Assembly (NCBI GenBank): GCA_050012555.1
Contig: JBEKGY010000018.1
Location: forward strand, 2,475-66,474
Length of the DNA: 64,000 nt
Direction: 5' to 3'
From: Terracidiphilus sp.
GTDB lineage: Bacteria; Acidobacteriota; Terriglobia; Terriglobales; Acidobacteriaceae
A program made the translations under genes and the position numbers. How positions within the stretch are numbered: the first letter of the stretch is position 1; the number at the start of each line of letters is the position of its first letter. Positions 1 to 64,000 of this stretch are shown here, one piece after another. Under the pieces are notes generated by a model that had not been told where the DNA came from, made no database searches, and saw only the letters and a list, made by a program, of their open reading frames with translations.

Positions 1-1781
1 ACGGCTGGGTCAGCGGATATAATTGCATCCTGTTGGCGAAGAATTTTTGTTGCCTCGGACAGCGAGATACGCGGATCGGAGATGGGCATGAAGAGAGCTG
101 TCTCTTCATCCAGCGGCGGCATAAACTCAGAGCCGATGGTGGTTGCGGTGTATATTGCCGCGCAGAACAACGCCAGCGCCGCACCGAGCGTGATGACCCG
201 GTGGCGTAGCGCCCATGCCAGCACGGGCTTGTAAATAGCATGCAACAGGCGCATCACCGGATTTTCATTTTCGCGATGCAGCTTGCCGCGAATCAGGAAG
301 GTGCATAGAACCGGCACCAGCGTAATGGCCATAATGGTTGAACAGACCATGGCGAAGGTTTTGGTGAATGCCAGAGGATGAAACATCTTGCCTTCCATGC
401 CGGTGAGTGCAAAGACAGGAATGAATGCGAGAATGATGATGACCATGGCGAAGGAAATTGGCCTGCCTACAAGCCGCGCGGCGTTGAGCGTGATCTCCCA
501 GATGTGTTCGCGATAGTTGCCGTGCTCGTGTTCGTATTGCTCTGCCTGGCGAATCACATTTTCCGTCATCACGATTCCCGCATCGACGAGCACGCCGATG
601 GCGATGGCGATTCCGCCCAGCGACATGATGTTTGACGAGATGCCCGCGCCCTTCATGAAGAGGAATGCGCCCAGCACCGCAAGGGGCAGCGGAACGGTGA
701 CGACGAGTATGCTGCGAAAGTGCCAGAGGAAGAGAATGTGCGCGAGCGTGACCAGAATGATCTCTTCAATCAGCGCGTGGCGCAGCGTGCCAACTGCATG
801 GTCAATGAGAATGCTGCGGTCATAGAAGGGAACAATCGTAACGCCCGCTGGAAGCCCTGGCTGAATCTCGCCGATCTTCTTCTTGACGGCTTCGATGACC
901 TCGCGCGCATTGGCGCCATAGCGGATGACGACGACTCCGCCGACCGCTTCTTTTCCGTCCTTGTCGAGAACGCCGCGCCGAAACTCGGGACCAAGCTGAA
1001 CGCTGGCTACGTTGCCGACTGTGACGGGAGTGCCGTTGTATGCGCCGAGCGAAATGTTTTCAATGTCCTTTAAGCTGCGAATCAGGCCGATGCCGCGCAC
1101 GATATTCTCCGTGTCGCCAGTTTCAATCACCTTGGCGCCGACGTTGTTATTGCTGCGCTCTACAGCGGCGATGACATCCTTGAGAGCGATGTTGTAGGCG
1201 CGCAGCTTGATCGGATCGAGATCGATCTGATACTGCTTTACGAATCCTCCAACACTGGCGACCTCGGCGACTCCGGGCACGGAGTTGAGCTGATATTTGA
1301 TGAACCAATCCTGAATGGAGTGAAGCGTGCCGCTCTCGTAAGGCCCCTCGACGGTGTACCAGAAGACCTGGCCAACTCCGGTTGCATCCGGCCCCATCAT
1401 CGGCGTCACGCCCGCGGGCAGAAAGCTGCCCGCAAGGCTAAGACGCTCCAACACGCGGGTGCGCGCAAAGTAGATGTCCACCGAATCCTCGAAGATGACG
1501 TTCACCATCGAGAAGCCGAAGGCCGATGCTGAGCGGACCGTGCGCACGTGCGGCAGCCCTTGCAGGTTCACGGTGAGCGGATAGGTGATCTGGTCTTCGA
1601 CCTCTTGCGGACTGCGCCCCTGCCACTCGGTGAAGACGATCACCTGATTCTCGCTCAGGTCGGGGATCGCGTCGATGGGCGTATGCAACAGCGCCCAATA
1701 GCCCCACACAGCGAACGCGGCGTAGACGGCCAGGATCAGCCAGCGGTTCTTCATTGAGAATTCAAGGATGCGGTTGATCAT
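1..1781 (-). CDS. cusA: CusA/CzcA-family heavy-metal RND efflux pump, 5' part (runs off the left edge)
   Basis: Not in the ORF track; read by hand: ATG at 1781 after [19 protein letters not shown]...[34 protein letters not shown], the typical HME-RND N-terminus; downstream of MFP and OMF genes. Confidence 0.93.
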
Positions 1782-1789
1782 GTCGTCTC

Positions 1790-3373
1790 CTACCTGGCGC
1801 TGAGGTGTGTGCGCATGGATGCGATGACATTGCTGTTCTTGCGCGCCTCGACAAGCACTGTCCAAGTGCCCGCCATCGGTGCCTGGCCCTTGCCTTCGTA
1901 TGTCTTGCTGCCGGCCTTCCACTCCAGTTCGCTGGAGCTTTTCATCTCCGGCATTCCCATCGAAGGCATTGCGGGCATGATAAGTGTGACCGTGACGCGA
2001 GCATCATTAATGGGCTTTCCGTCCGCATCCGTCAGCGTCACTCGGAACTGGTTGTCTTCGCCGGCCTTCATGGGATTTGGATCAGAGTGGAAGTCTATCT
2101 TCACCGCGCTGGTCTCCGAATTATTGCTTGTAGAAGAGGTTGCGGAACTCTCGTTTTTCTGTGCTGCTGCAAATTCCCTTGAGCCTCCGTAAAGCCCCGA
2201 CATTCCCGAGCCGAGGTGAGCCTGCGAGTCGATGAGGAAGTTGCCGTTGAGCACCACGCTGTCGCCGAGCGTCAACCCATGCAATACGGGAAACAAGTCT
2301 TCAGTCGCCGCACCCACTTGCACTTCGCGCGCTTCGAAGACGCCATTGGGCTTGGCCAGATACACGATCTTGCGCGTACCGGTGTCGAGCACCGCCGAGC
2401 GTGGAACCACGATAGACGGCTCTGCGGCGTGGCTCACAAATGTGGCGTTGACAAACATGCCAGGCAACAGGCGCATCTGCGGATTGGCAACATGCACATG
2501 AACAGGAACCGTGCGCGTTTGCGGATTAGCAGCAGGCTCGATGAAATCCACATGGCCATGCAGAGTCCTGTTAGGCAGCGACTCGGCAGTAATCGCCACA
2601 TCTTGCCCTTGACGAATCTGCGGCAATTGCTCTTCGTAGACATCCGCCTTGATCCATACCTGATTAAGATCTGCGACGGTAAACAGTGTGTCGCCCGCGT
2701 TCACATATTGCCCTTGCGTTACCTTGCGATCGACAACCGTCCCAGAAGCATAAGCGTAAATGGTGACGTGAGGAACGCCAGCTTTTTCCGGCGCACCCGA
2801 CTGCTTCTCGCTGATCCCCCAAAGCTCCAGCCTGTGCTGGCTCGCCTTTACCAGAGCGTCGGCCTGCGTACGTGCAAAGGCATCATCCGACTGCTTCAAT
2901 TGATTGCGGTTCTCCTCCGCCAGGTGATACTCCTCGATTGCGGTGGCAACTTCAGGGCTGTAAATGTCGGCGACCGGCTGGCCGCGGCGCACACGTTCGC
3001 CGGTGTATTGCACATAGAGCTTGTCCACGCGTCCACCGATGCGCGCACTCACGGCGGCAAGTTGCGCCTCCGGTTGTTCTACGCGGCCAAACGCGGCGAT
3101 GTCTGTCTTCAGTGCAGCTGTGCGGACCTCGGCAACCTGCACGCCCGCAGCAGTAATCTCGGCCGGAGTCAGCTCGACCATCGTCCCCGGTGCTGTACCT
3201 TGCTGCGCGGCCTGGCCGTTGTCGGAACGATTGGAAGCGGCTGGGCTTGCGGTATTTGATGCCGCTGAAACAGGGCGCATCTCCCTCGCTGTCAGAAATC
3301 CGGCCACTAGAGCCGCGCTCAAAACTCCAGCACTGACACCGAGTGCAAACAGCTTCTTTTCCTTCATTGTCAT
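1790..3373 (-). CDS. cusB: CusB-like RND periplasmic adaptor with C-terminal FixH/YtkA-like Met-rich domain
   Basis: N-terminal TM; [41 protein letters not shown] motifs; C-terminal [12 protein letters not shown]...MAGTW. Confidence 0.88.
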
Positions 3374-4704
3374 TTGCTTCTCCTCCCGTTGTTGCTGTTC
3401 GTTGTGTTCGCTATTGGCGCGCCTATGGCGCGTTCCAACTTCGCCATGCCCTCGTCCGTGTCTGCCGACGCCTTGTAGTAAGCGGTCTGAATGTCGAGCA
3501 GTAGATTCTGAGCATCAATCAGGCTCATAAACTCAGCTCGATTGTTTTGGTATGCGGCAGTTGAGGCTTTGAACGACGCCTCCGCTTGCGGCAGCAGCGT
3601 GTCGCGATAAAGCTTGACGCGCTTCTCGGCGGCCAGCACTTCGATCTGCGCCTGCCGGATTTCAAGGAACATCGTTGTCGCGCGCGCATCGAGCTCCGCC
3701 TGCGACACGTCAGTCGCCGCATCGGCCTGCTTCGCTTCGCCGTCGTGGCGCTCGCGATTCAACCAGGGAAGGTTCATCGACACTTCGCCCATATAGGCGT
3801 TGCGCGCCAGGGAGCCAGTTGGCATCAGCATGTATCCGAGACCGACAGTGAAGTCGGGCTTCATAGCAAGCCGTGTCAGCTTTCCCTCATCCCTGGACTT
3901 TGCAATCTGCGTGCGCAAGGTCGCCAACTCTGGGCGGTGCTCGATGGCCGTGCGCTTCAAGTCCTCGATGGAGGGCAGCGCAGCAGGGCTTGTGTAGCTG
4001 CCGGCAATTTCGATTGCTTCGTCCGGAGGCCGTCCCATAAGAGCATTCAACTGCGCGCGCGCGTTGTCCCGCTCCTCTTCCAGCTCAATGAGTTGTTCGT
4101 TCAAGCGAGTCAGCGCCATCTGCGCGCGCAATACATCGGCCTGCGGCGCCTTGCCTGTGGTGTATTCAGCAAGCGCCGCGGCCAGAGCCTCTTTCAACAG
4201 CGAACTCTGACGCGCCTGCAACCGCACTTCATCCGCATTGCGCATCAGGTCGGCGCAGGTTTTGCGAACCTCGACGGAGACCTCCTGGCGCAAAGTCTCC
4301 AAATCAATGGCCGCTACGCCGGCATCGTCTTCCGCCAGCCTTGCGCGCAGATCCCGCTTCTGCCGATTCTGAAAACTCTGCTGCAGCCCAAACATGAGCT
4401 GTGCCTGGTTCAAGTCCCACGGCTGTTTCAGAGGGGTTCCCCAATCACGCACCATAAGCATGGGGTCGTCCAAGCTGCGGGCGGTCTTGGTTTTCATCTG
4501 AGCAAGCGACAGACGCCTCACTGCCGCGCGAATTTCAGGGTTGCTTTCAAGGGCTGCGGCAACGGCCTCATCGACAGACAGACGCACGGCAACCACGCCT
4601 GAAACAGAATCATCTTGAACAGAAACGGAGCGCGGCTCCGTCTGTCCCCAACAGGCAACCGACAACGCCAGCACAAACGGCGCACAGACATAGACTGGTT
4701 TCAC
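3370..4704 (-). CDS. TolC/CusC-family outer membrane efflux protein
   Basis: Signal peptide, ALESNPEI, coiled-coil OEP repeats; GTG start after GGAG; 4-bp overlap with the adaptor gene. Confidence 0.88.
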   Translation of the reverse strand: MKPVYVCAPFVLALSVACWGQTEPRSVSVQDDSVSGVVAVRLSVDEAVAAALESNPEIRAAVRRLSLAQMKTKTARSLDDPMLMVRDWGTPLKQPWDLNQAQLMFGLQQSFQNRQKRDLRARLAEDDAGVAAIDLETLRQEVSVEVRKTCADLMRNADEVRLQARQSSLLKEALAAALAEYTTGKAPQADVLRAQMALTRLNEQLIELEEERDNARAQLNALMGRPPDEAIEIAGSYTSPAALPSIEDLKRTAIEHRPELATLRTQIAKSRDEGKLTRLAMKPDFTVGLGYMLMPTGSLARNAYMGEVSMNLPWLNRERHDGEAKQADAATDVSQAELDARATTMFLEIRQAQIEVLAAEKRVKLYRDTLLPQAEASFKASTAAYQNNRAEFMSLIDAQNLLLDIQTAYYKASADTDEGMAKLERAIGAPIANTTNSNNGRRSK

Positions 4705-4789
4705 TCTTCAACTCCGCGAGAATCGGCAAAAGGAGAAACGCCAGGGCGCAAAGACACGCACCCCGGAGAGCCAATGCGGAAGTGAGAAT

Positions 4790-5128
4790 TTAGATTCTTA
4801 AGTTGAATGCGCCCGCAGGCGGAGAGTGTAGAGGAATAACCGATAATACCGAAAATTCGCTCAATGAAGCAGGTTCATCCAGCGAGACGAACGCCCGCAC
4901 AACTGTCATCGGAGCCGAACCGGGAAGGTTCGGTGCAACGACGACGGCTGGCAACGGGGCGCTGGCGGTGCAGCAATTTGTCCGGACGGATTGGTGGGAT
5001 TTGGATGCGTGCGAGCAGCAACAGTGCGTGGCTCTATGCATCGGTTGCAGGCAAATCCCAGCAGGCGCAAGCAACGCACCCATCAATATGATGGTCCCCG
5101 CCGCGCGTTGGAAGACACCTTGCAACAT
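4790..5128 (-). CDS. Small Cys/His-rich exported leader protein upstream of the metal-efflux operon
   Basis: Hydrophobic N-terminus, HCCCSH and NCC clusters, Pro-rich C-terminus ending SPPAGAFNLRI. Confidence 0.65.
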   Translation of the reverse strand: MLQGVFQRAAGTIILMGALLAPAGICLQPMHRATHCCCSHASKSHQSVRTNCCTASAPLPAVVVAPNLPGSAPMTVVRAFVSLDEPASLSEFSVLSVIPLHSPPAGAFNLRI

Positions 5129-5134
5129 AGAATC

Positions 5135-5176
5135 AGCCTACCACGAATACTGCACTTTACGGTGATATATATCACA
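5135..5176 (-). promoter_or_regulatory. Predicted Crp/Fnr-activated promoter (box 5161-5176, extended -10 5143-5135)
   Basis: GGTGA-tatata-TCACA at 5161-5176; minus strand TG-G-TAGGCT with hexamer at -12..-7 relative to the ATG at 5128. Confidence 0.6.
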
Positions 5177-5490
5177 TAACAGCTTTGAAGAGGTAGACTC
5201 CCGGCCCAGCTTGCGTCCGCTTCAACGGCGGTATTCTCGACCGAACGAATCACCCAGCTATCTCTCGCCATAATACCGATCTGCTGTTAAATCAATCAGA
5301 TGGGCAGAGTATCGAGTTTGGGTGTTTGTGTGTAAAGCTGGATCGTCACTTCCGACTGTAGATGTTTTTGTAGATGGTGTTGCATCCAAGATTCGGCGAG
5401 AAACCCAATAATGACGCACCTTCCGGTGCCAGGACACCTGGGCCAATACCAGGGGGTCGGGCTCGCATGTCTGTAAACTATTGAAAACAA

Positions 5491-5567
<77 letters not shown>

Positions 5568-5736
5568 AACTTGGGTTGCAGGAGCGTATCGTTGGGGCGC
5601 GGCCTGGCGCGTTGTGCCCCTTGAGTGCGCTTCGACCAGTGTAGCAGAAACCCGGGAGTTGCAGGGCAGGGGAGTTGCCGGCGCAGGCCTCGCATGCGCC
5701 CGCCCTTATTCTCAAGTTCCTTGCCCTGAAAATGCG

Positions 5737-6366
5737 TTAGTCGCTCTTCGTCGAGTCATTATCCAGCCCGGCGGGCAAATCCAGCGTCACCAGGGCAAAG
5801 CGCGTCTTGCCGTCCTTAGGCTCCTCAAAGCCCACAATGTGCTGGTGCCGCCGGGAGCCGGCCTTCAGCTCCGGGCCGTTCTTGTTGGAACCATAATCGC
5901 CGCGGTTGATGCGCACATTGTTGCCATTGTTGTCGTCGCAGGTCAACCCTTCGGAGGTCCTCGTCGGGGTTCCCACCGGCGCATTGCCCTGGCAGGTAAT
6001 CACGTCGCCGTAGCGGCCCAGCGCCTTCTTGTAAAAGGCGGTCACCTGCTCCTGGGTGTCCGAGGTAGTATAGGAAACCGCCCGCACCCGCAGCTCCCAA
6101 TCGCCAAAGCCAAGCCGCAGGTCCGCCGACTTGTGCTTGTCGTCGTCCGCCCTCTGCTGCGCGCCCGGGTACACCGGCAACCCAAGGTCCGCGGCCGAAG
6201 TCTGGTTGGTATTTACATGAATGCCGCCAAAGGGAGTATCCACCTGGACGTTCTTATCCTCGCCGTTGGCGTTCTTGTCGACATGCACACTGCATCCCGC
6301 AATCCCGGCCGCCAAAGCCAGGCTCAGCGTCAAAGTTATCGCTTCCAGTGTTCTGTTCCGCACCAT
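5737..6366 (-). CDS. Hypothetical lipoprotein
   Basis: Lipobox IAGC after hydrophobic stretch; LGLPVYPGA motif; GAGGG upstream. Confidence 0.8.
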   Translation of the reverse strand: MVRNRTLEAITLTLSLALAAGIAGCSVHVDKNANGEDKNVQVDTPFGGIHVNTNQTSAADLGLPVYPGAQQRADDDKHKSADLRLGFGDWELRVRAVSYTTSDTQEQVTAFYKKALGRYGDVITCQGNAPVGTPTRTSEGLTCDDNNGNNVRINRGDYGSNKNGPELKAGSRRHQHIVGFEEPKDGKTRFALVTLDLPAGLDNDSTKSD

Positions 6367-6432
6367 GGCAATCGCCCTCTTGCCCTGTTATACGTCCGCA
6401 CAGATGGAAAGGTTCCGGAAATCGGCTTGGGA

Positions 6433-6540
6433 TCAGTGCGTTCGCGGCCCGTCTTCCTTGCTGCCGGTGGCGAACAGAATCGCCACTACAAAGACAACCA
6501 CAATGACGGAAACGACGAAGAATGGGGAAGAGATGTCCAT
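6433..6540 (-). CDS. 35-aa single-pass membrane peptide (below ORF-track cutoff)
   Basis: AAGGAG-N8-ATG; MDISSPFFVVSVIVVVFVVAILFATGSKEDGPRTH*. Confidence 0.7.
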   Translation of the reverse strand: MDISSPFFVVSVIVVVFVVAILFATGSKEDGPRTH

Positions 6541-6571
6541 TGTGCAGACTCCTTACCGCTTCCAGAGTACC

Positions 6572-6602
6572 AAAAAAGAGGCTCCCTTTCGGAAGCCCCT
6601 TT
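6572..6602 (-). terminator. Intrinsic terminator after the GH38 gene
   Basis: Minus strand GGGGCTTCC-GAAA-GGGAGCCTC followed by TTTTTT. Confidence 0.85.
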
Positions 6603-6621
6603 GCTGCCTGGTTCGTAACCG

Positions 6622-9600
6622 CTACTGTTTCGGCCCGCCGTTCGGGAAATCCACCCGGATGGTCAAAATCTCGTAGGGATGGATGGGGACCTTGACCACA
6701 TCGCCGGTAATCACCAACGGGCTTCCTTCCGGCGTCTCCATCAGGTTGGTCACGGTTGCGCCGGTGGCGCCAGCCGGCACATGGAACTCGGCCGTGGACT
6801 CCTTGCCCGCCCACTCGTAAGCGCGGAAGATCAGCCCATTCGCATCCTCGGCCTTCTTCACCGCGGTCAGCACCACGTTCTCCGGCGTAACCGACGCAAA
6901 CGAGTGCTCGGCCGGCAGCGTTCCCGCGTGCGCCGTGGTCACCACCGCCGTCAGTGGGTAGTTGTACTCCCAGCCGTGGCGCACGGTGAGCGCGTCCTTC
7001 CACGTCCCTGTGTGCGGATAGAGCGCGTAGTGGAAGTGGTGATGGCCCTGGTCGGTCTGGGGATCGGGATCGATGGGCGAGCGCAGCAGCGTAAGCCGCA
7101 GCACGTTGCCAGCCGCGTCGTACCCATACTTCGAATTGTTGATCACGCTCAGCCCGTGCTTGCCGTCGCCCAGGTCGGCCCAGCGCATCGCCGGAACCTC
7201 AAACTGCGCCTTCTCCCAACTGTTGTTCCGCGTAGTGGCCCGGTCGATAGTTCCGTAAGGAATCTCGTAAGTGGCAAACGGCCCGGAAGCCGCCAGCGGA
7301 AACGCCGCCTTCAGCAGCACATGCGTCTCATGCCAGTCGATCTCATTGTCGATGTTGACCTCGTCTGAACCGGGCCCGAGGCTGATCGTTTGCACGAACT
7401 TCGAGTTCTGCCAATGCCTTGTGACGCGAATGCCAGGCTGCGGGGTCTTGGCGTCCACTAGTTCGACAGAATCAGCCTTGTCGAGCACAGTCGGCTTCTC
7501 GTCCAGCGTGCCCGGATCGATATTCCAGGCGTCGTATTCCTTGGGCGTGTCTTTGAACGCCTGCAGTTCATCCCCACAGGAATTGGGAGCGAGCGCTTCA
7601 AAACCGTCCTGCTCGAGCTTCGTAATGCAGCCGGAGGTCTTGTCAACGACAACCTGCATCCCGCCCTCGCGCAGCTCTAGGAAGTTACTCGAATCGCTGG
7701 CCGAGCTACCCAACACGGCATCTAGCTTGCCCGTCACGATTCTGACCACTTTGTAGCCCAGTGGCGGGACGTCGGATACATGGAATGTCAGGTGCGCCAC
7801 TCCGGTCTTCTCATCGAGAGATGAATTAATGGGAAAGCGTGGCCGACCCTTCGCATCGACTGCGAACAACTGCATGGGACCCTTCTTGGGCAGTTGAACC
7901 TGAACGCTCACATCACCCGACCTCTCCCATCCGAGCGGGTTATAGACGATAACAGGAATGCCAGTGCTGTTAGTGTCGATCCGTTCGGCCACCGTCTCCA
8001 GCGCCCCGGCCCCAATCTCATTCGTCGACCAGCGCACCACATCGTATTCCTTCTGCGCATCCTTATAGATCACGCCAATCCCCGACCCCGCCGCCAGATC
8101 GTGGAACTGGTTGAAGAGCACCTTCTTCCAATCTTCCGTCAACTCGCTTCCCGGATACGCACGGCCATCCAACCACGCCAGCGACGCCCACTTCTCGGCG
8201 TTCAGCACCTGCTCCTCGGCGTCGCGCATATTCCGCTTGTGGTTGGCCTGTGTGGTGAAGACGCCGCGGTGGTACTCAAGGTACATTTCGCTCTTCCAGG
8301 TTGGAATGCTTACCTGGCCCGCAACCGCCGGCGGCGCTGTATAACCTTTGGCAATCGACTGGTAATTCCACGCCGGGCTATCCGGCGCAATCTGCTTCTC
8401 GATCGACGAGAAGAAACTCTGCGCCGTGCCAAACTCATACTTCGGAGTAATGTGCCCCGGCGCTGCCCAGTGGGTGGCCTCGTCCAGAATGGCTCTCGTC
8501 GGTCCGCCGCCGTGATCGCCGATACCGTAGAGGTCCATCATCTCCATCATGCCGGGCGAGCGCTCTCGGGCCACTTTGAGATCATCCGAGAGCCGGTCGG
8601 GTTTCATGTCGAGGTTCACATAGTCGTGCGGAAAGTAGGTCAGCACCTTCGACCCGTCCGGCGACTCCCACCAGAACAACTTGAATGGAAGTTGATTGGT
8701 ATCGTTCCACGTCATCTTCTGGGTAACAAAGTAGTCCACGCCGCTCTTTTTATAGATCTGCGGCAACTGCCACGTATATCCAAACGAATCCGGATTCCAT
8801 CCGATGCGCACGTCCAAGCCGTAGGCCTGCTTATACCAGCGCTTGCCCACCAGCAACTGGCGGACAAGGGATTCGCCGTCGGGCATATTCAGATCCGGCT
8901 CAACCCACATGCCGCCTACGATCTCCCAGCGGCCTTCTCTGACGCGCTGCGCGATCTCCGCACTCATCTCCGGATACTTCTGCGCCAGCCACTCGTTGTA
9001 AGCGGCGGCGGATTGGGTGAAGGCATATCCGGGATACTCGTACATCAGTTGCAGCGCGGTCCCGTACGTCCGCTTCACCACGTCCACGGTCTCCGTCCAC
9101 GGCCACAGCCAGGCGGCGTCGATGTGGGCGTTGCCGGTGAGATGGAAGGTGGCCTGCTCGAGCAGCGGCTTGAGAGCTTCGAGCTGGGCGCGCGCCGCCT
9201 TCAGGCTGGCATCGAATTTTGCCTGGTCGTGTGCGTCCAGCGCCGCCAGGTCCACGGCGTGGATGGCGCTATTGAGCGTGGCCAGTTGCGCCGGGTCATT
9301 GGGCGCAAGCGAGGGAACCAGCAGCGCCGCCGACAAAAACTCCAGCCGCAGATCCTCGGGATTAGGCCGGTTCTCGGGGAAGTCGATCTTCAGCGTAGCG
9401 CCACGAAAGCTCTTGGTATCCACGGTGTGCAGCAGCTTGACGGCCACCGTCACCTTATCTCCGGGCCGGGCATCGTCGAAAAGAACCACCGGCTCCAGAT
9501 CGTCGCCCATGGCCACGCGGCGGCCATTGAAGTAGAGAATCTGCGGTATGGGGCCGTTGGCGCGGGCGTGGAACTCGAACCAGATACGCGTCCCGCTGAG

Positions 9601-9945
9601 GTCGTAGCCGCTCAGCGTGGCTGGAACTTGAAACATCTGGCGAAACCACACCGCCTCTTTGCCGGCCTTTCCCCGCACGGCGATGGGCTGCCAGGAACTC
9701 TCGTCCTGCTTGACGGCTTCGCCGTGGGCCATATCGCCGGTATGGATCTTCCAAGCGCCATCGGGCAGCGCTTGCAGGCTGGAGAGCCGCTCGATCACGG
9801 CGCGCGACTCAGCCGGCAGGCTGGCGGGCATCTTGGCGTCCTCGCTGTCGTCCTGGGCCGTGACGCGGCCCGCGAACAGCAACGCTCCCGCAAATACCAG
9901 CAGGAGCACAAAAACATGATGACGCAATTTCAACGCAGAAATCAT
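6622..9945 (-). CDS. Secreted GH38 alpha-mannosidase
   Basis: AHIDAAWLWP, WNPDSFG, GDHGGGP, NQFHD, LTLLRSP motifs; start placed at MISALK (9945) followed by a signal peptide. Confidence 0.93.
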   Translation of the reverse strand: MISALKLRHHVFVLLLVFAGALLFAGRVTAQDDSEDAKMPASLPAESRAVIERLSSLQALPDGAWKIHTGDMAHGEAVKQDESSWQPIAVRGKAGKEAVWFRQMFQVPATLSGYDLSGTRIWFEFHARANGPIPQILYFNGRRVAMGDDLEPVVLFDDARPGDKVTVAVKLLHTVDTKSFRGATLKIDFPENRPNPEDLRLEFLSAALLVPSLAPNDPAQLATLNSAIHAVDLAALDAHDQAKFDASLKAARAQLEALKPLLEQATFHLTGNAHIDAAWLWPWTETVDVVKRTYGTALQLMYEYPGYAFTQSAAAYNEWLAQKYPEMSAEIAQRVREGRWEIVGGMWVEPDLNMPDGESLVRQLLVGKRWYKQAYGLDVRIGWNPDSFGYTWQLPQIYKKSGVDYFVTQKMTWNDTNQLPFKLFWWESPDGSKVLTYFPHDYVNLDMKPDRLSDDLKVARERSPGMMEMMDLYGIGDHGGGPTRAILDEATHWAAPGHITPKYEFGTAQSFFSSIEKQIAPDSPAWNYQSIAKGYTAPPAVAGQVSIPTWKSEMYLEYHRGVFTTQANHKRNMRDAEEQVLNAEKWASLAWLDGRAYPGSELTEDWKKVLFNQFHDLAAGSGIGVIYKDAQKEYDVVRWSTNEIGAGALETVAERIDTNSTGIPVIVYNPLGWERSGDVSVQVQLPKKGPMQLFAVDAKGRPRFPINSSLDEKTGVAHLTFHVSDVPPLGYKVVRIVTGKLDAVLGSSASDSSNFLELREGGMQVVVDKTSGCITKLEQDGFEALAPNSCGDELQAFKDTPKEYDAWNIDPGTLDEKPTVLDKADSVELVDAKTPQPGIRVTRHWQNSKFVQTISLGPGSDEVNIDNEIDWHETHVLLKAAFPLAASGPFATYEIPYGTIDRATTRNNSWEKAQFEVPAMRWADLGDGKHGLSVINNSKYGYDAAGNVLRLTLLRSPIDPDPQTDQGHHHFHYALYPHTGTWKDALTVRHGWEYNYPLTAVVTTAHAGTLPAEHSFASVTPENVVLTAVKKAEDANGLIFRAYEWAGKESTAEFHVPAGATGATVTNLMETPEGSPLVITGDVVKVPIHPYEILTIRVDFPNGGPKQ

Positions 9946-10086
9946 GGCGAAAAACCCTCCGCAGCATTTTAGGTTATTTGCGCGCTCTCTGGCACATCCA
10001 GGACGCTGCCGGACAATCGCTGCTCTCAAGCGCCGAAGCGGCCCGGTCGTTCCTCTGGAGTTGTATGCACTTGAAGTAGTGCGGCT

Positions 10087-11553
10087 CTACGATCCGGAAG
10101 CGACAGGCTGGGAGCCGAGAGCCGCCAACTCCTTTGCCGCCTTCCGTCCCAGCCGTATGCAGTCGGGAATCCCAATCCCGTCGTAGGCGTTGCCCGCCAG
10201 GTGCAATCCGGGCAGTTCAGCCACCCGCGCCGCAATCCGCCCCATCCGTTCCTGGTGGCCAACCGCATACTGCGCCATGGCCCGCCGCCAGCGCGAAACC
10301 TGCGTATATTCAGGCTCCGCCTGAACTCCCAGAATCTCCCTCAGCTCCCGCCGCACCTTCTCTACCAGAGCCTCGTCTGTCTCGGTCACCAGCGCCTCGT
10401 TTTTCATCCCGCCCAGAAAGGCCCTGAGAACCGCCTTGCCCGCCGGCGTCTTGCCCAAAAACTTGCGATGGGCAAACGTGCAAGCCAGCATCGCGCGCCC
10501 CTCGCTGGCCGGAACCAGAAAGCCGAATCCCTCCGGCAGCCGTCCCAGCCTGGCCTCGTCGTAGATCAGATTTACGGTAATCGAAGAAGAGTAGGGAATT
10601 GCGTTCAGTTCCTCGCCCAGCGCCGCGTCTACCTGGCCCAGCAACTCCCCCGCGGCCCACGCCGGCGAGGCCATAATCACCGCATCGTATAACTCCGTTG
10701 TCCCGCTGGCCCTCAACTTCCAGCCCCCCGGCACCGTCTCCAGCCCGATCACCGGCGTCGAACAGCGCATCCTCGCCGGATCGAGCCGCGCCGTCAGCGC
10801 ATCGATCAACTGCTGCATCCCGCCCCGCAGCGACGTAAAAGCTCCCCGCGCCGCCGGCCGCGAATTGCCGCTCCCGTCGATCTTTCCGTTGTTTCCGGCG
10901 GCCGCCTTGGCCTTTGCCCGCATCTTCCGGTGCGCCGCCAGCATCCCGCGCGTCAGCGAGCCGTACTCGCTCTCCATCTCCACCAGCCGGGGCAGCACCG
11001 TCCGCGCGCTCAGTTGCGCCGCGTCCCCGCCAAAAATCCCGCTCAGCAGCGGATCGGCCAGCCGCTCCACGGCCTCCGCCCCAAAGTGCCTCTTCACCAG
11101 AGTGGCCACGGCCTCATCCGGCAGCCCGCTCGGCCACGGAGGCAGCAGCAGCTCCAGCCCCATCCGCAATTTAGTTCTCCAGCTGAACAGCCGCGTCAGC
11201 GCCGTCGGAATGAGCTTGGTCGGCACCATGAACATCAGCCCGTCCGGCAGCGCCACCAGCCGGTTGCGCACCACAATCCAGGTCTTGCGCTCCGCGTCGT
11301 TTGAAGCCAGCAGATCGTCCCCCAGTCCCAGCTCCCGGCACAACTCGCCCCCCGCCGGTTTCTCGCTCAAAAACGAATCCGGTCCCCGCTCCAGCACCGC
11401 CCCGCCCACGATCTCCGATGCCAGGCAACCGCCCAGCCGCTCCCGCGCCTCAAATAGCGTGTACCCCACCCGTGCGCCCGCCCGTCGCGCCTTTTCCAGC
11501 TCAAAGGCAGCCGCTAGTCCCGCAATCCCGCCGCCGATAATCGCCGTCCGCAT
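10087..11553 (-). CDS. hemY: HemY-type protoporphyrinogen/coproporphyrinogen oxidase
   Basis: GGGIAGLAAA FAD motif, ERGPDSF, EGFGFLVP, GNAYDGIGIPDCI. Confidence 0.93.
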   Translation of the reverse strand: MRTAIIGGGIAGLAAAFELEKARRAGARVGYTLFEARERLGGCLASEIVGGAVLERGPDSFLSEKPAGGELCRELGLGDDLLASNDAERKTWIVVRNRLVALPDGLMFMVPTKLIPTALTRLFSWRTKLRMGLELLLPPWPSGLPDEAVATLVKRHFGAEAVERLADPLLSGIFGGDAAQLSARTVLPRLVEMESEYGSLTRGMLAAHRKMRAKAKAAAGNNGKIDGSGNSRPAARGAFTSLRGGMQQLIDALTARLDPARMRCSTPVIGLETVPGGWKLRASGTTELYDAVIMASPAWAAGELLGQVDAALGEELNAIPYSSSITVNLIYDEARLGRLPEGFGFLVPASEGRAMLACTFAHRKFLGKTPAGKAVLRAFLGGMKNEALVTETDEALVEKVRRELREILGVQAEPEYTQVSRWRRAMAQYAVGHQERMGRIAARVAELPGLHLAGNAYDGIGIPDCIRLGRKAAKELAALGSQPVASGS

Positions 11554-11698
11554 CCTTTTGCCTCACCCATCATTAAAGCAGTTCCCGCGCCGCGCATGCG
11601 CCTCTGACGGAAACTTTTAAATTCACTAAGAATACCCCTGGCAGAATTAGACTAACAGTCCCTTCCATCTCAAAATGAGTGTGTCCGCCCGTCGCGCC

Positions 11699-11739
11699 AA
11701 AAGCGAGAGAGCCCGGGCAATTGCCCGGGCTCTCTCGCT
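11699..11739 (-). terminator. Perfect 38-bp palindrome, terminator of the repeat-protein gene
   Basis: AGCGAGAGAGCCCGGGCAA|TTGCCCGGGCTCTCTCGCT at 11702-11739, short T-run on the minus strand. Confidence 0.8.
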
Positions 11740-11765
11740 CTTGGTCTAGCGAATGGTGTTGGTGT

Positions 11766-14700
11766 TTAGTTGATGGTGTACGTCGCCGAGCTCACCGCGC
11801 TGGGCGACGAATAGCCAGGAGCTACGGCGATGGCCTTCACCGTCTCCGAGGCGGAGACAGTGATGTCCTCCAGATTTCCCACACTCTGCGGAGACATGGG
11901 CTGAGGAATGACCGGGTACTGCTTCGTTGTGCCGGTTGGAGGATACGTTGGCGTAGATCCGTCGGTGGTGTAGTAGATCGTCGCAAACGGATACGTTGTG
12001 CTGTTCAGCGTAACCGCCGTCGCCGCGCTATACGTGCCGGCCACCGGGGTGAAGGTCGGCGCAGCCACCACGGAACCGGGCACCACAATTGTGATCGGAG
12101 TGCTTACGTCTATGCCATACCCATCGCCTGCTCCGTTGTTGCCGTACTGGTTCACCGAGTACAACGTATAGGTTTGGGTTGACGTGGGGGCGACTGTCAC
12201 GCTCCCGCTGCCGGAAGTGAGACGAACGGGACCGATCATGTCGATGTAATCGTAGGAGTCGCCGGTGACGCTGTAAGTGAAGGTAACCGGGGTCCCGGAG
12301 GATATGGTCGTCGCCGACGCGGTAAAGCTATTGATCACCGGCGCGGATCCGGTAGGCGCTGTCACAGAATCCCAACCGGGGTATTCGGGAGTCATCTGGA
12401 TGACCGTGAAGTCCGACGACGGAATGCCGGCCAGATTGGCCAAATCGCTGTCGTTCCAGCGCGAATCGGTGGCGCCCTGGAGATAGAAATAGCCGCCATT
12501 GTCGGCCATGATCATCCCATACTGCTGCAGCGCGGTCAGGATGGTCTGGTTGATGGCGGAGTAGCCGGAGATGCTGAAGGTCGAATTCAACCGAACCCGC
12601 ATCCCCTCCACGGTTGGCGCGCCATAGGTAGTACCCGCGGCGTGACTGGCCGGTTCCACGAAGTACCCGCCGTTGGCGTCGTTCTTCGATTGTTGCATGG
12701 TGAAGCGGATGGCGTGCTTGATGGTCCCGGAAGCCGCTTCGTCGTATTTAACCAGACCGGCCATTACCGACAATCCTGCGGCATCCGTCGAAGTCCAGCC
12801 CCAGGGCCGCATCTCGCCGTTGGCCATGTCCCAGATCGTCTCTTCCGAGGCATCGTACAACCCGTTGCAGCGATTCGTGTTGTACGTCTCATAGTCCCAG
12901 CACGTGTTGCGGTCAAGCACGTTCGTATGAGAATCGCTCTGGTAAGTATCCGGCCAGCCCGAGCAGTCGGCCGCGGCGCCTTCGATGGGAACGTTGGAAG
13001 GATAGGGCGCCACAACATTATCGCTCTGATTGGCGTAGTCGATCACATTGATGGGCACCGAGGGGGTCTGAGAAGAGTCAACGATCATGAACGGAATGCC
13101 GCCGTCGCTGGGTGAAGACCCGAAGTTGATATGCGTGGACTCCCCGGAATATCCGGCCGTACCCTGAATGGTCGCATTGTTCGGGTCAACGGCAGCGTTA
13201 TAGATGTTGGTGTTCCATAGCGTGGTTATGCCAGTCGCGTTTTGGAACGGAAGGAATCCATTCAGATCCGCGGTGCCGGCTACGGATGTGCCAAGCGACA
13301 TGCCGTCGCAGGCTCCGGACGTCGTGTTGATGGTGTATACCGCCGTTGCCACACCGCTCTGGTTATAGCCGCTCGCCGTGGCGATGGCTTCCAGCGTCTC
13401 CGTGGCGGAGACAGTAATCGCACTGGTGTACTTGGACGAGCTGGTCGTCGGCGTGGATCCATTGGTGGTGTAGTAGATGGTGGCGCCTGAGGTCCCGTCG
13501 CTGAGGGTCACCGTCTGCGCCGCGTCATAGGTCCCAGCTCCTGGACTGAAGACCGGCGCGGCTGCCTCTCCATTACCAATGGTGTAAGATGCCACACCCA
13601 CGGGGCTCAGCGAATAGCCGGGAGCTATGGCGATGGCCTCCAGCGTCTCCCATACCGACACTGAGATGGGCGAGCTATAGACGGTCGAGGCGGTTGTCGG
13701 CGTGTATCCGTTGGTGGTGTAGTAGATGGTCGAGCCCGAGGTCCCGTCGCTGATGGTTACCGTCTGCGCCGAGGAATACGAACCGGCCGCCGGACTGAAG
13801 GTTGGCGTGGCTGCCGGCGGGGTGATGGTATAAACCGCCGAAGCCACCGCGCTGTTGGCAAAGCCGCTGGATACTGCGATGGCCTGCAGCGTCTGCGTGA
13901 CGGAGACCGTGATCGGGCTGGAATACAGCGTCGAGCTGGTCGTCGGCGTAGTTCCGTTGGTGGTGTAGTAGATGCTCTCGCCGGCGGTCCAATCGCTGAT
14001 GGTCACCGTCTGCGCATAGATATAGGTGCCGGCCGCCGGGCTGAAGGTTGGCGTGGATACCGTCGGCGTCCCCGTCGTCTTCAGAGCCACGATTACGTTG
14101 ACATAGGTGTCATCAAGGCTTGCCGTGGCCGTCGCCGTCTGAACTCCCGTCGCGATCACGACCTTGTCCTCGGAGAAGCCGCTGTCGCCGCTGGACTCCC
14201 CGGTCATTTCGGTATCTCCCAACCCCGGCCCTGCCGTATAAGTTGATTGGTTTGCGTTGTCACTGAAGTAAGCGAGAACGTAATCGTCGGCATTCGAGGT
14301 AGACGCGGAGGTTGACACGCTCAGTGACGTGTTGGTCAGGCTTGAAGATCCCGATTGATCCATCGTTGTCGTAATTCCCTGCACCTCGTAGATGTGGCAG
14401 TGGATGTTGTTCGAGGAGCTTATGTTGCAGGTCACGGTATCGGCTCCCGAGCTGTTGGAGGTGGCAGCGTAAATAGCGGCCACCGAGGCTCCGGAAGTGC
14501 CCAAGGTCACGAGCTGAGTATAGCTATTGCTCAGCGAGTCCGTAGGCGTATCAAGCGACACACCGTCGTATGTACTCACGGCCACCAGTAGAACGTTTCC
14601 TGCCGTGACGTTGCTGTTAAAAGGAACCGCAAGCGAGGTGGCGGTTGGGTTGTCTCCGCTATTGTGTTGAACCGTCAAGATCGGCGTGCTCGAAGAGCTG

Positions 14701-15788
14701 ATGGTGTAAACCGCCGAGCCCACCGCGCTCTGCAAATATCCGCTTGCCGTGGCGATGGCCTCCAACGTCTCCGAGGAGGAGACATTGATCGGGCTGGAGT
14801 AGACCGCTGAACTGGTCGTCGGCGTGGTGCCGTTGGTGGTGTAGTAGATCGTCGCTCCGGAGGTCGAATCGCTGATGGTTACGCTCTGCGCGGAGGAATA
14901 GTTGCCGCCTGCCGGACTGAAAGTCGGCGTGGCTGCCTGCGCACCAATGGTATACGCCGCCGAACCCACCGCGCTGTTCGTATCTCCGCTGTGTGTTCCG
15001 AGGGCCTTCAGCGTCTGGCTAACCGACACCGTGACCGGTGAGGTGTAGTGGGTCGAGGCGGTCGTTGGCGTACTTCCATTGGTGGTGTAGTAGATATTCG
15101 CACCCGAGGTAGTATCGCTGATGGTCACCGTCTGCGACGAGGAATACGTGCCGGCTCCCGGGCTGAAGGTCGGCGTGGCTACATCGATGGTGTACTTCGC
15201 CGAGCCCACCGCGCTGTTCGTTTTGCCGCTGTGTGTGGCCAGGGCCTTGAGCGACTGGCTTACAGACACCGTGACCGGTGAGCTATAGAGGGTCGAGGCG
15301 GTCGTCGGCGTATTTCCATTGGTGGTGTAGTAGATCGACGCGCCCGAGGTGGTATCGCTGATGGTCACCGTCTGCGTTGCGGTGTACGTACCGGCTCCGG
15401 GGCTGAAGGTCGGTGTGGCAACTTGGATGGTGTATTTCGCCGAGCCCACCGCGCTGTTCGTATCGCCGCTGTGCGTGCCGAGGGCCTTCAGCGTCTGGCT
15501 AACCGACACCGAGACTGGTGAGCTATAGAGGGTCGAGGCGGTCGTCGGCGTACTTCCATTGGTGGTGTAGTAGATCGAGGCGCCCGAGGTCGTGTCCGAG
15601 ATGGTCACCGTCTGCGTCGAGGTATACGTTCCGGCCCCGGGGCTGAAGGTCGGAGTAGCCACCGTTGTGGCCCAGGCCGTCGTGCCGCTCGCACAGAATG
15701 CCAGGCAGAGGATAAGGCTGAACATGCTCAGCGCATTCGAGTGAAGACGAGACATCACCCAACCGGAAAGGGATCGACTAGTTAACAT
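11766..15788 (-). CDS. Large secreted protein with eight chitobiase/beta-hexosaminidase C-terminal (Fn3-associated) repeats and two non-repeat domains
   Basis: Signal peptide; eight units of PxFSPxxGxY...IYYTT(N/D)GxTPT...SAxYTI type. Confidence 0.88.
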   Translation of the reverse strand: MLTSRSLSGWVMSRLHSNALSMFSLILCLAFCASGTTAWATTVATPTFSPGAGTYTSTQTVTISDTTSGASIYYTTNGSTPTTASTLYSSPVSVSVSQTLKALGTHSGDTNSAVGSAKYTIQVATPTFSPGAGTYTATQTVTISDTTSGASIYYTTNGNTPTTASTLYSSPVTVSVSQSLKALATHSGKTNSAVGSAKYTIDVATPTFSPGAGTYSSSQTVTISDTTSGANIYYTTNGSTPTTASTHYTSPVTVSVSQTLKALGTHSGDTNSAVGSAAYTIGAQAATPTFSPAGGNYSSAQSVTISDSTSGATIYYTTNGTTPTTSSAVYSSPINVSSSETLEAIATASGYLQSAVGSAVYTISSSSTPILTVQHNSGDNPTATSLAVPFNSNVTAGNVLLVAVSTYDGVSLDTPTDSLSNSYTQLVTLGTSGASVAAIYAATSNSSGADTVTCNISSSNNIHCHIYEVQGITTTMDQSGSSSLTNTSLSVSTSASTSNADDYVLAYFSDNANQSTYTAGPGLGDTEMTGESSGDSGFSEDKVVIATGVQTATATASLDDTYVNVIVALKTTGTPTVSTPTFSPAAGTYIYAQTVTISDWTAGESIYYTTNGTTPTTSSTLYSSPITVSVTQTLQAIAVSSGFANSAVASAVYTITPPAATPTFSPAAGSYSSAQTVTISDGTSGSTIYYTTNGYTPTTASTVYSSPISVSVWETLEAIAIAPGYSLSPVGVASYTIGNGEAAAPVFSPGAGTYDAAQTVTLSDGTSGATIYYTTNGSTPTTSSSKYTSAITVSATETLEAIATASGYNQSGVATAVYTINTTSGACDGMSLGTSVAGTADLNGFLPFQNATGITTLWNTNIYNAAVDPNNATIQGTAGYSGESTHINFGSSPSDGGIPFMIVDSSQTPSVPINVIDYANQSDNVVAPYPSNVPIEGAAADCSGWPDTYQSDSHTNVLDRNTCWDYETYNTNRCNGLYDASEETIWDMANGEMRPWGWTSTDAAGLSVMAGLVKYDEAASGTIKHAIRFTMQQSKNDANGGYFVEPASHAAGTTYGAPTVEGMRVRLNSTFSISGYSAINQTILTALQQYGMIMADNGGYFYLQGATDSRWNDSDLANLAGIPSSDFTVIQMTPEYPGWDSVTAPTGSAPVINSFTASATTISSGTPVTFTYSVTGDSYDYIDMIGPVRLTSGSGSVTVAPTSTQTYTLYSVNQYGNNGAGDGYGIDVSTPITIVVPGSVVAAPTFTPVAGTYSAATAVTLNSTTYPFATIYYTTDGSTPTYPPTGTTKQYPVIPQPMSPQSVGNLEDITVSASETVKAIAVAPGYSSPSAVSSATYTIN
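14944..15663 (-). repeat. Three near-identical 240-bp tandem units within the repeat protein
   Basis: Lines at 15121, 15361 and 15601 start with the same ATGGTCACCGTCTGCG, giving a 240-bp period. Confidence 0.9.
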
Positions 15789-16177
15789 TTCATTCTCCTT
15801 TTTGACCCCGGCGCTCTAGGCCGTCGGAAAGTCACCCAAAATTTATCGTGGGAGGAACAATAACGCCCTTTTGAAACCTTAGGCAAGTATTTTTGTTTGG
15901 CAGTAGCTAAACCTTAGTTCTAGGACTTTAGTAACGTCCGGTCAAATGATTGAATAAACGAGTGTATTAAGTGAGTTGGGATAGTCGGCGACGGCCGGCA
16001 AGAGAATATTCGGCTTGATTGGCTGTCGGTTATTCATACGCATCTTGAGCTGGGAAACTGCCTCCGCCCGTCCGCTGGCTCCCTGAGCTATCGGCCGGCC
16101 CAATATATACATAATTTATGTACAGAATCCCACCCAGCCCCCACCCCGCGACCCGGTAAGCTGCTGGAAGCTTGAAG

Positions 16178-17383
16178 CTAGTTTTCCGCGAAGGCCCTCG
16201 CCTCGTTTTCCAATTGCGGATCCCAGTTCCTAGGCTGATAGATGCAGCACGGCTCCTGCGCCAGCGGATCGCCGGTCACGGCGTAGGCCCGCGCCCGCGA
16301 ACCCCCGCAGATCTCCTTGTACTCGCACGCCCCGCACTTGCCTTCCAGCTTGCTCGTGTCCCGTAGCGATTTGAAAATAGGCGCGTTGCGATAGATTTCC
16401 TGGAGCGGCGTCTCTTTCACATTGCCGGCGTGGATGGGCAGGAACCCGCTCGGATACACATTGCCCACATGCGAGATAAACAGGAAGCCCTTGCCGTCGT
16501 TCACCCGCCGCGTAGCCCAGCTCGCGGTGCGCGTCCTGGCGTCGCTGGTCGGCGCGCCGGCCTCGTAACCATTTGCATTACCATCACTTGCGCTATGCGG
16601 ATGCCCGTGGGCGCTTCCGTGGCCCAGGTGCCGCTCCTCCAGATTGTGCTGCAAGAGGTAGCGCCGGTAGTGCATCGCCTCCGTGGTCTTGATCTGGAAG
16701 CTCACCCGGTGGCTCAGCTCGTAGATCTTGCCGAAGACCTGCTCGAACTCCTCGCCCGAGAGCAGGTCGGCAAGCTGCCCGCGCCCCACCGGAACCAGGA
16801 AAAACACGTTCCACATGACGATGGCCAGCTTCTCGAAGAGAGCGCATAAGTTGTCCAGATCATGCGCGTTATGCCTGCTGATGGTGGTGTGTACCTGGAT
16901 TGGAATGCCCGCTTCGTTAGCCCACTCGATGGCCTGGATGGTCCGCGCCCAGGCGCCGGGAAGGCCCCGGAAGGCGTCGTGAATCTCAGGCGTCGAGCCG
17001 TCCAGCGAGATGCCCAGCCGCACCAGGCCCGCCTCTTTTAACTTAAAAATCGCTTCGCGAGTCAGCAGAGGCGTGGCGCTCGGCGTAAGCGCCACCATCA
17101 CGCCCTGGCCCGCGGCGTAGCGGATCAGCTCGAATACGTCCTTTCGTTTCAACGGGTCGCCGCCGGTAAAGACAAAAATCGGCACGTGCATCGCGGCAAT
17201 CTGGTCGATCAGCGCCTTGCCCTCGGACGTGCTCAGCTCATCCGGGTGGGCGATGGGCTGGGCAGCGGCGCGGCAGTGTTTGCAGGCCAGATCACACGAT
17301 TGTGTGCACTCCCAGATCGCCAAAAATGGCGTTTCGTCGAAGTTCAAGCCCCCGCGTACGGGAATGTTGTGCATCGGTTTCAT
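16178..17383 (-). CDS. Radical SAM/SPASM protein, AhbD/NirJ-like (TIGR04053-type)
   Basis: CDLACKHC motif, FTGGDP, GKCGACEYKEICGGSRARAYA...C SPASM region; GGAGG upstream. Confidence 0.88.
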   Translation of the reverse strand: MKPMHNIPVRGGLNFDETPFLAIWECTQSCDLACKHCRAAAQPIAHPDELSTSEGKALIDQIAAMHVPIFVFTGGDPLKRKDVFELIRYAAGQGVMVALTPSATPLLTREAIFKLKEAGLVRLGISLDGSTPEIHDAFRGLPGAWARTIQAIEWANEAGIPIQVHTTISRHNAHDLDNLCALFEKLAIVMWNVFFLVPVGRGQLADLLSGEEFEQVFGKIYELSHRVSFQIKTTEAMHYRRYLLQHNLEERHLGHGSAHGHPHSASDGNANGYEAGAPTSDARTRTASWATRRVNDGKGFLFISHVGNVYPSGFLPIHAGNVKETPLQEIYRNAPIFKSLRDTSKLEGKCGACEYKEICGGSRARAYAVTGDPLAQEPCCIYQPRNWDPQLENEARAFAEN

Positions 17384-17620
17384 GACCCCTCCAGCAGAAT
17401 CGCTCCAAAAACGTTTTGGATCGGCCCGAAGATGCAGGACCTGCGCTGGGGATCAAGCGATTTTTCCAATCATTCAAGAAAACTAAGACACTGCCGATAA
17501 GATTTACCTCCCGTGGGAGGAGACCATCTTGCAAGGTTCAGGCAGGGCCCCGTGAATTGGCTAACCGCTCAGGAGCGCCACGATTCCGCTCCAGAAGAGC
17601 AGTCACGGCACCGGGCAGGC

Positions 17621-17636
17621 TGTGATTGGGATCACA
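17621..17636. promoter_or_regulatory. Perfect CRP-type box
   Basis: TGTGA-ttggga-TCACA between the divergent radical SAM and USP genes. Confidence 0.7.
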
Positions 17637-17794
17637 TTATCTTGCTCAATCGACAGACTCCGACTTTGCCCGCTGGACAAGTCTACGCAAGAGAGCGCAA
17701 TTCTAACTCCGGTGAACGATGAAGCTGAAGCCGTCGTTTTTATGGGCAGACCCGGATTGCCGGAGCGCTGAAAGCCGGTGATTCTTCCTTGCGA

Positions 17795-17810
17795 AGTGAG
17801 TTAAATCACC
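17795..17810. promoter_or_regulatory. CRP-type box upstream of USP
   Basis: AGTGA-gttaaa-TCACC (8/10 match). Confidence 0.5.
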
Positions 17811-17884
17811 TTCCCATGTGCCGCCCGGCACCGCATCCGCATGCCGAGTCTGCCAAAATGTTGCCGCGTTTCCAGGAGGTTCCC

Positions 17885-18844
17885 ATGGCAGCCATAATCA
17901 AGCCTGGTTGGAGCAAACCCTCCACCATCCTCTTTGCCTCCGAGATTCCCGCCAATGAGAAGGCCTTCGCCTTTGCTCTTGCGCAAGCCGTCGAGTTTGG
18001 CGCCGATCTCATCCTCTTTCACGCCTATGACACTCTGGTAGTGACCGCATCGGAGACTTCGGGTATTCGCTATTACGACTATGCCGCTGCTGCCCACGCC
18101 GAAAAAGAGCTACTTGAGCCTCTGGCCCAGCGCGTTCGGGACGCCGGTGTTTCATGCGAACTGGTCGTACGCCCGGGATTGGCCGCCGACCAGATCCTCG
18201 CCTGCCTGCGCGAGCGGGAGATCGACCGCATCGTCATGGGCACCCACTCTCCCGGCCCCATCGGCAAGCTGCTGGTGGGTTCGGTGGCCGAGGCCGTGCT
18301 GCGCACCGCAAATGTGCCGGTCTGCATCGTGGGCCCCGAGGTGGTCGACGGCGCCTACCGCAAGTATGCCACCAGCACCATTCTGTGCGCAGTAAGCCTC
18401 CAGGAGGCCAGCCATATGGTAGCCGGCTTTGCCGCGGAACTGGCCGCCCAGCACAACGCGCGCCTGATCCTGCAGCATGTGATCCGGCCCCAGGAGCGCG
18501 CAGAGGTCCTCGCCAGCTACACCCTCGACCAGCTTGAGGCCGACCTGTTGGCCCTGATTCCGCCCGGGTTGCAGCGCAAGATCGCCGTGCAAACCATCGT
18601 GGTGCCCGGCGATCCGACGGAGGAACTGCTCTACCAGTGCAGAGCCCAGCTGGCCGACCTCATCGTGCTGGGAGCGCACGGCGCATCGGCCTTCGCCGCC
18701 ATCACCCGCCACGGCGTGGTGTACAAGGTGCTGGCCCACGCACACTGCCCGGTCATTACGCTCTCGCCCGCCGTGCTGGCGGAGTGCGGCGTGAAGGAAG
18801 AAAAGCACAGTTCGGTTGAGGCCTATATGGCCGGCGTCTTCTAG
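17885..18844 (+). CDS. Tandem-domain universal stress protein
   Basis: AGGAGG before ATG 17885; IVMGTH...LVGSVAEAVLR and LIVLGAHG...AHCPV. Confidence 0.9.
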   Translation: MAAIIKPGWSKPSTILFASEIPANEKAFAFALAQAVEFGADLILFHAYDTLVVTASETSGIRYYDYAAAAHAEKELLEPLAQRVRDAGVSCELVVRPGLAADQILACLREREIDRIVMGTHSPGPIGKLLVGSVAEAVLRTANVPVCIVGPEVVDGAYRKYATSTILCAVSLQEASHMVAGFAAELAAQHNARLILQHVIRPQERAEVLASYTLDQLEADLLALIPPGLQRKIAVQTIVVPGDPTEELLYQCRAQLADLIVLGAHGASAFAAITRHGVVYKVLAHAHCPVITLSPAVLAECGVKEEKHSSVEAYMAGVF

Positions 18845-18864
18845 AATCGCAATCCGGTGCAGGA

Positions 18865-19914
18865 GTGGAATCTCCCATCCTGCCCGGGTATACTATCGCC
18901 AAGGCGGCTCACATTCAGTTGCGCTTCCTCCTAGTGAGGTGTGTCTTCCTCAGGGACAATGGCTTACTGACGATCGACGTTCCACCATCGCAGACTTCCC
19001 GGTGGCGCGCAGTGGCCCGCGTGCTTCGAAGTCCCATGGATGCCTTGGGTTGCACACTCCTTCCTGCATTCTGTGCCCTCTGCGGCTCCCCTCTGCCGCA
19101 GCTTTCCTCCGTGCCAATTTGCGATGCTTGCTGGACAGAGTTTCCTGTCCAGAGCGGTCCTCTGTGCGCGTGCTGCGGCGACGCCCTTGGCGCGCCGCTG
19201 CTGGCCTCGGACCCACCCACCGCTGCATTTTGCAGATCCTGCCGTCTGGCGCCTCCGCCCTTTGTGCGGGCTGTGGCTTTTGGGCCTTACCAGGACCGCA
19301 TGAGGGCGGCCATTCACGCGCTCAAGTATGACCGGCTGCGTCCGGCCGCCCGCGGGCTGGGCCGGATGCTGGCTGAGGCCATCTCCCAACTGGCTGCCGA
19401 GGCGCCGGCCGAGATGCTGGTAGTCCCCGTGCCGCTGCACCGGTCGAAGTACGCCCAGCGGGGCTTCAATCAGGCCCGGTCGCTGGCGGCCTATGCGCTC
19501 GGATTCTTGCGCAGGTCCCACCCCGAGTGGCGGCTCACGCTGGCCTCCAGCATGCTCATGCGCCTGCGCGCCACCGAGAGCCAGGCCGGCCTTACTTTCC
19601 GCCAGCGGCGCTTGAATGTGCGCGGCGCCTTCACGGTCTCCGATCCGGCTGCTGTCAACATGAAACACATTCTGGTGATCGACGACATTTTCACCACCGG
19701 CGCAACAGCCCGCGCTGCCGCACAGGCGCTGATTCGGGCCGGTGCGGCCTCAGTGTGGGTGGCCACGCTGGCCAGAGCACGCAACATCAACCAATTCCGC
19801 CGCGGTTACTTCATCGGCGGCGCAGAGGACAACACAGGCCTGCCCGGCAAGCCGCCGGACGCAGACCTCGAACCGGCAAGCTTCTATTCATCGCAAGACC
19901 AACCATCTTTTTGA
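18865..19914 (+). CDS. comF: ComF-family double zinc ribbon/phosphoribosyltransferase (start uncertain)
   Basis: Four CxxC pairs, [25 protein letters not shown]. Confidence 0.88.
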
Positions 19915-19928
19915 CGAGGGGAAAAGAG

Positions 19929-20543
19929 ATGTCGCTGGGAAAAGCCATGATTCATGCCCGCAAGCAGAAGTCCATCGCCAAGGCCGCGGCGTATAGCGGG
20001 GACTATGCGGCTGTGCAGCCCAGCCACATGCTGCAGATGCCCGTTCTGGTGCTCAACGCCTCTTATGAGCCCATCAATATTTGCGGCGCGCGCCGCGCCC
20101 TGGTGCTGGTGCTCAAGGGCATCGCGCGCACTGAGGAGGAGCACGGCCTCATCCTTCATGCCCAGCGCGCCCGCATCGCCATGCCCTCGGTCATCCGCCT
20201 GCTGGAGTACCGCCGCATCCCCTACCAGACCCGCGCCCTCTCGCGCAAAAACATCCTGCTGCGCGACCGCAACACCTGCCAGTACTGCGGCGAGGCGATG
20301 CCCTCCAGCGACCTAACGCTGGACCACGTCGTTCCCCGCTCCCGCGGCGGCAACTCCACCTGGGAAAACCTGGTGGCCTGCTGCCACGACTGCAACCGCC
20401 ACAAAGGCAATCGCATGCTGCACGAGATCGACGACATGATTCTGTTGCGCGATCCGCGTCCCTTCTCGCTGCACACCAGCCGCCAGATCATGCGCATGCT
20501 GGGCCGCGCCGACGACCGTTGGCGGAAGTACTTGTTCTATTGA
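19929..20543 (+). CDS. HNH endonuclease
   Basis: [32 protein letters not shown]...[16 protein letters not shown]; start set at MSLGK. Confidence 0.9.
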
Positions 20544-20550
20544 AAGACAG

Positions 20551-20673
20551 CTAATCAATATTTTTCGGCTGCGCATCCGGCTGCGTTGCGGGCGGCGTAA
20601 TGTTCTGCCCTTCATAGATGAGTTTGGCCGTTGAACCGAACTGCTTGTAGTCGGAGTACTTGACCGTGTTGCG
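20551..20673 (-). pseudogene. Orphan 3' gene fragment without a start codon
   Basis: Minus frame RNTVKYSDYKQFGSTAKLIYEGQNITPPATQPDAQPKNID*, largely host-like codons; upstream in-frame TAG at 20692-20694. Confidence 0.5.
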
Positions 20674-20745
20674 ATCAAGGCGAACGCGCAGCTATTGCAC
20701 ACACGGAACGGCGGAAGGAGTGCACAATCCGTAGAATGGCCATAG

Positions 20746-22764
20746 ATGGCTTTTACTGAACAATACGATGTTGCCGTGGTGGGCGCCGGTCACGCCGGGT
20801 GCGAGGCGGCGATGGCCGCGGCGCGGATGGGGCTGAAGACCGCGCTCATCACCATGAACCTCGATCTGATCGCGCAGATGAGCTGCAATCCAGCCATCGG
20901 CGGCGTGGCCAAGGGTCACCTGGTGCGCGAGGTGGACGCGCTCGGCGGCATCATGGGCGAGGTGGCTGATGCCGTGGGCATCCAGTTCCGTCTGCTCAAT
21001 ACCTCGCGCGGGCCGGCGGTGTGGAGTCCGCGCGCGCAGTGCGACAAGCAGCTCTACCGCGTGCAGATGCGCGAGGTGCTGGAGTCGCAGCCGGGGCTGC
21101 ACATCCGCCAGGCTGAGGTCGTTGACCTGGTGATCGAGGACGCCGCTCCGGAACCGGTCTCAGTCTTCGAAGAACCCGATCAATTGCCCCGGCCCATCCG
21201 CCCTCGCCGGCGAGTGCTCGGCCTCAAGCTTCGCGACGGCCGCCGCATGCTGGCCGGGGCCACCATTATCACCACCGGAACCTTTCTGAACGGGCTGATC
21301 CACTGCGGCGAGGAGCGCTATCCGGCCGGCCGCAGCGGGGAACCGGCCTCTGTTCTGCTCGGCGAGGCGCTGCGCGCGCTGGGCCTGAGGACGTGCAGGC
21401 TCAAGACCGGCACACCGCCCCGTCTCGACGGCCGCACCATCCGCTGGGACGCCTTCGAGGAGCAGCCGGGCGACCTCGATCCCACGCCCTTCAGCTTCAG
21501 GACAAAGAAAATTGTCCGGCCCCAGGTTAGCTGCCACATTGCCTTCACCACGCCGGAGACCCTGCGCATCATTCGCGAGAATGTGCACCGCTCGGCCATG
21601 TATTCCGGGCAGATCGAGGGCATCGGACCGCGCTATTGTCCGTCCATCGAGGACAAGATCGTCAAATTCCCTTCCAAGACGCAGCACCAGTTTTTCCTGG
21701 AGCCGGAGGGGCTGAATACCCACGAGGTTTACGTGAACGGCATGTCCACCTCGCTGCCTATGGAGGTGCAGTGGCAGATCGTGCGCTCTATTCCTGGCCT
21801 CGAAGAGGCGGAGATGCTGCGCCCCGGCTATGCCATCGAGTATGACAGCGTGGACGCGACCGAACTGGATCGCACCTTGCGCGTGAAGAGCATGGAGGGG
21901 CTGTACCTGGCCGGCCAGATCAACGGGACAAGTGGATATGAAGAGGCGGCCTGCCAGGGCATCATGGCCGGCATCAACGCAGCCCTGTGGCTCAAGGGGC
22001 AGCCGGCTTTCACGATGGACCGGACCGAGGGCTACACCGGCATCCTGATCGACGACCTGATCTCGAAGGGCACCAATGAACCCTACCGCATGTTCACCTC
22101 GCGGGCCGAGTTCCGGCTGCACCTGCGCATCGACAACGCCGACCGCCGGCTCACCCCGCACGGCCGCCGTCTGGGCCTGATCAATGATGCGGCCTGGGCG
22201 GAGTACGAGCAGAAGCAGGCGAGGATGGCAGCGCTCGGCAAGCTGCTAACCACCGGCAAAGTCGACAATGAGCGGCTGGCTGGGGCTGGGTTCGGCGCGT
22301 TGACGGCCACCGCAGGACTGACCTGGGCGCAACTGCTCAAGCGCCCCGAGGTAACCATTGAGCCGGTGATTGCCGCCCTGCGCGAAACCCTGGCCCAGGA
22401 CCCGCTGCTCGCGGAACTGGCCGCCTTGGCCGGACAGAATCTCAACCAAAACGCTGAAGCGCGGAGCGCCGCCGTCCTGCGCAACGAGGCCCGCGCCGTC
22501 GAGACCGAGATCAAGTTCGCCGGCTATCTGGAGCAGCAAAAAAAATCCATAGAGAAGCTCAAGGCCGCGGAAGCCGTCGCAATTCCGGATTGGATCGAGT
22601 ACGGCGCCATCAGCGGCCTTTCGCGGGAGATGCTGGAGACGCTGGAGCGGGTGCGCCCCGCCACCATCGGCCAGGCCAGCCGCATACCCGGCGTCACGCC
22701 GGCCGCGCTCAGCCTGGTGCATGTTTCTATCCGTGTGCAGGGAGCCAGGCGGCTGGCAAGTTAG
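20746..22764 (+). CDS. mnmG: tRNA uridine-5-carboxymethylaminomethyl modification enzyme MnmG (GidA)
   Basis: [53 protein letters not shown]. Confidence 0.97.
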
Positions 22765-22835
22765 TCAGCCGGCGTATTGGCTTCAACCTCCCGGAGAATT
22801 GATAGAGCCAGCCGCCCCACCGGTTGCTCTTGTCG

Positions 22836-23399
22836 CTACTTTGAGAACAGGGGAATGTGGAATGGCATCTCGGCATTGGACTGCTTCCTGGTCTTGGCGT
22901 TCGAGTCCTGGCGGAGCACGGTACGCTGGGAGTTGATGCACAGCCAGACGCCGTGTGCGCGCTCGTAGACATGCGTAAAGATGCCCTTTTCATCCACCTG
23001 GGCCGAATTCACCTTGCGGCGCAGCGTATAGGTCCCATTGGCGACGGCTATGTCGCCCAGCATGCGCACCGTAATCACCCGCTGATAGAGGTGGATGGTC
23101 TTATCCTCGCCGGTAATCATCGAGGCTACCTGCTGATTGCGGGTAGTGATGTCACCTATGGCGGAAACATCTACAAATAAAGGAGATAGTACCAGCTCCA
23201 GGCCGTATTGGTCACGCTGGTTGACGGCCTCGGACCAGGCGTCCTCAACCTTCTGGAACTCCCGGATCGCCGGGCTTTCGGCAGACGTGACGTTGGGCTG
23301 GGCCGAATCCGAGACCGGAGCCGGGCTCTGGGCGGCAGCAGCGCAGCATAAGAGAAGAAAAGCAGAAACACAAGCCACAAATCGGAACATACGCAGCAT
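22836..23399 (-). CDS. Secreted NTF2-like (DUF4440/SnoaL-type) protein
   Basis: Signal peptide; VRMLGDIAVANG...FTHVYER...WLCINSQ pattern. Confidence 0.75.
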   Translation of the reverse strand: MLRMFRFVACVSAFLLLCCAAAAQSPAPVSDSAQPNVTSAESPAIREFQKVEDAWSEAVNQRDQYGLELVLSPLFVDVSAIGDITTRNQQVASMITGEDKTIHLYQRVITVRMLGDIAVANGTYTLRRKVNSAQVDEKGIFTHVYERAHGVWLCINSQRTVLRQDSNAKTRKQSNAEMPFHIPLFSK

Positions 23400-23490
23400 A
23401 AACTCCCAACAAAGATGAAAGCTCTACCAAGATGATATCTCTTGGACTCCGGAGGAAGGCCGGACGGAAGCGGAAAAATGGAAGCAGGCC

Positions 23491-24243
23491 CTAGAGCAGC
23501 GTTTGCAACTGCTCCGGCTGGTGAAGGGTGACCAGGGAGTCTTTGATCGAGATCCAGCCGTCCTTGCGGAACTGGCCGAGGGTGCGGGTGACGGTTTCGC
23601 GGGTGGTGCAGGTCATCGAGGCCATCTCCTCGTGGGTCAGCAGCAGCGGGAAGCGGTAGCCGCCGCCGTCCAGGTGTTCGCCGATCTGATGAGCCAACTC
23701 GAGGAGCAGCCGTCCCAGGCGGGCGGCCACGGTCTCGGCCAGCGCGATGCGGCAGGCGTCCTGCAGCGCGAAGCGGTACTCCTGGCAGATGCACTGGACG
23801 GCGCGCATCTGCGCCTCCTTGTGGCTGCGCAGGAAGCTGAGAAACCTGTCGCGCTCGACGGGGCGGAGCTGGGCGCTGGTCAATGACTCGGCGGAGACCT
23901 CGTAGACGCCGTGGGAGAGAACCGCATACAGGCCCAGCATGGAGCCGGGTCCGGCGACGCGGACGATCATCTGACGATCCTCAAGGCGTCCGGCGGTGAG
24001 CTTGAGATAGCCGCCACAGATCAGATAGAGGCAGCGGGCATCCTCGCCCTGAGTAAACAGGGAAGCCTGCGCGGGAAGGGCGATGGTGCTGGTGGCCAGT
24101 TCAAGATCGGCCAGAACGGCGCTGCCCAGAGAGCAGAACCATCCGGGGCGGCGATTGCCGCAAGCCGCACAGCCCACTGGAACCGGCCGCGCAACGTGCT
24201 TTTTCCGCGCATGAACTTCTGCCGAGATCGCTGTGTCCACCAT
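23491..24243 (-). CDS. Crp/Fnr-family regulator with N-terminal Cys cluster
   Basis: CAAC-x8-C N-terminus, LFTQGE cNMP-like fold, HTH LTHEEMASMTCTTRETVTRTL. Confidence 0.93.
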   Translation of the reverse strand: MVDTAISAEVHARKKHVARPVPVGCAACGNRRPGWFCSLGSAVLADLELATSTIALPAQASLFTQGEDARCLYLICGGYLKLTAGRLEDRQMIVRVAGPGSMLGLYAVLSHGVYEVSAESLTSAQLRPVERDRFLSFLRSHKEAQMRAVQCICQEYRFALQDACRIALAETVAARLGRLLLELAHQIGEHLDGGGYRFPLLLTHEEMASMTCTTRETVTRTLGQFRKDGWISIKDSLVTLHQPEQLQTLL

Positions 24244-24404
24244 GGTCTTGCCCCTTCTTACGCCGATTCAGGACGTACACCTTTGCCTCTTGCTGAGCCC
24301 TGTGCAACGCTACAAGGGCTAAAGCTGGGGTGAAAATCCCCTGGACCTCCCGGAAAAGAAATTCTTACTTCACCAAATTTTGCAGGAGCAGCGACCGCTA
24401 TGGA

Positions 24405-24420
24405 TGTGATGGGCCTCACG
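24405..24420. promoter_or_regulatory. CRP-type box upstream of the crp/fnr gene (possible autoregulation)
   Basis: TGTGA-tgggcc-TCACG (9/10). Confidence 0.55.
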
Positions 24421-24789
24421 TCTATGTGGCAATGCCGAGGGTCGCAAACTCCGCCCTGGCTGGTCAAAATCGGATCGCACGATCTACGCCATCGGTCTGA
24501 GCGGGAAAGCTATTTTGGGTCATCTGGAAGCCAAAAAGCGCCAGAGTGGGCCGTCAATCCGATTTTGGGTAAGGTGTTCGGTTTTATACAGCTGCAAGGC
24601 CATAATCCTGATGTTCTGCTCAGAGAGCGCTCCCTCCATTCCGATAATCCCCGTCTCCAGGAGGGAGGCTTGAGCGTGTGTGCCAGAGTGGTGGATTGCT
24701 CTTGGCCGCGCTTGAGGATTGCCCGTGGGCAGGGGTCTGCATCACTTTCGGCGAGGATATTCCGGTCCGGAATACATCTCCCCAACGAA

Positions 24790-24859
24790 TGTGATGAACG
24801 TCACCGTTTGGTACAAAATTGCGCGTTAATATTCAGCGAATGAAGTGATGCTCCGCACA
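24790..24859 (+). promoter_or_regulatory. Predicted class II Crp/Fnr promoter of the cytochrome operon
   Basis: TGTGA-tgaacg-TCACC 24790-24805; -10 TAATAT 24827-24832 puts the box centre at -41.5; second box AGTGA-tgctcc-GCACA 24844-24859. Confidence 0.65.
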
Positions 24860-24926
24860 AGCCGACGGACGCTGGTACAACTGCTTCCGGAAGAGAGAAC
24901 GAGATCATCGAAGGTGGTAATTTTCC

Positions 24927-25904
24927 ATGCATAGAGATTGGTCTGTAACGCAACTGCCGATGAATGCGGCTCCGGGCAAGAAGCCGGGACTGCGAGCCTG
25001 TTTGATGTTGATGCTGGGCGCAAGCATCACCTGCGCCACTGCTCTCGGAGCTCAGGCGCCCAAAGCCGATCCGGGCGCCAAACCGGCCGCCGCTCAGGCC
25101 AAGGAAGCCGCACCTGCTGAGTTTGTGGGCGCAGAAACCTGCGCTACATGTCACGAAGAGGTGGTCAAGGGGTTCGCCGACAATCCTCACACCAAAATGG
25201 TGCTGATGCACGGCAACGGGGGTGTGACCTGCGAGAACTGCCACGGAGCGGGCAGCGAGCACGTGGCGGGCGGCGGGGACGTGACCAAGATCTTCGATCC
25301 CGCCAAGGCCTCGGCCAAAGATGTGGACGCCAAGTGCCTGGGCTGCCACGCGGGAGCGCATCCCAACTTCCTGCGCGCTCCTCATGCCAAGGCCGGCGTA
25401 AGCTGCGTCAGTTGCCACAGCGTGCACGCCAAAGGCGACAGGGAATCCCTCCTCAAGGCTCCTCAGCCCACGCTCTGCTATCAGTGCCACACCGACGCGA
25501 AGCCGGCGTTCGATATGCCGTTCCACCACAAGGTGAACGAAGGCCTGGTCAAGTGCAGCGACTGCCATGACGTTCACGGCACCTTCGGGAACAACAACAT
25601 TAAGTCTACGGCTGATCAAAATATGATCTGCACCAAGTGTCACATGGAGAACCGTGGGCCTTTCGTGTACGAGCACGCACCGGTCAAGGCGGAGGGCTGC
25701 CTGTCATGCCACACTCCGCATGGTTCTCAGAACGCCCGGCTGATGAACATGCCGAGTATCAACACGCTGTGCAACCAGTGCCATAGCCCGGTCTCCGCCG
25801 CCACGGTTCACGGAATGAACGCAGGATCGTCGGAGATACTGCCATGCATCGACTGCCACACCATGATCCATGGGTCCAATCTCAATCAGGCGTTCCTCAA
25901 GTAA
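24927..25904 (+). CDS. DmsE/MtrA/MtoA-family periplasmic decaheme cytochrome c (start may be 24960 or later)
   Basis: Ten CxxCH (CATCH, CENCH, CLGCH, CVSCH, CYQCH, CSDCH, CTKCH, CLSCH, CNQCH, CIDCH); RGPFVYEHAPV and IHGSN family motifs; signal peptide. Confidence 0.95.
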   Translation: MHRDWSVTQLPMNAAPGKKPGLRACLMLMLGASITCATALGAQAPKADPGAKPAAAQAKEAAPAEFVGAETCATCHEEVVKGFADNPHTKMVLMHGNGGVTCENCHGAGSEHVAGGGDVTKIFDPAKASAKDVDAKCLGCHAGAHPNFLRAPHAKAGVSCVSCHSVHAKGDRESLLKAPQPTLCYQCHTDAKPAFDMPFHHKVNEGLVKCSDCHDVHGTFGNNNIKSTADQNMICTKCHMENRGPFVYEHAPVKAEGCLSCHTPHGSQNARLMNMPSINTLCNQCHSPVSAATVHGMNAGSSEILPCIDCHTMIHGSNLNQAFLK

Positions 25905-26024
25905 TGGAGCTCGGCCGCGCCCTCCAGACCCATCGGACGGCGCGGCCCGGATCCCGTACCAAGTTCGTGCACGTGTTCAAGATTTCGATGTCAGCAACAA
26001 TGTTTTTTTCAAGTGAGGCTTCAT

Positions 26025-28694
26025 ATGAAAACGATAGGCTGGTTTTCTAGGCTGTCCAATCAACAGCACTCTCTGGCAATGATCCTGCGCGCCGCTGGGG
26101 GCATTGGACTCGCCATTTTACTGATGACGGGGGGCATCGCGGTCGCCCAGGATAATCCGACGCCCGCCAACCCATTGCCGAAGCCGGAGTCACAGATGAC
26201 TGTCCCGCATGGGTATTCGATCCATGAGAGCGTGGATGTAGGCGGGCGCATAGCCAGCATCTCGGGCAGCGGGGCCATGTACGACACGCTGGTCAATCTG
26301 CAGACCGGGCCGCGCTTGCTTGGCGAGACCTTTGAGATGCGTGCTCGTCCAGAAACTAAGCATACCCTTTTCGATTCCCTCAGGGCCATCGGCAACGGGC
26401 TCGGCGGCGATCCGTACAACTTCGCCAAGCTGGACTTCTCCAAGGGCAAGATCTACGAGTTCTCGGGACTGTTCCGTCGCGACCGCCAGTACTTCGACTA
26501 CGATCTGCTGGGCAACCCGAATATTCAATCGGGGCTGTCGATTCCCTACGGGAAAACAGCCGGTGTGCCGACTGCGTCGTCGCTTGCCTGGCCGCAGGTT
26601 ATGCAATCGCCGGTGATGTTCAACACGGTGCGCCGCATGACGGACACCAACCTCACCATCCTTCCGCTATCGAAGGTGACGTTTCGGGCGGGGTACTCGC
26701 AGAATATCTTCCAGGGCCCGACCCTGAGCCCTGGTGAATCTGTCGGCAAGTACGATTCCCTGCTCTCGGAGTATCAGCGCAACAGCACCGACGATTTCAC
26801 GGGGGGGATCGATTGGAAGCCCGTGCGGGACACCAAGTTGACCTTTGAAGAGGAGGTCGACCACTACAAGGCAAACTCCTATTTTACTCTGGCGCCAAGC
26901 GACTTCATTGTGCAGGAATTGGACGGAACACCGGTGTCCCTTGGCGATTGGGACAGCCAGGCCGCCTACGGCATCGGCGCCTGCATTACAGGCAGCATGG
27001 GCAGTGGATACACCAACTCAACCCACTACACCATCCTCTCGGCGCCGCTAACTACCGGCGGCCTGCCGGTCATCAATCCGGCATGCGATGTGGCTACAAG
27101 CTACCTGCGCTCGCAGCCGACGCGCATTCTCTACCCCACGGAGATTTTCCGGCTGCAAAGCGCAAGCATCAAGAATATCTCGATGAACGGTGATTTCCGC
27201 TACACCAGCGCAAATATGAACCTGCCCAACTACTACGAGAATTTCCAGGGCCTGCTTGGGGAGTCGAAAACTGGTACGGGAGTCACCCCCGCATACCCTG
27301 CGCAGGCAGTCCGCTCTGCGACGTTTACGGGTAGCGCGACCGCCAAGCGGGAGGTGGTAGCTGCCGACTATGGCATCGTCTGGCAGGCAACCAAGACGGT
27401 CAGCCTCTCTGAACAAATTGACTACTCCAATGTTCACCAGCCCGGCACCGCCAACATCTCGGATGGGATCACTGCAAATACGCCCACGAACCCGAATGAA
27501 ACCATCAACTACTCAGGTCCGCTGGGCCCTGGAGTCAATCTCACTGCTGAGGGCAGCCCCAACGGCACTCCCCTGCCTGACTACTTTGGCCAGAAGATCC
27601 TGACCAATAACGTGACCGGGACCTGGGATGCCTCCTCTCGCGCCACGCTCTCGTTCACTTATCGCTACCGCACCCACACCATCGGCGAAGGCATTCCCAA
27701 TAACGCTCCATTAGCCGTGGGCGCGGATACAAACGGAACCGTAACCATTAACGAAAACGGTGGAATCTTCAACGCCGCCCTACGTCCCACCAATAATTGG
27801 GATGTCAATGGCACGGTGGAGATACTCTACGACGACAACGCCTTCACCCCGGTCGGTCCGCGGCAGACGAAGCACTATAGAGTGCATACCATGTACAAGC
27901 CAAAGCCCTGGGCGACGGTATCGGGCGCCTATAACGACCTGGAACGGCATAACAACACCAACAACAACCAGAGCGCCGTCACGGCAGCCGATGTCCCGTA
28001 CGAGGGCCCGCTCGATCATGTCGATTACAGCCGGGTTTTCAGCCTGGGCGCGGTGCTGTTGCCGAATGAGCACTACGGGCTCGATCTCAATTACGCCTAT
28101 AGCGATGTGTATGCGGCGACCAACATCTGCTATGACAACGGCGCCCAGAACGCCTCGACCACCGTGGGCCTGCCCGGCACTGCCTCGACCACAAGCGGCG
28201 GAGCACCGAATGTATGCCCTGGCGTCTTCACCAGGGGGTCGACGACCCAACTCGCGGATTGGTTTGCCCGGGACTTCATGTCTGCTCCCACGCAATACGG
28301 ATCGGTGGCTCTCGCGATGTCCCCCGTCAACAAAATCCATTCAAATATCGGCTATCGCATCAGCTCCGTGAGCGGCAGCCAGTTTTTCAACGATGCGCGG
28401 GCGGTCAACGGCTCGCTGGTTTCTACGTATCAGTCTCCCTTTGTGAATCTTGCATGGACGGTCCGTCATGGAATGATTATGAAGGCAGAATACAACTTCT
28501 ACGGCTACGGCGAGGGCGGTCCTTCCGGCCCGCAGTTCTGCAGCACTTCAACGTCTACGACATCAACGGTTGCTCCTTGCGCGTCTTTCGCTCCAACCTA
28601 TCTGACCGGCCTAACCGAACCGCCTTCCGGTCTGACCGCACCCCGGAACTTTCACGCCAATAACGTGACCCTTACTGTGCATTACGAATTCTGA
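26025..28694 (+). CDS. MtrB/PioB-like outer-membrane beta-barrel
   Basis: Directly follows the decaheme gene; signal peptide; amphipathic strands; C-terminal LTVHYEF beta-signal. Confidence 0.8.
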   Translation: MKTIGWFSRLSNQQHSLAMILRAAGGIGLAILLMTGGIAVAQDNPTPANPLPKPESQMTVPHGYSIHESVDVGGRIASISGSGAMYDTLVNLQTGPRLLGETFEMRARPETKHTLFDSLRAIGNGLGGDPYNFAKLDFSKGKIYEFSGLFRRDRQYFDYDLLGNPNIQSGLSIPYGKTAGVPTASSLAWPQVMQSPVMFNTVRRMTDTNLTILPLSKVTFRAGYSQNIFQGPTLSPGESVGKYDSLLSEYQRNSTDDFTGGIDWKPVRDTKLTFEEEVDHYKANSYFTLAPSDFIVQELDGTPVSLGDWDSQAAYGIGACITGSMGSGYTNSTHYTILSAPLTTGGLPVINPACDVATSYLRSQPTRILYPTEIFRLQSASIKNISMNGDFRYTSANMNLPNYYENFQGLLGESKTGTGVTPAYPAQAVRSATFTGSATAKREVVAADYGIVWQATKTVSLSEQIDYSNVHQPGTANISDGITANTPTNPNETINYSGPLGPGVNLTAEGSPNGTPLPDYFGQKILTNNVTGTWDASSRATLSFTYRYRTHTIGEGIPNNAPLAVGADTNGTVTINENGGIFNAALRPTNNWDVNGTVEILYDDNAFTPVGPRQTKHYRVHTMYKPKPWATVSGAYNDLERHNNTNNNQSAVTAADVPYEGPLDHVDYSRVFSLGAVLLPNEHYGLDLNYAYSDVYAATNICYDNGAQNASTTVGLPGTASTTSGGAPNVCPGVFTRGSTTQLADWFARDFMSAPTQYGSVALAMSPVNKIHSNIGYRISSVSGSQFFNDARAVNGSLVSTYQSPFVNLAWTVRHGMIMKAEYNFYGYGEGGPSGPQFCSTSTSTTSTVAPCASFAPTYLTGLTEPPSGLTAPRNFHANNVTLTVHYEF

Positions 28695-28716
28695 CCGGGC
28701 TTTGCCCGCTAACCAT

Positions 28717-28753
28717 CGGCGCAGTACCTGAAAGCTAGGGGCTGCGCCGTTTC
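28717..28753 (+). terminator. Hairpin after the barrel gene (weak terminator or stabiliser)
   Basis: CGGCGCAGT...GCTGCGCCG followed by TTTC. Confidence 0.45.
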
Positions 28754-28894
28754 ATGTGAGATGGTTTATCTTGCCATCCTGGTTGCATCCCTTGCGACTC
28801 AACCCTTTCGCCGGGGTTGTAATATGAAGAAGAAAAACGCTCGGCCGGTGCTGCTACAACGCAATCCGGCCGACAAAACTCAAGGAGTTTCGCA

Positions 28895-29236
28895 ATGACA
28901 AAGACGATTCGATCCCTGTTGGTGCTGGCCGCTGTAGTGTGTCTGGCCGGCGCCGTGGGCTTCGCCCAAACCTCAGGCGACGCAACCTACAAAGCCAAGT
29001 GCGCGATGTGCCATGGCGCCTCCGGCGTCCCCAGTGCGGGGATGGCCAAGGCGATGGGCATCAAGGCAGCCTCCGAGCCGGCAATCAAAGCCCTCACGGC
29101 GGAGCAGATGATTGCCGCCGTCAAGAACGGCAAGGGCAAGATGAAGCCTGTTGCCGGACTTACCGATGCGCAGATGAAGGATGCGGTGAATTCCTACCGC
29201 AAATTCCTGAACCCGCAACCGCTGCCGCCCGGCTAG
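28895..29236 (+). CDS. Periplasmic monoheme class I cytochrome c
   Basis: AAGGAG RBS, signal peptide, CAMCH, distal Met in GKGKMKP. Confidence 0.92.
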   Translation: MTKTIRSLLVLAAVVCLAGAVGFAQTSGDATYKAKCAMCHGASGVPSAGMAKAMGIKAASEPAIKALTAEQMIAAVKNGKGKMKPVAGLTDAQMKDAVNSYRKFLNPQPLPPG

Positions 29237-29423
29237 TAAGGGCCGCGGCCTACCGTAAAAGTCCCGCCCTGGAGCGAGACCATGACAGGTGTGCCCAAAG
29301 CCAAGGCTGCGTAAGTATTGATCTCCTTGAGAAATCAATACCCCGTACAAGGGGTCTTTCAGGGCGCCGCAATCGTGATATCGTTTTCCTCGGCGGGTCA
29401 TCCGTTTGAGAGTGGGGGATAAA

Positions 29424-30857
29424 GTGCCAGTGCTCAAAAAATTTCGTGAAAACTGGGTGCGCCCGGCGCTGTTCTTCGGCAACAACCCCATCAGCCTTGC
29501 AGGCGGAGCCATCACCAGCGCCTCCGGCGTGACCATGATCGGCTATTGGCTGGTGGAGATGTTCGGCCGGCCGTACGACAACCCCTACCTCGGCATCATT
29601 TTCCTCCTGATTCTGCCGGCTCTGTTTATCGCCGGGTTGCTGTTGATTCCGGTGGGCCTGTTTCTGCGCCGCAGGAAGCTGCAAATCGCAGGGCAGATTC
29701 CTACCGAGTTTCCCAAGATCGATCTCAACGACCGGATCTTCCGCCGCGGCCTGGACATCGTGCTGCTGTCCACAATTGCCAACCTCCTGGTTGTGTCCAT
29801 AGCCACCTATCGCGGCGCGGCCTACATGGATTCGCCCCAGTTCTGCGGCCAGTCCTGCCACGTAATGCACCCCGAGTTCACGGCCTACAAGATCTCCGCG
29901 CACTCTCATGTCGCGTGCGTTGACTGCCACATCGGCTCCGGCGCGGCCTCCTACTTTGCCGCCAAGGTAAACGGCACCAAGCAGATTGTTGAAGTCACGT
30001 TCGATACCTACCCCAGGCCCATTCCATCGCCGGTGGAGAATCTGCGCCCGGCGCGGTATATCTGCGAGGGCTGCCACACGCCGGCCAGGTTTGTCGGAGA
30101 AAAGCTGCTGGTCAAGTCAAACTTTGCCGACGACGAGAAGAACACCGAGACCCAGACGGTGGTGGTCCTGCACCTGGGCGGCGAGGATTCTCTTTCGCAC
30201 CTGACCGGGATTCACGGCGTGCACCTGGGCCACATCGAGTATGTCGCCACCGATCCCACCCGCACCGCCATCCCCTGGGTGCAGAAGCGGAACCCGGATG
30301 GCTCGGAAACCGTGTTTGCCACGGCCGCCGCTGGTAACGCCGTTCCCCAGGGCGAACGGCGGGTGATGGATTGCATCGACTGCCACAACCGCGCGGCGCA
30401 CACCTTTGTGACTGCGGAAGATGCGCTCAACCGGGCGATGGCCGAGGGTGCGGTCAGTCCGGAGCTGCCCTGGGTTCACAAAGAGGGTCTGGAACTGCTC
30501 AAGGCTGCCTATGCCTCCGAAGACGAGGCGAGCGCCAAGATTCCCGCCGGGCTGGAAGCCTTCTATCGCGCCCAGCATCCCGATGTGCTGGCCGCGAAGG
30601 CCGCGCTGGTCAAGTCCGCGGGCGAGGAACTCGTGGTCCTCTACAGCCAGAACGTCTTCCCCTTTATGAAGGTGACCTGGGGAACGCACCCCAACCACAT
30701 CGGCCACATTAGCTATCCGGGCTGCTGGCGCTGCCACGACGGCGACCACACGGCCAAGGACGGCACAAGCATCACCAATGACTGCGCGGCCTGCCACAAC
30801 CTGCTGGCTCAGGACGAAGCCAAGCCCAAGGTGCTTTCCGACATGGGCATTCAATAG
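29424..30857 (+). CDS. NapC/NirT-family, ImcH-like inner-membrane multiheme cytochrome
   Basis: Three N-terminal TM segments; CGQSCH plus CVDCH, CEGCH, CIDCH, CWRCH, CAACH; GTG start after GGGGGA. Confidence 0.88.
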   Translation: MPVLKKFRENWVRPALFFGNNPISLAGGAITSASGVTMIGYWLVEMFGRPYDNPYLGIIFLLILPALFIAGLLLIPVGLFLRRRKLQIAGQIPTEFPKIDLNDRIFRRGLDIVLLSTIANLLVVSIATYRGAAYMDSPQFCGQSCHVMHPEFTAYKISAHSHVACVDCHIGSGAASYFAAKVNGTKQIVEVTFDTYPRPIPSPVENLRPARYICEGCHTPARFVGEKLLVKSNFADDEKNTETQTVVVLHLGGEDSLSHLTGIHGVHLGHIEYVATDPTRTAIPWVQKRNPDGSETVFATAAAGNAVPQGERRVMDCIDCHNRAAHTFVTAEDALNRAMAEGAVSPELPWVHKEGLELLKAAYASEDEASAKIPAGLEAFYRAQHPDVLAAKAALVKSAGEELVVLYSQNVFPFMKVTWGTHPNHIGHISYPGCWRCHDGDHTAKDGTSITNDCAACHNLLAQDEAKPKVLSDMGIQ

Positions 30858-31148
30858 AAGAACCTGTAGCTCACCACCGCAGCGGCTTCAACCCGTCGCT
30901 GGGGCATCCAGGCGCCGGATGCCGAGAATCATTACTTTCTGGCTTACTGTGCCGGTCCCGCTGCATAATCTAGTGTTTAAGCACCCTCCACCGCTATACA
31001 ATCGGGACGAAGTGCTACGAACCCCATAGCCTCTGCCAAAAAGGCAGCCGGTTTTTTAAGACCGTTCGATGAAGGGGATGGGGTATTGCCAATTCCGCCT
31101 GTCTGGAATGAGGTACAGGTCTTTCCGGGTTCGTGTACAAAGAGGAAC

Positions 31149-34100
31149 ATGGCACACAAACTGAGCCTCGGTCTGCCGCTCGCAATTTTTCTCCTGGCCA
31201 GCCCCGGAGTATTCAGCCCAGGAGCGGCCGTGGCCCAGGCCTCTGCCCCGGCTTACCACCCCACGGACGTGGACCTGTCCGCGGGGACCCCGGATTCTCA
31301 CCCCACGGACAAAGACCTGTCCGTGGGGGCCCCGGATTCCCGTCTGGCCGGTGATTGGCGCAGTTCCGATGCGGTGGCGATTCCCGCATCCGAACCGCCG
31401 AACAATCTAGGTGCGCAGGGCCCTGCGCCCGCCGGCATGAAGTTGGGGCGGATGCTGTTACTGCTCGTGCCCTCGGCGGCCCAGAAGCAGGCGCTGACCG
31501 CGGAGCTTGGGAACCTGCAGAATCCGGCTTCGCCTCAATATCATCAATGGCTCACGCCAGCGGCCTTCGCCGCAACTTACTCGAACTCCGCCGCGGATGT
31601 TGCCGCGGTTTCTGCCTGGTTAGAGAGCCAGGGCTTCCAGGTCGCTCCCTTGCCCGCCAGCCGTGGCTGGATCGAGTTCTCCGGAACGGTTGCCCAGGTC
31701 GAGCAGGCCTTCCACACTCAAATCGACTCTGTCGTCACGGGGGGCGAAATGCGTGCCGCGCTGGCTCAAGGGATTTCAGTCCCCTCCGCGCTCGCGCCCC
31801 TGGTGCAGGGACTGGTCTCCCTCGATGGAGCCCTTTCCACGCCCGCTTTGACCGCGCCGCGGCCCGTCGCCGTCTCCGCGGCCGAGCTGGCGGCGGAGAC
31901 CTCGCTGAACCACGCTGAGGCCCTGACCCCCCAATTGGCCGCGCAGCTTCTTCATCTTGACGCGCTGCAGGCCGCCGGCGTCGGCGGCGCAGGCGAATCG
32001 ATCGCCATTGCGGCACGCAGTAACGTGAACAGCCAGGACGTTGCCGCCTTCCGCGCGGCCTTCGGTATCCATGGCGGCCCCGCGACCCCGCTCACAGTCA
32101 CTCCGAACGGCCCCGATCCTGGAAATACAAGCGACCAGGCCGAGGCCACTCTGGCAGTTTCCTGGGCCGGCGCTGCCGCTCCCAGCGCACGAATCGTGCT
32201 GATTCCAGCGGCTACCACCTCCGCCACCGACGGATTGGACCTGTCGCTGGCGGCCATCGTCGATCAGGCTCTGGCGCACGCCGTAGCCGTGGGCTACTCG
32301 AACTGCGAGGCGGCTCTGAGCCAGGCGCACCAGGCCTTCTATTCCGCGCTCTACCGGCAGGCGGCCGCGGAGGGCATAGCGGTGATTGCCGCCGTTGGCG
32401 ACAGTGGCCCCTCGGCTTGCCATTTGGCGGGCAGCGACGCTCCGGTGAGCAGCGGTTATGGCGTCAACGCGCTGGCCTCCACGCCCTGGAACACAGCAGT
32501 GGGCGTTGCGGCCTTTGGCCCGGCAGGTCCGGCGGCTGGTAACTCCGCTCTGGCGGCATGGTCTCCGGCAAGCGCGACCGATCCGGCCTATGCCGGCGGA
32601 GGCGGCAGCAGCACGCTCTATGCCGCGCCTATTTGGCAGCCGATACCGGCAGAATCCCAACAGGGAACAGCCGGAACCGGAAACCATAACCGGCTCTTAC
32701 CGGACCTGGCCCTGCCCACAGCCATCGATACAAGCGTGAATCCAGGCCTGGCCTTCTGCCTCAGCGCTTCCACTGCTTCCAGCGGATGCACCCTGGTGCG
32801 CAGCGGAGGCAGTTCCGCCGCCACGGCCATCTTTGCCGGTGTTGCGGCCCTGTTGGCTGAAAAGTACGGCGCGCAGGGCAACCTAGCGCCCAATCTGTAT
32901 GCACTCAGCCGGCAAAGCGGCATCTTCGAAGACGTGCAGAAGGGCAGCGCGCAACTCAAGTGCGTCGCAGGCAGCCCCGGCTGCGGCGCTACGGAACAGA
33001 TCGGCTTTACCGCCGGCCCCGGCTACGACCTGGCCACCGGACTGGGTTCGATCAACGCCCAGACGCTGGTGAACCACTGGGCTACTCCCGAGGTGACGGG
33101 CGCCGCGGTCACCGTGAGCATCGAGATTGCGCCTACAGAACACAACGCGACCTACAACCCCTCGGCCGAGATTACGCTGTCGTCCACTGTGACCCCGGTG
33201 GCTGCCGGCGCCACGCCCACCGGCACCATTACTTATTACAATACGGTCGCCGCCTCAGCGCTTTCCTCGGCGTCCACGGTAACGCTCAGCCCCACCGGGA
33301 CCGCGTCGTGGACCTTCAACCTCGACAGCGTTTTTACTTCTACAGGCACCTACAGTATCGGAGCTTCGTACTACAATTCGTCAGGCACCTACGCATCCAC
33401 CAACTCAGAGCCGTTAATGATCACAACTGGGCCAAGCTCCACCGTCCTCACGGTTACGCCTTCCAACCTCACTCCGACGGTCGGCACAACCATTACGGTG
33501 ACTGTCACCTTCGGGGTTTCGACGGCCAACGGTCCCCCTGCAGGCAGTGTCGCGCCCACAGGTTCCGTGACGCTGAATATCAATGGGACGCCCACCTATA
33601 CTTCGCCGGTGACGACCGTAAACGGCGTCACAACCGCGACCTTCTCGGTGCCGGTTTCCGCCACCACACATACGCTGCAGGCTGTATACGCGGGCGATGC
33701 GAATTACACCGGGGCCAATGGCCAGGTGAACATTACCGTGGTCACCACGCTGCCCGATACCGTGGTCCTCACCTCGAACTTCTCTCCTGTCCCTCCAGGA
33801 GCGGCGGTGATCCTCACTGCGACGGTGACGCCGAATACACCGCCAGCCGCGGGCGCGGAGCAGAATCCCTCCGGCAACGTCATCTTCTACGACGGAACCA
33901 CCGTGATCGGGGAGGCTGCGCTGGTTCCAATACCGATGAGCGACTCCTCCACGGCGTCCATTACCACGCAAACGCTGCCGGGCGGCTCCGACATGCTCTC
34001 AGCTGTTTATCTGGGAGACTCTTCCTACGACACCGAAACCTCGAATATTCTCACCCTCGCTGTTGAGAACTTCACCATCACCCCGTCGCCTTCGAACCCT

Positions 34101-34631
34101 CCCACCAATCTCGACATCGTGCAGGGCGCGTCGGGCACCGCATCGTTTATCGTCACCGGCCTGGGCGGGTTCGACAATGAGATTCAGGTGGTGTGCGCCG
34201 TGCCTACCCAGGACGACATGACCTGCACCGCAACTCCGCAACAGATTGTCCCCCCCGGCACGGTCACCTTCCTCATACAGACCTTCACCACGGGAGGACC
34301 CTCGGCATCCGCCGGCCATCGCGAGCCAATCTGGCCGCGCGCGGCAGGCGGCACGGCGCTGGCCGGGTTGGGATTCTTCCTGCTGCCGTTCGGGCGACGG
34401 GCGCGCATCTTTGCACGCCGTTCCACGCGGCGCTTCCTTGTACTGCTCCTGCTGCTGGTGGGTCTGGGCGGCGCGGGCATCGGCTGCAACAGCGTCAGCG
34501 GAACCGTTCCCCCCTCCTCCGGCACTCCTCTGGGCGTGGCCACACTCAAGATCACCGCTGCCGCCTACGTGGACAACACCGTTGTCAGCCAGAGCGTGTA
34601 CCTAACGGTCAATGTGCTGGCCGCGCCCTAA
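31149..34631 (+). CDS. S53 sedolisin-like protein with pro-domain, Ig-like repeats and C-terminal membrane tail (catalytic Asp apparently lost)
   Basis: NPASPQYHQWLTP pro-domain, GDSG, LPDLA, GYDLATGLGS, YAGDANY/YLGDSSY Ig motifs. Confidence 0.88.
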   Translation: MAHKLSLGLPLAIFLLASPGVFSPGAAVAQASAPAYHPTDVDLSAGTPDSHPTDKDLSVGAPDSRLAGDWRSSDAVAIPASEPPNNLGAQGPAPAGMKLGRMLLLLVPSAAQKQALTAELGNLQNPASPQYHQWLTPAAFAATYSNSAADVAAVSAWLESQGFQVAPLPASRGWIEFSGTVAQVEQAFHTQIDSVVTGGEMRAALAQGISVPSALAPLVQGLVSLDGALSTPALTAPRPVAVSAAELAAETSLNHAEALTPQLAAQLLHLDALQAAGVGGAGESIAIAARSNVNSQDVAAFRAAFGIHGGPATPLTVTPNGPDPGNTSDQAEATLAVSWAGAAAPSARIVLIPAATTSATDGLDLSLAAIVDQALAHAVAVGYSNCEAALSQAHQAFYSALYRQAAAEGIAVIAAVGDSGPSACHLAGSDAPVSSGYGVNALASTPWNTAVGVAAFGPAGPAAGNSALAAWSPASATDPAYAGGGGSSTLYAAPIWQPIPAESQQGTAGTGNHNRLLPDLALPTAIDTSVNPGLAFCLSASTASSGCTLVRSGGSSAATAIFAGVAALLAEKYGAQGNLAPNLYALSRQSGIFEDVQKGSAQLKCVAGSPGCGATEQIGFTAGPGYDLATGLGSINAQTLVNHWATPEVTGAAVTVSIEIAPTEHNATYNPSAEITLSSTVTPVAAGATPTGTITYYNTVAASALSSASTVTLSPTGTASWTFNLDSVFTSTGTYSIGASYYNSSGTYASTNSEPLMITTGPSSTVLTVTPSNLTPTVGTTITVTVTFGVSTANGPPAGSVAPTGSVTLNINGTPTYTSPVTTVNGVTTATFSVPVSATTHTLQAVYAGDANYTGANGQVNITVVTTLPDTVVLTSNFSPVPPGAAVILTATVTPNTPPAAGAEQNPSGNVIFYDGTTVIGEAALVPIPMSDSSTASITTQTLPGGSDMLSAVYLGDSSYDTETSNILTLAVENFTITPSPSNPPTNLDIVQGASGTASFIVTGLGGFDNEIQVVCAVPTQDDMTCTATPQQIVPPGTVTFLIQTFTTGGPSASAGHREPIWPRAAGGTALAGLGFFLLPFGRRARIFARRSTRRFLVLLLLLVGLGGAGIGCNSVSGTVPPSSGTPLGVATLKITAAAYVDNTVVSQSVYLTVNVLAAP
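31257..31340 (+). repeat. Two tandem in-frame 42-bp palindromic elements
   Basis: CACCCCACGGAC-N8-GTCCGYGGGG..CCCGGATTCY twice, encoding HPTDVDLSAGTPDS and HPTDKDLSVGAPDS. Confidence 0.9.
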
Positions 34632-34692
34632 CCGCGGCTCCCACTCCGAACGTGGTAGGCTGGCCTTTCGCATTCAAGGAGCCCTATTCTTC

Positions 34693-36159
34693 ATGCATTC
34701 CACCCAACCTTTGCACTTCAATCTCGTCGCCGCGGCCCACGCAGCCATGATCGAGCACGGTTTTCAGCCGGATTTTCCCGCCGGAACCGATACCGAACTA
34801 GCCGCCATTCAGGCCCATCCAGATGCGCCCGCCGTTCCCGGCATTCAGGACCTCAGCAATCTGCTTTGGTCCTCCATCGACAACGACACGTCCCGAGATT
34901 TAGATCAGATCGAGTGGGCCGAGCAGTTGCCCGACGGCCGCATCCGCATGCTCATCGGCGTGGCCGACGTAGACGCGCGCGTCACCAAGGGCTCGGTGAT
35001 CGATGCCCACGCCAGCAGCGAGACGACTTCGGTGTATACGGGCGTCAAGGTCTTTCCCATGCTGCCCACAGTACTCTCTGAGGGCATTACCTCGCTGAAT
35101 GAGAATCAAAACCGTGTGGCGCTGGTGATCGAATTTGCCGTGGATCAGGCGGGCACTGCATCCGATGGAAAGGCTTATCGGGCACTGGTGCGCAACCGGG
35201 CTCAGCTGGCCTACAACGGCGTTGGCGCTTGGTTGGAAGGTACTGGTCCGGCGCCTGCCAAGGTAGCCGCCAGCGCCGATCTGGCCGCGCAACTCAAACT
35301 CCAGGACGCGGCGGCCCAGCGTATGGTGGGTGGCCGCTTCCAGCATGGAGCGTTGGACCTTGAGACCATCGAGACCCGGCCCGTGATGCTGGCCGATCAG
35401 GCGGTCGATATCGCGCGCCTGGAAAAGAATCGCGCCACATCGCTCATCGAGGAGTTCATGGTGGCGGCCAACGGCGTCATCGCCAGGACTTTCGAGCAGG
35501 CCGGCGTGGCCTCCATCCGCCGCATCGTGCGCACGCCCAAGCGCTGGGACCGCATCGTCGAGCTGGCCCAGGGCCTGGGTACGACCCTGCCCGCCGAGCC
35601 GGACTCGAAGGCCCTCAACGACTTCCTGCTGGCCCAGAAGCAGAAGGATCCCGACCACTTTCCCGACCTTTCGCTGGCCGTGGTCAAACTCATGGGCCCC
35701 GGCGAGTACGTGCTGGTCAAGCCCAACGAGGTTTCGCCGGGCCACTTCGGCCTGGCCGTGCAGGATTACACCCACTCCACCGCACCCAACCGCCGCTTTC
35801 CCGACGTGGTGACGCAGCGGCTCATGAAAGCGTTTCTTGCTCATGGGCCGCAGCCCTACTCTGAAGATCAGCTCAATGCCATTGCCGTCCGTTGCACCTT
35901 AATGGAGGACGGCGCCCGCAAGGTCGAGCGGGAGATGCAGAAGCGCATTGCCGCCGTAGTACTGCGCCCCCGCATCGGCCAGAGCTTCCCCGCCATCGTC
36001 ACCGGTGTGAATAATTACGGCACCTTCGTCCGCACCCTCGATCCGCACGTGGATGGAATGCTTGTCCAGGGCGGCAAAGGACTGGACGTAGGCGACAAGG
36101 TGACGGTCAAGCTGATCTCCACCGATCCCCAGCGCGGGTATATTGATTTCGCTGCGTGA
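34693..36159 (+). CDS. RNB-domain exoribonuclease (RNase II/R family, short form)
   Basis: SIDNDTSRDLDQ, LIEEFMVAAN, HFGLAVQDYTHSTAPNRRFPD, C-terminal S1; AAGGAG RBS. Confidence 0.92.
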   Translation: MHSTQPLHFNLVAAAHAAMIEHGFQPDFPAGTDTELAAIQAHPDAPAVPGIQDLSNLLWSSIDNDTSRDLDQIEWAEQLPDGRIRMLIGVADVDARVTKGSVIDAHASSETTSVYTGVKVFPMLPTVLSEGITSLNENQNRVALVIEFAVDQAGTASDGKAYRALVRNRAQLAYNGVGAWLEGTGPAPAKVAASADLAAQLKLQDAAAQRMVGGRFQHGALDLETIETRPVMLADQAVDIARLEKNRATSLIEEFMVAANGVIARTFEQAGVASIRRIVRTPKRWDRIVELAQGLGTTLPAEPDSKALNDFLLAQKQKDPDHFPDLSLAVVKLMGPGEYVLVKPNEVSPGHFGLAVQDYTHSTAPNRRFPDVVTQRLMKAFLAHGPQPYSEDQLNAIAVRCTLMEDGARKVEREMQKRIAAVVLRPRIGQSFPAIVTGVNNYGTFVRTLDPHVDGMLVQGGKGLDVGDKVTVKLISTDPQRGYIDFAA

Positions 36160-36369
36160 GCAGAGGGGGCTTTACGGGATTTCTCCGTGCCCCAGATCTG
36201 TGCAAGTGCGTCTTAAACGAGAACTGTGTAAACGCGATGATCGTTGCCCCGCAGCGGGTTGGCCGGCAATATGTGGGCAGGAATGATTTATTCTTAAGAT
36301 AGCCGCAGGTTCGATTCACACTTTCAGGCGAACCGGTTGGCGGGAGTCGACTCCACAACTGGTGAATGG

Positions 36370-37359
36370 ATGCGTTTAAGTTCCGGCCTTATCTCAGCAA
36401 CACTTTTTACTGGCATTGCCCTGTTTGGGTTGTTCCCTCATCTTTTTTCGCAGGAACCAGGCTCCGGCCAGATCATTGCCCCCTCCTCAGAGCTTCCTGA
36501 GGCCCCCCAGTCGCAATTCGAGGTTGCCTCGACCGTCTCCCAAGCCCAGCAGACCCCAGCCACACAAAGCCAGACCACCCAGCAGCCGGCTCCGAGTTCC
36601 ACCCCTGCACAGGGCGCCACCCCGGACCAAACTCCCGCCGCTCAGGGCAGCTCCAGCTCTCAAGCGCCCCCTCAGCAGCCTGGCGCGGAAAAAAGCAAGC
36701 ACGACCTGGCCGAAGAGCAATTGAAGCAACAGGAGCATCAGCGAGTGGCGGGCATCATGGCCACCTTCAACACTACCCGGAACCAGAACGCGATTCCTCT
36801 CTCTCCGGGACAGAAATACCAGCTCTTCTTCAAGAGCGCCACCGATCCGTGGCCCTTTGGCCTGGCAGCCGTGGTTGCCGGCATCGGCCAGGCCGACGAC
36901 AACCCCTCGGCCTGGGGGCAGGGCATGGGAGGATACGCCAAGCGATTTGGCGGCGCATACTCCGATTACTTTATCGGCAATTTCTTCGGCAATGCGGTGT
37001 TGCCCTCCATGTGGCATGAAGATCCTCGCTACTTCCAGAAAGGCACGGGCTCTGCTGCGAACCGCTTTCTTTGGGCGGCCGGGAGTACGGTATGGTGCAA
37101 GCGGGACAATGGTGGATGGGGGCCGAACTGGGCCAACGTAATTGGCAACCTGATTGGCACTGCCATTGCCAGGGTGTACTACCCTCCTTCAGAACGAACT
37201 GTCTCAGACACCATCATGGATGGATTGACCGTCTCTGCCGAAGGGATCGTGGGCGCAGAACTCATCGAGTTCTGGCCGGATGCGGTGCGCCACCACAGGC
37301 GTAAGCAAGCCGAAAAAGCAGCCCGGCTCGCCGCGAAGGCCGATGCTTCCCCTCACTAG
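36370..37359 (+). CDS. Exported hypothetical protein, paralog 1
   Basis: Signal peptide, LPEAP plus Q/P linker, YAKRFGG...HEDPRYF...NVIGN core. Confidence 0.8.
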   Translation: MRLSSGLISATLFTGIALFGLFPHLFSQEPGSGQIIAPSSELPEAPQSQFEVASTVSQAQQTPATQSQTTQQPAPSSTPAQGATPDQTPAAQGSSSSQAPPQQPGAEKSKHDLAEEQLKQQEHQRVAGIMATFNTTRNQNAIPLSPGQKYQLFFKSATDPWPFGLAAVVAGIGQADDNPSAWGQGMGGYAKRFGGAYSDYFIGNFFGNAVLPSMWHEDPRYFQKGTGSAANRFLWAAGSTVWCKRDNGGWGPNWANVIGNLIGTAIARVYYPPSERTVSDTIMDGLTVSAEGIVGAELIEFWPDAVRHHRRKQAEKAARLAAKADASPH

Positions 37360-37557
37360 AGGATCGGCGAGTTTTCACCCAAGACGATGTTCGGAAGGAG
37401 CTACCTAAAGTTCTGGCCGCAGGACTCTCATGACTTCACAATCAGTCCGTCTTTAAAAGGCTCGATGCGCTAAACTACTACCAACTCATCTGGCACAAGT
37501 AGGTCGGCAGACCGGACCGTCCTGAAGGTGGGTCGCGACTCCACAACTGGTGAATGG

Positions 37558-38568
37558 ATGCGTTTAGGTTCTCGTCTTATCCCCGCAGTGTTTTTTCCCG
37601 GCATTGCCCTGCTGGTGTTGCCCTCCCATCTTTTTTCGCAGGAATCAGGCGCCGGTCCGGTTGTAGCCGCCGCCGCCCAGCTCCCCGACGCGCCCCGGCC
37701 GCAGTTCGAGATCGCTTCAGCCGAGCCTCTTGACCAGCAGCACGCCGCCGGACAGGTCCAGAGCACGCAACAGCCGGTCCCAGCAGCCCCTCCGGCCCAA
37801 CGCCCCGCCGCCCAGGGTAGTTCCAGCTCTCAAACCCCCACTCAACAACCCGGTGCCGAGAAAAGCCAGCACGAAAAGGCCGACGAGCAGATCAAGGAGG
37901 AGGAAAAACAGCGCATCGTGGGAGTTGTGCCCGCCTTCAACGTCTCCTATCGCAGCGATGCCGTCTCCATGAGCCCCGGCCAGAAGATGGGCTTGGCCTT
38001 TCGTTCCTCGATCGATCCTGTAACCTTTGCCGCGGGTTTTTTGGTGGCCGGTTACCACGAAGCTCTGAACCAAGATACCGGATTCGGATGGGGCCTCGAA
38101 GGCTATGGAAAGCGCTCCGGAGCGGCCTACCTCGATGCATTCAACGGCACCATGATCGGCAACGGCATCCTGCCTATTCTCTTCCGTCAGGACCCCCGCT
38201 ACTTCCGGCTGGGCCATGGGACTACGCGTCACCGGCTGCTCTATTCTCTGGCCACCAATGTTATCTGCAAGCACGACAACACCGGCAAGTGGGAGCCCAA
38301 CTACTCCAACGTGTTGGGCAACATCGCCGCGGGCGGTATCTCCAATCTTTACTATCCCTCCAGCAACTCCGGCATCGGCCAGACCTTCGGCAACGGATTC
38401 ATCGTGACCGCCGAGGGCGGTCTGGGCTCCCTTTTCAATGAGTTCTGGCCGGATATCTCTCGGAAGATCCTTCACCGGGATCCGACCCACGGCCTTGATG
38501 CCCAGGCTCGCGCGGCAGACAAGAATCAAAATGGATCCGAAGGGCAACCCCTGCCGCGCCAGAGATAG
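37558..38568 (+). CDS. Exported hypothetical protein, paralog 2
   Basis: Same layout: LPDAP, YGKRSGA...RQDPRYF...NVLGN...EFWPD. Confidence 0.8.
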   Translation: MRLGSRLIPAVFFPGIALLVLPSHLFSQESGAGPVVAAAAQLPDAPRPQFEIASAEPLDQQHAAGQVQSTQQPVPAAPPAQRPAAQGSSSSQTPTQQPGAEKSQHEKADEQIKEEEKQRIVGVVPAFNVSYRSDAVSMSPGQKMGLAFRSSIDPVTFAAGFLVAGYHEALNQDTGFGWGLEGYGKRSGAAYLDAFNGTMIGNGILPILFRQDPRYFRLGHGTTRHRLLYSLATNVICKHDNTGKWEPNYSNVLGNIAAGGISNLYYPSSNSGIGQTFGNGFIVTAEGGLGSLFNEFWPDISRKILHRDPTHGLDAQARAADKNQNGSEGQPLPRQR

Positions 38569-38731
38569 GTCATTTGATCCCAACTCACGAGTCTGCTGCC
38601 CCGCTCCGGCTCTACAACGGTCAAGACTTTCCATCCGCGGCATACGATGCCTCGAAGCGAGATACTTCTTGATTTCCTGCTCTCAACGCCGGGAGCCATT
38701 TTCCACCGCGGATGGGTCCGGCAATTGGGTT

Positions 38732-39982
38732 CTAGCAATTCTTCGCCTTCGTGGGGCTGGCTTCCCTCTTGGTAGCGCGCTTGCCGGCGCGAATTTTCAG
38801 CGTATTCAGCACGGCGAGATTCTTCTCGATCAGAGCGTAACGCTGTTCCGCGCAGGCGTGGGTGCGCCACGGATCGGCGGGCGTGTTCATCACATAGTCC
38901 AGCAGCCGGCTGACGGTGCTGGTGGCAACGTGCAGCCGCGTGTCCGATGAGGCGTAGTAAATAAAGACATCGCCGTTCTTGCGCTCGATCCAGCCATTGC
39001 TGAAGACCACGTTGGAGACATCTCCGACGCGCTCTTCGCCCTGGGGAGCGATGAAATAGCCCGCCGGCTTGTGGGTGACGACCCACGGCCGCTCCAGTTC
39101 GGTGAGAAAGAGATAGAGCACGTAGCGCAGACCAGCGGCCGTATTGCGCACCCCATGCGCCATGTGCAGCCAGCCTTTTGGGGTCTTGATAGGCGCGGGA
39201 CCCTGGCCGTTCTTGACCTCCTGGATGGTGTGGTATCTGCGGCTGTCGACGATGACTTCATGATCGACCACGGCTTTTTCAATGCTGGACGAAAGTCCCC
39301 AGCCGATGCCGCCGCCCTTGCCGGTCTGAATGAAGCTATCCTGCGGCCGGGTGTAGAAGGCGTACTTGCCGTCGACAAACTCGGGGTGCAGCACCACATT
39401 GCGCTGCTGGGCAGACCTGGATTTGAGGTCGGCCAGGCGCTCCCACGTCTTCAGATTCCTGGTGCGGGCAATGCCGCATTGCGCAACGGCCGAAGAGGTA
39501 TCCCACTCCGGCGCCTCCGGGTTCTTGCGTTCGGTGCAGAAGAGACCGTAAATCCATCCGTCTTCGTGTTTGACCAGGCGTATATCGTAGACGTTGGTGT
39601 CTGGATTATCCGTCTCGGGCATGAGGATGGGATAGTCCCAAAAGCGAAAGTTATCGATACCATTGGGGCTCTCGGCGACGGCGAAGAACGACTTGATGTC
39701 TGCGCCCTCAACACGCGCGACCACCAGATATTTTCCCTCGTGGAAGATCGCGCCGGCGTTAAAGGTAGTGTTGATGAACATGCGCTCCATCAAATATGGA
39801 TTCGTCCTGGGGTCGAAGTCGTAGCGCCATATCAGAGGCGTGTGCGCGGCGGTAAGGACCGGATACTCATAACGGTCATAAATGCCATTGCCGCCCGCCG
39901 CCTTGCGGTTGCGGCGCACAAGCAGTTTCTCCTGCTGCTTGAATAGGTCCTGAAAGCTCTTTTTGAATGCTGCCTTATTCAT
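38732..39982 (-). CDS. GH130 4-O-beta-D-mannosyl-D-glucose phosphorylase-like
   Basis: [50 protein letters not shown]. Confidence 0.9.
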
Positions 39983-40272
39983 CTGTTTTCTCCGGCCCTT
40001 TCAGCCTTTCATGCTTTGTGCTTCAGTGAGGTTCGCGGCGCGATCTCAGCCTGCCACAATTCGATAGGACGGTGGCTCAAGACGGCGACATAACGCTGCC
40101 CGCTTGCCAGGCAGCATAACTCCTCTTTTAGGGAAGCAGAGGCTATTGTAAACCACTCCGCGAAGGGCGGGAAATCAACGCTGTATACTGGCACGACGCG
40201 AATTTTCGCCGTCACTGGTCGCCGAGGCGGCGAGTAATCATCCGATGTCCGCTGCCGGCCTTGAGGGTTCAT

Positions 40273-42174
40273 ATGCATCTTCATGTTCTTGATATCGCCA
40301 TCATCCTGGTCTATCTGCTGAGCACGGTGCTTATCGGTTATTGGGCTTCGCGCCGCGCTTCGCAAAGCATGCAGGCATATTTTCTGGGCGGCAACAAAAT
40401 GCCCTGGTATATGCTGGGCATCTCGAACGCATCGGGCATGTTTGACATCAGCGGCACCATGCTGCTGGTCTACTGGATGTTCATCTACGGCTTGAAGAGC
40501 GTATGGATTCCCTGGCTATGGCCGACCTTCAACCAGATATTTTTGATGGTCTATCTCTCCGCATGGCTGCGCCGCTCAAAGGTGATGACTGGAGCGGAGT
40601 GGCTCAAGACTCGGTTCGGCACCGGGCGAGGCGCGCAGTTGTCGCACGTGATCGTGATCGTCTACGCATTTGTCTGCACCCTCGGATTCTTCAGCTATGG
40701 TTTCAAGGGCATAGGGAAGTTCACGGCCACATTTCTTGACCCGACGTTTCTGGCATTGACCTCCCAGCGCTGGCATCCCACGCCAAATATGTACGCGCTG
40801 ATCCTGATCTCCATTACGGCGATCTACGTCATCAAGGGCGGCATGATCAGCGTGGTTATCACCGAGGTGGTGCAGTTCGCCATACTGGCCATTGCCTCGT
40901 TTTCCGTTGGCATTATCGCCATGCTCAAGGTGGCGCCAGGAACGCTGCATAAGGTGGTGCCCGCCGGGTGGGACAACGTCTTCTTCGGCTGGCATTTGAA
41001 CCTGGATTGGTCGGCGTTGATTCCATCGGCCAGCGCCAAGATTGCTCAAGACGGATATGGACTTTTCGGCTTTTTCGTCATCATGCTGCTCTTCAAGGGT
41101 GTGCTGATCTCGGCAGCCGGCCCGGCTCCGAGCTACGACATGCAGCGCATACTGGCTGCAAAAAATCCACGCGAAGCCTCGATGATGAGCGCCTGGGTAA
41201 ATATTGTGCTTACCTTCCCGCGCTACTTTCTTATTGTCGGACTTACGGTGCTGGCAGCCGCATTTTTCAGCGACAGCATCCGCGCCATGGGACCGAACAT
41301 GGACTTCGAACTGGTGCTGCCCATGGCGCTTGGCCGATTCGTCCCTGTCGGGCTACTGGGATTCCTGATCGCAGGCATGCTAGCGGCGTTTATGTCGAAC
41401 TTTGCGGCTACGGTGAACTCGGCGCCGCCTTATTTTGTCAATGACATTTACAAGCGCTTCATCAACCCCAATGCGACGTTGAAGACTTATGTCCGGCTTA
41501 GCTACCTGGCCTCGTTTGCCGTGGTCGTGATCGGCGTCCTGATTGGATGGTATGTAACGTCGGTAAACTCGGTGGTACTATGGCTCGTCTCCGGCTTGTG
41601 GGGAGGTTACACCGCATCCAATGTCCTGAAATGGTACTGGTGGCGGTTCAACGGCTTTGGCTACTTCTGGGGCATGGTCGTTGGCATTACATCCTCGCTG
41701 ACGGTGCCTCTGCTGATTGAAAAAGTCCCGGTTGTGCAGTATTTACTGTCTCGTTATTCCATCAACCTGAATGTTTCGATCATTTTCCCTCTGGTACTGG
41801 TTGTCTCGGTGATCGGCTGCTTCGCCGGCGCGCTGCTCACCAAGCAGGACGACGAAGAGGTGCTGAAGGACTTCTACCGCCGCGTACGGCCGTGGGGCTT
41901 CTGGGGGCCGATCCTGAAGAAGGTGCTGGCAGAAGATCCCAGCTTCAAACGCAACCGCGATTTTCCGCGCGATATGTTCAATATCGCGGTTGGCATCCTG
42001 TGGCAGATAAGCTTGGTAACGTTGCCTCTGTACATTGTTATCCAGGAATATTGGCGTGCCGCCATCGCCCTGGCGGCTATTTTGGGAACCTCGGCCATTT
42101 TGAAGTTCACCTGGTACGACCACTTGGCCGTGCGCGAGGTTGAGACAGACAAAACCGCCACCGCTGATAAGTAA
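40273..42174 (+). CDS. Sodium:solute symporter, probably sugar
   Basis: YFLGGNKMPW, SNASGMFDISG, MQRILAAK, many TM segments. Confidence 0.9.
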   Translation: MHLHVLDIAIILVYLLSTVLIGYWASRRASQSMQAYFLGGNKMPWYMLGISNASGMFDISGTMLLVYWMFIYGLKSVWIPWLWPTFNQIFLMVYLSAWLRRSKVMTGAEWLKTRFGTGRGAQLSHVIVIVYAFVCTLGFFSYGFKGIGKFTATFLDPTFLALTSQRWHPTPNMYALILISITAIYVIKGGMISVVITEVVQFAILAIASFSVGIIAMLKVAPGTLHKVVPAGWDNVFFGWHLNLDWSALIPSASAKIAQDGYGLFGFFVIMLLFKGVLISAAGPAPSYDMQRILAAKNPREASMMSAWVNIVLTFPRYFLIVGLTVLAAAFFSDSIRAMGPNMDFELVLPMALGRFVPVGLLGFLIAGMLAAFMSNFAATVNSAPPYFVNDIYKRFINPNATLKTYVRLSYLASFAVVVIGVLIGWYVTSVNSVVLWLVSGLWGGYTASNVLKWYWWRFNGFGYFWGMVVGITSSLTVPLLIEKVPVVQYLLSRYSINLNVSIIFPLVLVVSVIGCFAGALLTKQDDEEVLKDFYRRVRPWGFWGPILKKVLAEDPSFKRNRDFPRDMFNIAVGILWQISLVTLPLYIVIQEYWRAAIALAAILGTSAILKFTWYDHLAVREVETDKTATADK

Positions 42175-42265
42175 CTGAACGCGCTGGAACCCCGTAGATC
42201 TGCCGATGGGAGGCAGTGGCCAGGGGAGCACTTGCCTTCAGGCGAGTGCCACCGTTTCTCCGCCG

Positions 42266-43336
42266 TCAGTTTGCTGCCTGCGCTTGAGCCGCACATTCCT
42301 TCAGCTCGCGACAGAGGGCATCGACGCGCGACAGATCTGTATCCCAGGAGAACATGAAGCGTGTCGCGCCACCGATGAAGGTATAGAATTGCCAGCCGCG
42401 CTCTCGAATCGGATTGAGAATTTCTTCGGACGCTGAAAGAAAAACCGCATTGGCTTCAACGGGCGCCGCCAGCCGAACACCGGGGAGGTCGGAGACCTGC
42501 GCCGCGAAATGCCTTGCGCAACTGTTGGCGTGCTCGGCATTGCGCAACCATGCTCCGCTCTCAAGCATTCCCACCCACGGCGCTGCAAGGAAGCGCATCT
42601 TCGACGCAAGTTGGCCGGCCTGCTTGCATCGGTAATCGAAGTCCGCCGCCAGCTTCCGGTCGAAGAAGAGAACCGCTTCTCCCACCGCCAAGCCGTTCTT
42701 CGTACCGCCGAAGCAGAGGACATCGACACCGCTCTTCCATGTGATCTCCGCCGGCGAGCAAGCGAGACTTGCGCAGGCATTCGCAAACCGGGCGCCATCC
42801 ATGTGCAGATAGAGCTTATGAATTTTGCATTCATCTGAAATTACACGCAATTCCGCCAATGTATAAACACAGCCTAACTCGGTGGATTGCGCGATGGTGA
42901 CGACGCGTGGCTTGGGGTAATGGATATCCTGGCGTTTAGTGGCGAGTTCCCGAATCGATGCCGGCGTGAGCTTGCCCTGCGCGTTTTGAGCTACCAGCAG
43001 CTTTGAGCCGTTTGAGAAGAACTCCGGCGCGCCGCATTCATCTGTCTCAACATGCGCTGAGTCGCAACAGATGACTCCATGATAAGACTGGCAAAGAGAT
43101 GCCAGCGCCAGAGAATTGGCCGCGGTTCCGTTGAAGACAAAGAAGACCTCGCAGTCAATCTCGAAGAGTTCGCGAAATGCATCGGATGCTCTTGCCGTCC
43201 AGGGATCGTCCCCGTATGCCGATGCGTGCCCGTGATTGGCAGCTTCGGTAGCGTGCCATGCCTCGGGACAGATGCCTGCGTAGTTGTCGCTTGCAAACTG
43301 CTGAAGCAGTTCTTCGCGGTCAATCTCGGTCATCAT
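42266..43336 (-). CDS. ltaE: Low-specificity L-threonine aldolase
   Basis: FASDNYAG, YGDDPWT, HMDGARFANA, FGGTKNG (PLP lysine). Confidence 0.92.
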   Translation of the reverse strand: MMTEIDREELLQQFASDNYAGICPEAWHATEAANHGHASAYGDDPWTARASDAFRELFEIDCEVFFVFNGTAANSLALASLCQSYHGVICCDSAHVETDECGAPEFFSNGSKLLVAQNAQGKLTPASIRELATKRQDIHYPKPRVVTIAQSTELGCVYTLAELRVISDECKIHKLYLHMDGARFANACASLACSPAEITWKSGVDVLCFGGTKNGLAVGEAVLFFDRKLAADFDYRCKQAGQLASKMRFLAAPWVGMLESGAWLRNAEHANSCARHFAAQVSDLPGVRLAAPVEANAVFLSASEEILNPIRERGWQFYTFIGGATRFMFSWDTDLSRVDALCRELKECAAQAQAAN

Positions 43337-43591
43337 TTCTTTCTCCGCCCTGCAGCCATTGTCCAGGACCTGCTTGTATACCTAATCAATCATGGCACAG
43401 AGGGCGCTTGCCATTCTACCAAGACCGCGAGAAGAAGCAATCAACAGACAAGTGTGGACCTGGCTGACTCGACCTGCGGCCTGACCGGGATTTTGAACCA
43501 GTGGATTTGTTAGTTTAGCGCGGTTTTCTGTAGAGGAATTGCATAGGCCATCACAGTCCAACCCAGTAAATCAGTTGTGTTCTCCGGACGC

Positions 43592-44410
43592 TCATTCTAC
43601 CGAAGACGCTTCGCTTGCCAATAGCTCTTTTGATGCGACGAGCGGAGTTGAAGCGGCAGGGATATTCACGGCCGCAATGCGATCAGGCGCTACGCAGGCC
43701 AAAAGCGTAGCCGCGATGATCCGCATGTCGGACCAGAGAGTTGCACGGCACATATAGCGCGCGTCGATGCGCGCCTTCAGCGGCTTGATCCGGTGGTCAT
43801 AAAACAGGTCCAGATTGCCCGGGTGAACGCGACTCAAGATATCCTCTTCGCGGCGGAAGGCAAGCGTTGCTGCGCCAGTGATGCCGGGACGATAAGGCAT
43901 GTTGTAGATTGCTTCATATTGCGGCAGCTTGGGCCGGGGACCGACCAGGCTCATCTCCCCGCGCAGTACATTATAAAACTGCGGGAACTCATCGAGCTTG
44001 AATTTGCGCATCAAGCGGCCTATTCCGGTGATGCGCTTATCTCCGTTTCTTGTTAGCCAGGGGCCAAGGCCTTTTTCCGGGGCCACTGTCATACTGCGGA
44101 ACTTATAGATGCCAAAGAGGCGCCCTCGCCGGCCGACGCGATTCTGCACAAAGAGCGCCGGTCCATTCGAGGAGAGAAGCACGCAAAGGGCGATTGCCAG
44201 CATCGGAACAGCTAAGACCGCCAGGACCAGAAGAGCAACCGAAATATCGAGGAGTCGCTTGGAACGGGACAGGCTCCAGACGCTTGCGGATGGGTTGTCG
44301 ATCAACACTGTGCGAACGGGAGTGGCTATATCGGGACGCATCAATGCGGGGAGGCGCGATGGCAAAGCTGCGACAGTGCTTGATTCAAACACTCGACTGG
44401 ACAGTTGCAT
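43592..44410 (-). CDS. Priming phosphoglycosyl transferase (bacterial sugar transferase; start uncertain)
   Basis: KRLLDI, YKFRSM, KLDEFPQ...GEMSLVGPRP, RPGITG. Confidence 0.88.
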   Translation of the reverse strand: MQLSSRVFESSTVAALPSRLPALMRPDIATPVRTVLIDNPSASVWSLSRSKRLLDISVALLVLAVLAVPMLAIALCVLLSSNGPALFVQNRVGRRGRLFGIYKFRSMTVAPEKGLGPWLTRNGDKRITGIGRLMRKFKLDEFPQFYNVLRGEMSLVGPRPKLPQYEAIYNMPYRPGITGAATLAFRREEDILSRVHPGNLDLFYDHRIKPLKARIDARYMCRATLWSDMRIIAATLLACVAPDRIAAVNIPAASTPLVASKELLASEASSVE

Positions 44411-44879
44411 GGAAACGAACCTCGACAGGTGAAATTGGAATTCTGAGTATTGGCGAAAACCTTCAGCGCAGAGAACCTGGCTTGGGACTAATGCTGCCTC
44501 GCCAAGAGACTCCACATACGGTCCCGGGCATCGGCCGCAAATGAATTTTCGCCTTGATTCGTGTGGTCCGCGAGAACGGGAGGATAAATCGAAGGATGGG
44601 AGAGGCGCGAATGGAACCGTTCCCGTTATAGAACTGCGATAAGTAAGTTCTAATGAAGAGCCGATGAGCAATAAGATGCCATAAGTTTCAAGGATAAGTG
44701 CATATCCTGGTCGTCCTTATCGCATCTTTCAAGCAAGAGCGTGCTTTTGCTTGGCGGGAGAGGAGACTTTATCTCTGGCGCACGTATCCTCCACAAGCGC
44801 CAGAGATGAGAAACTGCTTATCCCGCAATCGGGCCGATCATGCAGGGCACACACGCCGCTCCCAAACGGCGATGTGGGC

Positions 44880-47519
44880 TCACTTGAGCGCATTGGCTGC
44901 AAGCGCGCTGAGGGACATCCCGGAGGCGAACTGGCTCCAGCCCATGATCTGGCTCAAGGCCGAGGGGCGCACGCTCTTTTCCGGTACGATGATCGAATCG
45001 CCTGGATAGAGACGCAGTTTGTCGAAGCCGGAGGAGGCGAAGATAGACTGGCCTGTCTCGCGAGGTGTTACCGACCCGTCGGCGCGCAGAATGAAGGCTC
45101 GTCCGCGATCCGCCTCGCGGCTCGTCCCGCCGGCCAGATGAAGGTAGTCGCCAACCCTGGCTCTTTCGCGGTAAAGAAATGCATTCTGATTGTAGACGGC
45201 GCCGATGACCTGGACGGTGGCGGGCATGGAGGGAACCACCAGCCGGTCGCCGTCCTCCAGGGGCAGCTCCGGCAACTGGTTCACTCCCGAGCTATAGGGT
45301 CCCAGGTTCAGCACCACTCTTCCGGTTGCACGCATCTGGCGAAGCCGCGCAATCAGAGCGTCGTTTACGGATGCGATCCGGCCCTGCTGCCCGGCGCCGT
45401 TCACCGCGCCGGCCACTCCGATGGAACTGCGTTCCAATTGATGCTCCAGCCGGTCGACATATTCGTTTAACCGCCGCTGCTCGATCTCCTGCGTGCTCTT
45501 GCGGGTGAACTCTGCCCCATACAGGTAGGCCCTGCCGGTCAGCCCTCCGGCGCGCGCGACCAGCGAGCGCAGGGTCTCGCCGGGCAAGACGCTGTAAACG
45601 CCGGCATGCACAAACTCTCCTTCCAGCCGCACATATTTTGTTTGCCGGTCCATGGGCTGGTGGATGTCGTCCTGCGAGAAGACCGTGACAATGTCGCCCG
45701 GCTGAAGTTCAAGGTTCTGGGAAGCATCGTGGCCGAGCACCAGCTTGCCAAGATCGAAGGGAATCAGCGATGTGGCCATGGTGGCCGTGTCCAGCCGCTC
45801 AATTACCGCGTAGTTCCAGTCGGTTTCCGAAGAGGGGCGAAGAAGCGCCGTCTCTGTTCCCATCCGGCCGTTTACTTCGAGGCCGCCCAGAGTGCCCGCC
45901 GCTCCCGAGGAGCGTGCCTCCAAGGCTTTCTGCATCGCCGCGGATGGATTGTCGTCTGAAGGCGGCTGCTGCAATTGCGTGCCGGAAGCGGCATTTGGAA
46001 AGCTGCCGGTTTGCTGCCTTGGAAAGCGGCCCGTTCCCGGTTGCGCTGCAAAAGCGTTGAGGGAAGGGGCGAACTCCGGCGCGGGAAGGCCGAGCTGAGT
46101 GCGCCGCCACCAGTAATCCCGCGAAACCAGCGAATCCCGGTCGGGCATCAGATCGCTCAGGCGCATGCCTTCATGCCAGCGAAAGCGCCCCGGATTGGCT
46201 ACTGATCCGCGCAGCGTGACCGTCTCGCGATAGGTCGAAACGATGGGATCGATGCGCACAATGTCGCCGTCGTCCAGCAGAGTAGACAAGCCCGCCGCAT
46301 CGGCCGCCAGTTCAAATGCGTGGCGCCGCGCGTGGTCCTCGATGCGTTCCACCGACAGGTGTGCACCGTAGGCGATCGCCGTCCTGCCGCCGGCCGCGTC
46401 GAGCAGTTGTTCGATCGGCTCCTTGCCGCGCAACTCATAGATGCCAATCTGGCGCACGCTGCCCAGCAGCGCAACCTGCGGCCCCGCCGCGGGAATGTAA
46501 AGTACGTCCCCCGGCTGCAGTTGTACATCGCCGGTCTTGTCGCCCTTCACCAGCAGCGCATAGAGATCGAAGTCTGTGACCACCTTGCCCTCGCGCTTGA
46601 GCTGGACGTGGCGCATGGAACCCGCCGCCGAAGGACCGCCGCTCGAGAAAACCGCGTCCACCAACGTGCTGAGCGCGCTAACCGTGTACTCCCCCGGCCG
46701 GTGTGCGAGACCGGTTACGTATATCTGAATGGAATGAATCTCACCCATGTCCACACTCAACTCGAAGTTGCGATAGACCCGCTCCATCGCACTGCGCAAA
46801 TGGCCGGGGATGGCGGAGAACGGCAGTCCGGCAACATGCACGTTGCCGATCTTGGGAAGGTAGATTTCTCCTTCGCGGCTCACGAGCAGATTGGCGCTGA
46901 AGTTGACCTGGCCCCAAATGCGAACTCGCAATTCATCCCCTGCGCCAACGATCAGGTCTCCAGGCGCGGGTCCGTGGTCGATGGGAGCAAACGATGTAGG
47001 CTGCGTGCTAAAGAGGCTGGCGCCGTAAACAGGAAGCATCTGGCCGGTTGTTGCGGCCACAAAACGCTGAAACTCGGTGGGTGGTTCGGGGTGCGACGGC
47101 AGGCGGTCGTGAAGTCCGGATCCGTTGCCTGCCGGCCCCTCCGTGTAACTTGCGCCGCCAGGAAGACTCCCACTTGCCGAGGCCTCATTGGAGCGGTCCG
47201 CCTTTGGCGATTCCAATGGGGTGCTCTCGTTAATGTCTATCGGCGCGGAAGGTTCCTTGGGTGCGGTGGGTGCAATGGGAAGATTCGGACAGCCGAGTGC
47301 GTCTGGATCGGCCCCCTCAGGACATTGCGCGTGCAGCGCAGGTGCCGAAAAGTTGAGAGCTGCGGCGCAGACAAACCAGAGGAGTGCAACGCGACGATAG
47401 CATGGGAGGACAGATGAATGGTTTCTCATAGACGCCCCATTGTTTCCTGATCTATTGCAGGGATAGAAGGAAAAAATACAGCAGCGGAGGAGCAATGTCC
47501 CGAAATCGAACAGTCTCAT
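44880..47519 (-). CDS. Polysaccharide export protein with multiple SLBB domains (Wza/KpsD-like; alternative start 47429)
   Basis: GAGDELRVRIWG, LQPGDVLYIP, GSVANPG, LEDGDRLVVP, LYPGDSIIVP. Confidence 0.88.
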   Translation of the reverse strand: MRLFDFGTLLLRCCIFSFYPCNRSGNNGASMRNHSSVLPCYRRVALLWFVCAAALNFSAPALHAQCPEGADPDALGCPNLPIAPTAPKEPSAPIDINESTPLESPKADRSNEASASGSLPGGASYTEGPAGNGSGLHDRLPSHPEPPTEFQRFVAATTGQMLPVYGASLFSTQPTSFAPIDHGPAPGDLIVGAGDELRVRIWGQVNFSANLLVSREGEIYLPKIGNVHVAGLPFSAIPGHLRSAMERVYRNFELSVDMGEIHSIQIYVTGLAHRPGEYTVSALSTLVDAVFSSGGPSAAGSMRHVQLKREGKVVTDFDLYALLVKGDKTGDVQLQPGDVLYIPAAGPQVALLGSVRQIGIYELRGKEPIEQLLDAAGGRTAIAYGAHLSVERIEDHARRHAFELAADAAGLSTLLDDGDIVRIDPIVSTYRETVTLRGSVANPGRFRWHEGMRLSDLMPDRDSLVSRDYWWRRTQLGLPAPEFAPSLNAFAAQPGTGRFPRQQTGSFPNAASGTQLQQPPSDDNPSAAMQKALEARSSGAAGTLGGLEVNGRMGTETALLRPSSETDWNYAVIERLDTATMATSLIPFDLGKLVLGHDASQNLELQPGDIVTVFSQDDIHQPMDRQTKYVRLEGEFVHAGVYSVLPGETLRSLVARAGGLTGRAYLYGAEFTRKSTQEIEQRRLNEYVDRLEHQLERSSIGVAGAVNGAGQQGRIASVNDALIARLRQMRATGRVVLNLGPYSSGVNQLPELPLEDGDRLVVPSMPATVQVIGAVYNQNAFLYRERARVGDYLHLAGGTSREADRGRAFILRADGSVTPRETGQSIFASSGFDKLRLYPGDSIIVPEKSVRPSALSQIMGWSQFASGMSLSALAANALK

Positions 47520-47759
47520 GAGTCTCTTCCCATAATTGACCCACTGCCGCCTGTTTTATGTATTCCCTGCTTGCACCCCTTCCTTACGCCGGTAATCTGA
47601 ACGCAGTTTCCCGGCCAATTGACCGGGCGGTTCATTTTCAAGTGAACGCGCCTTGCGCGGCAAGGCAGGCAACGACGGTCTCCACCGCAGTAAAACCGGC
47701 GGCGTACATGAAGTCCGTAACAGGACGCACGTTACGCTCCCAACAACCCGATCTCAACC

Positions 47760-48995
47760 ATGAGGAAGATTCTCGTGCCAACAGCAGAATACGAATCCGC
47801 CGTTCTCAACCCCGATGCTCCCCTCGGTTCTTTGCTGCCTCTGCTTCGGTTGGCGATGAAATGGAAGAGGCTGGTCTGGATCACGGTGGTTGCAATGATC
47901 GTGCTGGCTTGTGTAGTTGCGTTATTGCTGCCGAACCGTTACACGGCCACCGTGGTGTTGTTGCCGCCGCAACAGAGCGGGTCAACGGGAGCGGCGATGA
48001 TGGCGCAGCTGAGCAACCTGGGCGCCATGGCCTCGGCGGCCGGCAGCATGGGTATCAAGAATCCGAACGATCAGCAAGCTGCCCTGCTGAAGAGCCGCAC
48101 GGTGGAGGATGCGATGGTCGAGCGCTTTCATCTGCAGGCACTCTACCACCGTAAGTACCTTTCCACGACGCGCAAACGCTGGGAGCGGGCCACAACGATT
48201 GACAACGGCTTGAAGGACGGACTGATCCGCCTCTCGGTGACCGATCGAGATCCACGCCGGGCCGCGGATCTTGCCAATGGATGGGTTGAAGAATACCGGC
48301 GCTTCACTGAGACGCTGGCCATCACCGAGGCGTCGCAGCGAAGACTTTTCTTCGAGCGGCAGTTGAGCGCCGCGCATGAGGATTTGGTGCGTGCCGAAGA
48401 GAATATGAAGCAGACCGAGCAACGCACCGGTGTGATTGAGATTGAGGGCCAGGCCCGTGCCATGATCGCATCGGCTGCCGTGTTGCGCGGCCAGCTTGCG
48501 GCCAAGCAGGTCGAGATCAGGGCCATGCGCGAGTTTGCCGCCGATCAGAATCCGGACCTGGTGCGTGCCGAACAGGAGTTGGCCGGAATGGAAGGGCAGT
48601 TATCCGCGATGGATGCGGCAAGCGATCGCAGCACAGGCGACCTGATCGCGCCCAAGGGTACGGTTACGCAGGCGGGTCTGGACTATTCGCGCGCCATGCG
48701 AGAGGTGAAGTATCGCGAGACCATTCAAGATCTGCTCACGCGCCAATATGAGGGGGCGCGCGTGGATGAAGCGCGGCAGGGGGCGCTGATACAGATCGTT
48801 GATCCGGCTGTCGCTCCAGACCGGCCCTCACCATACCGATTCTGGGTTGTACTCGGAGCTCTGTTGGGAGCTCTGCCGCTGGCCTTGCTTACGGTCTGGG
48901 CCGCCGAAGTCTTAGCGATATTGCAACGTACCCGCCGTCGTACCGGTTCATGGTCTTCTGCTCTCGAACAGGTCGTTACAGGAGTGTGGCAATGA
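47760..48995 (+). CDS. Wzz/GumC-type polysaccharide co-polymerase without kinase domain
   Basis: TM-YTATVVLLPP, coiled coil, QIVDPAVAPDRP-TM; no Walker A. Confidence 0.85.
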   Translation: MRKILVPTAEYESAVLNPDAPLGSLLPLLRLAMKWKRLVWITVVAMIVLACVVALLLPNRYTATVVLLPPQQSGSTGAAMMAQLSNLGAMASAAGSMGIKNPNDQQAALLKSRTVEDAMVERFHLQALYHRKYLSTTRKRWERATTIDNGLKDGLIRLSVTDRDPRRAADLANGWVEEYRRFTETLAITEASQRRLFFERQLSAAHEDLVRAEENMKQTEQRTGVIEIEGQARAMIASAAVLRGQLAAKQVEIRAMREFAADQNPDLVRAEQELAGMEGQLSAMDAASDRSTGDLIAPKGTVTQAGLDYSRAMREVKYRETIQDLLTRQYEGARVDEARQGALIQIVDPAVAPDRPSPYRFWVVLGALLGALPLALLTVWAAEVLAILQRTRRRTGSWSSALEQVVTGVWQ

Positions 48996-50365
48996 GAATA
49001 CGGGGGGCGCTGGGGCTGGATGGCGCGGTCGCCTACACCTTCCTGGCGAGGGCCGTGAACATCGTGGGCAGCGCCGGGACGGTGTTGCTGATTGTGCGCT
49101 TCCTCAGCCCCGTCGAGCAGGGTTACTATTACACCCTGCTCAGCCTGGTCTCGTTGCAGATGGTCTTCGAGCTGGGCTTCTCGTTTGTGATTCAGCAGTT
49201 GGCCGCGCATGAATGCATTCACCTGGAGATGAAGGCAGACGGCAGCGTAGCGGGCGATCGGGTAGCCCACGCGCGTCTGGCCTCCGCGCTGCAACTCAGT
49301 GTGCGCTGGTATACGGTGGCCGCTCTGGTCATGGGACTGATTCTGGCGCCGCTGGGGATAGTTTTTTTCGCTCGTCATGCAGCCTCTGGTGCAGCGCAGG
49401 TTGCCTGGCTGGGGCCGTGGCTCACGGCGGTATTTGCCTCTGCGGCGGGTCTTTGGTGCATGCCATTCTATTCCTTTCTGGAGGGATGCGGGCAGGTACG
49501 CACCGTTGCCGCGATGCGATTGCGCCAGGCGGTTGCCGCCTCAGTGTTTGCCTGGGCGGCCATGCTGCTGCATCGTGGGCTTTACGCGCCGGCCCTGGTG
49601 ATCGTGGGCCAGGTCGGAACTGGCCTTTTCTTTCTCGTCGCGCGCCGCCGCTTGCTGGCGGGATTGCTGCGCCATCCGGCCCGTGAAGCAGCCATCCACT
49701 GGATCCGCGAGGTATGGCCCTTTCAGTGGCGCATCGCCGTCAGTTGGACGTGCTCCTACTTCACCGTGCAGATCTTCATCCCCATCATCTTCGCGTTGCG
49801 TGGGGCGGTCGAGGCCGGACAGATCGGCATGTCGCTCAGCATCACCGGTTACATGACGGTTCTGGCGCTGGCCTGGTCCTCGACCAAGACCACTCCCTTC
49901 GGCCGCATGATTGCGCGGCGGGAGTTTCAGGGGCTTGACCGTCTTTTCCGGCGCACACTGTGCCAATCGCTGGCCGTATTCGGCCTGATTGCGCTGGCGG
50001 TTTGCGGGTTGGCCACGCTGTTACCGGCGGTGGCTCCCCGGTTAGCGGCACGCATGGTTTCGCCGCAACTGTTTGCGGTGCTGGTTCTGGCGGCGGGATC
50101 CAACTGCGCGGTGCAGAGCCTGGCCACGCTGCTGCGCTCCTTCAAGAGCGAGCCATTTCTCGTTCAATCGCTGGTCGTTGCCTCGCTCACTCTGCTGCTG
50201 GCCGCGCTGACAGCGCCCCAATGGGGCAATGCCGGTGTCACCTTCAGTTACCTAGTCGCCACGGCGGGCATTGGCCTGCCTTTCGCATGGACTATTTTTG
50301 CACGCGCCCGGCGCGGATATCTGCTCACGGATGCGTTTGCGCCCTGTGGAAGCGAGGCTGAATGA
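48992..50365 (+). CDS. wzx: Wzx-type flippase
   Basis: LSPVEQGYYYT, FELG, many TM segments; ATGA overlap. Confidence 0.8.
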   Translation: MRIRGALGLDGAVAYTFLARAVNIVGSAGTVLLIVRFLSPVEQGYYYTLLSLVSLQMVFELGFSFVIQQLAAHECIHLEMKADGSVAGDRVAHARLASALQLSVRWYTVAALVMGLILAPLGIVFFARHAASGAAQVAWLGPWLTAVFASAAGLWCMPFYSFLEGCGQVRTVAAMRLRQAVAASVFAWAAMLLHRGLYAPALVIVGQVGTGLFFLVARRRLLAGLLRHPAREAAIHWIREVWPFQWRIAVSWTCSYFTVQIFIPIIFALRGAVEAGQIGMSLSITGYMTVLALAWSSTKTTPFGRMIARREFQGLDRLFRRTLCQSLAVFGLIALAVCGLATLLPAVAPRLAARMVSPQLFAVLVLAAGSNCAVQSLATLLRSFKSEPFLVQSLVVASLTLLLAALTAPQWGNAGVTFSYLVATAGIGLPFAWTIFARARRGYLLTDAFAPCGSEAE

Positions 50366-51465
50366 GCACTGCAGTTCAAAACAACATTTCGATTACAGCG
50401 GCCATGACAGCCATGGTCTCGCGGGCATCGACGGCCTCGTCATCGTCAGCAGAGCAGGCCATGCAACACGGGTATCCCTCCAAAGTCCTGATCACGGGAG
50501 GTCACGAAGTCGGAGGCGTACACAGCTTTACTGAGGGATTGCGCGCGGGCTTCGTCGACCTTGGATTCGAGGTTGAAGTCGTTTCCCCATCGCGCATCTG
50601 GCGGCATTGGCGCGAACTGCGCGACCCGTATGTGCTCAAGATTCTCAGCACCACCGCTTTGTTCGCCGCACCGTTTTCGCTGCGTTCTGTGTGTGTTGCG
50701 CACGGATTTCCCTGCGCCGCACACCAGGGATGGCCAAGGACATTGGCGATTCTGGCTGCCTACCGGCTGGCCGCCGCCAGCCGTGGAGCGCTACTGGCGG
50801 TCGTTTCGGAGTACTCGGCATTGCACCTGCGAGAGATCTTCGGGCTGAGCGTGGATACGGTGATCCACAATCCCATGCATCCGCTGTTCATGGAGGCCAA
50901 GCCGGAGACGGAGACAAGGCGCGAGGCGATTACGTATGTGGGCCGCCTGCATAGCGCCAAAAATGCACATCGGCTGCTGCCTGCCATCCGTGATGTGCTG
51001 GACGAAAACCCCGGTCTGCATGCGTGGATCGTGGGAGACGGCCCCCTGCGCCCGGCATTGGAGCGCATCGCCGCGGGCGACGAGCGCATTGAGTTTTTGG
51101 GAGCGCTTACGCCGCTTGAGGTGCGTGACCGGTTACGGCGCACGCGCGTGTTTGTCTCCGCCAATGCTGCCGAACACTTCGGCATCGTTTACCTGGAGGC
51201 GCTGAGTCAGGGTTGCGCGGTGGCGATGCCGGCCTCGGGCGGCGGCCTGGAGATTGCGCCGGATCTGATCGGCGGCGGAATTCAACTGTTTCCCGTCTCC
51301 ATGAGCCGCGCGGAGGTGGCTTCGGCGCTACGCAAGGCGCTGGTTGCCGCCCCCTGGGCCGCGCCGTTGGCGGCCTACTCGCCGCGCTCAGTCGCGGAAG
51401 CCTATTTGAAGGCCGGATCGCGATTCTGCGCGCGCGGTAAATTCCATCCGGAGGCAGGCCAATGA
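50362..51465 (+). CDS. GT4 glycosyltransferase
   Basis: YVGRLHSAKN, IVGDGPLR, EHFGIVYLE (Ex7E). Confidence 0.88.
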   Translation: MSTAVQNNISITAAMTAMVSRASTASSSSAEQAMQHGYPSKVLITGGHEVGGVHSFTEGLRAGFVDLGFEVEVVSPSRIWRHWRELRDPYVLKILSTTALFAAPFSLRSVCVAHGFPCAAHQGWPRTLAILAAYRLAAASRGALLAVVSEYSALHLREIFGLSVDTVIHNPMHPLFMEAKPETETRREAITYVGRLHSAKNAHRLLPAIRDVLDENPGLHAWIVGDGPLRPALERIAAGDERIEFLGALTPLEVRDRLRRTRVFVSANAAEHFGIVYLEALSQGCAVAMPASGGGLEIAPDLIGGGIQLFPVSMSRAEVASALRKALVAAPWAAPLAAYSPRSVAEAYLKAGSRFCARGKFHPEAGQ

Positions 51466-52760
51466 GTACCGCCTTTCCACATGGCCCGGAGCGCGACATT
51501 GCAACCATGAGCCCATTGGAGAGTTGCTTGCGCGCTCCCGTCAGACGGGTTCGAGGGAAATGGTTCTTTCTGGGCGCATTCATCTTCGCCTGTTTCTTAT
51601 TTTGGTGGCTTCCCAGCATAGTCTTCCGTTTGCTGGTTCACCAGGCGGATGCGGTGGAGGACGGAATGGTGGCCATCAGTGTGCTGGCGCTCGGTCTGTT
51701 CGTTGCTGGCTATCTGTTGCCGGTTTCCGGCAACCCGCGGAGCCAATTTTCCGGACGAATGCTCGACGGCTGCGGGAAGTTCGCTTTCCACGCCGCGTTC
51801 ATCCTCTTTGTCCCCGCGCTGATCATCGCCATTGTGCTTTTGCGCAGCCATGCCGCGGTGGTGTATGGCATGGGGGTCCCGATTCCCAGGCCGTACCAGG
51901 CGGTGTTGTATGCCCATCTGTTCTTCGGCTTCCTGTATCTCGGATCGGCCGATCCGGAGAAACAGGGATGGCGGCGCATCTTCACAGTGGTGGCTTTGGT
52001 TACCTTGCCGCGGCTGATCGAATCGCTGCATGGGGGAAGGTTCTTTCTGGCACAGGCAGTTGTCCCCGCCGTGCTGGTCGCCGTGGCCCGCGGCTGGATT
52101 CGCTTCTCCGCCAAGCGCCTGCTGCAGTTTGTCGCGCTGGCCCTGGTGATCATTTTTGTACCTCCGCTGACGCGCGGGGACGAGGTTATAGGACAAGACG
52201 AGAGCATCAAGTTTTTTGCGGCCGGTAGTTCGCTGCGGCTGTTCCAGGAAAATATCGACCTCAATCTAAACGGATACTGCCCGCCGTTGCTGGTTTCGCT
52301 GACGGCGAAGACCATCCCCTACGGTTTGCTGGGCGTGTGCGTGGTCGACATCGGGGGCTTGAAAGACATGCCCGCCACATTGGACAGGATTCTTACCCTC
52401 AACGACCCATGGAGCTTCAACGGCACGGTGTCGGGAACGGGATCGAACTATCTGCTTGATCTCTATCTGTTCGGCGGCTTTCCGGCGGTGTTTGCTGGTT
52501 CGGCATTGTTTGGCTTCAGTTGCCGGCGCTTTGTGGACTGGATCGGAAAGCGTTCGCTGTTTTCCGGAATCTGGGCCGAGTGCCTGACCCGCGCGCTCAT
52601 GGCGCCGCGTAGCGCTCTGGGCTACGTGTATGAGCGAATCCCGTCCCTGATTCTCACAACCTTCCTGGTTGTTTTATTAGTAGCTGCCGGCTTGTTACTG
52701 GAGAGCGAGTATGCGGACTATCGAGCAGCAAGAGGTCCGGCCATGGAGGAATCGAAATGA
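51462..52760 (+). CDS. wzy: Putative Wzy polymerase
   Basis: About 10 TM segments, GGRF, periplasmic loop, GTGSNYLLDLYLFGG; locus context. Confidence 0.7.
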   Translation: MSTAFPHGPERDIATMSPLESCLRAPVRRVRGKWFFLGAFIFACFLFWWLPSIVFRLLVHQADAVEDGMVAISVLALGLFVAGYLLPVSGNPRSQFSGRMLDGCGKFAFHAAFILFVPALIIAIVLLRSHAAVVYGMGVPIPRPYQAVLYAHLFFGFLYLGSADPEKQGWRRIFTVVALVTLPRLIESLHGGRFFLAQAVVPAVLVAVARGWIRFSAKRLLQFVALALVIIFVPPLTRGDEVIGQDESIKFFAAGSSLRLFQENIDLNLNGYCPPLLVSLTAKTIPYGLLGVCVVDIGGLKDMPATLDRILTLNDPWSFNGTVSGTGSNYLLDLYLFGGFPAVFAGSALFGFSCRRFVDWIGKRSLFSGIWAECLTRALMAPRSALGYVYERIPSLILTTFLVVLLVAAGLLLESEYADYRAARGPAMEESK

Positions 52761-53596
52761 AACTCTCCGTGTTGATGTCGGTGTACGACAAAGAATCTCC
52801 GGCCAATTTGCATCAGTGTCTGGACAGCCTTGCAATTCAGACTCTGGCGGCCGATGAGGTGGTTATCGTCGAAGACGGGCCGCTGGGAGAGCAACTAGAG
52901 GCAACCATTGCAGCGTTCAGGAAAATCCTGCCTATCGTCTCGCTGCCTTTGCCGGTCCATGTTGGCCTGGGAGCGGCTCTCCGCGCCGGTGTGTATATGT
53001 GCCAGGGAGAGTACGTGGCTCGTATGGATTCAGACGACATCTGCGTGCAGGACAGGTTTCAGAAGCAGGTCAGCTTCCTGGACAGCAACCGGGAGATTGA
53101 TGTGGTGGGGAGCGCAATCGCGGAGTTCGATGTGGACTGCTCGGCGCCGCGCTCGATTCGGCTTCTTCCCGTGGCAGGCCAGGCCCTGCGGCGTTTTGCG
53201 AAGGCCCGGACGCCGATGAACCACATGACTGTCGTCTTCCGCAAAGCCTCGGTAGTGGCCTCGGGCAACTACGAATCCTGCCAGGGCTTCGAGGACTACC
53301 ACCTCTGGGCCAGAATGTTGACGCTTGGCTACCGCCTGTACAACATGAACGACATCCTCGTCAACGCTCGCTGCGGTAATGGCATGCAAAACCGCAGGGG
53401 CGGCCTGGCCTACCTAAAAGGGGAGATCGAATTCCAGTCGTTTCTTCGCAAGATGGGTCTGCTGGATACTGCCGGATCCTTCTTGAACATCCTGATGCGC
53501 GGGCCAATCCGCCTGGCGCCCGACTTCGTCCGCTCCCTGTGCTACAGCCTGTTCCTGAGAACTCCTCCGACCATCCCACAGAGGACACTGCAATGA
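52757..53596 (+). CDS. GT2 glycosyltransferase (AmsE-like)
   Basis: SVLMSVY, VEDGPL, RMDSDD, NHMTV, EDYHLW. Confidence 0.9.
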   Translation: MKLSVLMSVYDKESPANLHQCLDSLAIQTLAADEVVIVEDGPLGEQLEATIAAFRKILPIVSLPLPVHVGLGAALRAGVYMCQGEYVARMDSDDICVQDRFQKQVSFLDSNREIDVVGSAIAEFDVDCSAPRSIRLLPVAGQALRRFAKARTPMNHMTVVFRKASVVASGNYESCQGFEDYHLWARMLTLGYRLYNMNDILVNARCGNGMQNRRGGLAYLKGEIEFQSFLRKMGLLDTAGSFLNILMRGPIRLAPDFVRSLCYSLFLRTPPTIPQRTLQ

Positions 53597-54552
53597 ACGA
53601 CCAGACCAGCCTCAATCCTCACAATCTCCTGGACAGGCGGTTTACGCGGGTCAGCGAATCAAAAGCTGCACAATCTGGGGATGCAGAGCCGAAGGGAAAA
53701 CACAGAATAAATATCAATTGGAAGGTAAAATCTTTCGCCTTTCAATGGCTCGACACCTTCTCGCTGCACAAGACGCTGTATTTTATGCAGAGAAATGTCA
53801 CCAGGAGATCGCGAATCGACATTTCAGCAGGATACAAGAATTGGTTGGTGCATCAGAATAACCTTGCGGTGCTTGAACGTCCCATGGTTTTCGAGTTCGG
53901 AGCTGGAAAACATCTATCCCAAAATATCTTTCTGTCTCAATATTTCGGGTCGCAGACGGTCGTAGATTTGTTTCCGATGCTCAACATTGAACTGGTGAAC
54001 GATGCAGCATCGCAAATATCCAGGCGATACCCATCCATTGCTTATCATGCGATGGCCAATATCTCCGATATAGAGCGATATTACAGGGTCCGCTATATAG
54101 CTCCATTTGATGCCGTCAAGACACCCTTCGACGACAACACTTTCGACGGTTGCGTTTCAACCGACACGCTTGAACATATTTCAGAGGACGTTATCATTGC
54201 GATATTCAAGGAGTTGCGGAGAATAATCCGGCCGGGGGGGCTGATCTCAGCGGTTATTGACTATTCAGATCATTATTCTTACACCGATAGAAATATCGGC
54301 CCCCTCAATTACTTGCAATACTCAGCAGATGAATTTAGAAAATACAATCATAACATCCACTATCAGAATCGATTGCGTCATTATGACTACGTTCGAATTT
54401 TTGCTGAGTTGGGCTATAAATGTATAAAGAGTGAAACTACAGATATTGCTCCGTCACCAACTCGGATTTCCCGCGAATTCGATATAACAGAACCATCATT
54501 GTGTGCCCTAAGAGGCATCTTCCTACTCCAAAACACTGGAAAGGGGTTATAA
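53593..54552 (+). CDS. Class I SAM-dependent methyltransferase, AT-rich
   Basis: FEFGAG motif I, FDGCVSTDTLEHI, RIIRPGG, IDYSDH. Confidence 0.85.
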   Translation: MNDQTSLNPHNLLDRRFTRVSESKAAQSGDAEPKGKHRININWKVKSFAFQWLDTFSLHKTLYFMQRNVTRRSRIDISAGYKNWLVHQNNLAVLERPMVFEFGAGKHLSQNIFLSQYFGSQTVVDLFPMLNIELVNDAASQISRRYPSIAYHAMANISDIERYYRVRYIAPFDAVKTPFDDNTFDGCVSTDTLEHISEDVIIAIFKELRRIIRPGGLISAVIDYSDHYSYTDRNIGPLNYLQYSADEFRKYNHNIHYQNRLRHYDYVRIFAELGYKCIKSETTDIAPSPTRISREFDITEPSLCALRGIFLLQNTGKGL

Positions 54553-55998
54553 GTGGAAAAGTCAGAGAAAACAGTACCAGCTTCCGAAATGCGAATTCCT
54601 TTTTACCTGATCGCAGTTCTCTATCTGACCATGCCGAATCTGCCTCTGTTGCTCTCTACCCGCACACTGGGTGTATTGCCGCATGGGTACATCAATCTGG
54701 AATACCTGCTGATTGGAGCGCTGGGCGTCTTTCTGCCGCGTGGCGTGGTCTTCGTACTGCTCTTGCTGGAATCGCTTGCGGACTTCGCCTATAGCGTTTG
54801 TTACACCTACCAGTTTTCGCTGGAGAACTTGCTATCGTCGCTACGCTATCTGCCTGTGCTGCCCAAGAGCCGGATACCGGAGGGGCTCGTCTTTCTGGCG
54901 GTAGGCATCCTGCTCTGCGCCGCGCTGGCTTTCGTTCGGCCTCGTCCTCAGAAGCGACTCTGGACAGCGGGCGTCCTATTGGCCTGCGTCGCCATTCTCA
55001 CCCCCATCGATATTCTCTGCGGGCAGAATCCCATCTGGCACAAGGATGTGGCGCTCAGTCCCTATCGTGTTACGCGAAGCCCCGTCTTTACTCTTGGGGT
55101 CCGCGAGGCCGCTGCTCGCTTCACAAACAAGAAAGAGAGTCAGGCGGACGATGCCCCGATGCGCTCCGCTTCCTCCCCGGCCATCTCCTTTTTCGACGGT
55201 CAACGGGGTTCAACAGAGTCCCCAAACGTCGTACTCATTGTCGTCGAGTCGTGGGGGCTGGCGCTCGACTCTCGACTTGCTCAGCAGCTCGCCGCGCCCT
55301 ATGACGATCCCCGCATTGCGCGGAAGTACAACGTATCGTATGGCGCCGTTCCTTTCACAGGGCTAACAGTGCCCGGCGAAGCGCGCGAACTTTGCCAATC
55401 TACCATCGGCTTTGGCATTCTGAACGCCTCTGCCAGGCTTGTGGAGAAATGCCTGCCTGCTTTCTTTCATGCCCGCGGCTACCAAAACCTCGCCATCCAC
55501 GGCTATGTCGGCCAGATGTTCTACCGCAGTACCTGGTACTCGAAGATGGGCTTCGATCGGATGTGGTTCGGTCCCAACTTGCATGAAATGGGACTCCCCA
55601 ACTGTCGCGGAGCATTCCCGGGAATCTGCGACGCATCCATTGCCGGCTGGATGGGAAGTTCGTTTCTCTCAGTGGACCAGGGTAAGCCCCTGTTCATCTA
55701 CTGGGTGACGCTGAATTCTCATCTCCCCGTACCCGCACATCCTGATCTTCCCGAAGATGGTGTCTGCGCAACACAGCCTGCGCTCCGGAGTTCAGCAGCG
55801 CTTTGCTCATGGTTTCGCCTCGTACGGGCTGTGCACCAGTCCGTTCAGCAGGTGGCCTTGGGGGCAACCGCAAGACCGACCGTATTCGTCCTGGTTGGCG
55901 ATCATGCGCCGCCCTTCGGCGATCCTGAGTTGCTGGCGGAGTTTTCAAGCACCCAGGTGCCTTACGTGATGCTGACGCCACGGCAGCAGAAATTCTAG
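54553..55998 (+). CDS. Membrane-anchored alkaline-phosphatase/sulfatase-superfamily transferase (LtaS/WcbQ-like)
   Basis: N-terminal TMs, VVESWG, GLTVPGEARELC, TLNSHLP, VGDHAPP. Confidence 0.8.
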   Translation: MEKSEKTVPASEMRIPFYLIAVLYLTMPNLPLLLSTRTLGVLPHGYINLEYLLIGALGVFLPRGVVFVLLLLESLADFAYSVCYTYQFSLENLLSSLRYLPVLPKSRIPEGLVFLAVGILLCAALAFVRPRPQKRLWTAGVLLACVAILTPIDILCGQNPIWHKDVALSPYRVTRSPVFTLGVREAAARFTNKKESQADDAPMRSASSPAISFFDGQRGSTESPNVVLIVVESWGLALDSRLAQQLAAPYDDPRIARKYNVSYGAVPFTGLTVPGEARELCQSTIGFGILNASARLVEKCLPAFFHARGYQNLAIHGYVGQMFYRSTWYSKMGFDRMWFGPNLHEMGLPNCRGAFPGICDASIAGWMGSSFLSVDQGKPLFIYWVTLNSHLPVPAHPDLPEDGVCATQPALRSSAALCSWFRLVRAVHQSVQQVALGATARPTVFVLVGDHAPPFGDPELLAEFSSTQVPYVMLTPRQQKF

Positions 55999-56047
55999 TC
56001 GGTCTGAGCGATCCAGAAGTGTAAATACTATGTTATCTATGAGTTAT

Positions 56048-56124
<77 letters not shown>

Positions 56125-56404
56125 AATACAGTTTAACAATTGTCCGGATGGGGGTCAAGTGGCCGGGCGTGCAAAGGCAGGGCCGACGCCTCTTACGGCT
56201 CCTTGAACTGGGAAAAGGCAAGAATATTTCTGCGCGGGTGCCGGGGTTGAAACCTCAACCTGCCGGATCCGGCCGACTGGACCGGGCTCAATGGCGGCTG
56301 TCGCTTCCTGTCCTTGCCTCGTGCAGGCTGCCTCCTTGCCGGTTTTGGAATACCGCTCAGGAGCGGTACAATTCGAGCGAGTCAATTGACAAAGGGGATA
56401 TCCA

Positions 56405-58822
56405 ATGACGGATTTATCACGCCGCGAATTCATCCATGCAGTGACGGGAGCCGCAGTGGGCACTACGGTTGCCGGCCATGATGCGTTTCTTCATGGTGAA
56501 ACCTTAGCGGCATACCGGACGGCAGCCGGCCAAAGCAGCGCTCCGTGCGACGGGTCATGCCTGCCGCTCCAGTCTGCGATCTTTCCGCAACCACAGGAGA
56601 TTTCCAGTTCGGGCAGCGACTTTGTGCTCGACAACCAAATACGGGTTGTGGTGCCATCCGGGGCATCGGAGGAAGATTTGCTCTTAGCCGGCTTGCTGGT
56701 GAACGAATTGAGCGACCGGTTTGGACTGCATCTGAAGATCGAACGCGTGAAGAGTTTGAGTGCCGGCAAACGCGCAATCCTGATGGGATCGATGGAGAAT
56801 CCATTGGTTCGGCGGTATTGCACGGAAATGAAACTTATGGCCGGCGTGGAAAGTCTTGGTCCGGAGAGCTATATTCTTCAGACCGACAACAACCTGGTTC
56901 TGGTTGCCGGCAAGGACGATCGCGGTGCGTTCTATGGGGTGCAGTCTCTGCGGCAATTACTGGTAAAAGAAGAGAAGGAAGTTCGATTCCGCGGAGCGCA
57001 GATTCGCGATTGGCCCGACAAGCCGTTTCGAGGAATCTATATGTTCCTCCCCGGGCGCGACAACATACAGTATTTCAAGCGCTTTGTGCGCGACTTCATG
57101 GCGTTGTATAAGTACAACACGCTCATCCTGGAAATGAACTCATGCATGCGTCTTGATAACCACCCTGAATTGAACTACGGATGGGTGCAGTTCGCTAGAG
57201 ACGTAAACTATAGCTGCCGCAACTATCCTCTTCAGCCGTTCCACGACATGGAGCAGAACTCTTCGCACCAGGATACGGCCGACGGAGGTTTTCTTGAAAA
57301 AGAGGAGGTCGCCGATCTGGCCCGGTGGATAAAGAAACATCACATCGAACTTATCCCGGAAATTCCATCTTTTACGCACAGTTACTATCTGTTGACGTCA
57401 AACAGAGAATTGGCGGCAGTACCGCAAGACAAGTGGCCTGACATCTATTGCCCGACCAATCCTAAGTCCTACGAGCTGGTATACGAGGTCTATGATGAGT
57501 TCATCGATCTTCTGAAGCCCAAGAGCGTCCACATCGGCCACGATGAACTGTTCCTGGCTGTCGCGGTATCTCCCCAGTGCAACGACCTGGATATCAGCGA
57601 GTTATACGGGGAGGACGTGAACAAGATCCACCATTATCTTGCTTCCAAGGGCGTTAAGACACACCTTTGGGGCGATATGCTGCTTCAGGCAGTGAGAGGA
57701 ACCGGACTGCAGAAGAAGACAGCGCCGGATGGCTGGATCTATAACTCTCCCGGCGGCATGACGCCGGAGCAGGTGGAGAGACTGATACCAAAAGACTGCA
57801 TTATTTATAACTGGTTTTGGAGCGATGAAGGAGATAAAGAGACCCAGGCCGAAAAGAACGAAGATATTCTGGATAAAATGGGCTTTCAGCAGATATTCGG
57901 TAATTTCACGCCGAATATTCAACACTATGAGACGCGAAAGAAGCGCGCGACTTTGCTCGGCGGCGCGCCGTCGTCCTGGTTTGCCACAAACGAAATCGGC
58001 ATCGGCAAAGATGTCATGTCCGATTTTCTGGGCTGCAGCAACATACTCTGGACCGGTCACGTAATTCAAGGCAAGGAGTTATCGGGACGGATTCAGTCGA
58101 TGTTGCCATCGATTCGAACCCGGCTTAGCGGAACCACTCCCCCCAGCCAGACAGAAACCTCAATCGTCCCCGTGGATATTTCGGGGAGATTCAATATTGG
58201 GGATGCCGTTTCCACGCTGGGAATAAACCTGGAGGGAATGGCGACTGAAATCGTCCAGTACAACAGCATTCCTTTCAATCTGAGGCGCGCAAACGGCATG
58301 CGCGCGATTATCGCCGGGACCCAGGGGAAGGAAGCCATTGAGTTGCCTAATGCTGTGACGGGCATTGCAGTGGGAGAAGCGCCTACCAGTTTGATCTTTC
58401 TGCACGCGTCGGCAAGGAAGGCGAAAAATAGAGACAGCTATAGGATGATCTGGGATCAGCAAGATACGGCAGACCTTCTGGGATGGTATGAGGTGGTTTA
58501 TGAAGATAAATTTGTGACCACTATTCCCATTCGCTATGGAGTCAATATACTCGAATGGAACTGGGACCAGCGTATCTCTTCACAGGACTTATGCTACGGT
58601 GCGGATGCGGTGGCAGTTGGAGGCCGCGCGCCAAGCAGCGTGACATTTTTCGCTTACGAGTGGATCAATCCGCGCTTAGGCAAAGTAGTACAGGAGATCC
58701 GGCTGAAAGGCACAACAGGATTCCGGGGCGGCTCCGACGACTTTGATAACAGCCAGGGATCCGTGATCGCGAGTAATGCGGTGATTCTGGCAGCGCTCAG
58801 CATGGTGAAGATGCGAAGCTGA
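56405..58822 (+). CDS. Tat-exported GH20-like glycoside hydrolase with extra C-terminal domain
   Basis: SRREF Tat motif, IFPQPQ, ESYIL, IRDWPDKPFRG, IPEI, HIGHDE. Confidence 0.85.
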   Translation: MTDLSRREFIHAVTGAAVGTTVAGHDAFLHGETLAAYRTAAGQSSAPCDGSCLPLQSAIFPQPQEISSSGSDFVLDNQIRVVVPSGASEEDLLLAGLLVNELSDRFGLHLKIERVKSLSAGKRAILMGSMENPLVRRYCTEMKLMAGVESLGPESYILQTDNNLVLVAGKDDRGAFYGVQSLRQLLVKEEKEVRFRGAQIRDWPDKPFRGIYMFLPGRDNIQYFKRFVRDFMALYKYNTLILEMNSCMRLDNHPELNYGWVQFARDVNYSCRNYPLQPFHDMEQNSSHQDTADGGFLEKEEVADLARWIKKHHIELIPEIPSFTHSYYLLTSNRELAAVPQDKWPDIYCPTNPKSYELVYEVYDEFIDLLKPKSVHIGHDELFLAVAVSPQCNDLDISELYGEDVNKIHHYLASKGVKTHLWGDMLLQAVRGTGLQKKTAPDGWIYNSPGGMTPEQVERLIPKDCIIYNWFWSDEGDKETQAEKNEDILDKMGFQQIFGNFTPNIQHYETRKKRATLLGGAPSSWFATNEIGIGKDVMSDFLGCSNILWTGHVIQGKELSGRIQSMLPSIRTRLSGTTPPSQTETSIVPVDISGRFNIGDAVSTLGINLEGMATEIVQYNSIPFNLRRANGMRAIIAGTQGKEAIELPNAVTGIAVGEAPTSLIFLHASARKAKNRDSYRMIWDQQDTADLLGWYEVVYEDKFVTTIPIRYGVNILEWNWDQRISSQDLCYGADAVAVGGRAPSSVTFFAYEWINPRLGKVVQEIRLKGTTGFRGGSDDFDNSQGSVIASNAVILAALSMVKMRS

Positions 58823-59446
58823 GCAGAGAGCGGAGCAAGTCGGTCTGCTCAGGTTAACAGCAGTTATATAATGAGCTTTTGACTCATTAAGTTGAACAAT
58901 GCAAATGGAAACAGCTTGTTCGGTCAAAAGCGGCGAGTTAGCCCCCGCTAACGCGGGGATAGCGAGTTAGCAGGTTAGCGGCGGCATCGCCGAAGGCAGT
59001 TTTATCCCTCCGTGGTTAGCGACATCTGTGGACGATTGATGTAAGACCTACATGGCCAGATTCTTGAAACGCCCCTATTTACTATTTAATTATCTGCATG
59101 GTTACTACTGGGTAGGGGGTAGGCCAAGGCACCGAGTTCTTACATTACTTAAGTACACTGTGGTATTAGACCCTCCGGGTAGGGGGGGGGGTAGGGTACG
59201 GGCCGGGGCGGAGAGCAGGGCTTTCCTGTTGCCGCTCGACCCGTTTCAACATTCGGCCTTTGCTCTGCCTCTTTCACTCTCGGACCTCTATTCAACATTG
59301 TGCTCCGATGGAAGGTAATTATCGGCAAAGAGCGGCGCGCATTTGTCTGCGGAAGGGAAAAACGCCACAGGCTGTCCGAATTGAGATTTTCGTAGCCTGA
59401 AAAGCCGGTGAAGGATCAGGGAAGCAACACGAGAATATAGCTGTAT

Positions 59447-60619
59447 CTACAGCCCACGCAGGCGGGCGCAGGCTTCGTCGAGTTCGGGGTCTTTTTTGGC
59501 GAAGCAAAATCTCAATAAATTTTCGCCGTGGCCGGTGCGGAAGAAGGCGGAGCCGGCTACCGCGGCTACGCCGGTGGCGGCCAGAAGATTGCGCGCCTTC
59601 TCAGGAGAAGTTTTGCCGGGCAGGCGGGTGGAGTCGGCCAGGACGTAGTAGGCGCCGGCGGGGACGGCAGGTTCGAGGCCGGCGGCCTGGAGGGCGCTGA
59701 GCATGCGGGCGCGCTTGGATTGGTGGTCGGCGGCTAACTGGGCGTAAAAGCTGGGCGGGAGTTGTTCGAGGCCTGCGGCGCAGGCGTGCTGGAAGGCGGA
59801 GGGGGCGCAGACGTAGGTCAGGTCGTGGAAGTAGGCGATGGAGGGGAGCCAGCGGGGGTCGGCGAGAACATAGCCAACGCGCCAGCCGGTGACGGAGAAG
59901 GTCTTGGAGAAACCGGAAAGGACGATGGTACGTTGCTTCATGCCGGGGAGCGTGGAGGGCGCGATGTGGCGCGCTCCGTCGTAGACGAAGTACTCGTAGA
60001 TTTCGTCGGTGATGAGGAAGAGGTCGTGCTCCTGGACGACTACGGCGATGGATTCGAGTTCATGGCGGGTGAAGACTTTGCCGCTGGGGTTGGCGGGGGT
60101 GTTGAGGACCAGGGCGCGTGTGCGTGGGGTGATGGACGCTTTCAACGCGTCGAGATCGAGGGCGAAGCCGGGCTCGGCGAGGGGGACGAAAACGGGAGTG
60201 ATGCGGAGGGACTGGAGTGTGGAGACGTGGTAGCCGTAGAAAGGCTCGAAGAGGAGGACTTCGTCGCCGGGATTGAGCAGGGCCATGACCGCGGCGTGGA
60301 AACCGCCGGTGGCGCCGGAGGAGACGAGGACTTCGGTCTCGGGGTCGTAGGAAAGGGCGTAGTCGCGGAGTTGCTTGGCGGCGATGGCGTTGCGGAGGCG
60401 GGCGATGCCGTCGAGGCGGGTGTAGATGTTGTGGCCGTCGTGGATGGCTGCGAGAGCTTCGGCTTCGACGGCCGGAGGAACAGGAGTGTCACAGACGCCC
60501 TGGGCGAGGTTGATGCCGCCCATGGCGTCGCAGGCGAGGGTCATGGCGCGGATTTCCGACTGCACGGCGGCGGGGGCGAGGTGGCTGAGGGCGAGACGGG
60601 ATTGTGTGGTAATGGGCAT
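59447..60619 (-). CDS. PLP-dependent aminotransferase class I/II
   Basis: INLAQG, NTPANPSG, DEIYE, SGFSKTFSVTGWRVG. Confidence 0.93.
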   Translation of the reverse strand: MPITTQSRLALSHLAPAAVQSEIRAMTLACDAMGGINLAQGVCDTPVPPAVEAEALAAIHDGHNIYTRLDGIARLRNAIAAKQLRDYALSYDPETEVLVSSGATGGFHAAVMALLNPGDEVLLFEPFYGYHVSTLQSLRITPVFVPLAEPGFALDLDALKASITPRTRALVLNTPANPSGKVFTRHELESIAVVVQEHDLFLITDEIYEYFVYDGARHIAPSTLPGMKQRTIVLSGFSKTFSVTGWRVGYVLADPRWLPSIAYFHDLTYVCAPSAFQHACAAGLEQLPPSFYAQLAADHQSKRARMLSALQAAGLEPAVPAGAYYVLADSTRLPGKTSPEKARNLLAATGVAAVAGSAFFRTGHGENLLRFCFAKKDPELDEACARLRGL

Positions 60620-60750
60620 GGGAAGTTCGAATATCCTTATTCTTTCATCTTATATATGGCGCGGGGCTGGTTGGCTTAGTGGCAGATTTTCTCAGGGCTA
60701 AAGCTCATACCTTTCAAAACATTGACTTATTGCGCTTGCCCCGGAAACAC

Positions 60751-60779
60751 AAAGGCCCTTCAGCCGGTGCCGAAGAGCC
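60751..60779 (-). terminator. Intrinsic terminator after the MFS gene
   Basis: Minus strand GGCTCTTCGGC-ACCG-GCTGAAGGGCC then TTTGTGTT. Confidence 0.65.
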
Positions 60780-60808
60780 CTTGAACTTACAGCGGACAGA
60801 CAACCAGC

Positions 60809-62161
60809 CTACGCCGTGACAGTCCGCGTTGGCTTGGATCCCCACAGCCCGTAATAGGCGATGTAAAGATAGCAAATCATCGGAATGACAAAGCCGTGCT
60901 GAATGTTTGCTGTGTCACCGAGCTTTCCAAACAGGTCGATCAGCCTGCCCAGCAGATAGGGAATCACGGCCCCGCCCACAATCGCGGTCATGATCAGCCC
61001 CGAGCCCTTGCTGGTCATCGGTCCCAGTCCTACAATGCCCAGCGTAAAGATGTTGGGGAACATGATGGAGTTGAAGAAGCCACATAGCACCATGCTCCAG
61101 ATGGCGACCTGTCCGCTGGAGAGCATGGAGAGGGAGATGAGCGCGGCCGCGGCAAAGCCGAAGATACCCAGCAGCTTTCCCGACTTGACCCTGGTCAGAA
61201 TCCAGGAACCAAGCAGGCGGCCCACCAGCATGCCGAACCAGTAGAGGGAAAGAAGAATAGCGGCGATTTTTACTGCGCTCCAGGGGCCGAACCATCTGGT
61301 AACCAGTGCTCCGAAGCTGCCCAAAGATGCAAAGAATGAGGCTACCCGTGCGGCGCCCACTCCCTGATACAGAAAGTAGTTGACAGCAATCGAGGCCAGA
61401 CCCACTTCCACGCCCACATAGAAGAAGATGCCCAACGCTCCCAGCACCGTGTGCTTGTAACTCCAGATACTGCGGCTCAACACCGGGTCGCCCTCATTGC
61501 CGGGACGGAATGATTGTGTCTGGGTAATCGCGGGCAAGTGCATAAAGGCCACTGCAGCGCCGAGCAGTAGCAGTGCTCCGGCGATGAGAAGATAGGGTAC
61601 GCGAACCGTGTCGGCAATGCTCGCCTTGCTGGCAATCTTGTCCGGATCGGTAAGGATATATGCGCCGGCAACCAGCGGAGCAATGGTGCCGCCAATGGAA
61701 TTGAAGGCCTGCGCCAGGTTCAGGCGGATGGGGGCGCTATGCTCGGGTCCGAGAATGGAAATATACGGGTTGGCCGAAGTCTGCAATGCGGTAACGCCCG
61801 CTCCCACCACGAAGACCGCGGTAAGAAACAGAGGGAAGCTGACCAGCCTGGCCGCGGGAACGAACAAAAGGCAGCCCACCACCTGGATAAAGAGCGAAAC
61901 CACCATCGTCCGCTTGTATCCAATGGCCTCGATCAGTTTGGAGGTGGGCGCGGAGAAGACGAAGTAGGCCAGGAAAAACGCCGACTCGGCCAGCATGGCC
62001 GGCCCGTAGGGCAGATTGAAGATCGATCTCAGGTGGGGCACCAGCGCCATGTTCAGGTTAGTGATGAATCCGAAGATGAAAAACAGCGCGGTGACCGTGA
62101 TGAACGGGACAAGGTACCCGGGCGACGTGAGTGCCGCCGATTGTTTGGTTTGTGCTGCCAT
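60809..62161 (-). CDS. FucP/GluP-family sugar:H+ MFS symporter
   Basis: LFFIFGF, LQTSANPY, RLNLAQAFNSIG, YVGVEV, SIMFPNIF. Confidence 0.92.
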   Translation of the reverse strand: MAAQTKQSAALTSPGYLVPFITVTALFFIFGFITNLNMALVPHLRSIFNLPYGPAMLAESAFFLAYFVFSAPTSKLIEAIGYKRTMVVSLFIQVVGCLLFVPAARLVSFPLFLTAVFVVGAGVTALQTSANPYISILGPEHSAPIRLNLAQAFNSIGGTIAPLVAGAYILTDPDKIASKASIADTVRVPYLLIAGALLLLGAAVAFMHLPAITQTQSFRPGNEGDPVLSRSIWSYKHTVLGALGIFFYVGVEVGLASIAVNYFLYQGVGAARVASFFASLGSFGALVTRWFGPWSAVKIAAILLSLYWFGMLVGRLLGSWILTRVKSGKLLGIFGFAAAALISLSMLSSGQVAIWSMVLCGFFNSIMFPNIFTLGIVGLGPMTSKGSGLIMTAIVGGAVIPYLLGRLIDLFGKLGDTANIQHGFVIPMICYLYIAYYGLWGSKPTRTVTA

Positions 62162-62423
62162 GAAAGGTTGTTCTCCGTTTCCTCAAGCAAGTTTTGCCCG
62201 GCAAGGGCTGTTGCATGCTTCCGTCCACGGACGTTTACGGGACGGAGGTTACCGCAAGCCGGTTCTCATTTGTTTTGGAATTCCTTGAATTCCGTTTATT
62301 GCCGCACACAACACTATACGGCAAAGCGCACAGGAGTGAAGCGAATCTGCGCGGCGGTGGGATTCCGCGCTTCCTTGCCGGCGGCATTTTCCGCTATGCT
62401 CATCTTGAAGCGAGGAGCGAGAC

Positions 62424-63629
62424 GTGGCCAAGGAAGCGTTGAGCAGCGCGAAGTTGAAGAAGGTTCTGGCCGCCCTGGAAGGCAACTGGCAAGCCGAGAT
62501 GGAGGGCCACCTGACCTACCTGGCCCTGGCCGAGCGCGACTCCGACCCGGTGCGCGCCCAGGTTCTGCGCCATCTGGCCAGCGCCGAATGGGAGCACGCC
62601 GCCATGTGGTCCGGCCGCATCCAGGAATTGGGCCAACCCGCGCCCGTTTGGACCGGCAGCCCGCACGGCGAGGCGGACTCGCTGGCCAACCGCGCCGGTG
62701 GCATCGGCATGGCCCTGCGCCGCCTGGAGATCGAAGAGAGCCGCGCCATCGCCACCTACGGCGAGCAACTGAAGTCGCTGGGCGACGAGGACTCCGTCGC
62801 TATCCTCGAACACGTCATCGAGGACGAAAAGGACCACTACCAGGAACTGGGATCGTTGATACGCGGCCACTACACCGCTCCCGCCGGCGCGCACAAGATC
62901 GACGCCAAGGCGGTTCTCAATGAAATGCTGGCCAAACGCAACCAGGGCCGCAGGCAGCCTGGGGCCTGGATCGGCGACGCTATTTACGGGGTGAACGACG
63001 GCCTGGGCGCCATCTTCGGCATCGTCAGCGGCGTCAGCGGCGCCACCGCCGGCGACAGCAAATACGTGCTTCTGGCCGGCCTCTCCGGCATGATCGCCTC
63101 TGCGCTCTCCATGGGTTCCGGCGCTTATCTGGCCGCCAAAAGCGAGCGCGAAATCTACCACGCCGAGATGGCCCGCGAGCGCGAAGCCATCCAGATGAAC
63201 GGCCCCGAGGCGCGCGAACTTCTCTCGCTCTACTACCAGGTGAAAGGTTTGCCCGAGGCAGACGCCCTGCACATGGTCAACCACATTGCCACTGATCCAG
63301 AGCAGTTGCTCCGCGCACTTACCAGCGAGCGGCTCGGCTCCTCAGAAGAGGCGCTCTCCAACCCCCTGGTCTCAGCCAGCTCCGGCGCGCTTTCCACCGC
63401 CATCGGCGCCTCCATACCCATCATTCCCTTTTTCTTCATGAGCGGCATTGAGGCGGTCATCGCCGCAGCCATCATCTCGCTGGCCGCGCACTTCGCCGTG
63501 GGCGCCGCCAAGAGCCTCATCACCGTCCGCTCCTGGTGGTCTTCGGGCTTTGAAATGACCGTAGTCGGCGCAGTAGAAGGCGCAGTCACTTACGGCATAG
63601 GCATTCTGCTCGGGAAAGGCGGAATGTAG
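62424..63629 (+). CDS. Ferritin-like (rubrerythrin) domain fused to VIT1/CCC1 transporter (MbfA-like)
   Basis: EWEH and EKDH di-iron motifs; DAIYGVNDG, ASALSMGSGAYLAAKSE. Confidence 0.88.
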   Translation: MAKEALSSAKLKKVLAALEGNWQAEMEGHLTYLALAERDSDPVRAQVLRHLASAEWEHAAMWSGRIQELGQPAPVWTGSPHGEADSLANRAGGIGMALRRLEIEESRAIATYGEQLKSLGDEDSVAILEHVIEDEKDHYQELGSLIRGHYTAPAGAHKIDAKAVLNEMLAKRNQGRRQPGAWIGDAIYGVNDGLGAIFGIVSGVSGATAGDSKYVLLAGLSGMIASALSMGSGAYLAAKSEREIYHAEMAREREAIQMNGPEARELLSLYYQVKGLPEADALHMVNHIATDPEQLLRALTSERLGSSEEALSNPLVSASSGALSTAIGASIPIIPFFFMSGIEAVIAAAIISLAAHFAVGAAKSLITVRSWWSSGFEMTVVGAVEGAVTYGIGILLGKGGM

Positions 63630-63670
63630 GCAGCGCGCAATAGAGAAAGAGCTCCGTATCCCTGGTGTCT

Positions 63671-63961
63671 TCAGAGCGCAAGCGGTAGGCGATACACATC
63701 AATCTTGGTTTGCGAGCCGCTCACATAGGCCGTCGTAGAAAGCACTTTTGTACCCACAGATGCCGCCCCGCTCGCACAGATCGACAATGCGCCTAGTTGA
63801 TTCGGCTGGTCGATGAATGTCGCAAGATTGCGCTTTGTTCCCGCGCTCGGGTCAACCGTCAGCGCCGTAAGCTGCGTGAAATTAAGTTGCTCCTTTTCGG
63901 TCAGCAACGCGGCGAGATCGCTCATTGATAGATCTCCAGATACCGGAATAGTTCCTACCAT
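63671..63961 (-). CDS. Hypothetical 96-aa protein
   Basis: GGAGGTG RBS before ATG; no recognisable motif. Confidence 0.55.
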   Translation of the reverse strand: MVGTIPVSGDLSMSDLAALLTEKEQLNFTQLTALTVDPSAGTKRNLATFIDQPNQLGALSICASGAASVGTKVLSTTAYVSGSQTKIDVYRLPLAL

Positions 63962-64000
63962 CGTACACCTCCAAACTAGTTAAGGTTGGCCGCAGCAACA

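Follow-up and report, generated by a model that had tools for sequence, protein, structure and literature searches.

Gene content of the locus

Four co-directional open reading frames (ORFs) occupy the whole of positions 24927-30857 (+ strand) of the window, i.e., of the entire 64,000-nucleotide stretch of Terracidiphilus sp. DNA that was analyzed (Table 1). ORFs, heme motifs, and profiles, together with a structural model for the barrel, bear out the decaheme cytochrome, barrel, monoheme cytochrome, and six-heme NapC/NirT protein that a first-pass annotation had read there, and the acidobacterial host that it proposed is supported as well. The cluster is flanked by a Crp/Fnr gene on one side and an S53 peptidase gene on the other, with no flanking gene for MtrC or DmsAB, in agreement with that annotation's remark that a DmsAB-type terminal reductase is not adjacent.

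Table 1. Features of the cluster and its upstream region (positions in the window)
Feature	Positions	Strand	Remarks
Divergent Crp/Fnr-family regulator	23491..24243	-	Pfam cNMP + HTH_Crp_2
CRP-type palindrome, box 1, upstream of regulator gene	24405..24420		likely autoregulation site
CRP-type palindrome, box 2	24790..24805		centre -41.5 relative to the cluster's predicted promoter
Predicted -10 hexamer TAATAT	24827..24832	+	predicted transcription start near 24839
Weaker second palindrome	24844..24859		54 nt downstream of box 2; overlaps predicted transcript start
DmsE/MtrA-family decaheme cytochrome c, 325 aa	24927..25904	+	alternative ATG 24960
Predicted MtrB-fold outer-membrane beta-barrel, 893 aa	26013..28694	+	likely start ATG 26025
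Periplasmic class I monoheme cytochrome c, 113 aa	28895..29236	+	one CXXCH
Six-heme ImcH-family inner-membrane cytochrome, 483 aa	29406..30857	+	likely start GTG 29424

The four genes may be transcribed together; the gap of about 200 nt between barrel and monoheme counts against a single transcript. Scans for sigma-70 promoters (2 vs 2.4 in shuffles) and terminators (5 vs 6.3 in shuffles) did not rise above background and were set aside. A wetland metatranscriptome (word share 0.08) was likewise rejected as expression evidence, since its contigs carry no level, strand, or joint-transcript information; at 85% likeness it shows a few identical contigs (e.g., 25515-25886 and 29153-29403) and otherwise mostly sequence of relatives.

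The three cytochromes

The decaheme protein carries ten CXXCH motifs, matches MtrA (6R2Q_A) with an E-value of 7e-35, and scores 254.4 bits against TIGR03508, above the curated cut-off of 192.2, so that its suggested place in the MtrA/DmsE family holds by HMM. All ten proximal His are kept in at least 91 of 93 homologues, as are nine of the candidate distal His of a possible bis-His ligation of the ten hemes, with the tenth, H295, found in 73/93; M197, too, is kept in 91/93. The monoheme protein is a class I cytochrome c by profile and basic (pI 9.7), and M83 is invariant among 131 homologues; judged from these residues it is likely His/Met ligated, and it likely acts as a periplasmic electron shuttle.

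The fourth protein matches PF03264 and contains one CX3CH and five CXXCH motifs at positions 147/171/220/323/440/460, which may be set beside 132/156/205/311/428/448 and 142/166/214/317/434/454 in Table S3 of the ImcH catalogue; the heme spacing agrees with that of GSU3259 and ACP_0476. The three transmembrane helices first ascribed to it stand in the structural model, which predicts membrane-length N-terminal helices at 28-52, 60-95, and 110-141, whereas a hydropathy scan alone (threshold 1.6) passes two of the three. With a mean pLDDT of 60.7 and a pTM of 0.35, the model is of low quality over the heme domain, and only its N-terminal helices were used. D142, K187, and Q193 are kept in 75/75 homologues and Y202 in 66/75, and they map by spacing, without direct alignment to GSU3259, onto E127/K173/Q179/Y188 of the Geobacter protein, which oxidizes menaquinol. 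The ImcH-type protein is thus, as far as its residues tell, likely a menaquinol oxidase, and futalosine menaquinone genes are found in the genome.

The barrel and its predicted complex with the decaheme cytochrome

The barrel ORF contains no heme motif and ends in a C-terminal Phe. It has no match in Pfam or NCBIfam at E<=0.01, and the MtrB/PioB profile PF11854 recognizes neither it nor any of 36 representatives of its family; PF11854 does match two other barrels of relatives (E 7e-93 and 1e-84), which served as positive control, and the profile of the window barrel's family scores these two at only E 0.03-0.11. A route to MtrB through sequence, in which the family profile (A1) was run against the PDB, gave no match at E<=10 and was abandoned. 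The predicted structure, in turn, is a beta-barrel (pLDDT 81, pTM 0.70) with 26 membrane strands, counted from the strands of the model, open and without a plug, and with long extracellular loops holding three predicted Cys pairs. Its best Foldseek match is MtrB (6R2Q_B), to which VIA-align fits 585/649 residues at an rmsd of 4.5 with a Z of 23.7 (next 17.2) and an identity of 9-11%. The label "MtrB-like" initially given to this gene is therefore upheld by the fold match and finds no counterpart in sequence profiles, and the protein is predicted to be an MtrB-fold porin whose family escapes PF11854. This family comprises 2234 clusters at 90% identity and 1905 representatives at 50%.

Structure prediction of the decaheme-barrel pair gave a complex score of 0.75, with 0.00 for the best control; the mark applied is reached by 116/157 solved pairs and 2/215 mismatched pairs. 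Across runs, contact agreement was at least 77% and partner pLDDT at least 70, and the contacts fall on alternating strand residues round the lumen. In the model, which was built without hemes, the part of the decaheme protein with hemes 4-10 sits within the barrel. The decaheme is thus predicted to be enclosed, as had been expected of a barrel folding round it, and the pass may partly reflect likeness to the solved MtrAB.

Conservation of the cluster

The gene order is kept in all 20 fetched loci of the same genus (probably Terracidiphilus) and in the cultured Silvibacterium bohemicum S15 (locus L101), which argues that the cluster has not arisen by chance. Among wider relatives, the decaheme gene lies directly upstream of the barrel gene in 73 of the 74 loci with room for it, and a monoheme gene follows the barrel in 63/71. 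ImcH stands beside the barrel in 48/71 loci and is absent there in 23/71, and it lies within 12 kb of the decaheme gene in 34 of 81 testable class-level genomes, being unlinked in the other 47.

These last counts are consistent with a cluster that is not self-contained, in which the porin-decaheme pair would serve a surface partner or terminal reductase whose gene lies outside the cluster, with ImcH as a general quinol oxidase that is co-regulated and often co-located. Such an arrangement seems quite improbable to us. ImcH and decaheme genes are found linked in each of six families and in several arrangements, and a box between barrel and ImcH occurs in only 1/49 loci. The absence of MtrC claimed in the first-pass annotation holds for the cluster and for the genomes searched with the profiles used: TIGR03507 found none in 41 genomes, PF22113 found no MtrC/OmcA in five genomes at E<=1e-12, and none of the 23 genome ORFs with at least two heme motifs is MtrC-like. 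That neither profile search had a positive control speaks for a partner elsewhere, as does the 89.5% completeness of the genome. A 752-aa five-heme TPR protein, encoded on contig C11, may also be counted on that side. On the other side, the genome's sole PF00384 molybdopterin-family match is NuoG-like rather than DmsA.

Promoter and regulator

In class II promoters the activator site is centred at -41.5, the consensus sites being TGTGA-N6-TCAC for CRP and TTGAT-N4-ATCAA for FNR. The CRP-type box (at most one mismatch) occurs in 20 of 22 cluster promoters against 0.36 expected, and in 66/73 of a larger set, and it is perfect in S. bohemicum S15; the FNR-type box occurs in 0/22, and its genome-wide hits, which lack spacer specificity (108 at gap 4, 100 at gap 6), were discarded. 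A TAnnnT element lies at box+37/38 in 19/21 promoters and in 42/45 of a second set, and no -35 consensus was found in the cluster promoters. The weaker palindrome keeps the same spacing in most aligned promoters and may possibly act as a feedback-repression site.

The divergent regulator carries C25-X2-C28-X8-C37 and C76, as well as a RETVTR recognition helix. All four Cys are kept in the 19 aligned same-genus homologues and in a paralogue on contig C58. The closest solved relatives are actinobacterial CRPs, and in alignment with mycobacterial CRP the regulator lacks the GE and RT residues, which we take to be those contacting cAMP. It is likely, from its Cys pattern, an Fe-S or redox sensor. 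The arrangement resembles class II regulation by FNR and CRP in the -41.5 centre, in an N-terminal Cys cluster as in FNR, and in anaerobic-type targets; it departs from FNR in the box and in the Cys spacing (CX2CX8C...C76), which is not that of the E. coli protein. The genome has ten cNMP-domain genes, two of them with the RETVTR helix; a cAMP-pocket pattern matches none of the ten proteins and is hence uninformative.

Genome-wide, 14 of 73 boxes have a -10 element at class II spacing, against about 1 per other offset. Other spacers give 27-46 boxes, so that roughly half of the 73 would be expected from chance alone. In the annotated subset, chosen by the analyst, the box precedes PFOR, 2-oxoacid:ferredoxin oxidoreductase, PPDK, Fhs, hypDE, ccmF, ccsB-like, FeoA, and USP genes, a CbcL-like cytochrome, and an NrfD operon, and also purC, enolase, and aminotransferase genes.

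Proposed role and direction of electron flow

In our view the four genes probably work together as a single conduit that carries electrons outward in anaerobic respiration. Menaquinol would be oxidized by ImcH, the monoheme cytochrome would ferry the electrons through the periplasm, and the decaheme cytochrome, predicted to lie inside the 26-strand porin, would hand them to an extracellular acceptor, for which soluble Fe(III) complexes and humic quinones are the likely candidates. Anoxia would lead to activation from the class II promoter by a Cys-rich Crp/Fnr protein binding the CRP-type box, namely the divergent neighbor or the C58 paralogue. Outward, anaerobic flow is favored because of this box, the Cys-rich regulator, the anaerobic genes sharing the box, and the quinol-site residues of ImcH; direction had been called unreadable from sequence at first, and these features lean outward, short of proof. 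It counts against the outward explanation that both the choice of the box-binding protein among ten cNMP genes and the signal it senses are inferred, and that the four genes correspond part for part to the Mto cluster of Fe(II) oxidizers.

Inward uptake is possible, and Mtr-type conduits are reversible. An inward Mto-like conduit would take up electrons at low O2 from reduced humics or Fe(II) through the decaheme-porin pair, and the His/Met cytochrome would deliver them either to a terminal oxidase or to ImcH, then acting as a quinone reductase. High potentials are common among class I cytochromes with His/Met ligation, and such a potential in the monoheme would favor inward flow. A His/Met shuttle can also be low-potential, as is PmcA (-143 mV), which links ImoA and MtoA (available part of PMC13390432). 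The parts and the absence of MtrC match the MtoAB-PmcA/MtoD-ImoA cluster of Sideroxydans (same source). Two monoheme genes, the number in Mto, occur in 12/20 of the fetched loci. Crp/Fnr activation is compatible with micro-oxic conditions, too. No A-type or bd oxidase was found in the source genome, whose one COX1 match (762 aa, of qNOR-like length) has no NCBIfam match at 1e-40. COX1 matches occur in 23/24 same-genus genomes (22 at E<1e-140), making A-type oxidase-like genes common in the genus and genome incompleteness the likelier reason for their absence here; the missing oxidases were therefore dropped as an argument against uptake. Against inward flow, quinol oxidation is the sole direction so far implicated for Geobacter ImcH, the genes sharing the box look fermentative or anaerobic, RuBisCO was not found in the 89.5%-complete genome, and the box is shared by the CbcL-like cytochrome, a pairing with ImcH known from Fe(III) reducers. 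On balance we hold uptake to be unlikely.

Finally, the conduit might contribute nothing to growth and instead dump surplus fermentation electrons or reduce Fe(III) that is to be taken up. The box recurs at FeoA, PFOR, and hydrogenase-maturation genes, Geobacter ImcH is electroneutral, and anaerobic respiration is not usually observed in isolates of subdivision 1 (Eichorst 2018), all of which would suit such a use. Yet a chain of 17 hemes, retained by the genus at a single locus, would be costly if it served iron uptake alone, and energy conservation by complex I together with ImcH has been proposed in Geobacter, the present genome also holding a NuoG-like gene. A non-respiratory use thus appears very unlikely.

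Relation to known systems and significance

The outward conduit favored here has a close architectural likeness in the Mto cluster of Sideroxydans lithotrophicus ES-1, which, according to the available part of PMC13390432, likewise groups a decaheme, a porin, one or more monohemes, and a NapC/NirT-type inner-membrane cytochrome without MtrC. It differs in having a three-helix six-heme ImcH in place of the tetraheme CymA/ImoA, a porin outside PF11854, a heterotrophic host, and CRP-box regulation of anaerobic type. The Mto/ImcH architecture suggested by the first-pass annotation is supported. With MtrCAB-CymA of Shewanella (6R2Q) it shares an MtrA-homologous decaheme, the fold closest to MtrB, and the predicted decaheme-in-barrel arrangement; it differs in that no MtrC/OmcA was found, that the barrel is about 200 aa longer with Cys-paired loops, that a monoheme stands in place of multiheme shuttles, and that the quinol oxidase lies within the cluster. 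Compared with ImcH of Geobacter sulfurreducens (GSU3259), the three N-terminal helices, the CX3CH as first motif, the heme spacing, and the acidic/Lys/Gln/Tyr residues are the same. GSU3259, however, has seven hemes rather than six (the six-heme form being catalogued for Acidobacteria), is monocistronic, and uses PpcA, whereas ImcH here stands behind a porin-decaheme-monoheme block.

The individual parts and related peat clusters are already in print. Acidobacterial mtrAB candidates were published in 2018 and ImcH in 2014/2018, reported as non-adjacent to mtrAB, and Eichorst 2018 read the MtrC-less mtrAB of these organisms as speaking against Fe(III) reduction of the Shewanella/Geobacter kind. 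The main text of bioRxiv 10.64898/2026.05.27.727921 describes EET1 and EET2, sequence-divergent porin-cytochrome clusters of peat Terriglobia with Mtr-like models, transcribed at depth and proposed to reduce peat organic matter. EET1 is a porin-scaffold-cytochrome cluster (Terriglobales, UBA7540) and EET2 belongs to Bryobacterales, in contrast to the decaheme-porin-monoheme-ImcH order found here; the terms "ImcH," "NapC," "FNR," and "Terracidiphilus" are absent from that main text, on which the comparison rests, and EET1/EET2 may overlap with the present cassette. The available parts of PMC8528874 and PMC9326234 hold nothing bearing on the cluster.

The cassette contradicts the 2018 survey statement that mtrAB/mtoAB never lies beside imcH, and it offers a four-gene candidate for subdivision-1 Acidobacteria, which genome papers describe as lacking a Shewanella/Geobacter-type route to Fe(III) or humics. 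Its promoter predicts anoxic induction, for which S. bohemicum S15 is a cultured carrier. More tentatively, and with real doubt, the cassette might be the main self-contained humic-quinone/Fe(III) route of abundant peat and soil Acidobacteriaceae, with disulfide-pinned barrel loops replacing MtrC, one monoheme wiring the conduit to ImcH, and a new Fe-S O2 sensor reading CRP-type boxes as the acidobacterial FNR. As PF11854 misses this large barrel family, extracellular electron transfer in peat and soil is likely under-counted by surveys that rely on profiles, a matter of relevance to the CO2:CH4 balance of peat.

Gene content and conservation

Read as ORFs, the interval 24927-30857 is filled by four co-directional genes, and the motif counts, the profile matches and, for the barrel, a structure model confirm the set described in the first-pass annotation, namely a decaheme cytochrome, a barrel, a monoheme cytochrome c and a six-heme NapC/NirT protein. 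ORF 1 carries ten CXXCH motifs, reaches 254 bits against the DmsE-family decaheme profile, whose cut-off is 192 bits, and aligns over almost its whole length with Shewanella MtrA (6R2Q_A, E 7e-35), while ORF 2 (893 aa) has zero heme motifs. ORF 3 encodes a class I cytochrome c of 113 aa that has a single heme motif and an N-terminus resembling a signal peptide. ORF 4, which matches NapC/NirT, combines a single CX3CH motif with five of the CXXCH type. The genome holding the window is 3.7 Mb in size and 89.5% complete.

Features of the window and of related loci (G000, source genome; G, genome; C, contig; L, fetched locus; positions without prefix are in the window)
Feature	Position	Strand	Description
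1340-aa protein	11766-15788		repeated Fn3-associated domains
TIGR04053 radical SAM and USP genes	16178-18844		divergent pair
Perfect CRP-type box	17621-17636		between these two genes
Crp/Fnr gene	23491-24243	-	divergent from cassette
CRP-type palindrome	24790-24805		first spotted in window, relatives tested afterwards
Decaheme cytochrome	24927-25904	+	ORF 1
Barrel	26013-28694	+	ORF 2
Monoheme cytochrome	28895-29236	+	ORF 3
ImcH	29406-30857	+	ORF 4
S53 peptidase	31086-34631		secreted, Ig-like domains, directly after ImcH; also in some relatives
Exopolysaccharide/capsule gene block	43592-55998		
Rubrerythrin-VIT1 fusion gene	62424-63629		
Multiheme locus (L033)	G000:C8:95855-100287		monoheme, 11-heme cytochrome, cytochrome b, 11-heme + cytochrome b (CbcL-like) gene; two CRP-type boxes in front
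752-aa five-heme TPR protein (L034)	G000:C11:47633-49960		between FG-GAP/ASPIC gene and monoheme
Crp/Fnr paralogue	G000:C58:15765 region		CX2CX8C...C and RETVTR; near USP gene bearing perfect box
1112-aa protein (L068)	L068:5618-8956 (G031:C22)		ten N-terminal CXXCH (DmsE-like), eleventh at 624, long C-terminal region, final Trp
Loci of another family, same order	L074:8112-8966; L075:4459-5091		short divergent barrel, then monoheme and small NapC/NirT cytochrome replacing ImcH

Among 24 same-genus genomes, the barrel is present in 22, the decaheme (E<1e-70) in 21 and an ImcH match in 21, one of them a contig-end fragment. The order decaheme-barrel-monoheme(s)-ImcH is kept in all 20 loci from the genomes having the barrel and a full ImcH match (two monohemes in 12), with a divergent Crp/Fnr orthologue in 17 and, in most, mnmG/DUF4440 on one side and an RNase II gene on the other. 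The barrel is frame-split in three of the 20 (L042, L050 and L060), through either sequencing error or decay. In some relatives, rSAM or USP genes adjoin the cassette. In a larger set, the best 80 of 355 confirmed loci from a species-level genome collection, which partly overlaps the same-genus set and contains non-independent kin, the decaheme lies 5' of the barrel in 73 of the 74 loci with room, and the monoheme and ImcH stand 3' of it in 63 and 48 of 71, respectively. By their record titles, carriers comprise MAGs from soil and from peat (bog, fen); the four genes are also complete, behind a perfect box, in an isolate, Silvibacterium bohemicum S15. Of 301 genomes drawn across the class, 132 have ImcH and 192 a decaheme; among the matches listed (89 others not listed), ImcH lies within 12 kb of a decaheme in 34 of 81 ImcH genomes, these linkages covering six families and more than one gene order.

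The cassette is real and conserved. Since the decaheme-barrel pair is near-constant and the linkage to ImcH partial, the pair is the constant core, with ImcH often but not always beside it; judging by L074 and L075, the inner-membrane partner is exchangeable. The 1112-aa protein of L068 is a probable decaheme-porin fusion. L069 and L070 (genomes G023 and G005) each hold a further decaheme cluster whose porin is a canonical PF11854 member, the latter with a partial ORF of 33 CXXCH motifs close by, and a second, porin-less decaheme type (~50% identical) occurs at L071, L072 and L073, adjoined in two of the three by multiheme bc-type cytochrome genes.

A barrel with the predicted fold, but not the sequence, of MtrB

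The barrel ORF has no match in Pfam or NCBIfam. The MtrB/PioB profile PF11854 finds nothing in the source genome at E<=1 and none of 36 full-length family representatives picked among 150 listed; the profile works, since two other decaheme-linked barrels of relatives match it (E 7e-93 and 1e-84). A profile built from 73 barrel homologues found none among PDB sequences. The family is large: scoring of 7995 candidates gave 2234 clusters, and at 50% identity it has 1905 representatives. The source genome has one copy, and its nearest homologues, at 85% identity, are labelled Terracidiphilus sp., probably the genus of the host; one family member, P0153, has a C-terminally fused monoheme cytochrome c domain, a lone sequence and possibly an artefact. 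The AlphaFold2 model (pLDDT 81.3, pTM 0.70), however, has MtrB (6R2Q_B) as its top structural match (Foldseek E 6e-14), with a VIA-align Z of 23.7 (rmsd 4.5, 585/649 residues, 9% identity) vs 17.2 for the runner-up. It has 26 predicted membrane strands and no plug, and its extra length sits in loops that strand parity would place outside. Six loop cysteines, four conserved in 72/72 close homologues and two in 63/72, align widely in 76 remoter representatives for C313, C661 and C690 only. The earlier label "MtrB-like" therefore holds for the predicted fold, whereas the barrel is outside the MtrB sequence family.

The first-pass annotation had called for a structure prediction of the barrel around the decaheme, and this gave a favourable result: barrel residues 19-848, modelled with the decaheme part carrying hemes 4-10, scored 0.75 vs 0.00 for the highest of three controls, the mark being passed by 116/157 solved and 2/215 mismatched pairs. 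The runs had at least 77% of contacts in common and a partner pLDDT of at least 70, and the predicted contacts involve alternating strand residues round the barrel and several outer loops. It has to be noted that, because the MtrAB structure is solved, the pass may reflect likeness instead of binding.

The proposed electron path and its direction

The ImcH hemes (147/171/220/323/440/460) share their spacing with Geobacter GSU3259 and Acidobacterium capsulatum ACP_0476 (Table S3, PMC6295460), a table listing several Acidobacteria with six-heme ImcH. Residues E127, K173, Q179 and Y188, singled out in an ImcH preprint (10.1101/2023.05.03.539133), correspond by spacing to D142, K187 and Q193, each conserved in 75/75 homologues, and Y202 (66/75). 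The ImcH model has three predicted membrane-length helices and a poorly modelled heme domain. Two futalosine-pathway genes in the genome indicate menaquinone. The monoheme is basic (pI 9.7), the soluble part of ImcH acidic (5.9), and M83 of the monoheme is conserved in 131/131 homologues. According to PMC13390432, PmcA, a His/Met monoheme of Sideroxydans at -143 mV, interacts with both ImoA and MtoA, and His/Met ligation therefore leaves the direction unfixed. Mto-like electron uptake would be compatible with this ligation; RuBisCO was not found in the 89.5%-complete genome, and uptake is considered unlikely.

The absence of MtrC, claimed from the window, agrees with the genome search proposed at that stage: run without a positive control, TIGR03507 (OmcA/MtrC) matched 0/41 genomes and PF22113 0/5 at E<=1e-12. 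PF22113 came at or above the cut-off on pieces of a CbcL-like protein and a dehydrogenase-linked cytochrome, partial matches read as a probable unspecific likeness among multiheme proteins. The genome has 23 ORFs containing at least two heme motifs, none of them resembling MtrC, and its one molybdopterin match is NuoG-like. A larger system having an unrecognised surface partner seems quite unlikely.

Regulation

Regulation was overlooked in the first-pass annotation, and it is here that the present analysis adds most. A TGTGA-N6-TCACA box (<=1 mismatch, <=600 nt upstream) stands in 20/22 promoters, the window included, vs 0.36 expected by resampling; an FNR site was found in 0/22 of the same regions. 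Counted from the start of the box, a TAnnnT hexamer lies at 37 or 38 nt in 19/21 rows (boxless L051 excluded) and in 42/45 of a larger set, so that the box is centred at -41.5/-42.5, where class II activators bind. The neighbouring Crp/Fnr protein conserves C25-X2-C28-X8-C37, C76 and an RETVTR helix, and is most like actinobacterial CRPs, but lacks the GE and RT residues with which these contact cAMP. Because the C58 paralogue has an identical cysteine pattern and helix, both proteins are candidate binders of the box.

Genome-wide there are 73 boxes, 11 perfect, vs 27-46 and 0-2 with other spacers, and the hexamer lies at +37/38 in 14/73 vs about one per other offset. Neighbours annotated at 20 chosen boxes and at boxes inside cytochrome loci include PFOR, 2-oxoacid:ferredoxin oxidoreductase, PPDK, formate-THF ligase, phosphoketolase, hypDE, ccmF, a ccsB-like gene, FeoA, USPs, a NapH/G-like ferredoxin, a hydrogenase-4/NuoL-like subunit, a tetraheme-FeS-NrfD operon, a Rieske-cytochrome b-octaheme region and 11-heme/cytochrome b (CbcL-like) genes; purC, enolase, an aminotransferase and others have no clear anaerobic link. 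We infer that the box-bearing set may be an anaerobiosis regulon. A role in iron acquisition or non-respiratory electron dumping appears very improbable.

Proposed model and its relation to known systems

On balance, the cassette is probably an outward conduit with an anoxia-activated promoter. In this model, anoxia would activate the promoter, electrons from NADH or H2 would reach menaquinone, and menaquinol would be oxidised by ImcH, following which the monoheme would carry electrons to the decaheme at its periplasmic end, and heme 10, at the barrel mouth, would reduce a soluble external acceptor, e.g. Fe(III)-organic complexes or humic quinones. The hybrid Mto/ImcH pathway suggested earlier is retained: in its probable workings the cassette resembles Mto/Mtr porin-cytochrome systems, with ImcH as part. 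Its barrel is not a member of the MtrB sequence family, and the cassette falls outside both MtrCAB and DmsEFAB. Like Geobacter, the genome encodes both ImcH and a CbcL-like protein.

In the literature, mostly without subscription journals, no paper was found that describes the linkage to ImcH or a regulon marked by CRP-type boxes. Published sources report acidobacterial decahemes tied to Fe reduction in Arctic peat (PMC3669403) and seven peat MAGs with mtr/omc called absent (10.1101/197269). PMC5900883 gives S. bohemicum S15, T. gabretensis S55 and others as having mtrA/mtrB candidates but no complete operon, and concludes against Shewanella/Geobacter-like reduction. A 2026 preprint (10.64898/2026.05.27.727921) describes peat Acidobacteriota with divergent, expressed porin-cytochrome clusters; its main text mentions no ImcH, NapC or FNR, and its figures or supplements may include the cassette. 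ImcH homologues in Acidobacteria are noted in PMC4251993, and PMC6295460 counts 19, with no mtrAB/mtoAB found adjacent to imcH; a porin as divergent as the present one could explain why these genes were missing there.
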